NCBI GenBank assembly: GCA_965216315.1
Contig: CBDCFN010000016.1
Span: 864,001 to 928,000, forward strand
Source of the DNA: a bacterium
GTDB lineage: Bacteria > UBA10199 > 2-02-FULL-50-16 > JAJFLM01
Direction of reading: 5' to 3'
Length of the DNA stretch: 64,000 nt
This document shows positions 1-64,000 of this stretch, piece by piece (within the stretch, counting starts at the first letter, position 1; each line of letters begins with the position of its first letter). The position numbers and the translations under genes are program-made. The notes beneath the pieces are model-generated. The model saw only the letters and a program-made list of their open reading frames with translations, searched no databases and was not told the origin of the DNA.

Positions 1-108
1 ATGGGGCCCGCCAAGCTCAAGGAAATCGCTGAGCAGGCGACATTTAAGAGTCACGAGCGCTTACCGATTGATAACCCGTTCAATGCAATATCGTTGTCGA
101 CTAAGTAG
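1..108 (+). CDS. 3' end of a gene entering the window; resembles the C-terminus of a class I SAM methyltransferase
   Basis: Frame 1 reads MGPAKLKEIAEQATFKSHERLPIDNPFNAISLSTK* (TAG 106-108); the ..xxLP.DNPFN tail recalls methyltransferase C-termini; truncated by the window edge. Confidence 0.35.
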   Translation: MGPAKLKEIAEQATFKSHERLPIDNPFNAISLSTK

Positions 109-183
109 AGCCGCGGGTAAGCCGTATTTATATCTTAATTTGTTTCCTAGACAGAGTTAGGGAGGCAGAGTAGCCTAGTCGGT

Positions 184-828
184 ATGTCGCAAGCATCTGT
201 TTCTGGCAAAGGTCAAGCCCTGACACGGCTCGAACAGAAGGCGCAGACACGGCGTACGCTCGTGCAAGCTGCCCTGCGTTTAAGCGGACAGGTTGGTTTT
301 GCGGGTATCAGCTTGCGAGAGGTAACGCGTGAAGCCGGAGTAGCTCCCGCGACTTTTTATCGCCACTTTGCTGATATGGATGAGCTCGGTCTGGCTTTGA
401 TCGATGAGGTCGGTCTTTCATTACGCCAGATGATGCGTCAGGCGCGGCAACGAATTGGACGGCAGGGGAGCTTGACTCAGACTTCAATCGACGTGTTCAT
501 GGAGTTTCTCGATACCAACGGGAATTTGTTTCGTTTGCTGTTAGGGGAACGTTCGGGGAGCTCCGCGGCATTTCGGGCCGCACTTCGCGCTGAAATGAAT
601 CGATTTATTCATGAGTTGAGTGAAGACCTTGAGCGGCAGGCTCAGGCCATGGAGCGCCCCCTTGTCGATCCGGAGCTGACGGCAGAGGCGATTGTCGCGG
701 TCGTTTTCACGGTCGGGGCGGAGGCCCTCGATCTCTCGGAGCCGGGCCGTAAGCAACTAGCCGATCGCCTGGTCAAAGAAATTCGCATCATTCTGCGTGG
801 TGCTGAATCTCTCGCTCGGGCTAAATAA
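184..828 (+). CDS. fabR: TetR-family regulator, FabR/DesT-like
   Basis: N-terminal HTH SLREVTREAGVAPATFYRHFADMDELGLAL; C-terminal LRQMMRQAR...FRLLLGERSGSSAAFR typical of FabR. Confidence 0.75.
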   Translation: MSQASVSGKGQALTRLEQKAQTRRTLVQAALRLSGQVGFAGISLREVTREAGVAPATFYRHFADMDELGLALIDEVGLSLRQMMRQARQRIGRQGSLTQTSIDVFMEFLDTNGNLFRLLLGERSGSSAAFRAALRAEMNRFIHELSEDLERQAQAMERPLVDPELTAEAIVAVVFTVGAEALDLSEPGRKQLADRLVKEIRIILRGAESLARAK

Positions 829-850
829 ATTCCTATCACGATGGGGGATT

Positions 851-916
851 GTTAAGGGGGAGAGAGATTTTCTCCCCCTTAACTAAAGCAGGCGGGAAGC
901 TGCGCTTTTTGCCTGC
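851..916. terminator. Two adjacent stem-loops between the convergent regulator gene and tRNA
   Basis: Perfect 13-bp stem GTTAAGGGGGAGA/TCTCCCCCTTAAC (851-883); second stem GCAGGCGGGAAGC/GCTTTTTGCCTGC (888-916). Confidence 0.65.
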
Positions 917-923
917 GTAATAG

Positions 924-1007
924 TGCCCGGGAATGGACTCGAACCATCACAGGGTTGCCCCCACATGAACCTGAATCATGCGCGTCTACCAATTCCGCCA
1001 CCCGGGC
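924..1007 (-). tRNA. tRNA-Leu(CAG); CCA not encoded
   Basis: Minus strand GCCCGGG acceptor, GCGGAATTGGTAGACGC D-arm, CATGA-TTCAGGT-TCATG anticodon arm, long variable arm, GGTTCGAGTCC T-arm, CCCGGGC-A followed by CTA. Confidence 0.95.
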
Positions 1008-1132
1008 GAGGCGTCGTTCGTAGCCCATCCACCGGGACGCCTGCAAGGCAAATCCGATTATAACGCAAGTTGCTTATATTATTAAATAATTTACTACCAC
1101 CTCAGCGCGATTTTTAATACAATGCCCTCTTC

Positions 1133-4100
1133 ATGTCGCCGATTATCGCCTTTTTCATCAAGCACAGACGCGTCACGCACATGTTGGTTGTTCTGGTCCT
1201 CTTCGCCGGGCTCTTTTCGATGTCTCGGGTTCAGCGCCAAAAATTTCCCTCGTTTGCGTTGGATATCCTGAAAATTTCGGTCGTTTACCCGGGGGCCAGC
1301 CCCGAGGATATCGAAGTGAATGTTGTCGACCCGATTGAAGACGAACTGATCGAGGTTGAGGACATTGATGAGATCAAAAGTATCTCGATGGAAAATTTTG
1401 CAATGATCATGATCTATATTGATCCTGATGCTGCCGATATTCAGGAGGTCAAGGCGGATGTGCGGGCGGCAATCGATCGTGTTTCAGGGCTTCCGGATAG
1501 GGCAGAGACTCCGCAAATAGAGGAATTGCGCTCATCAAGTGTGCCGACACTGGAACTTGCATTGACAGGGACAGCTCCAGAACGGGTGTTGCGGGAATTC
1601 GCGCATGACCTTGAAATTGACATCAAAAATATTTCCGGTGTGGGGAGCATCGAGAAGGTCGGATATAGAAAGCGGGAAGTCCATATCTCTGTCGACCATG
1701 ATAAACTTGAAGAAATGCATGTTTCATTGAATGAAGTGATGCATGCGGTTCGGGCGCGCAACGTCCGTCAGGCAGGCGGGACATTGCAATCTTACGTCTC
1801 CGAGGCCGACATTGTGACATTTTCCGAATACGAGGATCCGCTTGATGTAGCTGATGTAATCATTCGATCGACTTTTACCGGAGAACACGTTCGTATCTCT
1901 GATATTGCTGATGTGGGAGAGACATTCGAAGATCATGAGATTATCACGCGTGCCAATGGGGATAGCGCCATATCGTTGATCATTAGGCCGCAAGAGCATG
2001 CGGATATTATCACGCTTTCAGAGAATATTATGGAGCGCGTCAGTCAGTTTCGGCGTCGGCTTCCGGCGCATATTAAAGTAGAGCCGCTTTATGATATCTC
2101 AAAATACACCGGCAGTTTGCTGAAGATCGTTTCATACAATGCCTTGATAGGGTTTTGTTTGGTTCTTTTTGTGTTGGCGTTTTTTCTTGATCTGCATACC
2201 GCATTTGGACGGCTTTTGGCCTGCCCGTTACCATTTTAGGATCATTTATCCTCTTTTTGCCTATGGGAATCACTTTAAACGTCATCAGTTTGTCTGCTCT
2301 GATTCTTGTCTTAGGGATCATGGTCGATGACGCTATTATCATTGCTGAAAATGTCCACCGTTATAAGGAGAAGGGGATGGCGCCCGTGGCTGCGACGGTG
2401 GAAGGAGTTAGCAATGTCTTGGCGCCTATTGCTGCATCAACTCTGACAACGATGTTTGCGTTTATGCCCATGCTGTTTATAGGTGGCATTTCCGGCAAAC
2501 TTCTTTGGACCGTTCCTGTCGTTGTTATCATTGTTATATTGGCTTCTTTAGTAGAATCGAGCTTGTTGCTGCCCTGCCATATTGCCTATACCGACGTTTC
2601 AAAGATAAATCCTTTGAGAACCCGTTGGTTGAGGCCGATCATTTGTCTTTATCGCTGGATTATTCGGCTATGCCTTCGCTTTAGGAAGAGCGTATTATTC
2701 CTGTTGATCGCTTTTTCCTTATGCGTCTTCTGGCAAGCGAAAGAAAAATTACAGACGGTTCTGTTTCCCCAAGAAGATCCAAATATATTCTTTATTGTCA
2801 TTGAAACGCCTCGAAATACACCGTTGGAAACAACATCTCGCAAAATCGTCGAAATAGAAAAAATTGTTGATGAAGTCGTTCCGGCACGGGCGAGGCAAAG
2901 TGTTGTCACTCGTATTGGCCATCATGATACAGATGTTTATGGTGACAGCCTAGGTCGCTATGATAATTGGGCATTGCTTAGCGTGTATCTGCACCCCTCG
3001 GAAGAACGAGATGTCCTGTCTGAAGATCTGATGGAGAAGCTTGAAAAACGCTTTGAAGGGCTAGCGGGATATGAGCGCTTGAGCGTTATTGCTCAGGATG
3101 ACAGCCCGCCGGTAGGGAAGCCGATTACCGTTATTTATTCGTCATATCATGACGATACCCGCAATAAATTGGAGCAGCAAACTATCGAGTTCCTCAAGGG
3201 CCTCGATGGTGTGTTTGCCATTCAGACCAGTAATGTGGAAGGGAAAAATGAGCTGCGGTTATTGCTTGATCATGAGCAGATGGCCCGCTTTGGGATTACG
3301 GCGATGCAAGTCGCTCAGACTGTAAGGGCAGCATTTGAAGGCGAGGTTGTGACGTCTATCCGACGCGAGGGCGAAGAGATTGATTTCCGAGTTCGTTTGC
3401 AGAATCCAGCAAAATATCGTGCCGAAGGGATCCGCAGTTTGCTTATTGCAAACAATCAAGGGGATTTGGTGCAACTTGGCAGCTTTGCTCGCTTAGGCCC
3501 GGCTCGTGGTGCCGCCGCGCTACACCATTATGATGGAGACCGATCTGTGACCATTACGGCAGAAGTCGACCCGCGTAAAATTACGTCTATGCAGGCAAGC
3601 GACTTGATTCGAGACAAATTTGAGCCGCTTCTGTTGCAATATTGGGGGGTCACGATGGAAGTGACAGGGGAGGCGAAACAAACACGTGAGAATATGAAGG
3701 ACTTTTTGTGGGCCATGCTCATTGCATTGGTTGCAATCTATATTCTTTTAGTTGTTGTCTTTGATTCTTATGCCCAGCCGTTTATGGTGATGTCGGTGAT
3801 TCCCTATGCCGTTGTCGGGGTTCTCCTGACTCTATTGATGCATGGCCTCCCGATGAGCTTTGTTGCGACTGTTGGCTTGCTTGGTTTGTTCGGCGTGGTC
3901 GTTAATGATACGATTGTCATGACAGCTAGAATTAACGAGTTTTGTGCAATTAAAGGCAAGACGCTTGATGCCGTCGCGGAAGGGGCGGCAAGTCGTTTTC
4001 GGGCGGTGGTTCTTACGTCCGTGACGACATTTGTTGCCTTGATACCGACGGCCTACGGAATTGGCGGCAAGCTTCATTTTGTCAGGCCGATGATACTCGT

Positions 4101-4188
4101 TCTGGCATGGGGGATCGCATTTGCGACCATAATTTCGCTCGTGATGATTCCCACGCTTTATGCGCTATTGGAGCGGATTCGGAAGTAG
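1133..4188 (+). pseudogene. AcrB/AcrD/AcrF-family RND permease split by a 1-nt frameshift near 2204-2206 (real lesion or sequencing error)
   Basis: ORFs 1133-2239 (YPGASPEDIE) and 2257-4188 (LGIMVDDAIIIAENV; SRFRAVVLTSVTT) are the two parts of one RND protein; adding one T to GCATTTGG restores AFWTAFGLPVTILGSFILFLPMGI. Confidence 0.85.
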
Positions 4189-4196
4189 CGTCTTCG

Positions 4197-4787
4197 TCAG
4201 GAGGATGATGCGTAGAAGGGTTGGGTTCCTGATGCATGATCCGTTTCATCGACAACGGCGACGATCTCGGGAATGGCCTCTTTAATCCTGGTTTCAATAC
4301 CTTGCTTCAAGGTAACGGCAGCCATGCCACAGCCCTGACAGCCCCCACCCATAAGCAAATAGACTATATTATCCTTGACCGCGACGAGACGTGCGAAGCC
4401 ACCATGGGCGGCGATGCCTGGATTGATTTCATTGACGAGGATGTCATGGACTTTTTTGACTAATGGGTCAGAAAGATCAATCTCAACCCCTTCTGCGATT
4501 GGACTGGTTGCCTTAGGCTCAATTTTGAATCCCGTCGAGAGTTCGGACTCAATGAAATCGACGGTGGCTTCATTAAGTTGGCCGGCCGAGACTTCGTCGA
4601 TGAGGATCTTGACTTCACCCACATCGATGATGACATCAGACTCCTGTGCCTTGCTTAGCTCAGTAATCGAGAAGGCATAGTCATTCTTGGTCCGCAGCAT
4701 GATACGTATGCCCCATTCATTGCGATCACGGTCTTTAAGGTAGAAAAGCATCTTTTCGAGGGCAATATCAGTAACATTTAAATCCAT
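4197..4787 (-). CDS. nfuA: NfuA-type Fe-S carrier (degenerate A-type domain + NifU C-terminal domain)
   Basis: INPGIAAHGG...MGGGCQGCGMAAVTLKQGIE...TDHASGTQPFY; start taken at ATG 4787 with AAAGGA RBS. Confidence 0.85.
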   Translation of the reverse strand: MDLNVTDIALEKMLFYLKDRDRNEWGIRIMLRTKNDYAFSITELSKAQESDVIIDVGEVKILIDEVSAGQLNEATVDFIESELSTGFKIEPKATSPIAEGVEIDLSDPLVKKVHDILVNEINPGIAAHGGFARLVAVKDNIVYLLMGGGCQGCGMAAVTLKQGIETRIKEAIPEIVAVVDETDHASGTQPFYASSS

Positions 4788-4903
4788 TAATAATCCTTTA
4801 GTATGGGTTCTTCGCGGAACCAATTATGACCTGTACTCCTGAAAGTCTATGTTGTAGAGAGCCGGGTGTCAACTGGCTGATTTTCAATGTATCTGGAATA
4901 GTT

Positions 4904-5752
4904 ATGCATTTTGCCTCTGATGAAACATATGCTCACCCACCGTACTTGCAGATCACTCTCGATCAGTTTCAATTAATTGGTCGCAGTATTGCCGGCATCG
5001 AGACGGTGCTCTGTATTCCGCAATGGAACCTTTGCTTTGATGCCGGGCGGAGTCCGGATTTTGCTTTTGCTCAAAATTATTTGGCACTGACGCATTGGCA
5101 TTTGGATCATGCAGGAGGCATTGCCTATTATCTGGGGCTCCGCCATCTCAATGGCCTCGAGCCACTTAATATCATCATGCCGCGAGCCAAGATCGATCAG
5201 GCCGCCGAATATCTTCACCGTTTGAGACAGCTGAGTGAGAGCGAGCTCGATTACCAATTATGTGCGGCCGAAGAGGATTTGCCTCTTCCGCATCATAGGG
5301 TGCTGAAGGGGACTGAAAATTTTCACTGCACTCCGAGCACGGGCTATTTAGTCGAGCTGACGAAACATCATCTTAAAGAGGAATTTCAAGGGAAGTCGGC
5401 TGATGAAATTGTCTCGGCCAAGCAAAACGGTATTGCTGTTGAAGACGAAGTTTCTGAGCTGGTGTTGGCGGTTTCAGGCGACAGTAAGGGAGAGTTTCTG
5501 GAGACGGAAGCCGTTAAGGCCAAGCATCTGATTATGGAGTGCTCTTTTTTTGGAGATACGAGCAATTATGAAAAAATTCGTGCCTATGGGCACACGCATA
5601 TTGCTGATTGGAAACGATATGCGGATAAAATAGCAAGCCCGCATGTCATCATGTCACATACCTCGCAACGCTATTCAAGGCAGGAGATTGAAGCGTCTTG
5701 TCGTAAATATCTTCCCAAAGACTTGCAGGATCGCCTGATTGTCCTTAGGTGA
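4904..5752 (+). CDS. rnz: Metallo-beta-lactamase-fold ribonuclease Z (short, TM/plant-like type)
   Basis: SIAGIET, FDAGR, THWHLDH metal motif, SGDS, IMECSF, GHTH, SHTSQRY. Confidence 0.75.
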   Translation: MHFASDETYAHPPYLQITLDQFQLIGRSIAGIETVLCIPQWNLCFDAGRSPDFAFAQNYLALTHWHLDHAGGIAYYLGLRHLNGLEPLNIIMPRAKIDQAAEYLHRLRQLSESELDYQLCAAEEDLPLPHHRVLKGTENFHCTPSTGYLVELTKHHLKEEFQGKSADEIVSAKQNGIAVEDEVSELVLAVSGDSKGEFLETEAVKAKHLIMECSFFGDTSNYEKIRAYGHTHIADWKRYADKIASPHVIMSHTSQRYSRQEIEASCRKYLPKDLQDRLIVLR

Positions 5753-5758
5753 TTGCGT

Positions 5759-6937
5759 CTAGATCGTCCATAAGTTCTGCCGACGCAGGGCGTCGACCGC
5801 TTCAGTCAGACCGCTGACGCTGAGTGGAAACATTTTAAATATCTTGCCGATTTCATCAATCGTGGGGTGGTGCCAATAATGTTCCGGTTCGGGATTGAGC
5901 CAGACTGAGAGTGGATAATGCTGATGGAGGCGTTTGAGCCATTCAATGCCCGGAGTATCCTCATGAGACCAATAGTCGATGTTGCCGCCGGCAAAGAAGA
6001 GTTCGTAGGGATTCATGCAGGCGTCCCCAACGATGATCACGTAATGTGTTTTGCGGTAGCGGCGAAATAACTCATCAACGGAAATGGCGTTACGCCGATA
6101 TATGTCGGTATAGACCGAAGAATAAATGCAGTTATGGAAATAGTAGGAGTGAAAGGCTTTAAAATGGTTGGATGCATGGGCTGCGGAAAATAGAGCTTCG
6201 GCCATATGGGCATACATATCCATGCTACCGCCGGCATCCATCAGAAGAAGTAGCTCTGTTTGGTTCTTGCGAGGTGGGGCAAAGACGAGCTCGATGTCGC
6301 CGGCATTACGGCAGGTCTTGTCGATGGTGGCCTCCATTTGCAGTTCTTCCGGAAGGCCGATACGATCGAGCTTGCGCAACCGTTTGAGAGCCACCTTTAA
6401 CTGCCGTGTATCGAGGATGCGATCATTGCGGTAGTTTTTAAAACGCCTTTCTTCAGCTACTTGGACGGCGGAACGCCCGCCACCAGGCCCTCCAATGCGG
6501 ATTCCGGAAGGGTGGGCCCCTGAATGTCCAAAAGGTGACGTTCCTCCCGTGCCAATCCAATGGTTGCCGCCATGGTGTTCTTCCAGCTGCTCTTTAAGCC
6601 GCTCGAGAAAACGGCGGCGCAATTCTTCCAGGTCTAGCTTTTCCAGACCGGGAGGTAATTGCGGACGCTGAGCCGGGTCGACCATGCGATTGAGCCAATC
6701 TAACAACTCTTCCTTGATGTTAATGGATTCTTCGCCCTTGAAGCAGACGAGAAAAGCCTGGTCGAAGGCATCGTAGAGCGCTTCCGACTTCACGAGGATA
6801 GCGCGCGCTAAGTAATAAAACCGGGTAAGCGAGGATGCGGCCAAGTCCTGGCTCAGGGCCTCCATAAGAGTGACCCATTCTTGGGTGCCGACGGGAATCT
6901 TATGGGCGCGGAGGGTATATAAGAAGGGGATAAACAT
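5759..6937 (-). CDS. VWA-domain (CoxE-like) partner of MoxR ATPase
   Basis: HHGGNHWIGTGGTSPFGHSG, MIDAS-like LLMDAGGSM, YYFHNCIY, VGDACMNPYEL, WLNP. Confidence 0.85.
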   Translation of the reverse strand: MFIPFLYTLRAHKIPVGTQEWVTLMEALSQDLAASSLTRFYYLARAILVKSEALYDAFDQAFLVCFKGEESINIKEELLDWLNRMVDPAQRPQLPPGLEKLDLEELRRRFLERLKEQLEEHHGGNHWIGTGGTSPFGHSGAHPSGIRIGGPGGGRSAVQVAEERRFKNYRNDRILDTRQLKVALKRLRKLDRIGLPEELQMEATIDKTCRNAGDIELVFAPPRKNQTELLLLMDAGGSMDMYAHMAEALFSAAHASNHFKAFHSYYFHNCIYSSVYTDIYRRNAISVDELFRRYRKTHYVIIVGDACMNPYELFFAGGNIDYWSHEDTPGIEWLKRLHQHYPLSVWLNPEPEHYWHHPTIDEIGKIFKMFPLSVSGLTEAVDALRRQNLWTI

Positions 6938-6970
6938 TTATAGTTACTCGAACCACCCGGCGTCCAATCG

Positions 6971-7771
6971 TTATGATACATTCGGTAAGTCTTGTTCATT
7001 TTTAAGTAAGCAGCCGAGCAAAGGGGTGTCCGCGATGCCCTTGGCATCGACTCCCATGGCAATGAGGGCATGGAGCCAGTCAATGAGTTCCGACGTCGAA
7101 GGCGGTTTGCGTAGCTTATTCCAGCTGCGGATTTGATAAAATTTTTCCACGGCGGCTGCCATCAGTTTTTTGTCAATGTCAGGAAAGTGAACCTTGATGA
7201 TACGACCCATCAGCTCCATGTCAGGGAATTCAATAAAATGAAAGACGCAGCGACGCAGAAAGGCGTCGGGTAATTCTTTTTCCGAATTAGAAGTAATAAC
7301 GACCATCGGCCGCTGTTTGGCTTCAATGTGGGTATCCGTCTCCGGAATATGAAAGCGCATTTCATCGAGTTCCGCGAGGAGGTCGTTCGGGAACTCGAGA
7401 TCCGCTTTATCAATTTCATCGATGAGGAGGACGACCGGTTCATCCGCGACAAACGCCTCACCGAGCTTTCCGAGTTTTATGTAATGTTTGATGTCCGCGA
7501 CATCCCCGTCGCCAAAGCGGCTGTCATTGAGACGCTGGACGGTATCGTAGATATAGAGCCCATCAATCGCCTTGGTCGTCGACTTGATGTTCCAGCGGAT
7601 CAGCGGGCGGCCGACGGCCTCTGCAATCGAGGCGGCCAACAGTGTTTTTCCGGTCCCCGGTTCGCCTTTGAGGAGCAGGGGACGCTCAATGGCCAGTGAG
7701 ACGTTGACGACCTCCTGGAGGGCGTCCGAGGCGACGTAATTATTGGTTCCGGTGTAAATATCTTTTGCCAT
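6971..7771 (-). CDS. MoxR-family AAA+ ATPase
   Basis: Walker A GEPGTGKT, Walker B LLIDEIDKAD, ITSNSEKELPDAFLRRC. Confidence 0.9.
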   Translation of the reverse strand: MAKDIYTGTNNYVASDALQEVVNVSLAIERPLLLKGEPGTGKTLLAASIAEAVGRPLIRWNIKSTTKAIDGLYIYDTVQRLNDSRFGDGDVADIKHYIKLGKLGEAFVADEPVVLLIDEIDKADLEFPNDLLAELDEMRFHIPETDTHIEAKQRPMVVITSNSEKELPDAFLRRCVFHFIEFPDMELMGRIIKVHFPDIDKKLMAAAVEKFYQIRSWNKLRKPPSTSELIDWLHALIAMGVDAKGIADTPLLGCLLKNEQDLPNVS

Positions 7772-7822
7772 GGGGGATTAGACTTAGCGAATTATGGGCG
7801 CTGGATCAAGTTGCATGGGGAC

Positions 7823-7849
7823 ACAACTTTTAAACGCCGGCGCCGATAG
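7823..7849 (+). promoter_or_regulatory. sigma28/FliA-like promoter
   Basis: ACAACTTT-N11-GCCGATAG, ending 6 nt before ATG 7856 (possibly leaderless). Confidence 0.5.
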
Positions 7850-7855
7850 GTTGGC

Positions 7856-8320
7856 ATGCCCTATATGGCCCATATTCCCCTCATGCAGGGTCTCAGCATC
7901 AGTTACGTCGAGGCATTGATGTTTCAGCGTCAAGCCTATACGGCGGCGGCGCAGGCTAAACTGGGGCCTTTTCTGACGGCCGCCGGCAGTACGCTGGAGC
8001 GATTCCAGCGTGATGTCATTCAGGCTCCGGGGGCTATTTTGATGAAAAAAAGCGATTTGGAGGCGATGACGGCGTTTACGGTTATGACCGCAACACCAGC
8101 TGATTTATATGCTTGGAGTGATAGTCTCGGTTGTGACTGGCTGGCGCAGATTCATTTGAATGCGAGTTTTCACTCCACGGCCCACTATGCGCGCGCCTTT
8201 AACGAACGCCATCGATCCGCTGATTTTCATATCGCTGAGCCGGAATATTTTCCGTGGATTGATTTTTCGCTACAATTATCGCCGTCAATATTGGTGGGTA
8301 TCGACGCGGGCCTGCATTAA
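7856..8320 (+). CDS. Hypothetical protein (orphan, no signal peptide)
   Basis: 154-aa ORF filling the gap between divergent moxR and the XRE gene; no recognisable motif. Confidence 0.55.
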   Translation: MPYMAHIPLMQGLSISYVEALMFQRQAYTAAAQAKLGPFLTAAGSTLERFQRDVIQAPGAILMKKSDLEAMTAFTVMTATPADLYAWSDSLGCDWLAQIHLNASFHSTAHYARAFNERHRSADFHIAEPEYFPWIDFSLQLSPSILVGIDAGLH

Positions 8321-8392
8321 GGCCTCACTAAAAAAATAAATAATTACAATTAGTTAATGTGTTTTAAGCAACTAAACAGTCTTCAGTGCCGA

Positions 8393-8448
8393 TATATCAT
8401 TTTAGATATAATTGGGCTAGACGAGGTATATCACTAATGATATATAAT
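8393..8448. promoter_or_regulatory. Paired operator palindromes and -10 box of the XRE gene
   Basis: TATATCA-TTTT-AGATATA (8393-8410) and TATATCA-CTAA-TGATATA (8427-8444); the second overlaps TATAAT (8443-8448), 5 nt before the ATG. Confidence 0.6.
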
Positions 8449-8453
8449 TATCA

Positions 8454-8825
8454 ATGGCAGCACACAAGAGCGAGATAGAATTTGATACATTGTTAGGGAC
8501 TGCACGTTTTGTGGCGGATTTCCGTATTCCTGCCGCTGCAAGAGAAGTTATTGAAAAAAGCATCGCAAAGGCTTTTGAGGATTATATTCCCGCGAGTGAA
8601 GTGCAGAAGAAAATCAAAAAAGATATTGATTGGGTTGATACGCCCAGAGGGGCACTGGTTGTATTTATGACGGCTCAAGGATTGACTCAAAAGAAACTCG
8701 CTAAAAAAACCGGGATTAATCAACCGAATATATCTGCGATGGTTAATGGGCGCCGCCCTATTACAGTGAAGACCGCGAAGTTGTTAGGGAAGGCGTTTGG
8801 GGTGAGTCATAAGTTGTTTCTTTGA
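8454..8825 (+). CDS. XRE-family HTH protein, HigA-antitoxin-like
   Basis: C-terminal HTH GLTQKKLAKKTGINQPNISAMVNGRRPITVKTAKLLGKAFGV. Confidence 0.85.
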   Translation: MAAHKSEIEFDTLLGTARFVADFRIPAAAREVIEKSIAKAFEDYIPASEVQKKIKKDIDWVDTPRGALVVFMTAQGLTQKKLAKKTGINQPNISAMVNGRRPITVKTAKLLGKAFGVSHKLFL

Positions 8826-8899
8826 GTGCTATGATGTCTTCGTGTTGGTGAAGTATATGTATTTTGAGAATATTTTATTGAATATATGCTTAGATTGTC

Positions 8900-9730
8900 A
8901 TGAAGAAATCTCACGAAATAAATTTAGAAATATACCAAGTTACTGAAGAAACTCTTTTGTATGATTATTTTTGCTTGTCCTCTCAAGTAAATGCAATGTC
9001 AGCTGAGGCAAACTACGAGAAATACCAAAAAACAAAAGATGGCTTTGAAAGGCTAAGTATTTTCCTTGCACAGAATGCACTCTTTGTTAATAGCTTGGAA
9101 GACACGGCTAGATTTTTGAATGCTATAAGTCTCAGTAAGGATTCTCAATCGTCTCTTTTTTCTCATCTTGCTGATAGAAGTAACTCATGTGGTTGGTTTG
9201 ATAAGGTATTAGATCATGCCACTGATCTTTCTAAGTTTCTAATATGGCTTGGGTTAGATCTGAAGCTTTTGGCTGATAGCACGGAGAAGCAATTTAAAGT
9301 ATCTCGTGACGAATGCCTAAGTAGCCTTGACGAACACTTCAATGCTTTAATGAATAGTATAAAAATGTGCCATACATATAAGATGCAACGGCAGGCTAGT
9401 TATAATAAGACGAAGCATGGTAAATCGGTATTCAGTAATCACCCTTTGTTTTTGAACAATCCAGATCAGATTGTGAAAGGTAGTGGGCCATATTTTGTCG
9501 TCGAAGCGAATAGCAACGGCGGATCTATGTGTCTCAGTGGATTTGGTATTCCATATACGGAAAATGATTTTAAAAAATTTACGTCAAATATTTTTATTAT
9601 GTCTGAAGTAATACGTGACCTAATCGTTTTGTATGCACTGCAACACTATCCAAAATTGGTTGAGAAACTACAGGGCCTTGAGAAAGACCAATCAAAGTTT
9701 AGAAGACGTTTTCCTGATTTATTTGATTAA
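8900..9730 (+). CDS. Low-GC hypothetical protein, helical, with YNKTKHG motif
   Basis: 276-aa ORF, visibly AT-rich relative to flanks. Confidence 0.65.
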   Translation: MKKSHEINLEIYQVTEETLLYDYFCLSSQVNAMSAEANYEKYQKTKDGFERLSIFLAQNALFVNSLEDTARFLNAISLSKDSQSSLFSHLADRSNSCGWFDKVLDHATDLSKFLIWLGLDLKLLADSTEKQFKVSRDECLSSLDEHFNALMNSIKMCHTYKMQRQASYNKTKHGKSVFSNHPLFLNNPDQIVKGSGPYFVVEANSNGGSMCLSGFGIPYTENDFKKFTSNIFIMSEVIRDLIVLYALQHYPKLVEKLQGLEKDQSKFRRRFPDLFD

Positions 9731-9768
9731 TGATATGCGATCTACTTAATCATTAGTAAAAAATCATA

Positions 9769-10101
9769 TCAAAAATGACACATCTTGCGACTGGTATGGC
9801 ATTCGGCGCTGCCTTCGGAGCGTTCCCAGTTTTTGCTCTTTGGCTTGGCGCCCGGTTGCGGGCGTGAGATGACGACCGGGATGTATTTGCTGGTCCGGTA
9901 GCGGCAGACGACTTTGTCGGTTTCGATGACCGCGGATTTCCAGTAGGCCCCGCGGGAGTAGGAATTGTCTTCGACTTTCCATCCTTCCGGAGGATACTTT
10001 TTAAGCAAAGGACAGACCTCGGCCCAAAGTATAGAAGCTGGAAGTAATAGCATCCCCAGGGTCGCTATACGGATGAGTATTTTTGTTTGTCTCCGTTTCA
10101 T
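9769..10101 (-). CDS. Small secreted Cys-containing protein (DUF3757-like pattern)
   Basis: Signal peptide MKRRQTKILIRIATLGMLLLPASILWA; CP..W..VVCRY..NW..C.....CHF pattern; start moved to ATG 10101. Confidence 0.55.
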   Translation of the reverse strand: MKRRQTKILIRIATLGMLLLPASILWAEVCPLLKKYPPEGWKVEDNSYSRGAYWKSAVIETDKVVCRYRTSKYIPVVISRPQPGAKPKSKNWERSEGSAECHTSRKMCHF

Positions 10102-10160
10102 GCGCCCTGCATTACGGAATAAAATTGCGAAGGTCAAGGTCAGGATGTATAAGAGAGTCC

Positions 10161-10862
10161 ATGGCTCGTCGAGCAACTCAATTACGCCCTATTAAAATAA
10201 AACCCAAGCCGATCAAGACGGCCGATGGCTCCTGTGAGATTTCCTTTGGTGATACGCGGGTGATTTGCACCGCCATGTGGGAAGAGGGGGTGCCTCCTTG
10301 GAAGCAAGGGCATGGGAGTGGTTGGGTGACGGCTGAGTACGGGATGCTGCCGGGCTCCTCCCCGCAGCGGATCAAGCGCAAACATTCCAGTCGTGCGACC
10401 GAAATTCAACGTCTCATCGGACGCTCTTTGCGGGCGGTAACGGATTTGGAGGCGCTGGGTGAGAATATGATCAATGTCGATTGCGATGTTATTCAGGCGG
10501 ATGGTGGCACGCGCACGGCGGCGATTACGGGCGGCTTTGTTGCGATGGTCTATGCCATGGTGAAGGCGAAGAAAAATAAGATTATTTCGGAGATTCCCGT
10601 TAAAGATTATGTTGCGGCGGTATCGGTTGGGATTATCAATAATCGACTTTGCCTGGACTTGGATTACGAGCTCGATTCGCGTGCCGATGTGGATATGAAT
10701 GTCGTGATGACCGGATCCGGCAAGCTCATTGAAGTGCAGGGAACGGCGGAAGGCGATCCATTCAGCCGGCGGGAGCTTAATGATTTGGTTACGCTGGCGG
10801 CCAAAGGAATTCGCAAACTAATGGACGGTCAGAAAAAGTTGATTGGTAAGTACATCGACTAG
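10161..10862 (+). CDS. rph: Ribonuclease PH
   Basis: GWVTAEYGMLP, RATEIQRLIGRSLRA, DCDVIQADGGTRTAAITG, EVQGTAEG. Confidence 0.97.
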   Translation: MARRATQLRPIKIKPKPIKTADGSCEISFGDTRVICTAMWEEGVPPWKQGHGSGWVTAEYGMLPGSSPQRIKRKHSSRATEIQRLIGRSLRAVTDLEALGENMINVDCDVIQADGGTRTAAITGGFVAMVYAMVKAKKNKIISEIPVKDYVAAVSVGIINNRLCLDLDYELDSRADVDMNVVMTGSGKLIEVQGTAEGDPFSRRELNDLVTLAAKGIRKLMDGQKKLIGKYID

Positions 10863-12427
10863 GCGGGTTGCATGCGGTTCCTCGCTAAATGAACTGCAAG
10901 AATGAGCATTTGAATCCCAAATATTGTCCCTAGAAAGATCGTTCCGCCCTCGCTGAACCCATAGCTGTGGAGGCCAGCGGCGAGAATGTAATTGACGCCA
11001 AACCAGGCCATCAAAATCCCTAAAAAGCTCAGCGCGACGAGCGGAATGAAACGTCGGAATGGGATCCAGCCCGAGAAGCGCCCATGGAGAATGGCGACGT
11101 ACATTAAGAGGGCGATGAGTGACCAGGTTTCTTTGGGGTCCCAGCCCCAGAAGCGTCCCCAACTGTAGTCCGCCCAGATTCCTCCGAGGATGATGCCGGC
11201 GGCTAACAAGATGACACCGACTTTGAGGCAGACATAGCAAAGGTTGCTGATGCGCCGGGTAAAAACTTGCGGTACGTCGCCAAAACTCGAGCGGATAAGA
11301 TAATAGTTGGCCATGAACCAGCTCAATGCAAAGACTGCGTAGCTGATCGTAATCGTTGTAACATGCGTTGAAAGCCAAAAATTATCGCGCAGGACGGGGA
11401 CGAGAGGTTTGATTTTAGGGTCGAGCATGCCATGGGCAAAGGTCATCATAAACAGACAGCTCAAATTAAGTCCGAGCCCGACCAAGACAAAGATTTTTTC
11501 GCGGCGCCAATAGGCGAGAATTGTTGCAATCAGGAGGCCGCCGACGCCGACCCACATTACGGTTTCGTACATATTCGTGACAGGTGCACGCTGGGAGATC
11601 ATGACGCGATAAACGATGGCCACTATTTCAATGATGAACGTGATGGCGAGTCCGGTGATGACAGCCGGGTGATTGATGCGTCGGCACGCGGCTGTTACGA
11701 TGAGTGTCAAGAGCGCTGCTAAGATCGCCCAATGAAATAAGCGAAGTCGCTCATAAGTCAATTCAGTCAGATGAGCATTGTCAACTTTGGCGGCATAATC
11801 GGCACCCATCCTGAGAAGAATCGGGGTCATCTTTGCAACGCCGTTTTGGTTTTCCTTAGACAGTGCGGCAAGTTCTCGTAACGGAATCCAAATAACCTTG
11901 TCAGCACTGACCTGGGCCCCGTCATGAAAAAAAGGCGCTTTCCAGTTATTGCCGTTGATGATGTCGTGGTAGAGCCGCGTTTTTTGAATGACTGCGCCAA
12001 TATCCTTAGCGAATGGTGATTTGTCTTTTTTCTCCGTCTTGAGAATAGAAAGCTGCGCTTCGAGTTCAGGGATCTTGGCGGTGATGTCAGTGTAGGTAAT
12101 CTGATTGCTGTCGATCTTGAGCAAGGCTTGGGTCTTGATATGATCCACGCGGATGGGCAGCGCGGGGGCTTTCTGCTGCGCCGGATCGAGGGAGCTTAAA
12201 CTAAGTCGGCAATACAACTCCATCGCCGATTGGCCCTCCCATTTTGATTTGCCGTAGATAAATTTAATGGTTTCCTTCGCATGAACCTCGAGGGGTTTAA
12301 CGCGCCCGCCTGCCAGAATAGGCAGGGCCTCCAGCTCTTTGGGGCAATCTTCCGCGGCAAGTGCCGGGGTGGCACAAAAAACTACCGTGATGAAGAGGAC
12401 GGTTTTAATGAGCAATTTGTGGGTCAC
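10859..12427 (-). CDS. ccsA: Cytochrome c biogenesis protein CcsA/ResC (system II) with N-terminal periplasmic domain
   Basis: WADYSWGRFWGWDPKETW (WWD domain), PVLRDNFWLSTHV, GLHSY; GTG start overlaps the resB TGA. Confidence 0.92.
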   Translation of the reverse strand: MTHKLLIKTVLFITVVFCATPALAAEDCPKELEALPILAGGRVKPLEVHAKETIKFIYGKSKWEGQSAMELYCRLSLSSLDPAQQKAPALPIRVDHIKTQALLKIDSNQITYTDITAKIPELEAQLSILKTEKKDKSPFAKDIGAVIQKTRLYHDIINGNNWKAPFFHDGAQVSADKVIWIPLRELAALSKENQNGVAKMTPILLRMGADYAAKVDNAHLTELTYERLRLFHWAILAALLTLIVTAACRRINHPAVITGLAITFIIEIVAIVYRVMISQRAPVTNMYETVMWVGVGGLLIATILAYWRREKIFVLVGLGLNLSCLFMMTFAHGMLDPKIKPLVPVLRDNFWLSTHVTTITISYAVFALSWFMANYYLIRSSFGDVPQVFTRRISNLCYVCLKVGVILLAAGIILGGIWADYSWGRFWGWDPKETWSLIALLMYVAILHGRFSGWIPFRRFIPLVALSFLGILMAWFGVNYILAAGLHSYGFSEGGTIFLGTIFGIQMLILAVHLARNRMQPA

Positions 12428-14088
12428 GCTTCGCTTCTCCTTCGTTTGGCGCGAATCCTGTGATGAATAAGGATACCGCCAATCAATAATATGCAACCTA
12501 AGTATTTGATCGGTCGCCCGGGATCTCTATTGACAGACAGCACCGAGGCATATGATTTGCCGTCGCCTAAGGCAAAATAAGAGGCTTGATACAGGGTAAA
12601 GCCCCCTTTTTTAAGGGGATTATTCATATAGATATGGGCCTGAGTCGTTTCACTGGCGTCACTGACTTTGACGAAACTTTCGTAGCTAGCGGCATCCATC
12701 GTGCCTGGATTGGTGGCCATTTTGAATTCTTCGAGTTCAATCTGAAAGGGAAGTTGATGGACCCGGTCACCCAACATAATTTGGAAGCTGTCACCGTTTG
12801 CCGCCTCAAATGTCTTTGGGCTCTGGTTGTCGACCCAAAAAGAGTGACTCGTCGCTTGGCTTTCACGATCCGTAATCTTGATGAGAGCAGCGCGATGTCG
12901 CTGCGCTTGGCTGCCATCCGGGGGCTCATAAGACCACTCCAGATAAGGGAGCTTGTTGTCGATAATGCGCGTCAGTGTCATTTCCAGTCCCATCCAGGGG
13001 AGGCTGTAACCCCTGAAGAGCTCCTCGTCTTCGAATGTCCACTGGGTTCCTTTGCCATAAGCCAGCCGCTTATCTCGAAAAAATACAATGTTCGGTGATT
13101 GACGCCAGGTCTCCAACGGAACGAGATTCATGTCAGAATCTTCGTCAATGCGAATTTCTTCAGTGATGGGTTGGGCAATCATCTGCGGAAAGAAATTGTA
13201 TGTTGTTCCGTCGCGCGTTATCACGACTTTTTGATAAGGTTCCTCTTGCTCGGTTTTAAATTGCAGGCCTTGCTGCTTAATTCCTTGTAATGAGATTGCC
13301 GGGAGCACGAGGCAGCGTTGGTTATCCTGGTAGAGATACTGGGCCTGAGTGTCTTTGATAGCGCGGGCAAAGCACTGACTATCAATTCTCATCAAGAGGG
13401 TGATGCTCAAAGGCCCTAACTTTTTCTTGTCATCGCCGCGATTGTGATTGGAGACCTCAATTTTCTGCTGCATATTGGCGCCGGCGAGTTTGGCCCAGAT
13501 AAGACGTTTGGCCGGCTTGCCCGCGGGGTTGTCTCGCCAGAGCTGTCGGCCGGTTGCAAACGGGATATAGCGTTCGATGGAGATGTCGTAGTTGGCAAGG
13601 TTGATGTATGGGGTGTCCCCAAGTTCAATCTCTTTTGTCGCACGTGGTAGATCTGAGGCGTAGCGCAATGATGATTGTTTGGCATTGTCAAAGTAGTGGA
13701 CGTAGATTCGAGGCTCATTGATGAGGACATTGCCATTTGCCTTGCCCGGCATGAGTTCGAGCGAACCGTCGATCCCGAAGAGGGCGGTCACGGCGCTACC
13801 AATCAGTATGGTGAGAAGCCCCGCGTGAATAATATAAAAGCCGGTCAAGCGCACTCGATAGGGGAGGCGAACGAGGGCCGCAAACAGGATATTTAAAAAG
13901 AGGAAAATTTCTGTAATGATGAAAGGCGTAGAAAGGTAGACGGCGTCCTTAGCAAATGCCGCCCCATATCGAGATTCGGTGATGGTCCCCCAGATCATCA
14001 GAACCATCAGCGACAAAATCACGCAGACCGCCAGTTTGAGCGAGGCGAGAAATTTAACGACTTCATTTTTACAGAATTTCTTCCACAT
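12424..14088 (-). CDS. resB: Cytochrome c biogenesis protein ResB/CcsB (system II)
   Basis: FLASLKLAV..IWGTITES, IIHAGLL, IYMNNPLKKGGFTLYQASY, SVLSVNRDPG; start ATG 14088. Confidence 0.85.
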   Translation of the reverse strand: MWKKFCKNEVVKFLASLKLAVCVILSLMVLMIWGTITESRYGAAFAKDAVYLSTPFIITEIFLFLNILFAALVRLPYRVRLTGFYIIHAGLLTILIGSAVTALFGIDGSLELMPGKANGNVLINEPRIYVHYFDNAKQSSLRYASDLPRATKEIELGDTPYINLANYDISIERYIPFATGRQLWRDNPAGKPAKRLIWAKLAGANMQQKIEVSNHNRGDDKKKLGPLSITLLMRIDSQCFARAIKDTQAQYLYQDNQRCLVLPAISLQGIKQQGLQFKTEQEEPYQKVVITRDGTTYNFFPQMIAQPITEEIRIDEDSDMNLVPLETWRQSPNIVFFRDKRLAYGKGTQWTFEDEELFRGYSLPWMGLEMTLTRIIDNKLPYLEWSYEPPDGSQAQRHRAALIKITDRESQATSHSFWVDNQSPKTFEAANGDSFQIMLGDRVHQLPFQIELEEFKMATNPGTMDAASYESFVKVSDASETTQAHIYMNNPLKKGGFTLYQASYFALGDGKSYASVLSVNRDPGRPIKYLGCILLIGGILIHHRIRAKRRRSEA

Positions 14089-14145
14089 TTCTTTATTTTT
14101 CCACGGGTTCCCGATCGCGCCAATGATCTCATTACATTGGTGCTC

Positions 14146-14181
14146 ATGACGAATATCATATCTGTCAGAGATATCAATCAT
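14146..14181. promoter_or_regulatory. Two FNR/Crp-like boxes in the divergent resB/hao promoter
   Basis: ATGAC-GAAT-ATCAT (14146-14159) and GAGAT-ATCA-ATCAT (14168-14181), starts 22 bp apart. Confidence 0.6.
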
Positions 14182-14257
14182 GGCTGTAAGACCCTTATTT
14201 AAGGTATATAGATGGGATCTATAGGCGCAATTTATTTAATCTTTTTGAGGAGGCATC

Positions 14258-15712
14258 ATGAAGCCGGTTAAATTTAAGAGCCCTTTTCTACTTGGTCTCG
14301 TTGCAGCGGTAGTGATTCCGCTGATGGCGGCGCATGCGGGCAGTCTCCCCACTGAACTCAGCGCCGAGAGCAAGAAATGCGCAACCTGTCACCAGCAAGA
14401 AAATGATTCCATCTACCAACAGTGGGGCGAGTCAAAGCACTATCGGGCGAATGTTGGTTGTTTTGAGTGTCACGAGGCTCAAGCGGGAGATAAGGATGCC
14501 TTTAGTCATTATGGGCAGACAATCGCGACGATTGTTTCTCCTCAGGACTGCGCGAGTTGCCATGAAAAAGAAGTGAAGGAATTTACTGAAAGTCATCATG
14601 CTAAGGCCGGGCGGATTATGGGCTCATTGGATAATCTCCTCGCCGAAGTCGTTGAAGGGAATACCGGTATGAAGACAGCGGCCTTTCCCCATGGGATCTC
14701 CGCGGCGGCGGTCAATGGCTGCTGGCAGTGTCATGGTTCTGAAATCAAAGTTCTCAAGGGCGGAAAACTGGATCCTGCGACCTGGCCCAACTCGGGAATG
14801 GGGCGGATCAACCCGGATGGGTCCGAAGGTTCCTGTTCGGCCTGTCATTCACGCCACAGTTTTTCAGTCGCTCAGGCCCGCAATCCTGAAAATTGCGGTA
14901 AATGCCATATGGGCCCCGATCACCCACAACTTGAGATCTATAATGAATCAAAACACGGTATTGCCTACCAGGCGCACAAAGCCGATTTAAAGATGGATAG
15001 CGCTAAATGGGTTGTCGGCGAGGACTATAGCGCCGCCCCAACTTGCGCGACCTGTCATATGTCGGCGACCAAAAACCAGCCGGTCACTCATGATGTCGGA
15101 CTCAGGTTGTCGTGGAATAATCGGCCTCCTAAGTCGGTTCGACCCGAAGTCTCCGATGCTAAACTGGGGCTCAAGACAGCGAGCATCCCGTGGACGAAAC
15201 GACGTGCCAACATGAAGGACGTTTGTACTTCATGTCACAATAAGGATTTTACGGATAATTTTTACTTTCAGTATGATGAGCTTATCAAGCTGTACAATGA
15301 TAAGTTTGCAGACCCCGGGTTGAAGCTGATGGCTGCGGCCAAGCCCTTAATGAACAAGCCAAAATTTGCGAGTGACATTGATTTTATCTGGTTCGAGATC
15401 TGGCATCATGAAGGGCGCCGTGCTCGTCATGGCGCCTCGATGATGGGGCCTGACTATACGCATTGGCACGGAACCTATGAAATTGCGAAGCATTTTTATG
15501 TAAAACTGATTCCAGCGTTAGAAGAGCTTGCGAAGGATAATCTCAGTTCCAAGGATGCAACCACAGTTGCTGCCGCGAAGAAGTTGCAGGCAACGATCAG
15601 CGAGGTGCTCAACTCGGATGATCATAAGTGGTATTTGGACAAGGAAGATCCCAAGGTCAAGGCGGCCCGCAAGAAACGTCAGACTGAATTTAAGAAGCGC
15701 TACGGGAAGTAA
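14258..15712 (+). CDS. Octaheme cytochrome c, hydroxylamine oxidoreductase family (reductive/epsilon-Hao-like), Sec signal
   Basis: 8 CxxCH motifs (CATCH, CFECH, CASCH, CWQCH, CSACH, CGKCH, CATCH, CTSCH); CHSRHSFS, CHMGPDHPQ, YNESKHG, GASMMGPDYTHWHG. Confidence 0.9.
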   Translation: MKPVKFKSPFLLGLVAAVVIPLMAAHAGSLPTELSAESKKCATCHQQENDSIYQQWGESKHYRANVGCFECHEAQAGDKDAFSHYGQTIATIVSPQDCASCHEKEVKEFTESHHAKAGRIMGSLDNLLAEVVEGNTGMKTAAFPHGISAAAVNGCWQCHGSEIKVLKGGKLDPATWPNSGMGRINPDGSEGSCSACHSRHSFSVAQARNPENCGKCHMGPDHPQLEIYNESKHGIAYQAHKADLKMDSAKWVVGEDYSAAPTCATCHMSATKNQPVTHDVGLRLSWNNRPPKSVRPEVSDAKLGLKTASIPWTKRRANMKDVCTSCHNKDFTDNFYFQYDELIKLYNDKFADPGLKLMAAAKPLMNKPKFASDIDFIWFEIWHHEGRRARHGASMMGPDYTHWHGTYEIAKHFYVKLIPALEELAKDNLSSKDATTVAAAKKLQATISEVLNSDDHKWYLDKEDPKVKAARKKRQTEFKKRYGK

Positions 15713-15728
15713 TTAAACGAGGTGATAG

Positions 15729-17213
15729 ATGAGATTAGTAATGATATCGGGAGCTGTTTTACTGCTCATCCCGTTCATGTTGGCCTGTTCCGGTGAAGCC
15801 GGTTCGCATGGTTTTTCCTCTTCCAAGTATGCGGTCAATACGTCGACCTTGCCGGCAGAACTGACTGACGAATCGCAAGCCTGCATTTCCTGCCATATGA
15901 AGGAAAACCCAAGCATCTACCAGCAATGGGGTGGTTCCAAGCACTACCGTGCCAATGTCGGCTGTTATGAGTGTCATCGCGCCAATAGCTCGGATCCTGA
16001 TGCCTTTGATCATTATGGGATGAGTATCTCCATTCTCGTGTCTCCTCAGGATTGTGCGCAATGTCATGCCAAGGAAGTCAAAGAATTTACATCGAGTCAT
16101 CACGCCAAAGCGGGCCGCATTATGGGCTCACTCGACAACCTTCTCGCTGAAGTCGTTGAAGGGAATAATAAAATGGTGACGGAGGGGTTCCCGGACGGGA
16201 TCTCGGCAGCTGCGGTTAACGGCTGTTGGCAGTGTCACGGGTCTGAGATCAAGGTGCTCAAGAATGGCAAATTGGATCCGGCGACCTGGCCGAATTCCGG
16301 TATGGGGCGGATTAACCCGGATGGCTCGGAAGGATCTTGTTCCGCTTGTCACTCACGGCATGAATTTTCCGTTGCACAGGCGCGCGGCCCTGAGAATTGC
16401 GGTAAGTGTCATATGGGTCCGGATCATCCGCAGATAGAGGCCTTTAATGAGTCAAAACACGGCATCGCTTTTTATGCCCACCGCGATAAGATGAACTTAG
16501 ATAATCCGAAATGGATTGTCGGCCAAGATTATACTGCGGCACCGACTTGTGCGACCTGTCATATGTCGGCGACCAAAGATCTGCCGGTGACCCATGATGT
16601 CGGACTTCGCATCTCTTGGAACAATCGACCGCCAAAATCAGTTCGACCTGAGTTGTCGGACGCCAAGCTGGGGCTTCCAACCGCCAAGGTAAAATGGACA
16701 GAGCGTCGTGATAATATGAAGAAAGTTTGTGTATCCTGCCACAATCAACAATTCACTGATAATTTTTATGTTCAATACGATGCCTTGATCGATCTTTATA
16801 ATACTAAGTTTGCGGATCCGGGTCTCAAGTTGATGAAGGCGGCCAAGCCGCTGCTTAAGCCCGTCAAATTCAGTAATGAGTTAGACTTTATCTGGTTTGA
16901 ATTATGGCATCATGAAGGGCGGCGAGCCCGTCATGGTGCTTCAATGATGGCGCCCGATATTACGCACTGGCACGGGACCTACGAGATCGCGAAACATTTC
17001 TATGAGAAGTTTATTCCTAAGCTGCAGAAGTTGGCTAAGAAGAATCTCGATAATAAAGATGCCGGCAAGGCAAAGGCCGCCAAAGAACTCAAAGAACTCA
17101 TTGTCACGGTACTCAACTCAGATGATCATAAATGGTTTATTGGGCAGGAGAGTCCGGAGGCAAAGAGAAAAAGAGAGCAGCGGCGAGAAGAATTTAAGAA
17201 ACGGTATAAGTAG
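15729..17213 (+). CDS. Second octaheme HAO-family cytochrome c, predicted lipoprotein
   Basis: 8 CxxCH motifs; lipobox-like FMLA-C20; GASMMAPDITHWHG; closely similar to the upstream paralog. Confidence 0.9.
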   Translation: MRLVMISGAVLLLIPFMLACSGEAGSHGFSSSKYAVNTSTLPAELTDESQACISCHMKENPSIYQQWGGSKHYRANVGCYECHRANSSDPDAFDHYGMSISILVSPQDCAQCHAKEVKEFTSSHHAKAGRIMGSLDNLLAEVVEGNNKMVTEGFPDGISAAAVNGCWQCHGSEIKVLKNGKLDPATWPNSGMGRINPDGSEGSCSACHSRHEFSVAQARGPENCGKCHMGPDHPQIEAFNESKHGIAFYAHRDKMNLDNPKWIVGQDYTAAPTCATCHMSATKDLPVTHDVGLRISWNNRPPKSVRPELSDAKLGLPTAKVKWTERRDNMKKVCVSCHNQQFTDNFYVQYDALIDLYNTKFADPGLKLMKAAKPLLKPVKFSNELDFIWFELWHHEGRRARHGASMMAPDITHWHGTYEIAKHFYEKFIPKLQKLAKKNLDNKDAGKAKAAKELKELIVTVLNSDDHKWFIGQESPEAKRKREQRREEFKKRYK

Positions 17214-17218
17214 ATCTT

Positions 17219-17743
17219 ATGTTTAGACTACGTGTTGCTACGGTATTTTTTGTAGGATTTGTGCTGGCAGGTTTGTTGCTATTAATTTCATCTCAAACGC
17301 GCGCGATCGAGCTGGATCCTAATGTTGAGATTGATGTAAGGGGGATGCGTCTGGAGATGTTCCCTTGTTCTAAATGTCATAATCTAATCGGAAAAAGTGA
17401 AGGGCGTAAAGAAGCGGCGCATCGCAATGTCCATGTCCGTCACGGGGAGATCAATAAAAATTGTCTCAATTGTCACAATGGCGATAATATGGATACCTTG
17501 CATTTACTGAATTCAAAGAATGCCCTGCCATTCGAGAAGTCTTATCAAATTTGTGGGCAGTGCCATGGCAATATCTTGAATGAGTGGAATCTTGGAATTC
17601 ATGGTCAGCAGACGGGGAGTTGGAACGGCAAAAAACTGCGGCAAACCTGCTCGGCATGCCACAATCCGCACCAACCAAAATTTAAGGACATGAAGCCTCT
17701 TCCGGCGCCGCAACATCCGCATGAGAGGAGGGCAAGACGTTGA
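17219..17743 (+). CDS. Small tetraheme cytochrome c with N-terminal signal/anchor
   Basis: CSKCH, CLNCH, CGQCH, CSACH; hydrophobic N-terminus. Confidence 0.85.
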   Translation: MFRLRVATVFFVGFVLAGLLLLISSQTRAIELDPNVEIDVRGMRLEMFPCSKCHNLIGKSEGRKEAAHRNVHVRHGEINKNCLNCHNGDNMDTLHLLNSKNALPFEKSYQICGQCHGNILNEWNLGIHGQQTGSWNGKKLRQTCSACHNPHQPKFKDMKPLPAPQHPHERRARR

Positions 17744-18684
17744 TACAGTGGACTCGAACCGATAAACGCGTGAGCGCCAAACTTAAGAAGCAGCTGCGGT
17801 CGCGAGTCAGTCGTCGCAATGTTCTCAAAGGATTATTTCTGGGAGCGGCGGCCGCGATGGTGACACCGGCAAAGACGGCCAAAGCTTTTTCTTGGGGCGA
17901 ATTTTTTCAGCGTCATTATAAAGAGCTAAGCCCGGAAGATAAGAAGAAGGTATTTGCGCGCATCGAAACGGAAACAAAAGAGCGCTATGGTGTCAATGTA
18001 GAGATCACTGATCCGCCTGCTATGGATGGTGTCGAGTTTGTTTATTGTCTTAATCTGTCCAAGTGTAATGGCAATAGAAAGTGCGTTGAGGCCTGCGTCA
18101 AAGAGAATAATCAATCGCGCGACCCGCAGATCCAATATATCAAGGTCCTTGAGATGCCGAAGGGTTCCATGAACTTAGAAGCAGGGGACCAATACTATGA
18201 ACATGATAAGGTTCCTCAGCAGGACAAGTATTATCTGCCGGTTCAGTGCCAGCAATGTCGTAATCCTCCCTGCACGAAGGTGTGCCCGGTTGAAGCGACC
18301 TGGCAGGAAAAAGACGGAATTGTGGTTATTGATTATAACTGGTGCATTGGTTGTCGTTATTGTGAGGCGGCCTGTCCCTATGAGGCGCGACGCTTTAATT
18401 TTACGACGCCGACAATTGCGCCATCGGAGATCAATCCTAAGCAAGGCTATCTATCGAATCGCGTCCGCCCCAAAGGGGTCGTGGAGAAATGTACGTTTTG
18501 CTTGCAAAGAACCCGGAAGGGCCAGTATCCGGCCTGTTTGGAGGCGTGTCCCACGGGTGCGCGCAAGTTCGGTAATATCCTCGATCCCAAGAGTGAGGTG
18601 AGGGCGATCCTCGAGAACAAGCGCGTCTTTGTCTTGAAAGAAGACTTGGGAACGATGCCGCGCTTTTATTACTTTTTTGATTAG
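17740..18684 (+). CDS. Tat-exported 4Fe-4S dicluster protein, NrfC/DsrO/PsrB family
   Basis: SRRNVLKG twin-arginine motif; CNGNRKCVEAC, CQQCRNPPCTKVCP, CIGCRYCEAACP, CTFC..ACLEACP; TTG start with GAGGAGG RBS. Confidence 0.88.
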   Translation: MIQWTRTDKRVSAKLKKQLRSRVSRRNVLKGLFLGAAAAMVTPAKTAKAFSWGEFFQRHYKELSPEDKKKVFARIETETKERYGVNVEITDPPAMDGVEFVYCLNLSKCNGNRKCVEACVKENNQSRDPQIQYIKVLEMPKGSMNLEAGDQYYEHDKVPQQDKYYLPVQCQQCRNPPCTKVCPVEATWQEKDGIVVIDYNWCIGCRYCEAACPYEARRFNFTTPTIAPSEINPKQGYLSNRVRPKGVVEKCTFCLQRTRKGQYPACLEACPTGARKFGNILDPKSEVRAILENKRVFVLKEDLGTMPRFYYFFD

Positions 18685-18692
18685 GAAGAGCT

Positions 18693-19916
18693 GTGATTAA
18701 ATATTTACACTTTTGTAAAGCGATGACCCTTGAGGTCCTGAGAGGATCAAAGCGCTACTATGCATGGATGGGATTTCTCGCGGTGATCATCCTTATCGGG
18801 GTCGTGGGCTATATTCATCAGTTAAATGAGGGGCTTATTGTCACGAATATGACGGACCAGGTGTCATGGGGCGCCTATATTGCGAATTTTACCTATATCG
18901 TCGGGCTTGCTGCAGCCTCGGTCATGCTAGTAATCCCGGCCTATTTTTATAAAATTAAAGAACTGATCCATATCACTTTTGTCGGTAAGTTGTTTGCGGT
19001 GGCTTCGATCATTATGTGCCTCTTGTTTGTTGTCGTTGATATGGGGCGCCCGGATCGTTTTTGGCACATTATGCCCTTTGTCGGCCGCATGAATTTTCCA
19101 TATTCTATCCTTGCCTGGGACGTCATTGTATTGTCGGGTTATCTGTTGCTCAATCTGCATATTCCCGGGTATCTTTTATATAAGAAATATATTGGTCACC
19201 CCCCAACCGACAATTACTATAAACCCTTTGTTTATATTGCCGTCTTCTGGGCAATCAGCATTCACACCGTGACCGCCTTCTTATACGCCGGCCTGGGCGG
19301 ACGGCCTTTTTGGAATTCTGCAATTGTGGCGCCCCGTTTTATTGCATCTGCCTTTGCGGTCGGGCCGTGTTTTCTGCTGATCGCGTTGCAGTTTATCAGA
19401 CGATACACCCATCTTAAGGTGGAGAATTACATCTACACCGTGCTTAAACGGATTATTGCGGTTGCGATGATTATCAATCTCTTTTTGCTTGGTTCGGAGG
19501 TCTTTAAGGAGTTTTATACGCAGTCGGCCCATACCGCAGCGGCGAAATATCTCTTTTTTGGGTTGCATGGGCACAACATGCTGGTTCCCTACATCTGGAT
19601 TGCGGTGGTTTTTAATGTCATCGCGACAATCATTTTTGCCAGTCGCAAACTGAGCCGCAAAATGAGACTCGTCAATGTCGCTTGCATTATGGCGATTGTG
19701 GGCATCTGGATTGAAAAGGGGATGGGTTTATTGGTTCCGGGCTTCATTCCCTCTCCGTTGGGCGATATTGTTGAGTACACCCCATCAATAACGGAGATTT
19801 CGGTGTGTGCCGGGATTTGGGCACTGGGGTTCTTCCTCTTTACGCTCTTCCTTAAGGCAGCGATCCCTATAGAAACGGGTGAGCTGCGGCTACATAAAAA
19901 AACGGCAACCCGGTGA
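18693..19916 (+). CDS. NrfD/PsrC/DsrP-family quinol-interacting membrane protein
   Basis: TNMTDQVSWGAYIANFTY, VDMGRPDRFW, SILAWDVIVL, WIEKG..L.VPGF; many hydrophobic segments. Confidence 0.88.
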   Translation: MIKYLHFCKAMTLEVLRGSKRYYAWMGFLAVIILIGVVGYIHQLNEGLIVTNMTDQVSWGAYIANFTYIVGLAAASVMLVIPAYFYKIKELIHITFVGKLFAVASIIMCLLFVVVDMGRPDRFWHIMPFVGRMNFPYSILAWDVIVLSGYLLLNLHIPGYLLYKKYIGHPPTDNYYKPFVYIAVFWAISIHTVTAFLYAGLGGRPFWNSAIVAPRFIASAFAVGPCFLLIALQFIRRYTHLKVENYIYTVLKRIIAVAMIINLFLLGSEVFKEFYTQSAHTAAAKYLFFGLHGHNMLVPYIWIAVVFNVIATIIFASRKLSRKMRLVNVACIMAIVGIWIEKGMGLLVPGFIPSPLGDIVEYTPSITEISVCAGIWALGFFLFTLFLKAAIPIETGELRLHKKTATR

Positions 19917-19932
19917 AGGGTTGCCGTTTTTT
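19896..19932. terminator. Bidirectional rho-independent terminator
   Basis: AAAAAAACGGCAACCC-GGTGAA-GGGTTGCCGTTTTTT between convergent genes. Confidence 0.9.
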
Positions 19933-19952
19933 ATCTCTACGTTAAAGCGCGC

Positions 19953-21260
19953 TTAGAAGGAGAGGTTCGTCTGTAGGTAACCCCACAGCGGAACTTTCGA
20001 GCCCACGTTGGATTTGATAAATCCAGCGGGGATGAAGGCGCCAGCCCCGAATTGAAAGGCCAAGATATCGAGCGGTTTATAACGAAGCGTAAGATCCGCT
20101 TCGACGCCCGCAAAACGCGAGCCCGAAGGCCCTGCGGCACCGATCGGAGTCACGCCGTTGAGCCGGAAGAGTCCCGCTGACGTCTTGGTCCGCATCATCA
20201 TGTGCGTATCCAACTTGACCAGCCATTTTTCGCCTGGTTTCGCTGAAAGGTGGAGAACACCGCCCATGATGTTCCGGCGCCCGAAAAGGTCGATAAAGCC
20301 GAGCCATTTGTGGGCCGTCGGAAAGAGTTGGTTGTAATTGAGTGAGGTGACAAAGAACTCCAGGCCGACCCGGAAGTTGTACCAGTCTTCCCAGGTGTAT
20401 CCGCCCTCGACATCAAATTGCCAGTCGCGTTGATTGGCTCCAGCCAGTTTGCCGAACTGCCCGGTTCCTTCAAAACGATAGTCCCAGTTGTTGGGTTTCG
20501 ATTTGATGCGGAGCCCCCCGGTCACGTAGTTGTGGGGTCGAGGCGATGCCGTCTGATCGAGGCGATATAAGGCATACAGATCTAAGGCTTGAAAGAAGCG
20601 TCCCAAATCCAACGATGAATAGACACCGCCGAAATGGGCGTCTCCGAAGGAGCCGGTTGCGACACCGCGGCCAAACCCTGCTTCGACGTCATTGAGCAAG
20701 GACCAAAATAAGTCGACCCAGCCACTGTCGTGTTTGAAGTTTAGTTTGAGGGCATCAAAACTGCGGCCGACGTTGCTCCAGCCGACGTTGCCGATGACAA
20801 GATGATCCCCATAGATGAGTTCTTGTCGTCCTAGTTTGAAAGTGAACCAGTCAGAGGGGCTATAAGCGAGCCAACCCTGGTGGACACCGAGTGCCGGATC
20901 GTTGAGGACCGTCCCGCTCGTTGCCGCCGCGCCGGTCGCATTGGCGGCCGAATTGACTGTCGACAAGCTTGCAGTTGTCTCTCCCCAGCCGGCGGTGAAT
21001 TGAGGCTGAAAGAAGAGGACAATTTGCTCATGGGGGATGAAAGTAATGTCCGGGCGAATTCTCGTTAGAACAAAATCTCGGCGATCGGATGCCGAGGTAA
21101 AATCCGTATTTTGGAAATGTTCGTAACGGAAGCGTGCTTGCCCGCCGAACTTAAGTTTACCGTCAAGTAGCTCAAATTTCTCAGCCTGTGCGGTCGCCGG
21201 AAAGATAAAACCGACCGAGCACAGTGCGACGAGGAAGAGCTTCCAATAGTGCTGTTTCAT
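19953..21260 (-). CDS. Alginate-export (AlgE-like) outer-membrane beta-barrel porin
   Basis: Signal peptide; GGQARFRYE, KLGRQELIYGDHLVIGNVGWSNVGRSFDA, QLFPTAHKWLGFID; terminal Phe. Confidence 0.8.
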   Translation of the reverse strand: MKQHYWKLFLVALCSVGFIFPATAQAEKFELLDGKLKFGGQARFRYEHFQNTDFTSASDRRDFVLTRIRPDITFIPHEQIVLFFQPQFTAGWGETTASLSTVNSAANATGAAATSGTVLNDPALGVHQGWLAYSPSDWFTFKLGRQELIYGDHLVIGNVGWSNVGRSFDALKLNFKHDSGWVDLFWSLLNDVEAGFGRGVATGSFGDAHFGGVYSSLDLGRFFQALDLYALYRLDQTASPRPHNYVTGGLRIKSKPNNWDYRFEGTGQFGKLAGANQRDWQFDVEGGYTWEDWYNFRVGLEFFVTSLNYNQLFPTAHKWLGFIDLFGRRNIMGGVLHLSAKPGEKWLVKLDTHMMMRTKTSAGLFRLNGVTPIGAAGPSGSRFAGVEADLTLRYKPLDILAFQFGAGAFIPAGFIKSNVGSKVPLWGYLQTNLSF

Positions 21261-21316
21261 GGCAGAGCCTCCTTATGATTGTGGGCTTATACAATTCCAT
21301 ATAGCCAGACATGAAA

Positions 21317-21330
21317 ATGATGCTTATCAA
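21317..21330. promoter_or_regulatory. FNR-like box upstream of the porin gene
   Basis: Minus strand TTGAT-AAGC-ATCAT, one mismatch from TTGAT-N4-ATCAA. Confidence 0.6.
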
Positions 21331-21360
21331 GGCCCCATATGATCTTGAATAGGCCGATTA

Positions 21361-23103
21361 TCATAGGATTTTGCGTTTGAGGACGCGGCCAATGAGGCGG
21401 GCGCGATCACGCCAGGGAAACCGGAGGAAATTCGTCTTGATGACGCCACGTGAGAAATAAGTCGGTGCGGAGTAGTCGATACGTACATTCACCAGGACGG
21501 GTTTTCCCTGTTGACTGAGCCGTCTTGCGGCGGCGAGCCGATCAGCGATATCGCCGTCCGTTTCAATTTCGAGGTATTCGAGATGGAGTGCGGCACTGAA
21601 GGCCTTGAAATCGAGGCTGGGTAGACTGGTACAGGTCTCGCGATTCAGCGAAGCTTTTTGAAATTGGGCGATTTGCGATAATTTCCCATCATTGAGAACG
21701 CAGATGACGGGGCCGATTCCATAGGTGGCGGCGGTCAGCAGCTCAAGTCCCGTCATCAAGAAGGCGCCATCACCGGCGAGGGCGACGACGGGGCGATCGG
21801 GGCTGGCTAATTTTGCACCGATGGCGGCGGGCACACTGTAACCCATGCAGGAATAATCCGTTGGGGCCAGAAACGAGCGTGCTCGGGTTAAACGAAGCAG
21901 CTCCATGGCGAGAAATGTGCCGTTACCACTGTCAGCGACATAGAGACTCTCGGGGCCAAATTCTTTGTCCAGAGCGTCGAGTAATTTGACTGGAGACACG
22001 CGCCGATTGTGGCTGGTTGCCCCTGCTTGTTCGTTTTTAACCGCTTCATGGGCTGCGCGTAAGGTCTTTAATCGGTTTTCGTTGCGTGGTTTGGCTTTAA
22101 GTTCCGTAGTGGTGAGTAGGGACGATAATGCTTCCGTGGCTTCACTCGTCCATGTGACTTCGGCCGGATAGTTCTTGTTAAAGACCTCCGGGTTGATGTC
22201 GATATGAAGCAGTCGTGATGGTGGTTTGAAACCGTAGCTGGCGGTCGCTACCTCGCCAAAGCGACAACCAATAGCCAAGAGGCAATCAAAATTTTTCTCG
22301 AGCTGGCGGATTGGCGTTGGAGCGGCGGCTCCCATCGTATTCCAGGCCCAGCGTGGATGATCCTCGGGAAAAACACCTTTGGCGGAGATGGTCGTAAAAA
22401 CGATCGCGTCAAGGCGGTCCGCCAGTTCGATGAGTTGAACGCGAGCCTGCTGGGTTCCGATGCCGGCATAGATAGCGATAGATTGAGATTCGTTAAGAGC
22501 CTGAACGATGGCATGAAGGTTGTGTTCGGAAGGGCTTGTTTTATAGGTTTCGATTGTTGAATCTTCATCATATTGTAACGCTTGTTCGTCAATGCCACCG
22601 ATAAATAGGTAGAGATTGGCTGGGATTTCTATCATGACGGGTCCTGCTGGCGCCAAGCGCGCGAGTGTGCAGGCTTCGCGAATCAGCCGATATAATTCCT
22701 GATGGGTATGGGCTTTAAAGACTTTTTTGCAAACCGGTGTAGCGATAGCGCATTGGTCAACGTCATGAAGTTGAAAGGCTGCACCTGTATCTTCACGAAG
22801 GCCACAGGAGAGCACGAGCATGGGGGTTTGATCGAGAAAGGCCTCGGCGATGCCGGAGAGGGCATGCGTGAGGCCGGCTCCCGGTACCAAGTTGAGGGCG
22901 GCCAGTTCCCCTGACGCGCGAGCGACGCCGTCGGCCATAAAGGAGGCGCATTGTTCATCGGTGACGAGTATGGGTTGGAGCCGGTCCGATTCGATCATCG
23001 CATCATAAAGTTCGATGTTGTGAGTTCCCGGAATTCCAAAGGTGAAGCGAACTCCTGCGTCTTCCAAGGAGCGACAGACGATTCGGGCGCCGCTCATTTT
23101 CAT
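21361..23103 (-). CDS. Thiamine diphosphate-dependent enzyme (acetolactate synthase-like superfamily)
   Basis: FGIPGTH, EQCASFMADG, GDGAFLM...ND ThDP motif, MGYSVPAAIGAK. Confidence 0.9.
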   Translation of the reverse strand: MKMSGARIVCRSLEDAGVRFTFGIPGTHNIELYDAMIESDRLQPILVTDEQCASFMADGVARASGELAALNLVPGAGLTHALSGIAEAFLDQTPMLVLSCGLREDTGAAFQLHDVDQCAIATPVCKKVFKAHTHQELYRLIREACTLARLAPAGPVMIEIPANLYLFIGGIDEQALQYDEDSTIETYKTSPSEHNLHAIVQALNESQSIAIYAGIGTQQARVQLIELADRLDAIVFTTISAKGVFPEDHPRWAWNTMGAAAPTPIRQLEKNFDCLLAIGCRFGEVATASYGFKPPSRLLHIDINPEVFNKNYPAEVTWTSEATEALSSLLTTTELKAKPRNENRLKTLRAAHEAVKNEQAGATSHNRRVSPVKLLDALDKEFGPESLYVADSGNGTFLAMELLRLTRARSFLAPTDYSCMGYSVPAAIGAKLASPDRPVVALAGDGAFLMTGLELLTAATYGIGPVICVLNDGKLSQIAQFQKASLNRETCTSLPSLDFKAFSAALHLEYLEIETDGDIADRLAAARRLSQQGKPVLVNVRIDYSAPTYFSRGVIKTNFLRFPWRDRARLIGRVLKRKIL

Positions 23104-24605
23104 GTACAGCCTCCAAGGTCGCGACGGATTCCTTCGGCGACACGATCAGCCAACGCCATGACAGTCAGGTAGGGATTGACTTCGGCAGCGGCAGGAAAGA
23201 GGCTGGCATCCGCCACGTAGATATCGTTATGGCCGTGGAGCTTCCCCCAGGGATTGGTGACGGAGCTTTGTTTGTCTTCGCCCATGCGACATCCCCCCAT
23301 GAGATGGCCAGCAGAAATGGAAGCTTGCCCCAATTTGAATAGCTTGCTTTGAATGAGCTTGTCCACCTCATTGGCCTGGGTGGAGCGAATAAAGAATGGA
23401 TCCATCGCCGGGGTGTGGACCTCTTCGGCTCCCGCAGCAAACAAGATCCGGGCTCCGGCGCGGCAGCCTTGTGTGAGGGCCTCAATGGTTTTTTTGCTGA
23501 AGCGGTAGTTTACCTGGGGATTGCCGTTTTGATCAAAACCGATGTGGTTATGTTCCTCGGCTTCATCAATCGCGAGCAAGAGGATCATTTGGAGGCTGTC
23601 AAAGTGGTCCGTATATTCGTCGAGTTCATGACCATAGGCGGCAACGCTTTTGGCGAAGGTGAAAGGGAAGTACATGCAAGTTTCCAACAAGAAGCGGTTT
23701 GAGTCGACAAAGTCATCGCAATAATAGCTCTTGGGGTGGCCGGCCGTGTTTTTGATCGCACGCGGGTGGCGTCCAGCCAGCATAAGAGCCGGGTGACAAG
23801 TGAAGAAATGTCCCAGCGCCGGAGATAAGTCGGAGCCATAAGAGCGGTGCAGTATAGCGGGTGAATGAATGGCTCCCGCTGCAACGACAATTTTATGGGC
23901 GTGAATGCGATAAGCGCCGGGGGCTAACGGAGAGGCATCGAGTCCGTGTTCGGGCGGAACGACTTCGGCGATGACGTCGTGATCGTCGATTTTGCGAACG
24001 CGGCAGAAGGGAATGACCTCAACGCCTAGCTCTTCCGCGCGGGGAATCTGGACAACGGCTGTTCCCTGTTTCGCGTGGACGGCACACCCAAGATTGCAAG
24101 TTCCGAGTCCCTGACAGTCTCTGACATTAACCGGGAACTGTTGGGCGTTCCACTTGAGCTGTTCACAGCCTTTAACAAAGAGACGATTATTGTCGTTGAT
24201 TTCATCCGGCGGAAGTAAATGTACGTTGTTTTCTTCACGGTATTTTTGAGTCCGTGGTTCCATGTCCGCGTTGTCAACGCCGGGGATGTTCCATTTTCGA
24301 AGCACGGTGTCGGGGATGCCGAGACTTGTTCCCGTGTAGACAGTGGTTGAGCCGCCGACGGCATGTGCAAGTGCCATTGTCATGTCCTGGCTCGTCGTTG
24401 GATAGGCACCCTTGTGAAAATAATACTTTTCGGCCATTTCTAATTCACGACGTGTATTGTCTTGAGGGCGAAATCGTCCTCCCCATTCGAGCAAGGCGAT
24501 TCGGGTTCCCTGCTGACACAAAGGAGCGAGTTCCTTGGCGACAGTCCCGCCACCGGCTCCGGAGCCGATGATCACAATGTCGTATTGAAGGCTTTGTTCA
24601 GTCAT
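23100..24605 (-). CDS. GMC-family FAD oxidoreductase
   Basis: GSGAGGG, VGGSTTV, C..LG.CNLGC, GHLMGGCRMG, DASLFP..VNP.LT.MALA. Confidence 0.9.
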   Translation of the reverse strand: MTEQSLQYDIVIIGSGAGGGTVAKELAPLCQQGTRIALLEWGGRFRPQDNTRRELEMAEKYYFHKGAYPTTSQDMTMALAHAVGGSTTVYTGTSLGIPDTVLRKWNIPGVDNADMEPRTQKYREENNVHLLPPDEINDNNRLFVKGCEQLKWNAQQFPVNVRDCQGLGTCNLGCAVHAKQGTAVVQIPRAEELGVEVIPFCRVRKIDDHDVIAEVVPPEHGLDASPLAPGAYRIHAHKIVVAAGAIHSPAILHRSYGSDLSPALGHFFTCHPALMLAGRHPRAIKNTAGHPKSYYCDDFVDSNRFLLETCMYFPFTFAKSVAAYGHELDEYTDHFDSLQMILLLAIDEAEEHNHIGFDQNGNPQVNYRFSKKTIEALTQGCRAGARILFAAGAEEVHTPAMDPFFIRSTQANEVDKLIQSKLFKLGQASISAGHLMGGCRMGEDKQSSVTNPWGKLHGHNDIYVADASLFPAAAEVNPYLTVMALADRVAEGIRRDLGGCT

Positions 24606-25000
24606 TTTATGGGAGGGATAAGATAATGAAGGTCCGCATAGACCGAACTCTGGCCATAAACCCCTAGCTTGGCGAGAGTGCTGAGCCCCCAGAACCCCTT
24701 GCGCATCAGACCGATTGGCGAATTGTAAAATTGATGGAGCAGGGCCTCCTGTCGTGCGGGATTAAGACCCTTAAAGAGGTGGCCGGTCATGCATAATGAC
24801 CAGATATCGACAATAGTGAAAAAAAGGCTTAGTTTTTTCAGTTGTTGTGGTGGCTGTGAACGGAGAATGCGGTTGATGAGCTCAAGTGATTGTTTTCGCT
24901 GAGCGGCGGTAAAGTGCCGAGCTCGCGGAACGAGGCAGGCCTGCAGTGCTTCAAAACGTCGGGCGCGCTTTCCCTGTAAAAAGGGAGGTTTTGTTGCCAC
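24602..25000 (-). CDS. Small GMC-associated protein (gluconate dehydrogenase subunit-3-like)
   Basis: FKGLNPARQEALL..RKGFWGLSTLAKLGVY pattern; overlaps the GMC start (ATGA). Confidence 0.6.
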   Translation of the reverse strand: MATKPPFLQGKRARRFEALQACLVPRARHFTAAQRKQSLELINRILRSQPPQQLKKLSLFFTIVDIWSLCMTGHLFKGLNPARQEALLHQFYNSPIGLMRKGFWGLSTLAKLGVYGQSSVYADLHYLIPPIK

Positions 25001-25031
25001 GCTCGGGCCTTAGCCTGCCGGTTGTTCCGTG

Positions 25032-25652
25032 TCAATTCGAATGATAGCGATAGTGGCCTGTTATCGGATAGGTGAAGAGGATATCTTCTATTTGCGGGCC
25101 TTTCCCAATGTTGTGGACGATCAGTGGACGTTTGCCATCCGCAGAGTAGCGGTCGATGACGAGACCAATATGAGGAAGGTTGCCGGGAATCGTCCAGGTG
25201 ACTAGGTCCCCCGGCCGGTACGTCTCAGGTTTTTGGTTTGCCAGCAATTTTTGCCCCTTGCGACTGAAGAAGACCTGGAGGTTGGGAACGCGACGATGAT
25301 CGATATTGGTATCCGGTTGTCGCAGTCCCCACTTCTTCGGATAGAGGGCAAAATGAGCTTTCATGTCTTGATGGACTTCTTTCTGCAGGTCAATGCCGAC
25401 AGCCCGGTAAGCGCGGACAATGACATCCGTACAGACCCCGATGTTGTCCGGGACATCGCCTCCCGGATAGGGGATTTTCCGGTAACTACCGTCATAGCGC
25501 ACCTGATGCTGGGTTCGTTCCGTTGCCGCGGTGATCAACTGACGCACGAAGTCGTTTGTCGGGGCAGCCGTCACTTGCGCCCCGATGGGGGCGGCCACCG
25601 CCATTATAAAGAGGAGAATCGTCGAGACCTGATTTTTTATGAGCCAACGCAT
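25032..25652 (-). CDS. DUF1287 (YijF-like) secreted protein
   Basis: YDGSY..IPYPGGDVP..GVCTDVIVRAYR, DTNIDHRRVPNL, PHIG, HNIG.G. Confidence 0.9.
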   Translation of the reverse strand: MRWLIKNQVSTILLFIMAVAAPIGAQVTAAPTNDFVRQLITAATERTQHQVRYDGSYRKIPYPGGDVPDNIGVCTDVIVRAYRAVGIDLQKEVHQDMKAHFALYPKKWGLRQPDTNIDHRRVPNLQVFFSRKGQKLLANQKPETYRPGDLVTWTIPGNLPHIGLVIDRYSADGKRPLIVHNIGKGPQIEDILFTYPITGHYRYHSN

Positions 25653-25674
25653 GAGAGTTGTCAGATAACATATC

Positions 25675-25692
25675 GAAATATATTAATATTTC
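25675..25692. promoter_or_regulatory. AT-rich palindrome in divergent promoter
   Basis: GAAATAT-ATTA-ATATTTC. Confidence 0.3.
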
Positions 25693-25819
25693 AATAATAT
25701 TTAGTAGTCATTATAATAGGAGGAAAGGGCAACTTTTGAGGGGGCAGACCGAAGAATTGCGTAGGAAATGAGTATTTGACCGTTTGGGGTCGCAAGGGTA
25801 GAGAGAGTCTTCAGCTGAT

Positions 25820-26473
25820 ATGATTTCAAAGCTCAAAGAACCAGTGAATGGCCTGACTCACTTGGCAGGTCTTTTCTTGGCAATCGCGGGTTTCTGCCTC
25901 TTGCTGATCGCTGCGGCAGAATACGGGACGAAGTGGCATCTGATCGCATTTGCGGTCTTCGGGACGAGTCTTATCCTCATGTACACATCGAGTTCACTCT
26001 ATCATCTTCTGCCGCTCTCCGAGCGCGGGACGCGCATGCTCAAGCGGGTTGACCATATGATGATTTTTATTTTGATCGCAGGGACGTATACACCGATTTG
26101 CTTGGTTCCCTTGCGTGGCGTCTGGGGCTGGACGCTTTTCGGGGTCGTTTGGGGGATGGCTGTGCTCGGGTTTGTGATTAAGCTGTTTTGGATCCACGCC
26201 CCACGTTGGTTTTCAACCGCCATCTATTTGGCCATGGGGTGGGTTTGCGTCTTGGCAATTTATCCCATGGTTGAAAAGCTTCCCATCGGTGCGCTGGCAT
26301 GGCTTGCCGCGGGTGGGCTCATTTATAGTGTGGGGGCTATCATTTACGGAACAAAGTGGCCCGATCCTTTTCCGAAGGTCTTCGGCTTTCATGAGATTTG
26401 GCATTTATTTGTTCTCGGTGGCAGTTTTTGTCATTTTTGGCTGATGTACTCATACGTGACTTATATAGGATAA
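25820..26473 (+). CDS. Hemolysin III / PAQR-family membrane protein
   Basis: EPVNGLTH, SSLYH, DHMMIFILIAGTYTP, FGFHEIWHLFVL. Confidence 0.92.
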   Translation: MISKLKEPVNGLTHLAGLFLAIAGFCLLLIAAAEYGTKWHLIAFAVFGTSLILMYTSSSLYHLLPLSERGTRMLKRVDHMMIFILIAGTYTPICLVPLRGVWGWTLFGVVWGMAVLGFVIKLFWIHAPRWFSTAIYLAMGWVCVLAIYPMVEKLPIGALAWLAAGGLIYSVGAIIYGTKWPDPFPKVFGFHEIWHLFVLGGSFCHFWLMYSYVTYIG

Positions 26474-26478
26474 CAATA

Positions 26479-27534
26479 ATGGCACAGGCACAGACGATAC
26501 CCGCAGATTTTCTTGAAATGAATGACTTGATGCAGGTCTTCTTGGAACGGGTGCAGGCCGATATGGCGGCATTGAGTGAAAGTTCCGCGGAGGCCTTCCA
26601 AGGGCTTAAGGAAAACGTGCTTAAGTCGTGGGAAAAACTTCCTACAGTGATCAATGATTATAAGCGGTCGATGCAAAACATGCCGTGGGAACTGCGACAA
26701 CGTCGTTTTATCAAGGGGCTTTCCAAAGATATTGAAGCCTTTGAGCAGGATGTCAGGCGTTATGTCGCTGAATTAAAGGAAGCAAAGCTAGCGGATGTCT
26801 ACCGCAAAGCTCTGTACTCGCGGACACGACGCCTGGCTGAACGCATTGCTGAGTTGGAAAATCACAACCTGTTTCAAAAGTTCTTAAAGGGCGAAGTGAT
26901 TCTGGCCAGTAAGAAATCCATTCAGTGGGGCCGCAAGTTTGCGCATGCGGCCTTGGGGATGGCGTTTCTCTATATTTTTATCTATTCGGGATTTCCGCAA
27001 ACAGTTATCTGGTCGATAGCGGGTGCTTATTTGATTTGGTCCTTTTCGCTGGAGACGGCACGTCACATGAACCCTCGGATCAATGAGTGGGTGTGTAAGG
27101 CCTTTCGACCGATAATGCGAGAACGCGAGAAGACGCGGGTTAACTCGGCCATCTTCTACAGTATCTCGATGGCGATTGTGTATTTCGGTTTTCCGACCGA
27201 AGTGACCGTGTTGACGATGCTGTTTATTGCATTGGGCGACCCCGCCGCGGGTATTGTCGGTATCTACTGGGGGCGGAAAAAACTGACGCAGCATTCAAGT
27301 CTCGAAGGCTCCTTGGCATGCTTTGCTGTTTGCGCCCTTTCGGCCGCTATCTGTGGGGCTTTTCTTTTTGAGGTGTCACTCGGCTTTTTTCCGCTCGTTC
27401 TTTTCGCCGGGCTCTGTGGGCTCGTTGGGGCGGTCGCGGAGACCTCCTTTAAAAAATTCGATGATAATCTTGTCATGCCGCTCCTATCGGCGCCGGCCCT
27501 CTGGGTGTTGATGCAGGTTTTCGGTATTATCTAG
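26479..27534 (+). CDS. CTP-dependent lipid kinase (phytol/dolichol/Dgk1-like) with N-terminal helical domain
   Basis: RKFAH, MRERE, GDPAAGIVG, SLEGS, DDNLVMP; start ATG 26479. Confidence 0.75.
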   Translation: MAQAQTIPADFLEMNDLMQVFLERVQADMAALSESSAEAFQGLKENVLKSWEKLPTVINDYKRSMQNMPWELRQRRFIKGLSKDIEAFEQDVRRYVAELKEAKLADVYRKALYSRTRRLAERIAELENHNLFQKFLKGEVILASKKSIQWGRKFAHAALGMAFLYIFIYSGFPQTVIWSIAGAYLIWSFSLETARHMNPRINEWVCKAFRPIMREREKTRVNSAIFYSISMAIVYFGFPTEVTVLTMLFIALGDPAAGIVGIYWGRKKLTQHSSLEGSLACFAVCALSAAICGAFLFEVSLGFFPLVLFAGLCGLVGAVAETSFKKFDDNLVMPLLSAPALWVLMQVFGII

Positions 27535-27545
27535 CCGTAATCGAA

Positions 27546-28319
27546 CTAGGTATCGAGATGACGGAAGCGCGCCGCTCTTTTCTCAAGAAATGCGGCCATG
27601 CCTTCGCGTAATTCAGGACTGCCGTAGCAGGGATAGAGCGCATCAAGGCCTCGTTCCCAGAGTTCCCAGGGGATTGATTCTTCAAGCGCGCGTCGAGAGA
27701 GACGCAACGACTGGGGGCTCTTGTCGAGGATTTCCTGACAGACTTTGGCGACCTCAGTGTCGAGGGATTCCGGTGTTGTCACTCCATTAATTAAGCCCAT
27801 CGCGACTGCGTCTTCTGCCGTGTATTGGCGACACAGGTAAATGATCTCGCGTGCCCGTTTTTGGCCGACGACTTGCGGAAGGATCTGCGTCGCTCCCCAG
27901 AGCGGGACGCTGCCGACTTTCGGTCCGGTCTGGCCGAAACGAGCCGTCGTATCGGCATAAGTCAGATCACACATGAGATGGATCTCGTGGCCGCCACCGA
28001 GGCAATAACCACGGACTTTAGCGATGATCGGTTTATCAAGTTCTCTCATGGCGCGAGCAAAACGGCGGAGTACTTCAATAAAGGCCTGTCCCGATTGTTG
28101 ATCGAGATCCTTCATTTCGCTGATGTCGCCCCCGACGCAGAAGGCCTTGTCTCCCGCGGCAGTGAGAACAACGACGCCGAGGCTCGAGTCTTTGGCGATG
28201 TCTTCCAGTGCCTCGCTGGCTTCAACTAAGGTCTGAGTGCGAAAGGCATTCAGTTTGTCAGGGCGGTTCAAAGTTAGGGTGGCAATGCCGTTTTGTTTAT
28301 TGATGATGATATCGGTCAT
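27546..28319 (-). CDS. Crotonase superfamily enzyme, MenB/BadI-like
   Basis: LNRPDKLNAF, AFCVGGD, GGGHEIH, FGQTGPKVGS, KRAREIIYLCRQYTA. Confidence 0.85.
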   Translation of the reverse strand: MTDIIINKQNGIATLTLNRPDKLNAFRTQTLVEASEALEDIAKDSSLGVVVLTAAGDKAFCVGGDISEMKDLDQQSGQAFIEVLRRFARAMRELDKPIIAKVRGYCLGGGHEIHLMCDLTYADTTARFGQTGPKVGSVPLWGATQILPQVVGQKRAREIIYLCRQYTAEDAVAMGLINGVTTPESLDTEVAKVCQEILDKSPQSLRLSRRALEESIPWELWERGLDALYPCYGSPELREGMAAFLEKRAARFRHLDT

Positions 28320-28397
28320 GCTGGTAACAAACGATCTTGGCGTCAATATGTCAATGGTTGCCTTGTGGGGCGCATTCTGGCATCTTAAGTCCTATCC

Positions 28398-29798
28398 ATG
28401 AGCCGCTCTCTTTACTCACGGATTGTCTTGATCTGGGCTTGGGTTTTCTTGATCGTCGGTTTGCTTTTTTGTCTGATGCCGGTGCGAGTCGGGCAGACCC
28501 TGACAGGTTGGGCTCATCTGATTGGTTTGACCGGGACCATTACGGCGCCGGCCGGAACCCTTTGGCTCGTTCTCTCACTCTCCTTAATGAGTATCATTAC
28601 CTATTGTTCCTTTAGGAGTGCCAAACATCCTCATTGTGTGGGGCCATATCGGGCGCTTTTGGTGGCGAAGTCGGTCAGTACGCTTGGTTTTGCGTGGCTG
28701 GCCATTACGCTGGGGCCGGCCTGGATTATTTGTGCGGTGGGAGATGGTTTTGTCGGCCTTACGCTATGGGCAAGCCATCGGTATAGCTTCCACAATCAAG
28801 GGCTCATTCGGCAAGACTTTGCGCGTCGCTACACGAGACAATCGCCTTTCTATGAAATATGGTTCGGAAAATTTAATATCGCGCCGGGGATCGCGTTTTG
28901 GTTTCGCTATACTTTACTGAATGGGGTGCGCCAAGAGGCCAGTAGCTGGGCCATACTCTTTCGTGACGGCGAGATTGAAGCCGGCAAGGATACAATGGAA
29001 CTTGGACAATTATCTCCGGCCAATCGTATCGTTGTTCCTTATAGCGACGCTCCCGAACGTTTTGGAGCGCATCCCCAAGTCTTTCATTTGGGTGCCAATT
29101 ATTTGGATGCATCGAATGCGCTCGGCAAGGCAGGTAATCTGACCTGGGACCTGGATTTTTTCGATCACGGCCTGAGTTTTAATCATGTTCCTAAGAGCTT
29201 GGCGTGCCTTGGACTTGCAAAAAGCACTTTGGCGAGTTGTTTCCTTGATCTCCGTTTCTCCGGCTATGTCGCCAATCAAGCGGAGGAACTCAGTTTCGAA
29301 GATGTTCCCGGAATGATTGGTCATATCTATGGCAAGCAACAGGCGCGCGAGTGGGCCTGGGCTCATTGCAATATTTTTGACGGTGGTGAAGATGTTGTCT
29401 TTGAAGGCCTGTCGGCGCGGATTCGTGTTGCGGGACGGCTGACACCACCGCTATCGTCATTTGTTCTCTTTGTAGAAGGGCAGCGTTATGCGTTTTCATC
29501 AGTGTGGAAAATTGCCTCGGCTGAATCCGAGTTTGGCGAGGGACGCTGGCGTTTTCGCGCTCAATCGGGGGGAGTCATTTTAGAAGGGGAGCTGGAGGCT
29601 CCTCCAGGGCAAGTAGCGGTCGTGACTTATACCGATACGGATGATTCGCATTTATGGTGCCACAACAGCAAACTCAGCCGCTTGCATTTGCATCTCATCG
29701 ATCCGACACGCAAGATTGATCGCCATTTCGAAGCGGGGGAGACAGCGGCCTTTGAAATTGTCAATCGCCAATCCCCTAAGAGGAGTGTGGTGCTCTAA
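28398..29798 (+). CDS. Membrane-anchored protein with tocopherol-cyclase/AttH-like beta domain
   Basis: N-terminal TM helices, then YEIWF, FWFRYT, GMIGHIYG, WAWAHCN, YTDTD..CHNSK. Confidence 0.55.
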   Translation: MSRSLYSRIVLIWAWVFLIVGLLFCLMPVRVGQTLTGWAHLIGLTGTITAPAGTLWLVLSLSLMSIITYCSFRSAKHPHCVGPYRALLVAKSVSTLGFAWLAITLGPAWIICAVGDGFVGLTLWASHRYSFHNQGLIRQDFARRYTRQSPFYEIWFGKFNIAPGIAFWFRYTLLNGVRQEASSWAILFRDGEIEAGKDTMELGQLSPANRIVVPYSDAPERFGAHPQVFHLGANYLDASNALGKAGNLTWDLDFFDHGLSFNHVPKSLACLGLAKSTLASCFLDLRFSGYVANQAEELSFEDVPGMIGHIYGKQQAREWAWAHCNIFDGGEDVVFEGLSARIRVAGRLTPPLSSFVLFVEGQRYAFSSVWKIASAESEFGEGRWRFRAQSGGVILEGELEAPPGQVAVVTYTDTDDSHLWCHNSKLSRLHLHLIDPTRKIDRHFEAGETAAFEIVNRQSPKRSVVL

Positions 29799-31627
29799 TG
29801 ATCAAGGCTTTTTGTGTGCGCTGGTTGCAGGCGGCAGGTCTGACCGGTGAAGAAGCCCGCCAGAGAGTTGTCTTCGCGCTTGAGCGGGTGAAGCGTTATC
29901 CCTTTCCAATGTCGTTCTTCTATCGGCTGTGTGTCTTTTTTTTGGAATATTTCGGGCCCATCTTTTCCATCGGAAAATTGAAGCGAGCGAGTAATCTGAA
30001 CGCCTTTGATTTTGAAAAGTTCGAACAAAAATTTCATAATTTTCGTTTTACTTTAATTCGCGGCATTTTTATTTTGGCGCGAGCACCACTATGGGAGCAA
30101 CTGGCTCCCGAACCGCAACCGGAAGCGCGTGCGCCGCATCCACTTGCCGGTAAGCTTTCCGTCCCCGCTAAGGGGGACCGCTTTGATGTCATTATTATTG
30201 GGTCCGGCGCCGGCGGGGCCCCATTGGCTTGGAAGCTCGCGCGTTCGGGCGTCAAAGTTGCCCTCATTGAATCCGGGGGCTTGGTCGTGCCGCAGACAAC
30301 GGCTTATGCCCTTGAGCATTATTATCTCCATCAAACGATGACCTTTTCCATGAAGGGCGGTCTGCTTCCCGTCTTTGCCGGCGATACGATCGGGGGGACG
30401 ACGTCGATTAATTCGGGGACCTGCCTGCGGCCCGATCCCGAGTGTCTCGCTGTCTGGGACAAAAAACTTGGGACATCGTTTGCCGAGGGCCTTCTCGATG
30501 CCTATTTTGACGTTATCGAAGATGTCTTGGGAATAGCGCCGCCGCCGCGGGAGATACTCGGACCATCGGCGTTTAAGTTTGAGGCGGGCTTAAAACAATT
30601 AGGTCGGAATGGCGCTTATGTATTACCTCGTAATGCTCCTGGCTGTGAAGGGTCGGGTCGTTGCTGTTTTATTTGTCCGACGGGTTCCAAGCTGGGCACG
30701 GATCTCGCGTTTTTACCGGATGCTATAGATAACGGGTGCGTGCTTTTCGGTGAAACGCGGGCACTTAAAATTCGTGAGCATGGAGACGGTGTTTGGGTGC
30801 GGGTTGTGCACCGAGGCCGTAAGAAGACACTCGAAGCCAAGAATTTGATTATTGCCGCCGGGGCCTTTGGAGCGACGCGGCTTATTCGCAATAATCGACT
30901 GGGGACTCATTGGCGCCAGGCCGGAAAACATCTGCGCGTTCATCCGGCATCCAAGGTGTTTGCGTATTATTCGGACCCCATCCACGGTGAGCGCGGCGTG
31001 CCGCAGGCGTTGGGTTACCGTGCGCCTGAGTTAGAGCGAGTTGTCTTCGAAGGCATTTTTACGCCCAAGTCGACGGCCGGGCCGGTGCTTTCTTCTGCGG
31101 GGGCTGCCCAAACCTGGTGGTTGGAGCGCTATGATCATCTCGCGAGTTTTGGGCTCATGGTTAGAGAGCGGGGCGAGGGCCGGTTATTCTATATCAAGGA
31201 TTGGCCGGTTATTCGTTATCGTCTGCACAAAAAGGACGTTCGCGATATGATGGCGGGGTTGATCCTCTGTGGGCAGGCCTTCTTGGCCTCCGGAGCCGAG
31301 CGCATTCTCTTGCCACTCATTGGGCATAAAAATGAATACGATGATATCGATGAACTCGGTGAGCTGGACCCCGCGGCCTTTAAGCAATCACACTTGATTA
31401 ACAGTGGTTTTCACCCGCAAGGGACCGCGGCGATGGGAGTGGTTGTGAACAAGAATTTATCACTGAAGGGGACCAATCACATTTACGTCTGCGATGCGTC
31501 CGTGTTGCCGGCGACACCGGGCGTGAATCCGATGGTGACGATCATGGGGCTCGCGCTTTATTTAGCGGATATGTTGCGGGCGAAAGATGAATTTAAGAGT
31601 GCGGTTTCTTGCCGCAAGAAGAATTGA
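29798..31627 (+). CDS. GMC-family oxidoreductase with fused N-terminal helical domain
   Basis: GSGAGGA, IGGTTSINSG, CEGSGRCCFICP, HPQGT, DASVLP..VNPMVTIM. Confidence 0.88.
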   Translation: MIKAFCVRWLQAAGLTGEEARQRVVFALERVKRYPFPMSFFYRLCVFFLEYFGPIFSIGKLKRASNLNAFDFEKFEQKFHNFRFTLIRGIFILARAPLWEQLAPEPQPEARAPHPLAGKLSVPAKGDRFDVIIIGSGAGGAPLAWKLARSGVKVALIESGGLVVPQTTAYALEHYYLHQTMTFSMKGGLLPVFAGDTIGGTTSINSGTCLRPDPECLAVWDKKLGTSFAEGLLDAYFDVIEDVLGIAPPPREILGPSAFKFEAGLKQLGRNGAYVLPRNAPGCEGSGRCCFICPTGSKLGTDLAFLPDAIDNGCVLFGETRALKIREHGDGVWVRVVHRGRKKTLEAKNLIIAAGAFGATRLIRNNRLGTHWRQAGKHLRVHPASKVFAYYSDPIHGERGVPQALGYRAPELERVVFEGIFTPKSTAGPVLSSAGAAQTWWLERYDHLASFGLMVRERGEGRLFYIKDWPVIRYRLHKKDVRDMMAGLILCGQAFLASGAERILLPLIGHKNEYDDIDELGELDPAAFKQSHLINSGFHPQGTAAMGVVVNKNLSLKGTNHIYVCDASVLPATPGVNPMVTIMGLALYLADMLRAKDEFKSAVSCRKKN

Positions 31628-31733
31628 CTTCACAGTCCGAACAGTGACCTTTCTTTTTCCAATATGATCGGTAAAGCACCACAGTGACGATACCGAAGAT
31701 GCCGATCAGCCAGAGATAGTCATAAAGGCCCAT
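31593..31733 (-). CDS. FeoB-associated Cys-rich small membrane protein
   Basis: MGLYDYLWLIGIFGIVTVVLYRSYWKKKGHCSDCEVNSSCGKKPHS; ATG 7 nt after the feoB stop, GGAGG RBS. Confidence 0.7.
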   Translation of the reverse strand: MGLYDYLWLIGIFGIVTVVLYRSYWKKKGHCSDCEVNSSCGKKPHS

Positions 31734-31740
31734 AACCTGA

Positions 31741-33951
31741 TTATCCTCCCCATCCGAGTAAAGATCCACCCTGATAGACCGCAAAGGCTGCGAGCCAGGC
31801 GAGGGCGGTTTGATAGGCGAAGGCGAGCGCGGGCCACTTCCAGGTGCCGAATTCAGTGCGCATCGCGATCGCGACAACGACGCAGGGCATGTAGAGCAGG
31901 ACAAAGATAAGAAAGGCGTAACTTTGTAATGGAGTGAAGGCGCGGCGGACAGACGATTGCAAGGGGGAGTTATTGGCGTCTGCTTCCGTCGACAGGCTGG
32001 CGATCCCGAAGGTCGAAACGATATTCGTCCCGGCTTGCTTGACGGCGGTGCCAAAAGAACTGCCGATTTCAATCAAGTCCGCTTTGAACGTCGGAGCCTC
32101 GATTTCTTCCTCGGACTGTGGGGTGTAGATTTCGCCCATCGATCCGACGATGATCTCCTTGGCAATCACTCCGGTGATCAGTGCAGCGGAGGCTTCCCAC
32201 GTACCGAAGCCCAAGGGCTCAAAAATCGGGGCAATCGCTTGGCCGGTTTTCCCTAAGTAAGAATCTTGCTTGTCGGCGACCCCCCAAGGCAAATTAAGTA
32301 AAAACCAAACGAGGATAGAAACGGCAAAAATATAGGTTCCGGCCTTCTTTAGAAAGTGTTTTCCTTTTTCCCAGGTATGAATCATCAAATTCTTAAAAGT
32401 AGGGAGGCGATAGGGTGGTAATTCCATGATGAACATCGGGGCTTCGCCTCGAAACAGCGTTTTTTTGAAAATGATGCCGACGAGAACGGCAAAGAGGATG
32501 CCGGCGACATAGAGCGACCACAATACCAGCCCGGAGTGCTTGACGAAAAAAACGCTCGCAAACAAGACATAGACCGGCAAACGCGCGCCGCATGACATCA
32601 AGGGGATAAGTAATGAAGTCAGGACCCGGTCGCGCGTACTTTCTAGGGTGCGCGTGGCATAAACGGCGGGGACGTTGCAGCCGAAGCCCATCAGCATGGG
32701 GATAAATGACTTACCGTGGAGTCCAATCGTGTGCATGGCGCGGTCCATGACAAAAGCGGCACGCGCCATGTAGCCGCTCGCTTCCAGAAAGGTCAGGAAA
32801 AACATCATTGCAAAGATCACCGGGACAAAGACCAGAACAAAGCCGACTCCGGCAATGACTCCATCAGTCGCTAATGAACTGACCCATGGAGGCGCATGGA
32901 TCAAAGTGAAGAAGGCGGCAGTCCAACGCGAGATTGGACCGGCCATCATCATATCTACCCAGTCGACGAAAGGCGTCGAGACATCAAAGGTCAACTTAAA
33001 AACAAACCACATGGTGCCAAGAAAAATCGGGATACCGAGGAAACGATTTAAAACAATGCGGTCGATGCGTTCGGTCAGCTCTTTGCGTTTTACGCGCGGG
33101 CGCTGCAGAATTTCCTGCGTCAGACCGGCCGCTTGGCCGTAGCGGGCTTCGGCGAGTTGCCCTTCAATGTCGTCATCATGGGCTTTCCTGAGATGAGTCA
33201 ACGCGGGTTCAGTGAGCTCCTCGATATTTAGGAGGCGGGTCTCCTTAAGTACGTGACGATCTCCTTCGATGATTTTGAGCGTCAACCATCTTAGCGGATA
33301 CTTCTTGACCAGTTCCGGGTGTCTCTCTTGTAGTTGTAATTGCACTTGTTGGACGGCTGTTTCGATATCTTCGCCGTAATAGCAGGGCTTCGGCGGGGAG
33401 GGATGCTTACGCATGGCGACTTGAGCCGCGGCTTCAAATAATTCTTGGGTGCCGATTCCCTTCGTTGCGACTGTCTTGATGACGCGAATACCGAGGATCT
33501 CTTCCATTAATTGGGTATTGATTTTAAAGCCTTTCGCCTCGGCCTCGTCGTAAATGTTGAGCGCGAGCACGACCGGTATGCCCATTTCGATTAATTGAAT
33601 CGTCAGATAGAGGTTTCTTTCCAGATTGGTGGCATCAATCACATTAATGACGACGTCGGGATTTTTGTGGACGAGGTAATCGCGGGCGATGATTTCTTCT
33701 TGTGAGTAGGGACTGAGACTATAGGTTCCGGGAAGGTCGATGAGTTTCACGCGTTTGCCGCGGTGGTTTAGAATGGCTTCTTTTTTTTCGACCGTGACGC
33801 CGGACCAATTGCCGACTTGGAGACGAGTACCGGCGATGGCATTGATGAGCGTTGATTTCCCCGAGTTCGGATTGCCGGCAACGGCAATCGTCAGGTCTTT
33901 TTTAGGGACCGAAGCGGGGACTTCGGGGTGCTGCGAAGATACGGTTGACAT
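31741..33951 (-). CDS. feoB: Ferrous iron transporter B
   Basis: GNPNSGKS, GNWSGVTVE, DLPGTYSL, GFGCNVPA, MSCGARLPVY, MELPPYR, LYMPC. Confidence 0.97.
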   Translation of the reverse strand: MSTVSSQHPEVPASVPKKDLTIAVAGNPNSGKSTLINAIAGTRLQVGNWSGVTVEKKEAILNHRGKRVKLIDLPGTYSLSPYSQEEIIARDYLVHKNPDVVINVIDATNLERNLYLTIQLIEMGIPVVLALNIYDEAEAKGFKINTQLMEEILGIRVIKTVATKGIGTQELFEAAAQVAMRKHPSPPKPCYYGEDIETAVQQVQLQLQERHPELVKKYPLRWLTLKIIEGDRHVLKETRLLNIEELTEPALTHLRKAHDDDIEGQLAEARYGQAAGLTQEILQRPRVKRKELTERIDRIVLNRFLGIPIFLGTMWFVFKLTFDVSTPFVDWVDMMMAGPISRWTAAFFTLIHAPPWVSSLATDGVIAGVGFVLVFVPVIFAMMFFLTFLEASGYMARAAFVMDRAMHTIGLHGKSFIPMLMGFGCNVPAVYATRTLESTRDRVLTSLLIPLMSCGARLPVYVLFASVFFVKHSGLVLWSLYVAGILFAVLVGIIFKKTLFRGEAPMFIMELPPYRLPTFKNLMIHTWEKGKHFLKKAGTYIFAVSILVWFLLNLPWGVADKQDSYLGKTGQAIAPIFEPLGFGTWEASAALITGVIAKEIIVGSMGEIYTPQSEEEIEAPTFKADLIEIGSSFGTAVKQAGTNIVSTFGIASLSTEADANNSPLQSSVRRAFTPLQSYAFLIFVLLYMPCVVVAIAMRTEFGTWKWPALAFAYQTALAWLAAFAVYQGGSLLGWGG

Positions 33952-33963
33952 GATTCGACTCTA

Positions 33964-34188
33964 CTAAGATTGCTCGAGCTCGATGGCCTCGGCTTCTTTT
34001 TTGCGCAGCGAGAGATGATAATTCTTGATAGTGACTTCCAGCGGATCACCCAAGGGGGCGATTTTTTTCATCGTAACCGTTTCACCGTTAAGCACGCCCA
34101 TATCCATGAGACGACGCTTGAGAGCACCGGAGACACCGACTCGTTTAATGACTCCACTTTCGCCAGGTCGCAGCATGGCGAGGTTCAT
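33964..34188 (-). CDS. feoA: Ferrous iron transport protein A
   Basis: RRLMDMG, APLGDP, LSLRKKEA. Confidence 0.93.
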   Translation of the reverse strand: MNLAMLRPGESGVIKRVGVSGALKRRLMDMGVLNGETVTMKKIAPLGDPLEVTIKNYHLSLRKKEAEAIELEQS

Positions 34189-34430
34189 CGGCCATCCTTT
34201 TTAACAATAATTTTGTGGGCCATCCGACGCGCGATTGCAATACGTGAGTTGTCGACTTTGATGAGGAGGGGACCATGGCGGCCATTCGATAGCATTTCGA
34301 CCGATTGCCCTTCGCGGAGACCCATGGAAGCGACGCGTTGTTGTGCCTTCGGGTCAGGATCTTTGGGGGTGCCACGGACTTCGATGACGGTAGCCGTTTC
34401 TCCTGAGGATAATAGGCCTAATGCGACCAT
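34185..34430 (-). CDS. feoA: FeoA-family protein (second copy)
   Basis: QRVASMGLREG, GPLLIKVDNSRIAIAR.MA.KI. Confidence 0.88.
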   Translation of the reverse strand: MVALGLLSSGETATVIEVRGTPKDPDPKAQQRVASMGLREGQSVEMLSNGRHGPLLIKVDNSRIAIARRMAHKIIVKKDGR

Positions 34431-34450
34431 AGGGGCCTCCTGAAGTCGTT

Positions 34451-34471
34451 AATTGAAAATGACTTTCAATA
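34451..34471. promoter_or_regulatory. Fur box upstream of the feo operon
   Basis: Minus strand TATTGAAAGTCATTTTCAATT (7-1-7 inverted repeat); TTGACA on the minus strand at 34498-34503. Confidence 0.8.
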
Positions 34472-34607
34472 CCTATTAACCCCATTTTAGGTCGATCTGT
34501 CAATATGTTTTTCATCAGTAATGGGGCTCAGACGCCTTATTTCAGGGGGTTGCGGGGCTCGGCGGCCCCCTCCCGGAGGAGAGGGCTCGCTGAGGCGTCC
34601 GCAGAGC

Positions 34608-35459
34608 TTAGCTCGATTCGGAACTGTCGTCATCATCGAGATCCGTCGAGTCTTCGATGTTGTCGGCGATGATGTCGTCGATATTGCCGCACTCATTCTC
34701 AGTGGTGTCTTTGCTGATGACCAGAGTGCCGTCAATACTGAGGATATCACCTGAGTCCACGCAACTCTGGATATCAACGCCTTGCAGCCACTGTCCGATG
34801 TCTAAGGTCAGCAAGAGTTCATTGACATCCAATGCTTCAGAGATCGTTGCTCCCGTCGCACTTTCAAAGCGAATCTCTTTGTCGTCGTCGAGGAGCATAA
34901 TGAAGTCGGTGTCGCCGGCATCCAGCATCAGGGCCCCGGCAAAGAATACGGAGTGTTCTTTGAGCTCGTCGGGAACGCCGCTCGGCAACACGATGCCCTC
35001 ATCGGGATCATCTAATTTCAAATCGACCCTCTTTACGAGTCCGGAGGGTAAGATCACACTGCTTAAGTCAGGAGTCGCCTCACCGCTGAGTAAGTTATAG
35101 TAAAAGGGCCCATTAAATTGGATTTCATCTCCTTCATCGACTTCTATCTCGACTTCACATTCGGCTCCTGGGGGCAATGTAATGTCGAGAGAGTCACAAC
35201 TGACTCCATCCGGTAAGTGGACTTCTACTTTTTCAATAGCGATCCAGGCTTGATCTAAATCGAAGCCGGTTCCGCCGCTGTCGGCTACCACTAAGGCGGC
35301 CGGAGTATTATTAATTGCGAGCAAGCGAATATTGGTACTGCTGGCGTCGCCATCCAGGTTTTCGGGTGCATTGATGTTATTGCTTGTCCCGGAACCGCAG
35401 CCGGCAAGCCATAGCATGCAAATGACCGAGAACCCCATGAATTGTTTGAATTTCAACAT
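34608..35459 (-). CDS. Acidic lipoprotein of unknown function
   Basis: Lipobox LAGC; Asp/Glu-rich; F.GPF..(N/D)LL motif shared with the upstream lipoprotein. Confidence 0.75.
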   Translation of the reverse strand: MLKFKQFMGFSVICMLWLAGCGSGTSNNINAPENLDGDASSTNIRLLAINNTPAALVVADSGGTGFDLDQAWIAIEKVEVHLPDGVSCDSLDITLPPGAECEVEIEVDEGDEIQFNGPFYYNLLSGEATPDLSSVILPSGLVKRVDLKLDDPDEGIVLPSGVPDELKEHSVFFAGALMLDAGDTDFIMLLDDDKEIRFESATGATISEALDVNELLLTLDIGQWLQGVDIQSCVDSGDILSIDGTLVISKDTTENECGNIDDIIADNIEDSTDLDDDDSSESS

Positions 35460-35482
35460 GGCTCTCCTCCTTGAGATTGTGA

Positions 35483-35516
35483 GCTGAATGGCTTAGCCGG
35501 CGTTAAGCCATTCAGC
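35483..35516. other. Intra-operon stem-loop
   Basis: Perfect 13-bp stem GCTGAATGGCTTA/TAAGCCATTCAGC, no U-tract. Confidence 0.6.
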
Positions 35517-35524
35517 GTATGTTA

Positions 35525-36340
35525 CTATGGAACAAGTTGCCCCTGCGCTAAGGAGTTTTCTTGCTCCGCTTCGTCTAATTCATCATCATTGTCACTGTCT
35601 TCAAACAAGTCCGAAGATAGTTCCAAATTCTTAATGATCTGCTCCAATAATATTTGATTGTGGCCTTCTTCGAGCAGAATGATGGGCTGGCCATCGGGCC
35701 CCAGGCTGATTTCAACATCAGGGGCATCGAGGTCGACATTGTTAAACCATTGATCCAGATCGAAGGCGATAAAGACTTGTTCAGTCCCGTTTTGAGAACT
35801 TAATTCAAAACCGGTGTTTTCATTTTCAAGTTCAAATTCTTCGTCCTTATTAAGCGTTACCTGAAAGGGGGTGCCGTCGCCGCGTTCACCGCTAATGACA
35901 ACGCTCTTGCCGGCGAGCGGGCTCGAAACGCTTTCTTCCAGCTTGGCGAGACGGAGTTCAATGCGGCAGTAGACGTCCTCCGGAATGCCTACCCCGACTA
36001 AGTTGGATTCATTGGTCGGATCGAGTAGGTCGACGATAAAAGGTCCGTCGAAGCGAATCTCTCCATTATCATCGAGAGTCTCGTCTTCACAGACTTCGAT
36101 GGGCCGGAAACGAATCCGCTCCAGCACGATGTCGGCCTGGGTCACATTTAAAGTTCCAACGATCAAGTGGGGCAATAGGACATTTTGGAGCGTGGAATTT
36201 TGATAGGCGATCACGCGCAGGTTAATCTTACTGGGATTGCCTGTCTCCGTACCTCCTTCCAGGGAAGATGTTTGGTTGCCGCAGGCCAGGCAGCCGATTA
36301 AGCCCAGCGTCCAAAATAGTTTGCTGAATAAATTTTTCAT
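35525..36340 (-). CDS. Acidic lipoprotein with GGTETGN motif
   Basis: Lipobox CLAC; GGTETGNP just after the signal; FDGPFIVDLL. Confidence 0.75.
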   Translation of the reverse strand: MKNLFSKLFWTLGLIGCLACGNQTSSLEGGTETGNPSKINLRVIAYQNSTLQNVLLPHLIVGTLNVTQADIVLERIRFRPIEVCEDETLDDNGEIRFDGPFIVDLLDPTNESNLVGVGIPEDVYCRIELRLAKLEESVSSPLAGKSVVISGERGDGTPFQVTLNKDEEFELENENTGFELSSQNGTEQVFIAFDLDQWFNNVDLDAPDVEISLGPDGQPIILLEEGHNQILLEQIIKNLELSSDLFEDSDNDDELDEAEQENSLAQGQLVP

Positions 36341-37191
36341 CGCTTCGCTTTCCCCGGTTCCAGTGTAAGTGGAAACATTTGAATATTTATTTGAACGACG
36401 TCTTCCGTCGCCTCATTTGTGGCAATCATTTTTAAGATTTCTTGTCGGAATTCTTGGATTTTGTCCTTCAATTCCGGGAGCCTTTTCTTGCTGACGCCTA
36501 AGGTGAGGGCGCTGATATCTCTTTTTTCGGCCGGCAATCTATCTAGTACGAATTTGCTCAGGTCGAGCAGATTGAGATGATAGTTAAATACACTGAGCGA
36601 TTTGACTTCGGGCCCTGTGGAGGCGAGCGAACTCACTTGACGCCACTGTCCATCGGGTGCCTTCTCGATAAGAGAAAGCTTTTCCAGGAGTGCGATGGAT
36701 TTATCGACTTGCTCTGGTGAAACGGCCGGATAGAGTCTTTCACTGATCCATTCCGCTGTTCCGTCAAAGTCCTTTGCGACGACCAACTCGCGGATGACGG
36801 TATGATACCAGGTGTTATAATAATCATACTGCGCCTGGTCGATAGGTTTTAATTCCTTCAGTTTGCGGGTTTTGAGGAGGGCGCGAAAGTGTTCATCCTT
36901 CTCCTGATGGCTTTCCGCTTGATTGAATAAGACGAGGTGGTGAAAAAATTCGCGTTCTTGCTTATTCAATTTAAGTCCAGAGGCAAACTTTTCGATACTT
37001 TCAATCGTGAGATTGCGGTCGCCATCCATGACCAGCTTAAAAATATTGGAGGAGGTAAAACCGGCGCGTTTGGAAAAGGTCCGAAACGAAAATGCGGCGC
37101 GCGTTCCTTTGGCTTGTTGATACCAATCCCGCAGGAATTTACGGTAATCCCGGTAGCTGAAGAGGTCGATTGCTTTGGGTGGCTTGGCCAT
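36337..37191 (-). CDS. TIGR02147-family protein (N-terminal HTH-like + DUF4423-like domain)
   Basis: Y.DYR.FL.D.Y, FSFR.FSKRAGF.S, G.RNL, YY..WYH.VIREL, RDISALT, Q.NIQMFPL. Confidence 0.85.
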   Translation of the reverse strand: MAKPPKAIDLFSYRDYRKFLRDWYQQAKGTRAAFSFRTFSKRAGFTSSNIFKLVMDGDRNLTIESIEKFASGLKLNKQEREFFHHLVLFNQAESHQEKDEHFRALLKTRKLKELKPIDQAQYDYYNTWYHTVIRELVVAKDFDGTAEWISERLYPAVSPEQVDKSIALLEKLSLIEKAPDGQWRQVSSLASTGPEVKSLSVFNYHLNLLDLSKFVLDRLPAEKRDISALTLGVSKKRLPELKDKIQEFRQEILKMIATNEATEDVVQINIQMFPLTLEPGKAKR

Positions 37192-37244
37192 GAATCAAAG
37201 CTACGCCGTCTCACGGAGTTCAGCAAGCTATTTGTATATTTTCA

Positions 37245-37260
37245 GCATACTTGAGTATGC
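37245..37260. promoter_or_regulatory. Palindromic operator candidate upstream of the TIGR02147 gene
   Basis: GCATACT-TG-AGTATGC; half-site AGTATGCA repeated at 37329-37336. Confidence 0.45.
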
Positions 37261-37430
37261 ATTTATTATTATAATTTATTGTAATAATTGAATAATTTAT
37301 ATGGTTTTAGTTAAATAGGATAGATTAAAGTATGCAACCCGCCTCTGAGCTGGGCCCTGTAATCATTGGGGAATTACGCAGCTCCGCCTAGGGTTTTCCA
37401 ATTTTCGCAAATTCCGCGCCCGAATTCCCA

Positions 37431-37457
37431 ACAACAAAAGCCCTTATTTTCCGATAA
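37431..37457 (+). promoter_or_regulatory. sigma28/FliA-like promoter
   Basis: ACAACAAA-N11-TCCGATAA upstream of ORF 37505. Confidence 0.5.
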
Positions 37458-37504
37458 ATTAGGGGAGTATTCGGTAATTATTAAGTTTTACCAAGGGAAG
37501 AACC

Positions 37505-38263
37505 ATGACTCTGCTAAGCCAAGTGAATGCCGCGACCTATCAGCAAGCCGTTGCCAGCTCGTTTTTTCAGAGCTTGGGCGTGCCGACGGATACCTATGCG
37601 GTACAGCTGGCCCCCCATATCTATTTAGAAGGTCACTCCAGCATCCGGCCGCCCCATTTTGGGAACTTTCAGCTGTTTCAAAGTACGCAGCCCCGACCGG
37701 TGTATGTGGCGGCATTGTTCGCCCAGACTGAACGATTCGCGGCCGAGGCGGCTCGTCCCGACCGGGTGAGTGAGAATGCCGGACACTATATGTTTGTCGG
37801 GACTCCAACGGCGGCGGATCGTATTAGCTTTGTCCCCGCACGCATCGAGACAACTTCGAGAAGTGACGTGACAAGTGGGCGTATCATGTCATCCTTATCG
37901 CTGCATGATTTTGGCATTGATGCCCTTATCCGACTCGGCCGAGATGATATGCTGGAATTCAAACGGGATCATCCCACGAGTCCGTATAGCTTGGCCTATT
38001 GGCTGGGTGGTTCGACTCTGGCCAGCAGATTTGAAGAGGTATCTGATCCAGATGAACTCTATGACATTATTGCCATCAGTGGCTTTCATTTTTTCAGCGA
38101 TGCCCCGTTTTTAAATTACTACCATACCCGCAAAAGGGCTGGCTTGAGCTCAACTCCTCCCCCCGACGAAGAGATCACGCAGCGCATCGATATACGCGCC
38201 GAACGTGTAGTACCACCACCACCGCCATTGCCGTCTATTGAGCCGGTCCGGCAAATTGCGTAA
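37505..38263 (+). CDS. Hypothetical protein with Pro-rich C-terminus
   Basis: 252-aa ORF, AAGGGAAG RBS, PPPPPLP tail, no signal peptide. Confidence 0.6.
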   Translation: MTLLSQVNAATYQQAVASSFFQSLGVPTDTYAVQLAPHIYLEGHSSIRPPHFGNFQLFQSTQPRPVYVAALFAQTERFAAEAARPDRVSENAGHYMFVGTPTAADRISFVPARIETTSRSDVTSGRIMSSLSLHDFGIDALIRLGRDDMLEFKRDHPTSPYSLAYWLGGSTLASRFEEVSDPDELYDIIAISGFHFFSDAPFLNYYHTRKRAGLSSTPPPDEEITQRIDIRAERVVPPPPPLPSIEPVRQIA

Positions 38264-38393
38264 TTTCGCCTCAAATCAGCGGATTCATTTTTGCTTTTCA
38301 TAAGCTCTCTGCTCGCGTAAAAGAATAGTCAATGAAAATTCAAAGGAATAAGAGTGACGGTAGTATAACCAGCCTAATTACGGTAGGAATGCG

Positions 38394-39215
38394 ATGACGA
38401 CACCGAATATGAGTTTTGACGGCGAGGCGATCGCTAAGGGTTACGACGACTATCTGGTGCCGGTCATGTTCGATCCGTGGGCAGAGCGATTGATTGAGCG
38501 TGTTCCCCCTCACGCTGGGGCGACGGTACTGGATTTGGCCACCGGAACGGGGATTGTTGCAAAAAAATTGGCCGAGCGACTCGGGGTGGATGGGAAAATC
38601 TACGGAGTTGATCTGAACACAGCGATGATGCGGTTGGCGAAAGAACGCTGCGCTGATATTTCCTGCGCCATCGAATTCGTCGAAAGCTCAGCTGAAGCCA
38701 TTGACCTGCCCGATGCTTCCGTTGATTATGTCTATTGTCAGCAAGGGTTTCAGTTTTTTCCGGACAAGCAGGCGGCTGCGCGAGAAATCTATCGCTTATT
38801 GCGGCCGGGAGGTCGGGCGATTCTCACGACCTGGTTGCCGCTTTCAGAGTGCCCCTTTTTTGGGGCGATTTGTACTGCCTTAAACGAATGTGATGAGCCG
38901 GATATTGCGGCTATCATGGCGAGGCCTTTTGATCATATGCCGGCTGATGAACTGCGGCAGCCTTTTGACGCACAACCATTTGCCAAGGTGCAATTGGAGC
39001 AAGATGTGCGTGAGATGTGCATTACAGGGGGGATCGAAAGGGCCTATCAAACCGTCTTTGGGACGCCCATCGCACCCCTGTTGGAGGCGTTGCCGAATGT
39101 GAAACAAGAGGCCTTTCGGAACGCCATGCTCGGTCAGCTGGAGAAATTGCGTGGTGAGGATGGGATCACTTACGGTCACTTGGTAACCCACGTGCTCATT
39201 GCTGAAAAGGGCTAG
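38394..39215 (+). CDS. Class I SAM-dependent methyltransferase
   Basis: VLDLATGTG, GVDLN, CQQGFQFFPD, LLRPGG. Confidence 0.9.
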   Translation: MTTPNMSFDGEAIAKGYDDYLVPVMFDPWAERLIERVPPHAGATVLDLATGTGIVAKKLAERLGVDGKIYGVDLNTAMMRLAKERCADISCAIEFVESSAEAIDLPDASVDYVYCQQGFQFFPDKQAAAREIYRLLRPGGRAILTTWLPLSECPFFGAICTALNECDEPDIAAIMARPFDHMPADELRQPFDAQPFAKVQLEQDVREMCITGGIERAYQTVFGTPIAPLLEALPNVKQEAFRNAMLGQLEKLRGEDGITYGHLVTHVLIAEKG

Positions 39216-39296
39216 TCGGTGTCTGTTGCCGAGGTAGAGAAAATCTACCTGGAAGCCAGTTGATCTGCTACAATCGGAGGCCGGAGGTACCCGGTC

Positions 39297-39800
39297 ATGA
39301 AGCACGGCATTCATCTCGTCCTCGCGGCATTCATCTTGACGGTCATCCCTGGTAGGCTGTGCCAAGCTGATCTAACGCTATTTAAGAAAGAGGCGGTCAT
39401 AGCAGCCATCAAAACGACTCAGCCTAATCAACGTTATTGTAGCAGTCCCGCCGAGTTTGTTCCCGAGACTGAATGCAAGTATAAGTTTACAGGTAAAATT
39501 GTCGGGCTTGAGATCTCGATGGAGGGGGTTCAAAAAAATATCGATTGCGTGGCCTACATTAGGACGCCGGACAATAAGTTAGTGAAGGGAACCGTGAGCA
39601 ATTTTGTATCGGGATCGCCTCCGGGTGAAGAACGCTGTGCATTGTTGAGGACCGGATTTAGTAGAGAAGACTCTGCCGAAATTACAATCTATTACTATAG
39701 TGTCGAGCTCGGTAGCACTGAGCCTTATCAGGAAATAATCGACGTGGGGCTCTTTAAGGGCGGTAAAAGTGCAGTAAAGTCTTTGCCGATGGCCTGGTAA
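39297..39800 (+). CDS. Secreted hypothetical protein
   Basis: Signal-peptide-like N-terminus, GGAGG RBS, four Cys in the mature part. Confidence 0.6.
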   Translation: MKHGIHLVLAAFILTVIPGRLCQADLTLFKKEAVIAAIKTTQPNQRYCSSPAEFVPETECKYKFTGKIVGLEISMEGVQKNIDCVAYIRTPDNKLVKGTVSNFVSGSPPGEERCALLRTGFSREDSAEITIYYYSVELGSTEPYQEIIDVGLFKGGKSAVKSLPMAW

Positions 39801-39828
39801 GAGTGCCGCATTTCTACCTGTGTCCTGT

Positions 39829-40284
39829 CTATGCTTGATACAACTCCATCGCCTTTTCACGTTCCATTACACTCGCCTCGATCTTGATGTGCCCCCAACC
39901 GCCGCTGCAAACACCGACATCAAAGCAACCGGCATGTCTAAAGGCGAGTTTATTAGGATTAATGCCCGCATACCATAGCTCCTGAATACCGAAGATGGCC
40001 TGGGTCATCACCGGCAAAATATAGGCACAGACTTTGGAGGGTGCCATCTTGCTGATCAGGTTTCCGTCTCCGGAAAAAAAGAAGCGAGTTCCTACCGTAT
40101 GCTGACTGTTGCATGCATTTGATTCAATGACTTCGAATATGATGGTCTTATTTTTCATGTCCGGAGCCACAGCCATCACCTTGGCGTTGCGCGGGTTGTT
40201 CTTAAATTGCTCGATTTCGACGTCTGAATAATTAAGGTGCTGTTTCATTAGTTCCCAGAGCTGGTCTGGAATTTGATCGGCCAT
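39829..40284 (-). CDS. Cys-containing protein, TIGR04076-like
   Basis: EVIESNACNSQHTVGTRF, KVCAY, GCFDVG pattern; GAGGAGG RBS before ATG 40284. Confidence 0.6.
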   Translation of the reverse strand: MADQIPDQLWELMKQHLNYSDVEIEQFKNNPRNAKVMAVAPDMKNKTIIFEVIESNACNSQHTVGTRFFFSGDGNLISKMAPSKVCAYILPVMTQAIFGIQELWYAGINPNKLAFRHAGCFDVGVCSGGWGHIKIEASVMEREKAMELYQA

Positions 40285-40319
40285 AGAAACCTCCTCTTGA
40301 CTTTTTATTTGGATCAATA

Positions 40320-40337
40320 TATTTCGTATGCAAACTA
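40320..40337. promoter_or_regulatory. MarR-type operator candidate
   Basis: Imperfect palindrome TATTTCGTATGCAAACTA immediately before the marR ATG, in the short divergent intergenic. Confidence 0.45.
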
Positions 40338-40338
40338 A

Positions 40339-40800
40339 ATGTCCAGTGAAATCTCTACAATTAAACCCGTCGAGTGTCCTTATTATCTGGTTTCGCGTGT
40401 GAATCTCGTAGTGGCGGCCGCACTCAAGCGAGAACTAGCCGAAGCAGGGGTGGAACAAGTCAAACCCGCGTATCTGGGGGTGCTGATGTGTCTTTGGCGT
40501 GAGGATGGGCTGAAGGGTATTGAATTGGGAAGTAGGGCCGGCCTTGAACCGTCGACGATGACGGGTTTGATTGATCGCATGGAGCGCGATGGTCTCGTGG
40601 TACGGAAGTCGAGCCCGAGTGACCGGCGGGTCCAGCTCATCTATTTAACCGCCCAGGGAAAGCGCGTGCGCAAACCCGTCGAGGTCCTGCTCGATCGGGC
40701 ACTCCCTAAAGTTTTTAAGGGCATCACTAAGCGTGACCTTGCGTTTACGAAGGATGTGCTGCGCCAAATCCTGGAAAATGCAGATAGTCACAAATCGTAA
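40339..40800 (+). CDS. MarR-family regulator
   Basis: STMTGLIDRMERDGLV.R..S.SDRR...IYLT.QG. Confidence 0.92.
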   Translation: MSSEISTIKPVECPYYLVSRVNLVVAAALKRELAEAGVEQVKPAYLGVLMCLWREDGLKGIELGSRAGLEPSTMTGLIDRMERDGLVVRKSSPSDRRVQLIYLTAQGKRVRKPVEVLLDRALPKVFKGITKRDLAFTKDVLRQILENADSHKS

Positions 40801-40825
40801 CTTTAACTGCTTAAGGGGGTCTATC

Positions 40826-41608
40826 ATGGACGATGTTATAAAAACCGAATGCCGTAAACAGGTAATGGAAATTGTTCTCAATAGACCTGAATCGTTGAAT
40901 GCGATGAGTATTCCGCTCATCGAAGGTTTGTTAAGCGCCGTTGAACGGGCCGAGAATCCAGATGTACGGGCGGTGTTGATTCGCGGTGAGGGGAGGGGGT
41001 TTTGTTCAGGGGGAGATATTGCGTTTTTTAAAGAAGTAATTGAGGAGGGCAAGGGTGTTCCGCGCAATATGCCCGATGATTTGCACCAAATGATCGAGAA
41101 TTTGCGGGCTCTTTCCAAGCCGGTGATTGCCGCCGTCCATGGTCCCGCGGCCGGTGCGGGAATGAGTTTGATGCTGGCCTGTGATCTCGCCTTGGCTTCG
41201 GATAATGCTGTGTTCAATCTGGCCTACGTCGGGATTGGGTTGTCGCCGGATGGGGGCTCTTCCTATTTTCTCCCGCGACACTTAGGAGTTAAGCGGGCGA
41301 TGGAGACCTTTCTGATGCCGCGTAGCGTCTCCGCTCAAGAGGCATGTGAGTTGGGGCTGATCAATCGCGTTGTGCCGGCAGACAAACTGTTGAATGAAAG
41401 TCGCGCCTTGGCGCAGCAACTAGCACAAGGCCCGACCACGGCTTTTGGAAATGTAAAAAAGTTAGTGCAGCAATCCTTCGCCAACTCTATCCACGACCAA
41501 TTAGCTCTCGAAACCGATTTCATCTGCTCGACCAGCCAGACCGAGGACTTTCAAGCAGGAGTGTCGGCCTTTCTAGCTAAAGAAAAGCCCCGCTTTGTGG
41601 GCAAGTAA
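40826..41608 (+). CDS. Enoyl-CoA hydratase/isomerase (PaaG-like)
   Basis: LNRPESLNA, FCSGGDI, GPAAGAG, IGLSPDGG, EKPRFVGK; start ATG 40826. Confidence 0.9.
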   Translation: MDDVIKTECRKQVMEIVLNRPESLNAMSIPLIEGLLSAVERAENPDVRAVLIRGEGRGFCSGGDIAFFKEVIEEGKGVPRNMPDDLHQMIENLRALSKPVIAAVHGPAAGAGMSLMLACDLALASDNAVFNLAYVGIGLSPDGGSSYFLPRHLGVKRAMETFLMPRSVSAQEACELGLINRVVPADKLLNESRALAQQLAQGPTTAFGNVKKLVQQSFANSIHDQLALETDFICSTSQTEDFQAGVSAFLAKEKPRFVGK

Positions 41609-41812
41609 TGTTCGTGTTTCCATTCGATTGGTTAGCGGATAATGCGCGACATAGTTTTCTAGAACATTACCAGGAAACGAGCGACGTCAGTGAGTCTTTT
41701 ATGCGCCTAGAGGCGGTGGAAACGTGGGAAGATCTCTTAGTATGGGGTGGTTAGGAAAAACGCAATCCGTCGGTCTGGTGTTTCTCGGTTAGATATGAGA
41801 CAGTGACCGCCC

Positions 41813-42355
41813 ATGGATGATCAATCGCTGGAAAATCTCGTTCAGGCCGTACGCGACCAACACAGTCTGACCTGTCCCAAGTGCAAGAGTGAACTTTATG
41901 TTGTCTATCACGAGGATGTGGAGATCGACACATGCAAGCAGTGCAGCGGGGCGTGGGTCGAGCACATGACCGAGACGATGCTGTTGCGCAATCGCCCGGC
42001 GGGACTTTCCATTGATGAATTAAAGCGTCTCCGCAAAATATATCAACCCCTCGGTAAACTTGATGAGGTGCGCTATTTGCCGTGTCCGGTCTGCGACCAG
42101 ATGATGACCCGCAAGAATTGGGGAGCATCGTCGGGAGTGATTGTCGATCGCTGTGAGCTTCATGGCACCTGGTATGATGACCGGGAGCTGGATAAGATCA
42201 AAGAGTTTGTCCGGCTAGGCGGAATGGAATATGAAAAACTGATGGAACCGCGTAAGGACATGCAACGTTTGACGACCAAGCTCCATCACGAGGTCGAGCG
42301 CCTTGACAATAAGATCCTCCACGCCCGCCTGATGAATTTTTTCTTTGATTTGTAA
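41813..42355 (+). CDS. Double zinc-ribbon (zf-TFIIB-like) protein
   Basis: CPKC..IDTCKQCSGAW and CPVC..VDRCELHGTWYD..EL. Confidence 0.8.
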   Translation: MDDQSLENLVQAVRDQHSLTCPKCKSELYVVYHEDVEIDTCKQCSGAWVEHMTETMLLRNRPAGLSIDELKRLRKIYQPLGKLDEVRYLPCPVCDQMMTRKNWGASSGVIVDRCELHGTWYDDRELDKIKEFVRLGGMEYEKLMEPRKDMQRLTTKLHHEVERLDNKILHARLMNFFFDL

Positions 42356-42451
42356 GCTCTGATTTCCCCTTGTTTCAGCTGCTATTTTCAAGGACAATAT
42401 AGAGAGACAACACCTGATCCCTGCTGGGTTTATGTAGAGGAGGTAGCTGGT

Positions 42452-43330
42452 ATGTGTCGTTTCGTTGTTGCTTTCTTTAGTCTAGGTCTATTGTTCTTGC
42501 CCGCCGGCGTTCAAGCCGCTAACGCCAATCTATTCATCGATGTACTCGATTCGGATACCGACACCGAGTTTGGGGGGGCACAGGTTGTTGAGGTCGTCAT
42601 CATCGATGCGGACAAAAAAGACACGGACAAGCCGGTTGGAGAGCCGGATGTTACCGCGAATGGCAAAGATATCCGGATGGCGCAGTCGGATGACGGGGAT
42701 TGGTATGGCTATATAGCCGATGACATGGAGGCGCAGGATGCCGATGAAGCGGAAGACCCGGACTTCGGGGTGTTTTGCAGCCGTACGACGGCTACAGGAG
42801 TATTGGGCGACGGGAGTACGGTAGGCAACGGTCTGGGGTTTAACGACACGAATGGCGTCGCTGTTGCACGAATCGGGAGTCTGCAAGGCTGGAGCAATGG
42901 CGTTGAAGCTTTCAATGCCTGTACTGGAACGCCGGGAGCGACCTTGCTCTTGAATGAGGCTGTGACGGACCCTCCAGACCTCAATACTTTCGGTAGCCTT
43001 CCCATCGGGCAGATCGGCGTTGATCTCAATGTTTGGCCCTTGGTGCAGCTATATAACTTCAATGTAGGGGTCAACGTAGTGATTCAATACAGTAAAGGTG
43101 GGGGGACGCAGACGCAGACCTTAGCGTACGTCGAAACGCCGCCGGACCCTCCTGATCCAGGGGATGATGATGGAACGGGCGACGGCGGTGACTCTGGAGC
43201 TGATACGGGCGGTGATTCGGGTGCGGAGAGTGGAGTCGACTCGGAAACCGAGAGCGCGGGGAATACGGAATCGAATAGCGAGAACGGCGGCGATTCGAAT
43301 GCCGCGGGTGGCTGTTCGCTACTTCGTTAA
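42452..43330 (+). CDS. Secreted acidic surface protein with Gly/Asp/Ser linker and C-terminal GGCSLLR
   Basis: Signal peptide (VQA-ANANLF), GGAGG RBS, low-complexity GGDSGA repeats. Confidence 0.8.
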   Translation: MCRFVVAFFSLGLLFLPAGVQAANANLFIDVLDSDTDTEFGGAQVVEVVIIDADKKDTDKPVGEPDVTANGKDIRMAQSDDGDWYGYIADDMEAQDADEAEDPDFGVFCSRTTATGVLGDGSTVGNGLGFNDTNGVAVARIGSLQGWSNGVEAFNACTGTPGATLLLNEAVTDPPDLNTFGSLPIGQIGVDLNVWPLVQLYNFNVGVNVVIQYSKGGGTQTQTLAYVETPPDPPDPGDDDGTGDGGDSGADTGGDSGAESGVDSETESAGNTESNSENGGDSNAAGGCSLLR

Positions 43331-43337
43331 ATTTTGG

Positions 43338-44705
43338 CTACTCGCACACCTCATTACGGCAGACTTGTCCTTCCGCACAGTCGCTGTCTTGCGTACAGCT
43401 GGTTGAGCGGACGGGGAGGGCATGGTGGATGACCGTATCCATTATCTGATACTCTTCCTCTTTCTCGATCGGTACCGCTTCCATTTCGACGGTCGAGGCC
43501 GCTTCGTAAGTCCGCGGCATGCAGGTCGGCGAAAAATCATCATAGGTCTCAGAGCTCAAACGCTGCAATGCCGAACCGTCCGGGTTGATCATGTAGATAC
43601 TGCGTGATGGCATTCGACCGGGTTCGCGTGGTAACCCGAAAGAAAAGAAAATCTTTTGATTGTCGTGTGACCAACAGGGCGACGCGTAGTTCCCATTGAC
43701 GAGCGTCGCGTTTTCGATCATGCGAATATTACCGCAGAGGTAGTCACCGTTTCGACTCATGCCGGGTGAAACGCTCAATTCGCAGGTCCAAAGGCGATCA
43801 CGTATTCCGTCGTGGCGCACGAAAACGAGGCGGTTGCCATTCGGGCTAACGGCGACGTCTTTGCCCTCGATGGCTTCAGTGCTATGGGATGATGCGGAAT
43901 GATCTTTGAGGGGAACCAATTCACCGCTTTCGGCATCGACGACAAAGAGCCGATCCGTATCATCGCGAACGGTACGCGTACGCCCCGACTCAATTACGGT
44001 ATAGCTCCCGCGCTTAACCGACACGATCAGTTTATTGAACCAGGGATGGGCCGTATCGCGTATCGGCATCCAGCTTATTCGCCCCAAGGTACGTGTATCT
44101 GCCGAATCATCGCTGACGAGTATGGGTGGCGCTTCGGTGGTGATTGTATAGGGAAGTTCATCGAGGATGCGTATTACCGGATCGCGTCCGCTCGTATTTG
44201 TCGTCACCATGGCAAATTGTTGCCGTGGTCCCCAGGTTGGGTAGTGGGGGGTGAACTGATTACGAAAATGATACAGCGGAATCGATCCGCCCCCATTCAG
44301 TTTCCATACGGTTAAATACGATACGAGCTGTGCTCTGGATGCGTCGGTTTCGATAGCGACGATTTCCGATTGGGCATTGGCCGCCAATGAGCCGTAATGG
44401 AGGGTGTTTAACGTGTTTGGTGTCAGTTGACGCACGGAGGCGGGGGAGCACGTATCCGCATAAAATATATTTTTCACGTTGTGCTCGCGTCGTGAGATGA
44501 AGGCGTAATTGTAGCACTGCTGCTCCAGGGCAGCACGTCCCGGAAAGAAACGAGATCCCATTCGAGGCGTTTGTAGGAGATTGTGCGGAATCATCTGGGG
44601 CCGAACCAGCTGCAGTGACTTGCCGCCTGTAGGCGGCTCGGCTTGAATGACAGGGGTAAATGAACAGGAAAGCAAGAGAACGAACAGGAATGTGAGTTGT
44701 TTCAT
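43338..44705 (-). CDS. Secreted TolB-like (PD40) beta-propeller with Cys-rich C-terminal module
   Basis: AVSPNGNRLVF, SPCWSHDNQKIFF, IYMINPDGSALQRL; tail CTQDSDCAEGQVCRNEVCE. Confidence 0.7.
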   Translation of the reverse strand: MKQLTFLFVLLLSCSFTPVIQAEPPTGGKSLQLVRPQMIPHNLLQTPRMGSRFFPGRAALEQQCYNYAFISRREHNVKNIFYADTCSPASVRQLTPNTLNTLHYGSLAANAQSEIVAIETDASRAQLVSYLTVWKLNGGGSIPLYHFRNQFTPHYPTWGPRQQFAMVTTNTSGRDPVIRILDELPYTITTEAPPILVSDDSADTRTLGRISWMPIRDTAHPWFNKLIVSVKRGSYTVIESGRTRTVRDDTDRLFVVDAESGELVPLKDHSASSHSTEAIEGKDVAVSPNGNRLVFVRHDGIRDRLWTCELSVSPGMSRNGDYLCGNIRMIENATLVNGNYASPCWSHDNQKIFFSFGLPREPGRMPSRSIYMINPDGSALQRLSSETYDDFSPTCMPRTYEAASTVEMEAVPIEKEEEYQIMDTVIHHALPVRSTSCTQDSDCAEGQVCRNEVCE

Positions 44706-44843
44706 GGCTCGATTTTACCGTTATATAAAGGTTTCTGCAAGTTGCGTGCGCCGGTTGGGTTTAATGTGTTGCTGAATTTGTTTGTTTTTCCGCAGGACCT
44801 ATCTTAAGAGGTTTAAAGCAGTTATAATTAAGTTTGAGGAACT

Positions 44844-45998
44844 ATGAGCGGAGAAACTTCAAAAGGTCGTAACTGGGTGAATACCCTCTTCTTTTTTATC
44901 ACACCGGTTGCTGCCGTCGTAGTGACTATCTTCTATTTGCGCGCGGGTCCCGTCCCGATGTCAACGTGGCTACTGATGGCTTTTTTCATGCTTGCCTGTC
45001 CGCTCTCGATTACGGCGGGCTATCATCGGCTCTTTTCACATCGCACTTATCAGGCGCGCTGGCCGGTCCGACTGTTTTTCGTCCTCTTTGGTGGCGCCTG
45101 TTTCCAGGGTTCCGTGATTTGGTGGAGCAAGGAACATCGGGTGCATCACCGTTATGAAGATACGGATCAAGATCCCTACGGCATTCAAAAAGGTTTTTGG
45201 TATGCGCACCTGGGTTGGCTCCTTGAGAAGCGTGAAGAAGCCAGCGACCGCAACGTGCCGGATCTCATATCGGATCGCATGCTAGTCATTCAAAATCGGT
45301 ATTATCTTCCCTTGGCCATTGGGGTCGGTTTTCTGTTGCCGGCGGCGATTGCCGCGTTGTGGGGTGATTGGTGGGGTGGCTTTATCTTTGCGGGGCTTGT
45401 GCGGATGGTGATTGTGCATCACTCGACCTTTTGCATTAATTCCGTTTGTCATTTCTTTGGAAAAAAGACCTATTCACATCAACTCACAGCGCGCGACAGT
45501 TGGATGGCCGCCTTGCTGACTTATGGTGAGGGGTATCATAATTTCCATCACATGTTTGAGGGGGATTATCGCAATGGGATCCGTGCCTATCATTGGGATC
45601 CGACCAAGTGGTTGATTCGCACACTGAATGGTCTTGGTTTTGCGAAAAACTTGCACCGTATCAGTGCCAAACGCATTTTAGCGGCGCGTCTTAAGAATGA
45701 AGAACGTTTTTTGATGGACGCATTGAGCCGATATTCAGACCGTGCTCATGAGCAGGCTCTGGCCCTCATGCTAAGTTCAAAACGGCAGCTCCAACAGACA
45801 CATACTCGCTGGTTGCAGCTGAAAGCGGAATACCAAGCGCTAAAACATCAACAGCAGATTTCTATGAAGTCACGTCTCAAGCAACTCAAGGAAGACGTCC
45901 GGCAAGCGCGTCGCGAATTTCAGCAGGCGCGTGAGACGTGGTGCCAGTTGCTGAAGGAAACAACCTATACGTCAAAAATCACTGTTCCAAGCACGTAG
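44844..45998 (+). CDS. Delta-9 acyl-lipid/acyl-CoA fatty acid desaturase with coiled-coil tail
   Basis: His boxes HRLFSH, HRVHH, HNFHH; TAGYHR, GEGYHN, WDPTKW. Confidence 0.93.
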   Translation: MSGETSKGRNWVNTLFFFITPVAAVVVTIFYLRAGPVPMSTWLLMAFFMLACPLSITAGYHRLFSHRTYQARWPVRLFFVLFGGACFQGSVIWWSKEHRVHHRYEDTDQDPYGIQKGFWYAHLGWLLEKREEASDRNVPDLISDRMLVIQNRYYLPLAIGVGFLLPAAIAALWGDWWGGFIFAGLVRMVIVHHSTFCINSVCHFFGKKTYSHQLTARDSWMAALLTYGEGYHNFHHMFEGDYRNGIRAYHWDPTKWLIRTLNGLGFAKNLHRISAKRILAARLKNEERFLMDALSRYSDRAHEQALALMLSSKRQLQQTHTRWLQLKAEYQALKHQQQISMKSRLKQLKEDVRQARREFQQARETWCQLLKETTYTSKITVPST

Positions 45999-46700
45999 TG
46001 CCCAGTTGAAACTGGGTTCTGCCGCTTCTTCAGTGAATTCAACGTAGAATTTTTGTTCCCAGCTTCGTTGGCTGCGCTCGATGCATGCATCGTCTTGAGC
46101 GGAAAGAACAACGGCGAGATAGTGTGTTTTTTCGCCGTCCGCGCCACCTCGCGTCCGCGCGCCCGAGAGATAGCTCGGGTGATTGTCTATCAGATCGTTT
46201 ACGACGTTCATGGGTATGTTATAGGAGAATCTACAAGACCTGTAAGCTCCACTGCCGACTGGAGTCAATGTCTGAGTCTGCCACGGGATGTCCCGATTAG
46301 ACATGCCGGGGATCGTCGCCTTGAATTTGATTTTTGCAGTGACCCGGCTGCAATCGCCATCCGTTGTGCTCAGGTAAAAGTCACCTGTCAGTTCGGATAT
46401 ATCGGTCAACTGCGCTACGTCTATTTCCGGGACTGCATGAAAATTGGTAACGCAGCTAAGATTCGAACTCCAATCCCAGCTATAGGGCCCCAGTTGAGCA
46501 CTGTACGACGCATTTTGACGAGCGTGAATGCAGCGTATTGCCGACACCGGATTTAAACGGTGCGAGAAATCCTCTATAACCTTTATGGATGTATCGGGCG
46601 AAAGAGGTATCTTGGTAAATTTCGATTGCGCTATGGATGTCTCGCTTAGTAAGCACGCTGCGCTTGCCGCCAACAAAACAAGAAAAAGTCGTATTTTCAT
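45972..46700 (-). CDS. Secreted hypothetical protein
   Basis: Signal peptide MKIRLFLVLLAASAACLLSETSIA; GGAGG RBS. Confidence 0.6.
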   Translation of the reverse strand: MKIRLFLVLLAASAACLLSETSIAQSKFTKIPLSPDTSIKVIEDFSHRLNPVSAIRCIHARQNASYSAQLGPYSWDWSSNLSCVTNFHAVPEIDVAQLTDISELTGDFYLSTTDGDCSRVTAKIKFKATIPGMSNRDIPWQTQTLTPVGSGAYRSCRFSYNIPMNVVNDLIDNHPSYLSGARTRGGADGEKTHYLAVVLSAQDDACIERSQRSWEQKFYVEFTEEAAEPSFNWALRAWNSDF

Positions 46701-46835
46701 AGTGGCCTCCTAGCTGCCTCTATTGTCGTGCAATAGCTGTGCCAAAGGCGAGTAGGTGTACTGTGAAAAATAACAATATTTATCAGTAGGTTATATGAGC
46801 ATACCGCAATATTGCGCGGCTATTTTGTTATCAAT

Positions 46836-46852
46836 ATGAGAATTATTCTCAT
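46836..46852. promoter_or_regulatory. Fur-type box
   Basis: Perfect inverted repeat ATGAGAAT-T-ATTCTCAT between the divergent secreted-protein and globin genes. Confidence 0.7.
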
Positions 46853-47008
46853 TATGATAAAAAGGCGGCAATTCCTGTGCGTTCTCTTGTTGCGCTGACT
46901 ATGTTTTCACGAATACGGTTGAGTTTCAATTTAGGACTCAACATAATCTCAACTCGCTTGCTAACGGGTGTTTATTAGAGGGACACATCATCACAAAGGA
47001 GAAATGAT

Positions 47009-47491
47009 ATGGGAGTTTCACGTTTACGTTTTAGTGCTATTAACTTTATTTTGATCACAGCATTAATTACGGTCTTTGGAACATCCTCTTCTGTTGCCGA
47101 AGAGAAAAAGGAGAAATCTCTCTATGAACGGTTGGGTGGTGTCTACAGTATTGCTACGGTCGTTGATGACTTTATCGAGCGGGTCCTGGTCAATGACATC
47201 CTCAATGCAAATCCGGCCATTGACAAGGCCAGAACTCTCGTCCCCAAGGCCGGGCTTAAACATCGTGTGACTGAGTTGGTTTGTCAGTCGACGGGTGGAC
47301 CGGAAAAATACAACGGTCGTACGATGAAAGATTCACATAAACATCTGAATATTACCGAAAAAGAATGGCAGGCTATGCTCGATGATTTCAAGAAATCTTT
47401 AGCTAAGTTTAAGGTTCCCGCCAAAGAGCAGGGTGAGTTGATTGCTATCGTTGAGAGTACCAAGAAAGATATTGTCGTGTCGGGTAAATAA
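47009..47491 (+). CDS. Group I truncated hemoglobin with signal peptide
   Basis: SLYERLGG, VVDDF, GGPEKYNGRTMKDSH..LNIT; hydrophobic N-terminal signal. Confidence 0.9.
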   Translation: MGVSRLRFSAINFILITALITVFGTSSSVAEEKKEKSLYERLGGVYSIATVVDDFIERVLVNDILNANPAIDKARTLVPKAGLKHRVTELVCQSTGGPEKYNGRTMKDSHKHLNITEKEWQAMLDDFKKSLAKFKVPAKEQGELIAIVESTKKDIVVSGK

Positions 47492-47554
47492 CGATTGAGC
47501 GAGGGTTTTGCGACTCCGTAAAGTCAACAGCAGTCTTGTCACTGCGAGGATTCC

Positions 47555-47581
47555 GCAACTTTCTCCCTCAATAGTCGAAAC
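47555..47581 (+). promoter_or_regulatory. sigma28/FliA-like promoter
   Basis: GCAACTTT-N11-GTCGAAAC upstream of ATG 47595. Confidence 0.4.
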
Positions 47582-47594
47582 CGGCTTTGTTGCG

Positions 47595-48626
47595 ATGGCC
47601 CTTCAATTGACGACAACTTACCTGACGGCACCGCTCTTGGCGAGTGTGCAGCTGGCACGCCCGGAGTGCCACGTGGCCATCCTGCGCTCCTTAGAACGGG
47701 ATGAGTTTATCGAGGTCGCTGAGCCTATTGGCCAAGTCGTCGCACGTCTGGAAGCATCCGGTAATTTTATCACTTATCTGGAAGCTCCGGAGGAAAGTCC
47801 GTGGCAGGCGACACAGCGCTGGCACAACTCATTGCCGGAGCAAGCCCGACATCCCCATCTCAATTCATTGGTGTCTCCAGGGCCAACGCGCTGGTTTAAA
47901 AGTGAGGCGGACCTGGTCGAGGCGTATCATGCCCGTGTCGTGACAGTATTGAAGCATGGTTTGGAATTTTTTGCAGGACAACCGCCGAGCTGGGAACAGG
48001 CATATGCCATGATTGCACCCTTGGAACAACAGATGCTGTTGCGAGACCGCATTGAGCGGACCGAGGTGCTGACCCCGCAACTTAATGAGGTCATTCTGAG
48101 CTTGGGCCTTCGCCATTATGCGGTGCGCGTTTGGGAACGACTCCAGTATTGCGTTGACGAATGTAACATCGAAGCCTGGTCCCATTCTAATGAACTGAAT
48201 CCTAATGTGCGTTACGCAAAATACCACGCCGCTCAGACTAAACGCTTGTCGACGATGTCGTGGGCCATCAGTGCGGTGGCTCAGGCACGTCATTTATTGA
48301 GTCAGGATGCTCAGGGCGGTCCTTATCGGGGCCGGGACACGCGTGTTCAAATTGACTGGGAGTGGGAGCACGAGCGCTTTATGCAGGTTGTCGCCAACGC
48401 CCGTAGCCTAAGAGATTTTTCAGAAAGCAACGAGGACGCAAATGCGACGCATTTTCGGCAGCAAGTCATGGAACAACTGAGTCGAGCGGTGATCGCCGCG
48501 GATATGGGGGCGATGACGATGTATTTATTAGAGCAGGTTGCGACCTTGATACATCACGAAGATCCGGAGTTGCAGGAGGAGTTGCGGGCGGCCTTTCTCG
48601 CGGCGCAACTCAAGAGGCCGTGCTAG
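47595..48626 (+). CDS. Hypothetical helical protein (orphan, no signal peptide)
   Basis: Long ORF filling the gap; start placed at MALQL. Confidence 0.6.
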   Translation: MALQLTTTYLTAPLLASVQLARPECHVAILRSLERDEFIEVAEPIGQVVARLEASGNFITYLEAPEESPWQATQRWHNSLPEQARHPHLNSLVSPGPTRWFKSEADLVEAYHARVVTVLKHGLEFFAGQPPSWEQAYAMIAPLEQQMLLRDRIERTEVLTPQLNEVILSLGLRHYAVRVWERLQYCVDECNIEAWSHSNELNPNVRYAKYHAAQTKRLSTMSWAISAVAQARHLLSQDAQGGPYRGRDTRVQIDWEWEHERFMQVVANARSLRDFSESNEDANATHFRQQVMEQLSRAVIAADMGAMTMYLLEQVATLIHHEDPELQEELRAAFLAAQLKRPC

Positions 48627-49050
48627 CCGAATCGTGACTCTGATGACAGAACACCCAGTCGGAATGATCTTCATAATGTTCTTTCTTCCACACTGGAGCC
48701 CGCTTTTTGAATTCCTCGATCATGTAGCGACAGGCCTCCATCGCCTCATTGCGATGCGGGCTACTGACCATGATGACAATGCCACACTCGCCGACATCTA
48801 GCTTGCCGATGCGTTGGATGAGTGCAAGTTCGTGAATCGACAAGCGTTGTTGAATTTCTGAAATAATGCGCTCAACTTCGGCGCGCATAAAGGCTTCATG
48901 GACCTCATACTCGAGACCGGAAACCTCTTTTCCAACATTGGATGCGCGTATCGTCCCCTCAAAGCTCGCGATTGCACCGCAGGAGGGGTGCGCAACGGCG
49001 GTGCGGGCTTCATTGAGGTCGATGAGCTGGTCAGTTACTTTGATCAGCAT
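48610..49050 (-). CDS. moaE: Molybdopterin synthase catalytic subunit
   Basis: GAIASFEGTIR, LEYE, SSPHR.EA.EAC, K.RAPVWKKE. Confidence 0.93.
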   Translation of the reverse strand: MLIKVTDQLIDLNEARTAVAHPSCGAIASFEGTIRASNVGKEVSGLEYEVHEAFMRAEVERIISEIQQRLSIHELALIQRIGKLDVGECGIVIMVSSPHRNEAMEACRYMIEEFKKRAPVWKKEHYEDHSDWVFCHQSHDSASTAS

Positions 49051-49051
49051 C

Positions 49052-49297
49052 TCATCCTCCCGCGACCGGCGGGATGAAAGAGACTTCATCGCCGTCGCAT
49101 AGTTTGTAGTCGGCATCAACGTAGGCATTATTCACCCCGTACATGAGGGAGTGATCCAGGAATTCCTGGTCGCAAACGTCCTTTAAAAGCCGTTGTGCCA
49201 GTTGAGTGACGGTTTCGCCGTCTTGGACTTCATGGTCGGCTTCGTCGGCCTTCATGCGCTCTCGCAAGATCGCAAAGTAGAGGACGTGTACCTTCAT
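49052..49297 (-). CDS. moaD: Molybdopterin synthase sulfur carrier
   Basis: VLYFAILRE ... GDEVSFIPPVAGG. Confidence 0.95.
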   Translation of the reverse strand: MKVHVLYFAILRERMKADEADHEVQDGETVTQLAQRLLKDVCDQEFLDHSLMYGVNNAYVDADYKLCDGDEVSFIPPVAGG

Positions 49298-50520
49298 GGC
49301 GTCCCTCTCTTGATGAAGACTCCCGGCAATAAATGCACGGTCACGGACTCTCCAGCTTCGACTTGATTGGTTTCTTCGGGAAGAATGACTAAGCAGTTCG
49401 CTTGGGCAAAAGAGACCATCGTGTGCGAGCCCTGTTGTTCGAGTATCTCCACGCTTTCACCATCAAAACGTGCCCGCAAGAAATGCGCGCGATCACCTTT
49501 CTTTTTAAAATCAGCCTTCAGTGGACAGCGCAGGCTTGGTAGTGCCGGGGCCTGATGGCCCATCGCATGGAGCAGGGCGATGCGCGCATACTCGTAAAAA
49601 CAAACGAGTGCCGAGGCGGGATTGCCGGGCAGGCCGATGAGATATTGTGTGTCATTTCTTTTGCCAAAATAGATTGGTTTGCCGGGTTTCTGTTTGACCT
49701 TCCAAAAGATTTCTTCAACGCCGTGGCCTTGCGCAATTTCTTTGACGAAGTCATAGTCGCCGACTGAGACGCCACCGGTGATGATCAAGAAATCGGACTC
49801 GGCGAAGCCGGTTTCAATTGTGGCCAATAAGGCCTCCTTGTCATCAGAACACTGCATCACCATGGCCGGGGAGAGTTGCATTTCTTGGAGTGCGGCGACG
49901 AGCGCGAATGAATTCGAATCGAAGATCTTACCGGGTTGATAGTCTGTGAGTTCGGTAACGATCTCCGAACCGGTGACGATGATGCCAACCCGTGGGGGTG
50001 AAAAAATTTCAACCTGTTTTTGTCCGAGGCTGGCCAGTAGGCCGATGCCGGCCGAGGTCAACGCGTCGCCGCGTTGGAATACGGTCGTGTCTTTGCGTAA
50101 TTCCTCGCCCTGATTGCGAATATGTTTGCCGGCGGCGACCGGTGCGTTAACGCGAATTTGATCTTCGGTGCGTTCGACGTTTTCTTGGGGAATGACCGCA
50201 TCAGCACCCTTCGGCACCATTGCGCCGGTAAAGATGCGTGCGGTCTCACCCGCTTGCAAGGTCCAATCCGGTGCATCCCCGGCGGCCACGGTGTGCGTTA
50301 CTTTTAATGAGGTGTGTGTGGCGGCGTTGGCGTCCTGTGTATCAGCCGCGCGTACGGCATAGCCGTCCATTGCAGAGTTATCAAAGGGGGGTGTATCGAA
50401 AGGCGCGTTGATGTCAGCGGCCAAGACGCGCCCCAAGGCCTCTTTGAGGGGGACAGTCACCGTTGCGCGTCGGACAACGGTTTCGATGATTTTTTGTTGG
50501 GCTTGCTCAACCGATATCAT
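49294..50520 (-). CDS. moeA: Molybdopterin molybdenumtransferase
   Basis: PPFDNSAMDGYAV, IFTGA, GGVSVGDYD, KPGKP, LPGNP. Confidence 0.95.
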   Translation of the reverse strand: MISVEQAQQKIIETVVRRATVTVPLKEALGRVLAADINAPFDTPPFDNSAMDGYAVRAADTQDANAATHTSLKVTHTVAAGDAPDWTLQAGETARIFTGAMVPKGADAVIPQENVERTEDQIRVNAPVAAGKHIRNQGEELRKDTTVFQRGDALTSAGIGLLASLGQKQVEIFSPPRVGIIVTGSEIVTELTDYQPGKIFDSNSFALVAALQEMQLSPAMVMQCSDDKEALLATIETGFAESDFLIITGGVSVGDYDFVKEIAQGHGVEEIFWKVKQKPGKPIYFGKRNDTQYLIGLPGNPASALVCFYEYARIALLHAMGHQAPALPSLRCPLKADFKKKGDRAHFLRARFDGESVEILEQQGSHTMVSFAQANCLVILPEETNQVEAGESVTVHLLPGVFIKRGTP

Positions 50521-50531
50521 GATGTGTTCCT

Positions 50532-50984
50532 TTATTCGGTTGTAACTCCCATTTCATCGAAGACAGCGGCGGTTTCTTCAGTAGAGAGCAGTTGGTCAAT
50601 GCCGGGATAGAGGACGCGTTCTTCTTTATGATTGTGATGCTTTAAGATGAGCAGCACTTGTTCCGCATCCGCAGCCACGTCCATGTCTCCCGCCTGGAGT
50701 TTTTCGTAGATGGTATTCAAGCAGTGTTCAATTTGACGGTGTTCTGTTCTCATGACCGCTGTCGGTCCACTGTCACGCATATCCGTTTTTTCCTCAAAAC
50801 GCGGAAAGAGTATTTCTTCTTCCCAACGAATATGGCAAATCAGTCCGTTCATAAACTCTTCAAATAGCTGGGTGGCCTTCTCAAGCTCGTTGGTCTTACA
50901 ATCTCTAAATGCATTGAACAGGCGATCAAGGCGCCCGTGATCCTCCTGGTAATACTGGCTAATCGTTTCTGTTGGCATAGACAT
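50532..50984 (-). CDS. Hemerythrin/HHE cation-binding domain protein
   Basis: DHGRLD, HIRWEEEILFP, GPTAVMRTEH, HNHKEERVLYP. Confidence 0.88.
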   Translation of the reverse strand: MSMPTETISQYYQEDHGRLDRLFNAFRDCKTNELEKATQLFEEFMNGLICHIRWEEEILFPRFEEKTDMRDSGPTAVMRTEHRQIEHCLNTIYEKLQAGDMDVAADAEQVLLILKHHNHKEERVLYPGIDQLLSTEETAAVFDEMGVTTE

Positions 50985-50989
50985 TTCCT

Positions 50990-51742
50990 TTATATGAGTC
51001 CCCAGACAAGACGGCCGGAGACGAACAAAATCAAGACGGCGGTGACTCGTTGCAATACTTGTTTAGAAATCACCCCTGAGCCCAAGCGACTGCCGATTTG
51101 TCCGCCGAGAAAAACCGCTAACAAGAGTGGGATGAGTAGGTTCATTTCGATGGCCCAACCGCCCTTGCTCAGTTGGCCGACCAGGCCGGCCATCGAGTTG
51201 ACCAGGATAAACACGCTCGCCGACGCTGCGACTTCTTTGGCGTGAGACCAGCCGAGTAAAAAGAGCACCGGGGCGAGAAAGATGCCGCCGCCGATGCCGA
51301 CGAGTCCCGAAAGAGCGCCCAGTAAGGCCCCGATGGGTAGGCCGACGAGCCACGCCTGCTTCCACTCGATGTCTTTGCGCACCTGAAATGACTTGTCAGT
51401 GATGAGCATGCGTGCGCCGGCAATTGCTAAGGAAAGGGCGAGCAACGAAATAAAGACGGTCTTCTCGACCGGAATGCGGCCGGCCAGATAGGCCGCGGGA
51501 ATCGAAGTGACAAGAAACGGCAAGGTCTTGCGGGCCGAAAAATGCCCCGCACGGACAAAGAAATAACAACCTCCGAGGACAACCGTGATATTACAAATCA
51601 GAGCGACGCGCGGCATGTCGAGATAGGGAAACGCGAAAAGGGCGAGCAAGGCTAAATAAGTGGAGCCGCCGCCAAAACCGGCCGTCGAATAGAGTAGGGC
51701 GGTCAGGAAAAATAAAGGGACTAAATAAATTAACATCTCCAC
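50990..51742 (-). CDS. TauE/SafE (TSUP) family membrane protein
   Basis: GFGGGSTY and SGLVGIGGGIFLAP, FILVNS. Confidence 0.88.
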   Translation of the reverse strand: MEMLIYLVPLFFLTALLYSTAGFGGGSTYLALLALFAFPYLDMPRVALICNITVVLGGCYFFVRAGHFSARKTLPFLVTSIPAAYLAGRIPVEKTVFISLLALSLAIAGARMLITDKSFQVRKDIEWKQAWLVGLPIGALLGALSGLVGIGGGIFLAPVLFLLGWSHAKEVAASASVFILVNSMAGLVGQLSKGGWAIEMNLLIPLLLAVFLGGQIGSRLGSGVISKQVLQRVTAVLILFVSGRLVWGLI

Positions 51743-52647
51743 TAATGACCACCTCCTTTGATCATGTTGAAGGCGTGGAGGACGCTTGGGAAAATTGCGG
51801 CGAGGGATTCTTTGACGCCGTTTGAAGAGCCCGGGAGCGTGATGACGAGTGTCTTACCGCATAGCCCGACAACGCTGCGTGACAACATTGCGTATGGCGT
51901 GCGGCGTTGCCCATAGGCGCGCATCGCCTCGGCAATTCCCGGGGCATCTTTATCAAGCATGTCGCGCACGGTATCAACCGTGACGTCGCGGGGGCCGAGC
52001 CCCGTTCCTCCGGTCGTGACCACCAATTGAATCCCTTCATCGACCCAGCTCTGGATCATTTTGCGAATCTCGCCGGGATCATCCGGTACGATTTCATAGT
52101 GTGCGACGGGCAGCGGAATTGCTTCCATCGCCTCTTTGATAATGAGCCCGGACTTATCGCTCTTTTTCCCGGCCGAAACGCCATCCGAGGTGACGAGGAC
52201 GGCACATGACGGATGATCAAAAAATTCCTCTTCGTAATCGCTCTTGCCGCCTTTTTTGCCGATCAATTTCGTCTCGCCGATGCTGATTTCTTTATCGATG
52301 GCCTTGGCCATGTCATAGATCGTCAAGGCGGCGATGGATGCTGCGGTCAGGGCTTCCATCTCAACACCGGTCTTTCCAATGGTACGTACTTGCGTCAGGA
52401 TGCGGATTTCCGTTTCAAAAATTTCAAACTCAATCCCGATTTTGTCGATCATGAGGGGGTGACAGTGGGGGAGCAGCTCAGGAGTTTTCTTGGCCGCCAT
52501 CAATGCCGCAGCGCGGGCGATATTGAGGACATCGCCTTTAGGGGTATCCCCACTAGCGACCCGTTTGATTGTCTCTTCGCGGGCGAGAAAACGCGATTCC
52601 GCAATCGCAGTGCGTAAAGTTTCTATTTTGCTCGATATATCAATCAT
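51742..52647 (-). CDS. moaC: Bifunctional MoaC/MoaB(MogA) fusion
   Basis: MIDISSK, KGD, ELLPHCHP, TGVEMEAL, KKGGKS; then TTGGTGLGPRDVT, LPGS. Confidence 0.92.
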   Translation of the reverse strand: MIDISSKIETLRTAIAESRFLAREETIKRVASGDTPKGDVLNIARAAALMAAKKTPELLPHCHPLMIDKIGIEFEIFETEIRILTQVRTIGKTGVEMEALTAASIAALTIYDMAKAIDKEISIGETKLIGKKGGKSDYEEEFFDHPSCAVLVTSDGVSAGKKSDKSGLIIKEAMEAIPLPVAHYEIVPDDPGEIRKMIQSWVDEGIQLVVTTGGTGLGPRDVTVDTVRDMLDKDAPGIAEAMRAYGQRRTPYAMLSRSVVGLCGKTLVITLPGSSNGVKESLAAIFPSVLHAFNMIKGGGH

Positions 52648-52649
52648 AA

Positions 52650-53633
52650 TTACCCTCCGATGCCGTACATGCCGCAGGTCGCGTTATATTGCGGTAATAA
52701 GAAGCCGCCATGGTCTTCGCGTTTCATTCCGATCATGAGTTTAACGGTTTCGATAATCGTCTCATCAGCGATCCCCGGCGTGCGAAGCAGGGTGCGTAAG
52801 CTGTCGGATTCATCGTAGGCGAGGCAATCCTGAATGCGGCCATCAGCCGCGATGCGGATGCGATTGCACTTGTGACAAAAAGGCTCGGAGACGGCATGAA
52901 TCAGTCCCACGATAGAGTCTAATTCCGCGATTTTATAATACTCGGCGGGGCCGCGTCCCAGCCGTTTACCGTAAGGAACGAGTTGCCACTTGCGACTGAG
53001 CCGTTCAAGGACATAAGAGGTCGGTAGAAACTGATCTTGCATGGTCTGGGCCGGTCCGAGCGGCATCAGTTCAATGAAGCGCAGAAGTAGTTTGTTGTCG
53101 GCCGCAAAGCGGACCATGGAGTCGATTTCATCATCATTTAAACCTTTCATGAGCACGCTATTGATTTTGACCGGGCCTAGGCCCGCGGCCTGAGCGGACT
53201 CAATGCCGGACAAGACATCCTTGATCTGTCCGCCATGGGTAATTTTTTCATAGCGTTGCGCATCGAGCGTATCGAGGTGGACGTTAATGCGCTTGAGTCC
53301 AGCCGCTTTGAGTTCCGGCGCCAGTTCTTTAAGCTTGTAGCCGTTCGTTGTCAGGAGAATGTCTTCGAGTTCGGGGATTTCGCTTAAGAGCTCAATGAGT
53401 TCGGTGATGTTTTTGCGCAACAAAGGTTCTCCGCCGGTGACGCGGACACTACGTACGCCTAGTTGAACCAGCATACCGATGAGCCGTGCCATTTCTTCAT
53501 AGGAGAGGATGTCGGTGCGTGCTTGTTTAACGGCTCCTTCGAGCGGCATGCAATAGGCGCAACGCAGGTTACATAAATCGGTGACCGACAGGCGTACATA
53601 TTCGATTTGGCGGGCGTGTCCATCAGCTAGCAT
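52650..53633 (-). CDS. moaA: GTP 3',8-cyclase
   Basis: CNLRCAYC radical SAM motif, TGGEPLLR, RFIELMP, FCHKCNRIR, terminal IGG. Confidence 0.95.
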   Translation of the reverse strand: MLADGHARQIEYVRLSVTDLCNLRCAYCMPLEGAVKQARTDILSYEEMARLIGMLVQLGVRSVRVTGGEPLLRKNITELIELLSEIPELEDILLTTNGYKLKELAPELKAAGLKRINVHLDTLDAQRYEKITHGGQIKDVLSGIESAQAAGLGPVKINSVLMKGLNDDEIDSMVRFAADNKLLLRFIELMPLGPAQTMQDQFLPTSYVLERLSRKWQLVPYGKRLGRGPAEYYKIAELDSIVGLIHAVSEPFCHKCNRIRIAADGRIQDCLAYDESDSLRTLLRTPGIADETIIETVKLMIGMKREDHGGFLLPQYNATCGMYGIGG

Positions 53634-54204
53634 GTTGTGTCTCCAGACGCATGAGATCTTGCTTCGTGTTGATATTGATGGCCGATGTCCCGGCGAGTGG
53701 GACGCGGACTACATTAGAGGTTTCCCGACAGAACTCCCCCACGGATTTGTTTCCCGAATTCAGGAATGAGTTCATCGCTGCGAGCAGCCCCTTTGAGTAA
53801 ACGCCGAGCGTATAAGCGGCCTTGCCTTCGTATTCCGCAATGGCGATATCCTGCTGGGCTGAATTCTTAATGATCAATTCGATATCGTCGAAGTTGAGGA
53901 GGGGCATGTCACAGGCAACGACAAAAATACGTTGGTTTGACGTCAAACGCAGTGCCGTTGCAATTCCCCCGAGTGGCCCCAAGTTGGGGATATCATCGCA
54001 GACGACTTTGATGGGGAGATTGCGATAAAATTCGGGACTGTTCGTGATGAGCAGTGACTCGGAAAAAAGATGTTTGATGACTTTGAGGATACGAAAGATG
54101 AACGGAACCCCACCGTAGCGGGCGAAGGCTTTGTTTTCACCAAAACGCGATGATTGGCCGCCGGCGAGAATGACGCCGGTTATGTCGGGGTAAGTCGGCT
54201 GCAT
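53623..54204 (-). CDS. mobA: Molybdenum cofactor guanylyltransferase
   Basis: ILAGGQSSRFGENKA, GPLGGI, ACDMP, NINT; start ATG 54204. Confidence 0.92.
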   Translation of the reverse strand: MQPTYPDITGVILAGGQSSRFGENKAFARYGGVPFIFRILKVIKHLFSESLLITNSPEFYRNLPIKVVCDDIPNLGPLGGIATALRLTSNQRIFVVACDMPLLNFDDIELIIKNSAQQDIAIAEYEGKAAYTLGVYSKGLLAAMNSFLNSGNKSVGEFCRETSNVVRVPLAGTSAININTKQDLMRLETQHAS

Positions 54205-54208
54205 AGTA

Positions 54209-54345
54209 TCTCCTTTGCAATTCAGTCCTCGCAATTTTCAAGAAAATTGTGGGGACATCGGTAGGTATTGCCGTTTCCAACAATACCCCGCCCCATGTGT
54301 CATACCTTAACTATAAAAAGGCTTAGATCCATGGGGTCGGAGAAA
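54209..54345 (-). ncRNA. Moco riboswitch (Moco RNA motif) in the mobA leader
   Basis: Minus strand TCTCCGA-CCCCATG..TCTAAG..TATGA..CATGGGG-GGGGTATTG-TTGGAAACGG-CAATACC-TACCGAT-hairpin-GCAAAGGAGA; the 5' CTCC can pair with the GGAG Shine-Dalgarno; tetraloop-receptor variant and GAAA loop. Confidence 0.8.
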
Positions 54346-54364
54346 GCTTATATGAAATGCTATC

Positions 54365-54535
54365 CTATAGCTTTTTTTGCAAGGCCTCCGTTTCGTTTTT
54401 GACTTCTTTCATGCCACTCTTGAAATTCTTGAGGAAGCTTCCGAGTCCTTTGCCCAACTCGGGGAGTCGCTTGGCACCAAAGAGCAGAATAACCACGGCG
54501 GCGATAATGCCTATTTCCCAGGGACCAAGATTCAT
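54365..54535 (-). CDS. tatA: Twin-arginine translocase TatA/E subunit (absent from the ORF track)
   Basis: [65 protein letters not shown]. Confidence 0.92.
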
Positions 54536-54617
54536 GACAATTCCTCCTTAAAAATAGCTGGACCTAAGTGAAGCATGTTTGCCGCGCTGAGGGGAATGAC
54601 CACAAATAGCATCCGAT

Positions 54618-54737
54618 ATGATCTATGTCATCTCTTTGTTTGCGCAGAGATGCAATAGAAACACGAATAATAACAGCAATATATGATGAATATCGTCAGA
54701 TATGATTAATATCATATGCCATCATGACGCTCCGCAT
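54618..54737. promoter_or_regulatory. Cluster of FNR/Crp-like boxes in the tatA/nar divergent promoter
   Basis: ATGAT-CTAT-GTCAT (54618), ATGAT-GAAT-ATCGT (54683), ATGAT-TAAT-ATCAT (54702), ATGAC-GCTC-CGCAT (54724). Confidence 0.65.
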
Positions 54738-54806
54738 TGTTGGGAAATCACTGAATCGATATTCATTGAACATAATATGAATGAAAACCCGAAAGGACGA
54801 TGCGTT

Positions 54807-55625
54807 ATGAGGTATCGTTTTTATGTCTTACTGGCCCTCACTTTTTTTGCGACGAGCTTCTTCAGCAGCGAAGCGATTGCCTTTAATGCCGGCGCCTATT
54901 TCGACAAAAATTGTACGAGTTGTCACACGGTCGGTGGGGGGGATGATATTGGTCCCGACCTCAAAGATATCTCCAAGCGTCGCTCCGAAGAATGGTTGAT
55001 CAAATTCATTCAATCGTCACAAAGCGTGATCAAGTCCGGTGATGCCGCTGCGATTGAGTTATTTAATAAATATAAGAAGAAAAAGATGCCTGACCAGGAT
55101 TTGAATGATTCAGAGGTCAAGGCGATATTGGCCTTTATCGAAAAGGGTGGGCCAGCCGAGCAGCCGATCGAAGCCAAGCCGGCCACAGCTTCCACTAAAG
55201 AAGACGTGGAAAGAGGCCATGATCTCTTTTTAGGGATTCAACGTTTCTCAGCGGGTGGGGCGGCATGTATTTCCTGTCATAGCGCCGGTGCCTTTGGTCC
55301 TTTGGGCGGCGGGACATTAGGTCCTTCATTGTCTCAGGCCTACTCCAAGTATGAAGATAGGGGGATGTCGAAGGCGCTCGCCAATACAGGCTTTCCAATT
55401 ATGAAGGAAATCTACGCGGACAAGCAACTCACTCCCGAAGAGGCCTTTGCCGTAAAGGCTTTTCTATATCAGGTAGACAAAAAGGGTGAGATTGCAGGGG
55501 ATTATCAGAAGAAGTTTCTCTTTCTGGGGATTGGTGGCGGTGTCATCGCCATGGGTCTCATTGATTTTACATGGCGTAAACGCCGCAAGAAGAGCGCCAA
55601 GCCTCGGCGCGGAGGTGTCTCATGA
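54807..55625 (+). CDS. Periplasmic diheme cytochrome c with C-terminal membrane anchor (NarC-like)
   Basis: Signal peptide, CTSCH..GPDL..MP, CISCH..GP.L..M, C-terminal TM plus basic tail; stop overlaps the narG start. Confidence 0.85.
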
Positions 55626-58600
55626 GTTGGATCCAGGACTTAGTGGCTCCCCAAACACGTAGTTGGGAAGATTTTTATCGTAATCGCTGGCAGCACGACA
55701 AGGTGATTCGCAGCACGCATGGTGTCAATTGTACGGGCGGCTGTTCGTGGAACATCCATGTCAAAGATGGAATTGTCACTTGGGAAATGCAGGCCTTGGA
55801 TTATCCGTCTCTGGAAAAATCACTGCCGGGTTATGAGCCTCGGGGTTGTCAGCGCGGTATTTCTTTTTCTTGGTACCTCTATAGTCCGATCCGCGTGAAG
55901 TATCCTTATATGCGCGGTGCTCTGCTCGATCTGTGGAGAGAGGCAAAGCACAATTTCAGCGATCCTGTCGAGGCGTGGGCATCGATTCAAAAAGATGAAG
56001 CGGCCCGCAAGAAATATCAGCAAGCGCGCGGTAAGGGCGGTTTTCGTCGCGTCCATTGGGATGAAGCCTTAGAATTGATGGCTGCGGCCAATATTTATAC
56101 GACCAAGGAGCATGGACCTGATCGGATTACAGGGTTTTCACCAATCCCGGCGATGTCGATGCTGAGTTACGCTTCGGGGGCACGTTTTCTTCAACTGATG
56201 GGTGGCGTGTGTTTGAGTTTCTATGATTGGTACTGTGACTTGCCGCCTGCCTCTCCGGAGATTTGGGGTGAACAGACCGATGTGGCGGAAAGCGCGGACT
56301 GGTATAATGCTAAGTTCCTCGCGGTCATGGGGGCCAATCTCAACATGACGCGAACGCCTGACTGCCATTTTGCGGCAGAGGCCCGTCACAATGGGAGTAA
56401 GATGGTCGTCTTTTCTCCCGACTTCAGTCAGGTCTCTAAGTATGCGGATCAGTGGGTTCCCATCAATGCCGGGCAGGATGGCGCCTTTTGGATGGCCGTA
56501 TCGCATATCGTGCTCAAAGAATTTCATCATGAAAAGAAGACGCCGTATTTCATCGACTACACCAAAAAGTTTACCGATTGTCCGTTTTTGGTCGAACTGA
56601 AGAAAGAAGGTGACAGCTACGTGGCCGGCAAATTTGTCCGCGCCGACCGTATCGATAAATATAAGAATGTGGAACTCGGCGAATGGAAGTTTTTGATGGT
56701 CGATGAAAAGACCGGCAACCCGGTGATGCCGGGGGGGGCTATGGGCCACCGTTGGCAGAAGAAGCCTGGTGACTGGAATCTGAAATTCGAGGACGGCGAG
56801 GATGGAACTGAATTTGAGCCGACTTTAAGTTTGCTGGAGAACAGTGACGGTACGGCGAGCGTCAAGTTTGATGATTTTGGTGACGATGTGAGTCATCAGC
56901 GTGAGGTTCCGATTAAAAAGCTGAAGACGACGGATGGCGAAATAGTCGTGACGACGGTCTATGATCTTTTGATGGGCCAGTATGGAGTCAGCCGTGGTTT
57001 AGGCGGCGATTATCCGAAGAGTTACGAAGAGGATGGGGCCTATACCCCGGCCTGGCAGGAAAGAAAGACCGGGATTGGTCAGAAAACCGTCATCGGGTTT
57101 GCACGGAGTTGGGCAAGCACGGCGGAAAGTACGAAAGGGAAGTGCACGGTTATTATCGGCGCTGGTATCAATCACTGGTATCACAACAATTTGATCTATC
57201 GGGCGGCGATTAATTCCCTGATGCTCTGTGGTTGTATCGGGGTTAACGGTGGTGGTCTGAACCACTACGTTGGTCAGGAAAAGTTAGCGCCACAGGCCTC
57301 GTGGGCGCCCATTGCATTTGCAAAAGATTGGCACAAGCCTTCACGCCTGCAGAATGCTCCTTCGTGGCACTATGTTCATTCCGATCAATGGCGTTATGAT
57401 AGTGGTCACAAAGGGTATCACAAATGTCCCGATAACGAGCTGACCGAAGGGCACTCCATCGATCACAATATTCGCGCGGTTAAGAATGGCTGGTTGCCTT
57501 TCTTCCCGCAGTACAACAAGAGCAATTTAGATCTCTGTCGCGAAGCCGAAAAGAAAGGCGCTAAGGACAATCAAGGCATCATTGATCATGTGGTTAGTGA
57601 ATTAAAAAGTGGCGAGCTCAAGCATACGATAGAGCAGCCGGATGCTGCGGATAGTTGGCCGCGTGTTTGGTACATCTGGCGCGGAAATGCGATTATGTCG
57701 AGTGCCAAGGGCCATGAGTATTTTCTCAAGCATTACTTGGGAACCCATCACAATGATATCGCGGAAGAACTGGCCGAAGGACAGGTCAAAGATGTGGCCT
57801 GGCAGAAAAATGCGCCCCAAGGAAAGATGGATCTGGTTGTCGACCTTAACTTCCGCATGGATACCTCGGCGCTCTATTCAGACATCGTCCTGCCGGCGGC
57901 CTCATGGTACGAAAAAGCCGATCTGAATTCGACGGACATGCATTCCTTTATTCATCCCTTGTCAAAGGCGATTCCTCCGGTTTGGGAGTCTAAGAGTGAC
58001 TGGGACATCTTTAAGGCGGTTGCCAAGAAGACGAGTGAAATCGCTAAAAAACATTGTCCCGAGCCTGTCAAAGATCTTGTGACGATTCCGTTGACTCATG
58101 ATACGCCGGACGAAATTGCTCAGCCCAAGATGCAAGATTGGAGCAAGGGGGAGTGTGAGCCGATTCCCGGAAAGACCATGTATAAGATGGCAGTGGTCGA
58201 ACGGGATTATACCAAGATTTACGACAAATATGTTTCGCTGGGGCCGCTTGCCAGTAAGACGCTTGGTGCGCATGGCATTAGTTATGAGGTTGAGGATTTC
58301 TATAACGAATTGGTTGAGACCGGTCCGACGGTCGAGTGGGAAGGGAATAAATATCCTTCCCTGGAGGAAGCGGATTATGCGGCCAATGCCGTCTTGAACT
58401 TGGCTCCGGAAACCAACGGGGAATTGGCCTATCGAGCGTATAAGCACGAAGGGGACCGCGTTGGAATTGATCTGACGGATCTTGCGAAGGATAGCCGTGA
58501 TTTCCGGGTCAGTTATACTGATTTGCAATCGCAGCCGCGTCGCATGGTCAATAGCCCGATCTGGTCCGGGTTGATGACGGATGGTCGGGCTTATTCGGCC

Positions 58601-59227
58601 TATTGCTACAATGTCGAATGGCTGGTTCCCTGGCGGACGCTGACCGGGCGACAGTCCTTTTATTTGGATCATGATGCCTACATCGCTTTCGGGGAACACC
58701 TGCCGACGTACAAACCGTCACCACGTCCGGAAGCATACGGCGATTTGCGTAAGAGCTTGCAAAGCGGTGATGCCAAGATGCTCAACTACCTGACGCCTCA
58801 TGGTAAATGGCACATCCATTCGACCTATGGGGATACGTTGCGCATGTTAACGCTTTCACGCGGGACGGAGCCCTTCTGGATGAGTGAAGAGGATGCCGCG
58901 GATCTGGGGATTCATGACAACGATTATGTTGAAGTGCACAACGACAACGGTGTTGTGGTGACACGGGCATGTGTGAGCGCGCGTATTCCGAAGGGTGTCT
59001 GTATTATTTACCACTCGCCGGAGCGGACTTATTCAGTCCCGCGTTCGCCGTTGCGCAACTTTAAGCGGGCCGGCGGTCATAACAGTTTGACTCGGACGCG
59101 GCTCAAACCGAACCTGATGGTCGGTGGCTATGCGCAATTCACCTATTTCTTTAATTACTGGGGCCCGACGGGGTGCAATCGCGATACCTTTGTAACAGTT
59201 CGTAAGCTCGAAAAGCTTGTATGGTAA
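55622..59227 (+). CDS. narG: Respiratory nitrate reductase alpha subunit (cytoplasmic Nar/NXR clade)
   Basis: [51 protein letters not shown]; no Tat signal. Confidence 0.97.
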
Positions 59228-59239
59228 GGATGGTGACCT

Positions 59240-60730
59240 ATGGATGTTAGATCGCAAATTTCAGTCGTCTTCCACTTAGATAAGTGCATTGGCTGCCACA
59301 CCTGTTCCATAGCGTGTAAGAACGTATGGACGGATCGCAAAGGTGCCGAATACATGTGGTGGAACAATGTCGAAACGAAGCCCGGCACGGGATACCCAAC
59401 GGAATGGGAGAATCAAGAAGAGTATAAGGGTGGCTGGGAAAAGAAAGGGGACGGTATCCAGTTAAAAGGTGCCGGTAAACGCCGTGGCCTGAAAAACATT
59501 TTCCATAATCCTAATCTTCCCATCCTTGATGACTATTATGAGCCCTGGACGTACCGTTATGAGGACCTTTTTAATGCCCCTCCAGGCGATGACCAGCCGA
59601 CGGCGCGCCCGGTTTCACTTGTTACCGGAAAAAATATGGAGATTAAGGCCGGCCCTAACTGGGATGATGATCTCAGCGGAAGTCCGGATTACGCCCGTAA
59701 CGATCCGAACTTAGATCAACTGTCGGAAGCCGAGCAGGAAGCGATGTTTCAGGTTGAAAAGTTGGTCATGTTCTATTTGCCGCGCATTTGTAATCACTGT
59801 CTCAATCCCGCATGTGTCGCAGGGTGTCCGTCTGGCGCGATTTATAAACGCGGTGAGGATGGGATTGTCCTGATCAATCAGGAAAAATGTCGTGCCTGGA
59901 GAATGTGTGTCACGGCCTGTCCGTACAAGAAAACCTATTATAACTGGAGTAGCGGAAAGTCCGAGAAATGCATTCTTTGTTATCCGCGTATCGAATCGGG
60001 TCAGGCGCCCGCCTGCATGCATTCCTGTGTGGGACGGATTCGTTATCTGGGGATGATGCTATATGATGCGGATCGTATCCATGATGTCGCTTCAGCCGAT
60101 GAGGCAGATGTCGGACAGCTCCAACGCGAGATGATACTCGATCCATTTGATCCTCAGGTGATTCGAGCTGCGCGTGAGAATGGCGTACATGATTCGGTGA
60201 TTGAATCCGCTCAACAATCACCGGTGTTCAAGTTTGTTAAGGAGTGGAAGATCGCCTTGCCGCTGCATCCCGAGTTTCGTACCTTGCCGATGCTTTTCTA
60301 TGTTCCTCCCTTATTGCCGATTATGGGAACGGTTAGCGATGAAGTCTATGAAAGTGTGACGGATGGTCTGTTTAGTTCCATAGAAATGAGTCGTCTGCCG
60401 ATTAAGTATTTAGCTTCATTATTCTCAGCGGGGAATGAAGGGATCATTCGCGAAGTGCTGAAGAAATTACAGGCCGTTCGCGTGCATCGTCGCCAAGTAA
60501 CGGTCGGAGATCAAGACGAGTCCGTTGTTTCACAGGCGCTTAAGGAGGTGGGGATGACCCCTGAAGAAGCGGATGCGATGTATCGATTGACCTCGCTGGC
60601 TAGTTTCGATGAACGCTTTGTTATTCCTCCGTCCCACCGGGAAGAGGCGATAGAAACGATCGCTAATGTTGACGATCGTAAGGGCGAAGCCGGGCTCGGG
60701 TTCCGCTTTGCCGGACAGAGGGGGTTGTAA
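59240..60730 (+). CDS. narH: Nitrate reductase beta subunit
   Basis: LDKCIGCHTCSIACK, CNHCLNPACVAGCP, CRAWRMCVTACP, KCILCYPR. Confidence 0.97.
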   Translation: MDVRSQISVVFHLDKCIGCHTCSIACKNVWTDRKGAEYMWWNNVETKPGTGYPTEWENQEEYKGGWEKKGDGIQLKGAGKRRGLKNIFHNPNLPILDDYYEPWTYRYEDLFNAPPGDDQPTARPVSLVTGKNMEIKAGPNWDDDLSGSPDYARNDPNLDQLSEAEQEAMFQVEKLVMFYLPRICNHCLNPACVAGCPSGAIYKRGEDGIVLINQEKCRAWRMCVTACPYKKTYYNWSSGKSEKCILCYPRIESGQAPACMHSCVGRIRYLGMMLYDADRIHDVASADEADVGQLQREMILDPFDPQVIRAARENGVHDSVIESAQQSPVFKFVKEWKIALPLHPEFRTLPMLFYVPPLLPIMGTVSDEVYESVTDGLFSSIEMSRLPIKYLASLFSAGNEGIIREVLKKLQAVRVHRRQVTVGDQDESVVSQALKEVGMTPEEADAMYRLTSLASFDERFVIPPSHREEAIETIANVDDRKGEAGLGFRFAGQRGL

Positions 60731-60731
60731 C

Positions 60732-61292
60732 ATGGCATCGCATCGGGATCGCTATCAAACGTTATCAGACTTGCTTAAATATCCGGACGAGGGCTTTCAC
60801 GCTTTTGTTGCCGCTTGTGTCAGTAATCTAGAGGACTATCCCGAGAGCCTTGAGCAGCTGACACCTTTTCTGGACTATGTGAAGGGGGCGAGTCGGACCG
60901 AACTCGAAGAACTTTATATCCGGACTTTTGATATCCATGCAGTCTGCCATTTGGATATTGGATATGTCCTTTTTGGCGAGGACTACAAGCGCGGTCAATT
61001 TTTAGTCGAGATGAAGCAGGAGCAAATTCGAGCTGGTAATGATTGTGGAGCGGAGTTGCCGGATCATCTTCCTTGCGTGCTCAATCTTCTTGGCATGATG
61101 GAAGATCAGGCGCGCGCCCAGGACCTCGTCCAAATACTTGTATTGCCGGCGATTTACAAAATGATTCAGAGCTTTAAGAAGGCGGGAAATGTTTATCGCT
61201 GTGTCTTGGAAACGATCCAGTTAGTTGTTGAAGCCGATTACGGAAAGGTAGTGGCTTTGCCTACTTATAATCAGACGGAGGCCTCATTATGA
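60732..61292 (+). CDS. narJ: Nitrate reductase Moco-assembly chaperone
   Basis: LLKYP, ELYIRTFD, LFGEDYKRG, ELPDHLP. Confidence 0.9.
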   Translation: MASHRDRYQTLSDLLKYPDEGFHAFVAACVSNLEDYPESLEQLTPFLDYVKGASRTELEELYIRTFDIHAVCHLDIGYVLFGEDYKRGQFLVEMKQEQIRAGNDCGAELPDHLPCVLNLLGMMEDQARAQDLVQILVLPAIYKMIQSFKKAGNVYRCVLETIQLVVEADYGKVVALPTYNQTEASL

Positions 61293-61975
61293 GCGATTAT
61301 CTCCTCTTTAGTGTTTATCCTTATATCGCCATAGCGATCGAACTCATTGTTTCTATTTGGCGTTTTCTCATTCGGCGCCATGAGTTTTCGAGTCTTTCGT
61401 CGGAATTTCTGGAGAGTAAAGAACTCTTTTGGGGGTCCGTACCCTGGCATTACGGAATCTTGTTTGTGTTACTCGGACACCTGGTTGCTTTCCTTTTTCC
61501 GGCGGAAATACTGGCGTGGAATAGCATGCCCGTGAGACTCTTGATTTTAGAGGTTACCGCCTTGACCTTCGGCTTGCTGGCTTTGGTCGGGATTGTCTTG
61601 TTGCTGATCAGGCGCGCGACCAATGCACGTATTCGGGTTGTTACATCTAAGATGGACGTCGCTATTCTCCTGATTCTCTTTGTTCAGGTGGCGAGCGGCG
61701 TTGGTATCGCCCTGACCATGCGTTGGGGTTCTTCGTGGTATGCCTCAGTATTGGTCCCATATTTGCGGTCGCTATTTGTATTGAATCCCAATGTGGCCCT
61801 CGTGGCGGATATGCCGCTACTAGTCAAGGTTCATATATTGTCGGCGTTTACGATTGTCTTGTTATTGCCGTTTACGCGGCTGGTGCATTTTCTCGTTATG
61901 CCGATCAATTATCTGTGGCGTTCATATCAATTGGTGATTTGGAACTGGGATAGAAAGAATATTCGGCGGCCATAA
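61289..61975 (+). CDS. narI: Nitrate reductase gamma subunit (cytochrome b)
   Basis: SSLSSEFLE, WHYGIL..LGH, VKVHIL, PFTRLVH. Confidence 0.95.
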   Translation: MSDYLLFSVYPYIAIAIELIVSIWRFLIRRHEFSSLSSEFLESKELFWGSVPWHYGILFVLLGHLVAFLFPAEILAWNSMPVRLLILEVTALTFGLLALVGIVLLLIRRATNARIRVVTSKMDVAILLILFVQVASGVGIALTMRWGSSWYASVLVPYLRSLFVLNPNVALVADMPLLVKVHILSAFTIVLLLPFTRLVHFLVMPINYLWRSYQLVIWNWDRKNIRRP

Positions 61976-62020
61976 GAGAAAAAGTTAACTTAAAGAGGGA
62001 GCGTGTAGAGGGGTGATGAG

Positions 62021-63808
62021 ATGAATATAGCTCATAAGGCAACTCGAATTAATCTGTTCAATTTTTCCACGAGGCCCATGCGGGCGTTTCACATGTCGTG
62101 GTTTGCCTTTTTTCTCTGCTTTTTTGCCTGGTTTGGTATCGCGCCTTTAATGGCGGTTGTCCGCGATGAACTGGGCCTTACTAAGGCGCAGATCGGAAAC
62201 ACAATCATTGCTTCGGTCGCGATTACCATTGTTGCGCGGCTTTTTATCGGTTGGCTCTGCGACCGGATTGGCCCGCGTTTAACATATACCTGGCTTTTAA
62301 TATTGTGCTCTTTCCCCGTCATGGGAATTGGTCTCGCACAAAGTTATGAAACGTTTTTATTGTTTCGTTTGGCTATCGGCGCAATCGGGGCTGCCTTTGT
62401 CATAACGCAGTACCATACCTCGGTGATGTTCGCGCCCAACTGTGTCGGGACGGCGAATGCGACCTCGGCCGGTTGGGGGAATCTCGGCGGCGGGGTCACG
62501 CAGATGATCATGCCGCTGATTTTTGCGGCCTTTGTTGGGTTAGGGTATTCGGACTTCTGGAGCTGGCGTCTGTCGATGGTTGTTGCCGGTGGCGTTTGTT
62601 TGGTTACTGGTGTTGCCTACTTCTTTCTGACAACGGATCTTCCCGACGGCAATTTTAAGGAGCTGCGGGCCAAGGGTCTGCACCCCGGTAAGGAGCACGT
62701 CAAAGGCAGCTTTTTGATGGCTTGCAAGGATTACCGGGTCTGGGCCTTGTTCATCATTTATGCGGCTTGTTTCGGGATTGAATTGACGATTAATAATATC
62801 GCTGCCCTCTATTTTAAAGATTATTTCGGACTCGGACTGAAGACAGCCGGTCTGGTTGCCGGTCTATTTGGCCTAATGAATATTTTTGCGCGAACCACCG
62901 GCGGCATCATCGGTGATAAATTTGGACATACGGGAGGGCTTAAAGGCCGCGTGAAATGGCTCTTTATTGCCTTATTTATCGAAGCACTCGCCTTAATGTT
63001 GTTTTCGCGGATGACGGTTCTGCCGCTGGCTATCGGAACGATGGTGGTCTTTAGTCTCTTTGTCCAGATGTCGGAAGGGGCTACCTATTCTGTCGTTCCT
63101 TTCATTAATAAAAAGGCCTTGGGTTCCGTTGCCGGTATTGTCGGCGCCGGCGGCAATATGGGTGCTGTTGCGGCAGGTTTTCTGTTCCGAGCTGAGAGTA
63201 TCTCCTGGCCGCAAGCCTTGTTGATATTGGGGGGCATTGTGGCTGTTTGTTCTTTTGCCACTTTCTTGGTGACTTTCTCCCCCGAAGCGGAAGCAGAAGT
63301 CAGAGAGGAGCACGATAAGGCATTGGCTCATCGTGCAGCTGCGGAAAAAGAGCGTGTTCCCTGGATTCATGTTCCGCCGCTGCCCCATGTCTTGAGCTTA
63401 ATCAAGCCAATGGATGCGTTGCGTGCCTTTCTCGGCGTCGCGCTGATCGTAAAGGGCGTCTATTTTATTATGAACATGCAGGAATTTGAAGTCATCGTTG
63501 GCACCGTAGGACAGTTCCAGAATGTTTTATCCTGGTATGTCGTGTTGGCCCACGTCATTGGTGGTGCGTGTCTCGCGATTGGCTTGGCGACGCGTTTTGC
63601 GGCATTTTTGAATATTACGGTGGTGCTTGGCGCCGTTATTTTTGTTCACTCGGCGGAAGGTTTGTTTAGCTCCGGGCAAGGCCTTGAGTTGACAATATTT
63701 GTGCTGTTTGCATTGTGCCTGCTTTTATGGCGCGGCTCCGGATATTTCTCGTTTGATGAACTGATCCGTTACAACAGCGACATTAAATCTGCGATGGCAG
63801 AAGAATAG
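62021..63808 (+). CDS. narK: NarK1/NRT2-type nitrate transporter fused to a C-terminal DoxX-like domain
   Basis: MRAFHMSW, GTANATSAGWGNLGGG, FARTTGG, GIVGAGGN; tail LRAFLG..IVKG..GLATRFAA..FVH..GLEL..GSGYFSFD. Confidence 0.9.
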   Translation: MNIAHKATRINLFNFSTRPMRAFHMSWFAFFLCFFAWFGIAPLMAVVRDELGLTKAQIGNTIIASVAITIVARLFIGWLCDRIGPRLTYTWLLILCSFPVMGIGLAQSYETFLLFRLAIGAIGAAFVITQYHTSVMFAPNCVGTANATSAGWGNLGGGVTQMIMPLIFAAFVGLGYSDFWSWRLSMVVAGGVCLVTGVAYFFLTTDLPDGNFKELRAKGLHPGKEHVKGSFLMACKDYRVWALFIIYAACFGIELTINNIAALYFKDYFGLGLKTAGLVAGLFGLMNIFARTTGGIIGDKFGHTGGLKGRVKWLFIALFIEALALMLFSRMTVLPLAIGTMVVFSLFVQMSEGATYSVVPFINKKALGSVAGIVGAGGNMGAVAAGFLFRAESISWPQALLILGGIVAVCSFATFLVTFSPEAEAEVREEHDKALAHRAAAEKERVPWIHVPPLPHVLSLIKPMDALRAFLGVALIVKGVYFIMNMQEFEVIVGTVGQFQNVLSWYVVLAHVIGGACLAIGLATRFAAFLNITVVLGAVIFVHSAEGLFSSGQGLELTIFVLFALCLLLWRGSGYFSFDELIRYNSDIKSAMAEE

Positions 63809-63819
63809 GGGAAGGGCGC

Positions 63820-64000
63820 ATGACACGGCTTGAAAAATGGGATGTCGAAGATGAATCTTTTTGGGAGAAAACAGGGAAGAAGATCGCCTTTCGCAACCTT
63901 GTTATTTCAATTCCGAATCTCCTCTGTGGTTTTTCTGTTTGGCTTTACTGGGGGATGATCGCCAAGATCATTCAGAAGATTCATTTTGGTAGCGGTGAGA
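63820..64000 (+). CDS. narK: NarK2-type nitrate/nitrite transporter, 5' part (truncated by the window edge)
   Basis: MTRLEKWDVEDESFWEKTGKKIAFRNLVISIPNLLCGFSVWLYWG. Confidence 0.88.
   Translation, partial: MTRLEKWDVEDESFWEKTGKKIAFRNLVISIPNLLCGFSVWLYWGMIAKIIQKIHFGSGE

Follow-up and report, generated by a model that had tools for sequence, protein, structure and literature searches.

A five-gene operon on the forward strand (14258-19916) of the 64,000-nucleotide stretch of bacterial DNA analysed here, hereafter the window, probably encodes a periplasmic, quinol-fed reductase that, judging from its sequence, would most likely convert nitrite to ammonium through two octaheme cytochromes devoid of the tyrosine that cross-links the catalytic haem in oxidative HAO enzymes. 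The system so predicted is most likely a widespread, NrfA-independent route from nitrite to ammonium. The operon consists of hao1 (14258-15712), its paralogue hao2 (15729-17213) and the genes for a tetraheme cytochrome c (17219-17743), a Tat-exported four-cluster Fe-S subunit (17740-18684) and an NrfD-family integral membrane subunit (18693-19916), all on the forward strand and spaced by 16, 5, -4 and 8 bp. These positions and gaps agree with the tightly packed operon described in a first-pass annotation of the same DNA, as do the 20 CxxCH motifs of its proteins (8+8+4), and a motif count returned no CxxCK, CxxxCH or Cx4CH in any of them.

Hao1, a periplasmic protein of 484 aa, carries a Sec signal ending in AHA/GS, and Hao2, of 494 aa, a lipobox (FMLAC) and, after it, a linker some 25 residues long; each has eight CxxCH motifs, and the two are 70% identical in a global alignment. 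Their sequences place both clearly in the HAO family. They match the Pfam multiheme family PF13447 with 84.7 and 92.1 bits, and their best solved relative is the tyrosine-less IhOCC (4QO5; E 2.7e-49 with a single sequence and 3.6e-63 with a profile), followed in the PDB sequence search by the nitrite-reducing Kustc0458 (6H5L) and then by oxidative HAOs, the matches being 4QO5, 6H5L, 4FAS, 4N4J and 6HIF. The HAO-type Asp/His pair, D255/H256 in HDH, corresponds to D221/H222 here and follows the fifth haem motif (CGKCHMGPDH), with the exact string CGKCHMGPDHP present in 97 of 120 homologues. An AlphaFold2 model of Hao was poor (pLDDT 55). ONR chains matched the Haos weakly in the PDB search (E about 0.003, over the N-terminal 80 residues), MccA and Otr were missing from the solved structures matched with an E value of 1 or lower, and neither the CX15CH motif nor the Cu-site features of MccA were seen. 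Identity with NrfA or ONR was rejected, in line with the first-pass annotation, on the lack of CxxCK in every operon protein, the weak ONR match and the absence of any TIGR03152 match genome-wide.

In KsHDH, Tyr462 is described as the residue joined by a cross-link to the adjacent subunit's catalytic haem (PMC6469936), and its column was located by a gapped MAFFT alignment combined with residue counting. The segment S-M-M-(G/A)-P-D-(Y/I)-T-H-W that had been noted in both Haos is indeed present, as S-M-M-G-P-D-Y-T-H-W in Hao1 and S-M-M-A-P-D-I-T-H-W in Hao2. The accompanying claim that Trp occupies the Tyr position needs a shift in register: the column holds His402 in Hao1 and His413 in Hao2, with Trp as the next residue (Trp403 in Hao1). 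Tyr is missing in either register, so the conclusion that these proteins are tyrosine-less holds. Among database homologues, none of the 115 with a matched motif (120 in total) has Tyr at the cross-link column or the residue after it, and neither does any of the 72 motif-matched homologues out of 73 from related loci; 31/115 homologues have Ile, Trp or Phe in place of the Tyr located two residues before the column. On this alignment both Haos are without the cross-link tyrosine of oxidative P460-type HAO, HDH and HOX enzymes. An oxidative P460-type HAO, for which the column would hold Tyr and not His followed by Trp, is an improbable identity for either protein. In the passages of PMC8042395 drawn on here, the tyrosine-less HAOs assayed to date are reductases and show no oxidation.

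The three downstream genes encode the components of a candidate quinol-dehydrogenase module. The tetraheme cytochrome (174 aa) has one N-terminal membrane helix and four CxxCH motifs, which are invariant, together with H68, H75, H128 and H151, among 20 aligned homologues. The Fe-S subunit (314 aa; Fer4_11, DsrO-like and NrfC/PsrB/ArrB-like) presents a Tat motif, SRRNVLK, with R25 and R26 invariant in 20/20 aligned homologues, and a first cluster motif, CNGNRKC, in which the second Cys is missing. The NrfD-family subunit (407 aa, ten hydrophobic helices) matches PF03916 at 140.5 bits and is presumed to hold the quinol site. On NCBIfam models it passes as DsrP (412.5 bits, cut-off 350), and the Fe-S subunit scores 179.9 bits as DsrO (cut-off 200) and fails as NrfC (105.6 bits, cut-off 377.6); the NrfB model also fails (22.1 bits, cut-off 184), and the tetraheme protein reaches 21.5 bits on PF03264 (NapC/NrfH; cut-off 24.1) and 20.2 on TIGR02161 (cut-off 310.6). 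By these scores, the Fe-S and NrfD-family subunits are best described as DsrO/DsrP-like. The first-pass annotation had named the module an NrfCD-type quinol dehydrogenase, which is accurate for the architecture, an NrfBCD-type set of NrfD-family protein, Tat four-cluster ferredoxin and small multiheme cytochrome, but not for the identity of the subunits. Given that the NCBI DsrP equivalog model is passed, automatic annotation will call such operons sulfate-reduction genes.

The Nar system previously placed at 55-62 kb was found as narG, narH, narI and narK (55622-63808, forward strand), encoding a cytoplasm-facing nitrate reductase and a nitrate/nitrite transporter, and a second narK lies just beyond the end of the window. 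Searches of the genome, which is 98.3% complete, detected no nrfA (TIGR03152), nirK, true nirS, hcp, amoA, napA or nosZ, among them all of the genes (nrfA, nirS, nirK and amo) that had been singled out for checking; there is likewise no norB in the genome, both haem-copper oxidases being CoxA, and no hydrazine synthase context. Only five ORFs in the genome have three or more CxxCH motifs, and three of them are operon genes. The sole PF01077 match is a NirA-like ORF of 703 aa, a cytoplasmic NirA/Sir-like sirohaem protein that could handle some nitrite. With Nar and the operon but, this NirA/Sir-like protein aside, no further enzyme known to reduce nitrite or NO, the genome constitutes a clean test case.

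At 90% identity, this Hao family resolves into at least 8000 clusters of proteins, with hosts in the Verrucomicrobiota, Planctomycetota, Omnitrophota, Cloacimonadota, Myxococcota, Bdellovibrionota and Desulfobacterota, as well as among anammox bacteria and sulfur-oxidising Gammaproteobacteria. Across 80 related loci, drawn from named MAGs that span many phyla, hao adjoins genes for the tetraheme cytochrome in 46, the Fe-S subunit in 48 and the NrfD-family subunit in 49 loci. The module is not found near Hao in 31/80 loci, some of them on short contigs, which indicates that Hao need not be paired with it. In 20/80 loci a NapA(-like) gene is located no more than 8 kb from Hao, and four of the five such genes scanned passed the NapA cut-off. 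No Hao was found in any of 40 kin genomes, and Hao therefore does not belong to the core traits of this lineage. In a phylogenetic tree, the family forms a long-branch clade separate from the HAOr-type paralogues, and a Thioglobus Hao falls within a module-less gammaproteobacterial clade.

The layout can be compared with several known systems. In E. coli NrfABCD, electrons pass from quinol through NrfD, a Tat Fe-S protein and a small multiheme cytochrome to a periplasmic nitrite reductase; that system differs in its pentaheme NrfA, which has a CxxCK motif lacking in the operon, and in its pentaheme NrfB. DsrJOP of the DsrMKJOP complex, like the operon, combines a membrane-anchored small cytochrome c, a Tat Fe-S protein and a ten-helix NrfD-type subunit, but DsrJ is triheme and has no match in the operon, which also lacks dsrMK, and the PF01077 search returned no dsrAB in the genome. 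The closest formal octaheme analogue is MccACD of Wolinella and Shewanella, an octaheme sulfite reductase with an Fe-S protein (MccC) and an NrfD-like protein (MccD), which the first-pass annotation did not consider. IhOCC of Ignicoccus hospitalis shares with the Haos eight haems in the HAO arrangement and the lack of a P460 cross-link, and differs in being archaeal and membrane-associated, with 26% identity by Foldseek on the poor model (pLDDT 55); we know of no tetraheme-Fe-S-NrfD partner for it. PMC9250108 assigns IhOCC to the nitrite-reducing members of the HAO clade, and MccA, whose active haem lies in the N-terminal module, to another octaheme clade.

Among bacterial HAO-family reductases, the tyrosine-less epsilonproteobacterial Hao (Haase et al. 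2017) is reported to reduce nitrite and hydroxylamine in vitro (PMC8042395), and it has been proposed, as has the reverse-HURM of Nautilia profundicola, to substitute for NrfA in nitrate ammonification. The partner suggested for it is CycB, a tetraheme of the NapC/NrfH type, whereas the tetraheme protein of the operon falls below the PF03264 cut-off and is accompanied by an Fe-S/NrfD pair instead. Kuenenia HAOr (Kustc0458/0457, 6H5L) is a further tyrosine-less reductase with a small cytochrome partner, according to the sections of PMC8042395 used here, and differs in that this partner is a soluble dihaem protein, its product is NO, Trp and not His stands at the Tyr column, and it belongs to a separate clade. 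The orange octaheme BOGUAY_0691 of Guaymas Beggiatoaceae, encoded beside napAB, has nitrite reductase activity as the native protein and a sister lineage in SUP05/Thioglobus (PMC6449678); given the placement of the Thioglobus Hao in the tree, it is probably a member of the Hao family described here, although it has no quinol module and is also active as a hydroxylamine and hydrazine oxidase.

The first-pass annotation knew of no characterised example of this layout, yet the idea of a nitrite-reducing Hao/NrfD-type locus is not new. As given in the portion of PMC5276818 cited here, Slobodkina et al. (2017) hypothesised nitrite reduction by a locus of a HaoA homologue, NrfD, a 4Fe-4S protein and cytochrome c, present as four genes beside nap in the NrfA-less ammonifiers Thermosulfurimonas dismutans (TDIS_0606-0609) and Dissulfuribacter thermophilus (DBT_2326-2329). 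Those loci, likened to the operon by their published description, differ in having a single Hao and Nap in place of Nar, and the proposal was a genome-based hypothesis. The sections consulted of a 2021 review of NrfD-type complexes include no Hao complex. New features of the present locus are its conserved pair of soluble and lipoprotein Haos, a gene order that starts with hao, and its combination with Nar.

In the mechanism that we propose, cytoplasmic NarGHI would reduce nitrate and NarK would export the resulting nitrite to the periplasmic Haos. The NrfD-family subunit would oxidise (mena)quinol, and electrons would presumably flow from it to the Tat four-cluster Fe-S subunit, the membrane-anchored tetraheme cytochrome and finally the Hao trimers, with Hao1 predicted to be soluble and Hao2 lipid-anchored. 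The Haos would then reduce nitrite, most likely fully to ammonium, and hydroxylamine and NO may be alternative or bound substrates. A physical Hao-tetraheme-FeS-NrfD complex is putative, its basis being conserved adjacency. More tentatively, with the balance leaning somewhat against it, the Hao-tetraheme-DsrO-like-DsrP-like set may constitute a distinct, multi-phylum respiratory quinol:nitrite oxidoreductase in which the soluble and lipid-anchored paralogues of this genome divide labour; such a division would lie, for instance, between nitrite and hydroxylamine/NO, or between free and membrane-tethered trimers.

Ammonium as the product has to be weighed against the solved, tyrosine-less Kustc0458, which is described as yielding NO and not ammonium in vivo (PMC8042395). 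This protein ranks second among the solved relatives and forms NO from nitrite, as the operon would if the Haos likewise stopped at NO. We consider an NO-forming nitrite reductase unlikely here: the Hao clade is separate from the HAOr type, the closest structure is IhOCC and not HAOr, and in a genome with no norB, nosZ or hydrazine synthase context NO would be a toxic dead end. It is likewise improbable that the operon serves hydroxylamine/NO detoxification as a non-respiratory defence against nitrosative stress. HAO-family reductases are reported to reduce NH2OH and NO in vitro (PMC8042395), the orange Beggiatoaceae octaheme has been considered a possible detoxifier (PMC6449678) and Hcp is missing from the genome, but a dedicated quinol module, two enzyme copies and repeated linkage to napA suit respiration better.

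The top scores of the Fe-S and NrfD-family subunits on DsrO/DsrP models, the activity of the octaheme relatives ONR, Otr and MccA on sulfur compounds, and the sulfur role left open in the cited text of Slobodkina et al. 2017 (PMC5276818) would all be compatible with the reduction of sulfite, tetrathionate or polysulfide by the module-linked octaheme, on the model of MccACD or Otr. The lack of dsrAB, with a NirA-like ORF as the single PF01077 match, the absence of MccA and Otr from the solved relatives and of the CX15CH and Cu-site features from the Haos, and the nap genes that neighbour Hao in a quarter of the loci make this very unlikely. An oxidative complex, working like a hydroxylamine:quinone redox module and supplying the quinone pool with electrons from periplasmic NH2OH, N2H4 or NO, is suggested by the family name, the HURM precedent in ammonia oxidisers and the oxidation of hydroxylamine and hydrazine in vitro by the native orange octaheme (PMC6449678). 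It is nonetheless highly improbable, as the Haos lack the cross-link tyrosine without which no HAO assayed to date oxidises, and the absence of amoA and of hydrazine synthase context leaves such a complex with no substrate source. We find it extremely improbable, finally, that the Hao2 lipoprotein forms a porin-cytochrome conduit for extracellular electron transfer with the outer-membrane barrel encoded next to the operon, which belongs to the Alginate_exp family (PF13372; 19953-21260, reverse strand) and is possibly an anion channel. The Hao2 lipobox and the occurrence of such a barrel near Hao both here and in 13/80 loci would fit a conduit, but the barrel is of an anion-channel family and not of the MtrB/PCC porins, the HAO catalytic motifs of Hao2 are all intact, and most loci lack both the barrel and the lipoprotein copy.

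Surveys of nitrate ammonification count nrfA. If quinol-linked Haos do produce ammonium from nitrite, a considerable share of the nitrogen retained in sediments and waters would have been misattributed or missed.

Divergently from hao1, the reverse strand encodes the System II cytochrome c maturation proteins ResB (CcsB; 12424-14181, PF05140) and the haem-handling subunit CcsA (10859-12496, 545 aa, PF01578/TIGR03144), whose genes overlap by 73 bp. The divergent orientation is as the first-pass annotation had described, but these genes are not the operon's own: resB is the only ResB gene in the genome and ccsA one of two PF01578 genes, so that they represent its general, and only System II, maturation set. 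At the opposite end, the nrfD-like gene and the porin gene converge on a bidirectional hairpin terminator (19898-19932; A-run, GC-rich stem, T-run), which closes the operon as had been noted. Its 9-bp stem, CGGCAACCC/GGGTTGCCG, spans 19903-19926, is followed by T6 and overlaps the nrfD stop codon. A terminator scan tool reported a shorter form of the same hairpin.

The operon consists of five close-set genes on the + strand (window positions 14258-19916), separated by intergenic gaps of 16, 5, -4 and 8 bp. It opens with hao1 (484 aa, eight CxxCH motifs) and hao2 (494 aa, eight CxxCH motifs), followed by the genes for a tetraheme cytochrome (174 aa, four CxxCH motifs, one N-terminal hydrophobic helix), a ferredoxin-like Fe-S protein with the twin-arginine signal SRRNVLK (17740-18684, +; 314 aa) and an NrfD-family protein with ten hydrophobic helices (18693-19916, +; 407 aa). 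A Shine-Dalgarno sequence with a good match (GAGGAGG) lies just 5' of hao1. At the other end, a GC-rich hairpin (19898-19932), its 9-bp stem set between an A run and a T run, overlaps the stop codon of the last gene and is also the terminator for the convergent porin gene. The ORFs, motif counts, gaps and terminator agree with the first-pass annotation, which had described this layout and its 20 haem motifs accurately; its statement that no CxxCK motif is present also held, since a motif search for CxxCK, CxxxCH and Cx4CH found none in any of the five operon proteins.

Both Hao1 and Hao2 match Pfam PF13447, and they share 70% identity (351 of 501 columns in a global alignment). Their closest solved structure was the tyrosine-less octahaem IhOCC from Ignicoccus (4QO5; E 2.7e-49 in the single-sequence search and 3.6e-63 with a 19-sequence profile), followed by the nitrite-reducing Kustc0458 (6H5L) and then by the Nitrosomonas and Kuenenia HAOs and hydrazine dehydrogenase (HDH); CxxCK-type octahaem nitrite reductases matched weakly. 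An AlphaFold2 model of Hao1 built on a 19-row alignment had a mean pLDDT of 55.4, too poor for residue-level checks, and a Foldseek search with it placed 4QO5, 6H5L and HAOs at the top with TM of about 0.2, adding nothing beyond sequence.

The cross-link tyrosine is the mark of oxidative HAO enzymes, and its column was anchored with the HAO paralogues of two anammox genomes to which related loci led. HDH was recognised among these by near-identity to 6HIF, and the Tyr of its WNDATY motif was counted as residue 462, the cross-linking residue of HDH in the account of Akram et al. 2019 (PMC6469936). When the anammox paralogues were aligned by MAFFT with the two Haos of the window and five family members, this column held Tyr in HDH and five paralogues resembling hydroxylamine-oxidising enzymes (HOX), Trp in those resembling reductive HAO (HAOr), and His in the Hao family of the window (His402 in Hao1, His413 in Hao2), with Trp as the next residue. 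The first-pass annotation had placed Trp at the Tyr position; the lack of Tyr stands, but the gapped alignment puts His there and Trp one residue on, so that the earlier ungapped alignment is one residue off and gives the same answer. Neither the cross-link column nor the next residue is Tyr in any of the motif-matched homologues (115 of 120 from the database and 72 of 73 from the loci), in which the column is occupied by His, or by Gln in two cases. Hao1 has a Tyr two residues before the column (Tyr400), but Hao2 has Ile there and 31 of the 115 homologues carry Ile, Phe or Trp, so that this Tyr does not qualify as a conserved catalytic residue. The equivalent position of IhOCC is Trp. The Asp/His pair of HDH (D255/H256) is retained as D221/H222. 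According to Ferousi et al. 2021 (PMC8042395), the tyrosine-less HAOs assayed to date are reductases.

The first-pass annotation had assigned the remaining genes to an NrfCD-type module. The architecture of NrfD-family, Tat Fe-S and tetraheme subunits holds, but the NrfC and NrfB models scored far under their cut-offs, while the NrfD-family subunit passed the NCBIfam DsrP equivalog model (412.5 bits, cut-off 350) and the Fe-S subunit fell just short of the DsrO model (179.9, cut-off 200). The genome contains no dsrAB, its sole PF01077 match being a NirA/Sir-like 703-aa ORF beside panBC, and the module, DsrJOP-like in its architecture, is thus not part of a Dsr system. Given that the DsrP model is passed even in a genome without dsrAB, automatic annotation will mislabel such operons as sulfate-reduction genes. 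The 703-aa sirohaem ORF, similar to NirA and sulfite reductases (L088, G000:C15:424490-426602), falls short of every equivalog cut-off, and the genome encodes no other NIR_SIR protein.

The closest solved relative of the membrane subunit was ActC of alternative complex III (E 3.5e-9), and those of the Fe-S subunit were ArrB, PsrB and ActB; the tetraheme cytochrome had no significant match among solved structures. Four CxxCH motifs and four further His residues are invariant in 20 aligned tetrahaems, a set that would fit four bis-His haems. Residues 109-119 of the Fe-S subunit read CNGNRKCVEAC, with Asn in place of the second Cys of CxGCxxC, and the same Cys is lost, to Asn or Ser, in five of 19 aligned Fe-S relatives (loci L012, L023, L026, L042 and L043). 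This substitution suggests a [3Fe-4S] cluster at the first Fe-S motif, comparable to the one reported for QrcC (PMC8076601). A complex prediction for the Fe-S, NrfD and tetraheme subunits with four haems scored 0.72, against 0.77 for a control with the NrfD chain replaced, and gives no answer either way on binding.

The host assembly (2.96 Mb, 98.3% complete) contains no nrfA, nirK, hcp, amoA or napA orthologue, in keeping with the NrfA-independent route envisaged in the first-pass annotation. A nirS candidate, with an apparent cytochrome d1 match (PF02239), was rejected as a YVTN beta-propeller protein that lacks a cytochrome domain. No norB was found in the genome, both of its haem-copper oxidases being CoxA-type, and the nosZ query returned CoxB cupredoxin domains only. 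Across the genome, three or more CxxCH motifs occur in just five ORFs, of which the operon accounts for three; the fourth encodes a QrcA/ActA-like pentahaem in an alternative-complex-III-like cluster just beyond the window, and the fifth an 897-aa fusion of a class-I cytochrome to a bc-type complex. The Nar noted in the first-pass annotation was recovered, with narG (1538 bits, TIGR01580), narH, narI, narK and molybdenum-cofactor genes in the window and a second narK beyond it, after the Nar genes. Directly after this second narK lies the alternative-complex-III/Qrc-like cluster (L083, G000:C16:928001-934000), a second NrfD-type module beside Nar that encodes the 196-aa pentahaem, a 994-aa molybdopterin-like and Fe-S fusion protein and an NrfD-family subunit. 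The nar operon has an unusual first gene (54702-55625, +), which overlaps the start of narG by 4 bp and whose 307-aa product carries a SoxX-like cytochrome c domain.

We regard the five genes as a genuine and well-formed operon, encoding a quinol-linked HAO-family reductase that lacks the cross-link tyrosine; family and context are observed directly, and from them we infer the substrate, the product and the formation of a complex. With Nar present and other nitrite reductases not found, the operon is the only evident fate of respiratory nitrite besides export. Most likely, its enzyme reduces nitrite (and hydroxylamine/NO) and would complete nitrate ammonification together with Nar, and the lack of an NO or N2O reductase argues for ammonium over NO as the product. 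Similar proposals have been made before. For two ammonifiers that lack NrfA, Slobodkina et al. 2017 (PMC5276818) put forward the hypothesis that nitrite is reduced by the products of four genes adjacent to nap: a multihaem cytochrome homologous to HaoA, NrfD, a 4Fe-4S protein and a cytochrome c. Their text kept a sulfur role possible for this locus. Hao-enabled ammonification has also been proposed in Deferribacter, with other partners (PMC6896113). Our literature search for a described Hao/NrfD complex returned only the genome-based proposal by Slobodkina et al. and the Deferribacter papers, and no biochemical study of a module-linked Hao was found in the literature searched. The closest formal analogue of the operon, MccACD, is covered in a 2021 review of NrfD-type complexes (PMC8076601), in which the words "hydroxylamine" and "octaheme" do not occur. 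Related paralogues appear in anammox papers as hao5A/5B with no function assigned there, HAO5A being placed with Ignicoccus (PMC7814187; PMC12758564). The cluster type is hence known, in that it is widespread and has been hypothesised in print, and it has never been characterised in the literature searched; the new elements are the twin soluble and lipoprotein Haos, the hao-first order and the Nar partner.

A word-based protein search with Hao1 returned at least 8000 candidates at E up to 0.001, the best 120 of which are 58-76% identical to it. A scan of species genomes confirmed 544 Hao relatives, and the best 80 of these loci were studied. They belong to MAGs of Verrucomicrobiota, Planctomycetota (including Scalindua and Brocadiaceae), Omnitrophota, Cloacimonadota, Hydrogenedentota and Myxococcota, and also of Bdellovibrionota, Desulfobacterota, Calditrichota, Nitrospirota and Gammaproteobacteria. 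Analysis by tblastn and ORF calling located the tetraheme gene directly beside hao in at least 46 of these 80 loci, the Fe-S gene in at least 48 and the NrfD gene in at least 49, all lower bounds because a number of the other loci lie on short contigs. The order tetraheme-FeS-NrfD-hao is seen in 45 of the 80, and the hao-first order of the window recurs in four loci from Bdellovibrionota and Myxococcota (L008, L026, L042 and L043), the Haos of which form one clade (SH-aLRT 91) that leaves out those of the window. A NapA-like gene lies within 8 kb of hao in 20 of the 80 loci, 14 of them with the module, and often directly downstream of hao; four of the five NapA-like genes scanned passed the NapA equivalog cut-off, and that of locus L077 failed it.

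For loci without the module, 128 ORFs around hao were listed in 19 loci and 51 immediate neighbours scanned. In sulfur-oxidising Gammaproteobacteria, these neighbours are Crp/Fnr-type regulators, TPR proteins, dihaem cytochromes, SoxYZ and flavocytochrome c, suggesting that soluble cytochromes feed Hao there. An orange octahaem from Guaymas Beggiatoaceae, encoded beside napAB and with a SUP05 sister lineage, has nitrite reductase activity as a native protein (PMC6449678); it probably belongs to this module-less gammaproteobacterial branch of the family. An Alginate_exp (PF13372) outer-membrane barrel adjoins hao in the window (19953-21260, -) and is noted at loci L016, L031, L040, L041, L045, L049, L050, L056, L063, L064, L066, L069, L071 and L082; by tblastn it is present in 13 of the 80 related loci, and Pfam confirmed the domain on all four adjacent ORFs scanned (L040, L045, L056 and L066). 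This barrel may be an anion (nitrite/nitrate) channel of the system. The Hao of the window is absent from all 40 related genomes of the host lineage (two of the same family, one of the same order and 37 of the same class); its presence in the host is sporadic and was probably acquired.

No tandem hao was seen in the best 80 of the 544 loci. In a quick maximum-likelihood tree (95 rows, LG+G4), Hao2 clusters with the database homologues P0007 and P0009 (SH-aLRT 99), and Hao1 falls with P0002 in a five-row clade (94) nested in a seven-row clade (96), indicating that the duplication predates the divergence from those relatives. In the Hao2 clade, each of the three members carries a lipobox Cys, a linker of 20-30 residues after it and the motif APDITHW, whereas in the Hao1 clade the signal peptides are ordinary and the motif reads GPDYTHW. 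P0002 and P0009 each come from an 8517-bp contig, probably the same one. The conserved pairing of a soluble and a lipoprotein Hao is the trait specific to the window.

The resB and ccsA genes, divergent from the operon and 76 bp upstream of hao1, had been taken as its own maturation genes. The pair is not dedicated to it: the genome encodes no paralogue of ResB, and no Ccm system was seen there. The genome has two PF01578 genes, the second encoding a 264-aa hemA-adjacent protein, and ccsA is near hao in two of the 80 related loci. The ResB of the window (12424-14181, -) is a long divergent form (603-aa frame, 63.9 bits on PF05140), set against the canonical 468-aa ResB (219.8 bits) of same-family relatives; as a query it had no match in five related genomes, and a ResB family search showed that the relatives carry other ResB types (loci L116-L121). 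The maturation genes may have a history different from the rest of the genome. The gap upstream of hao1 (14182-14257) contains no FNR/CRP box (TTGATN4ATCAA, up to two mismatches). Over the whole window, palindromes resembling this box within the same mismatch limit number 66 against 39.8 expected, a count reached by none of 100 shuffles; none lies upstream of hao1. A promoter scan gave matches at no more than 9 of 12 positions, at chance level (16 found, 12.8 expected). Among sequencing runs, the DNA occurs in four from a single study, with no RNA run listed. A TIGR02147 protein (36337-37191, -; 299 bits) belongs to a regulator family. An RND efflux permease is encoded by two adjacent ORFs (1133-2239 and 2257-4188, +), which match positions 3-352 and 378-1009 of one 1009-position family model and could reflect a frameshift, a stop codon or a genuine division of the gene.
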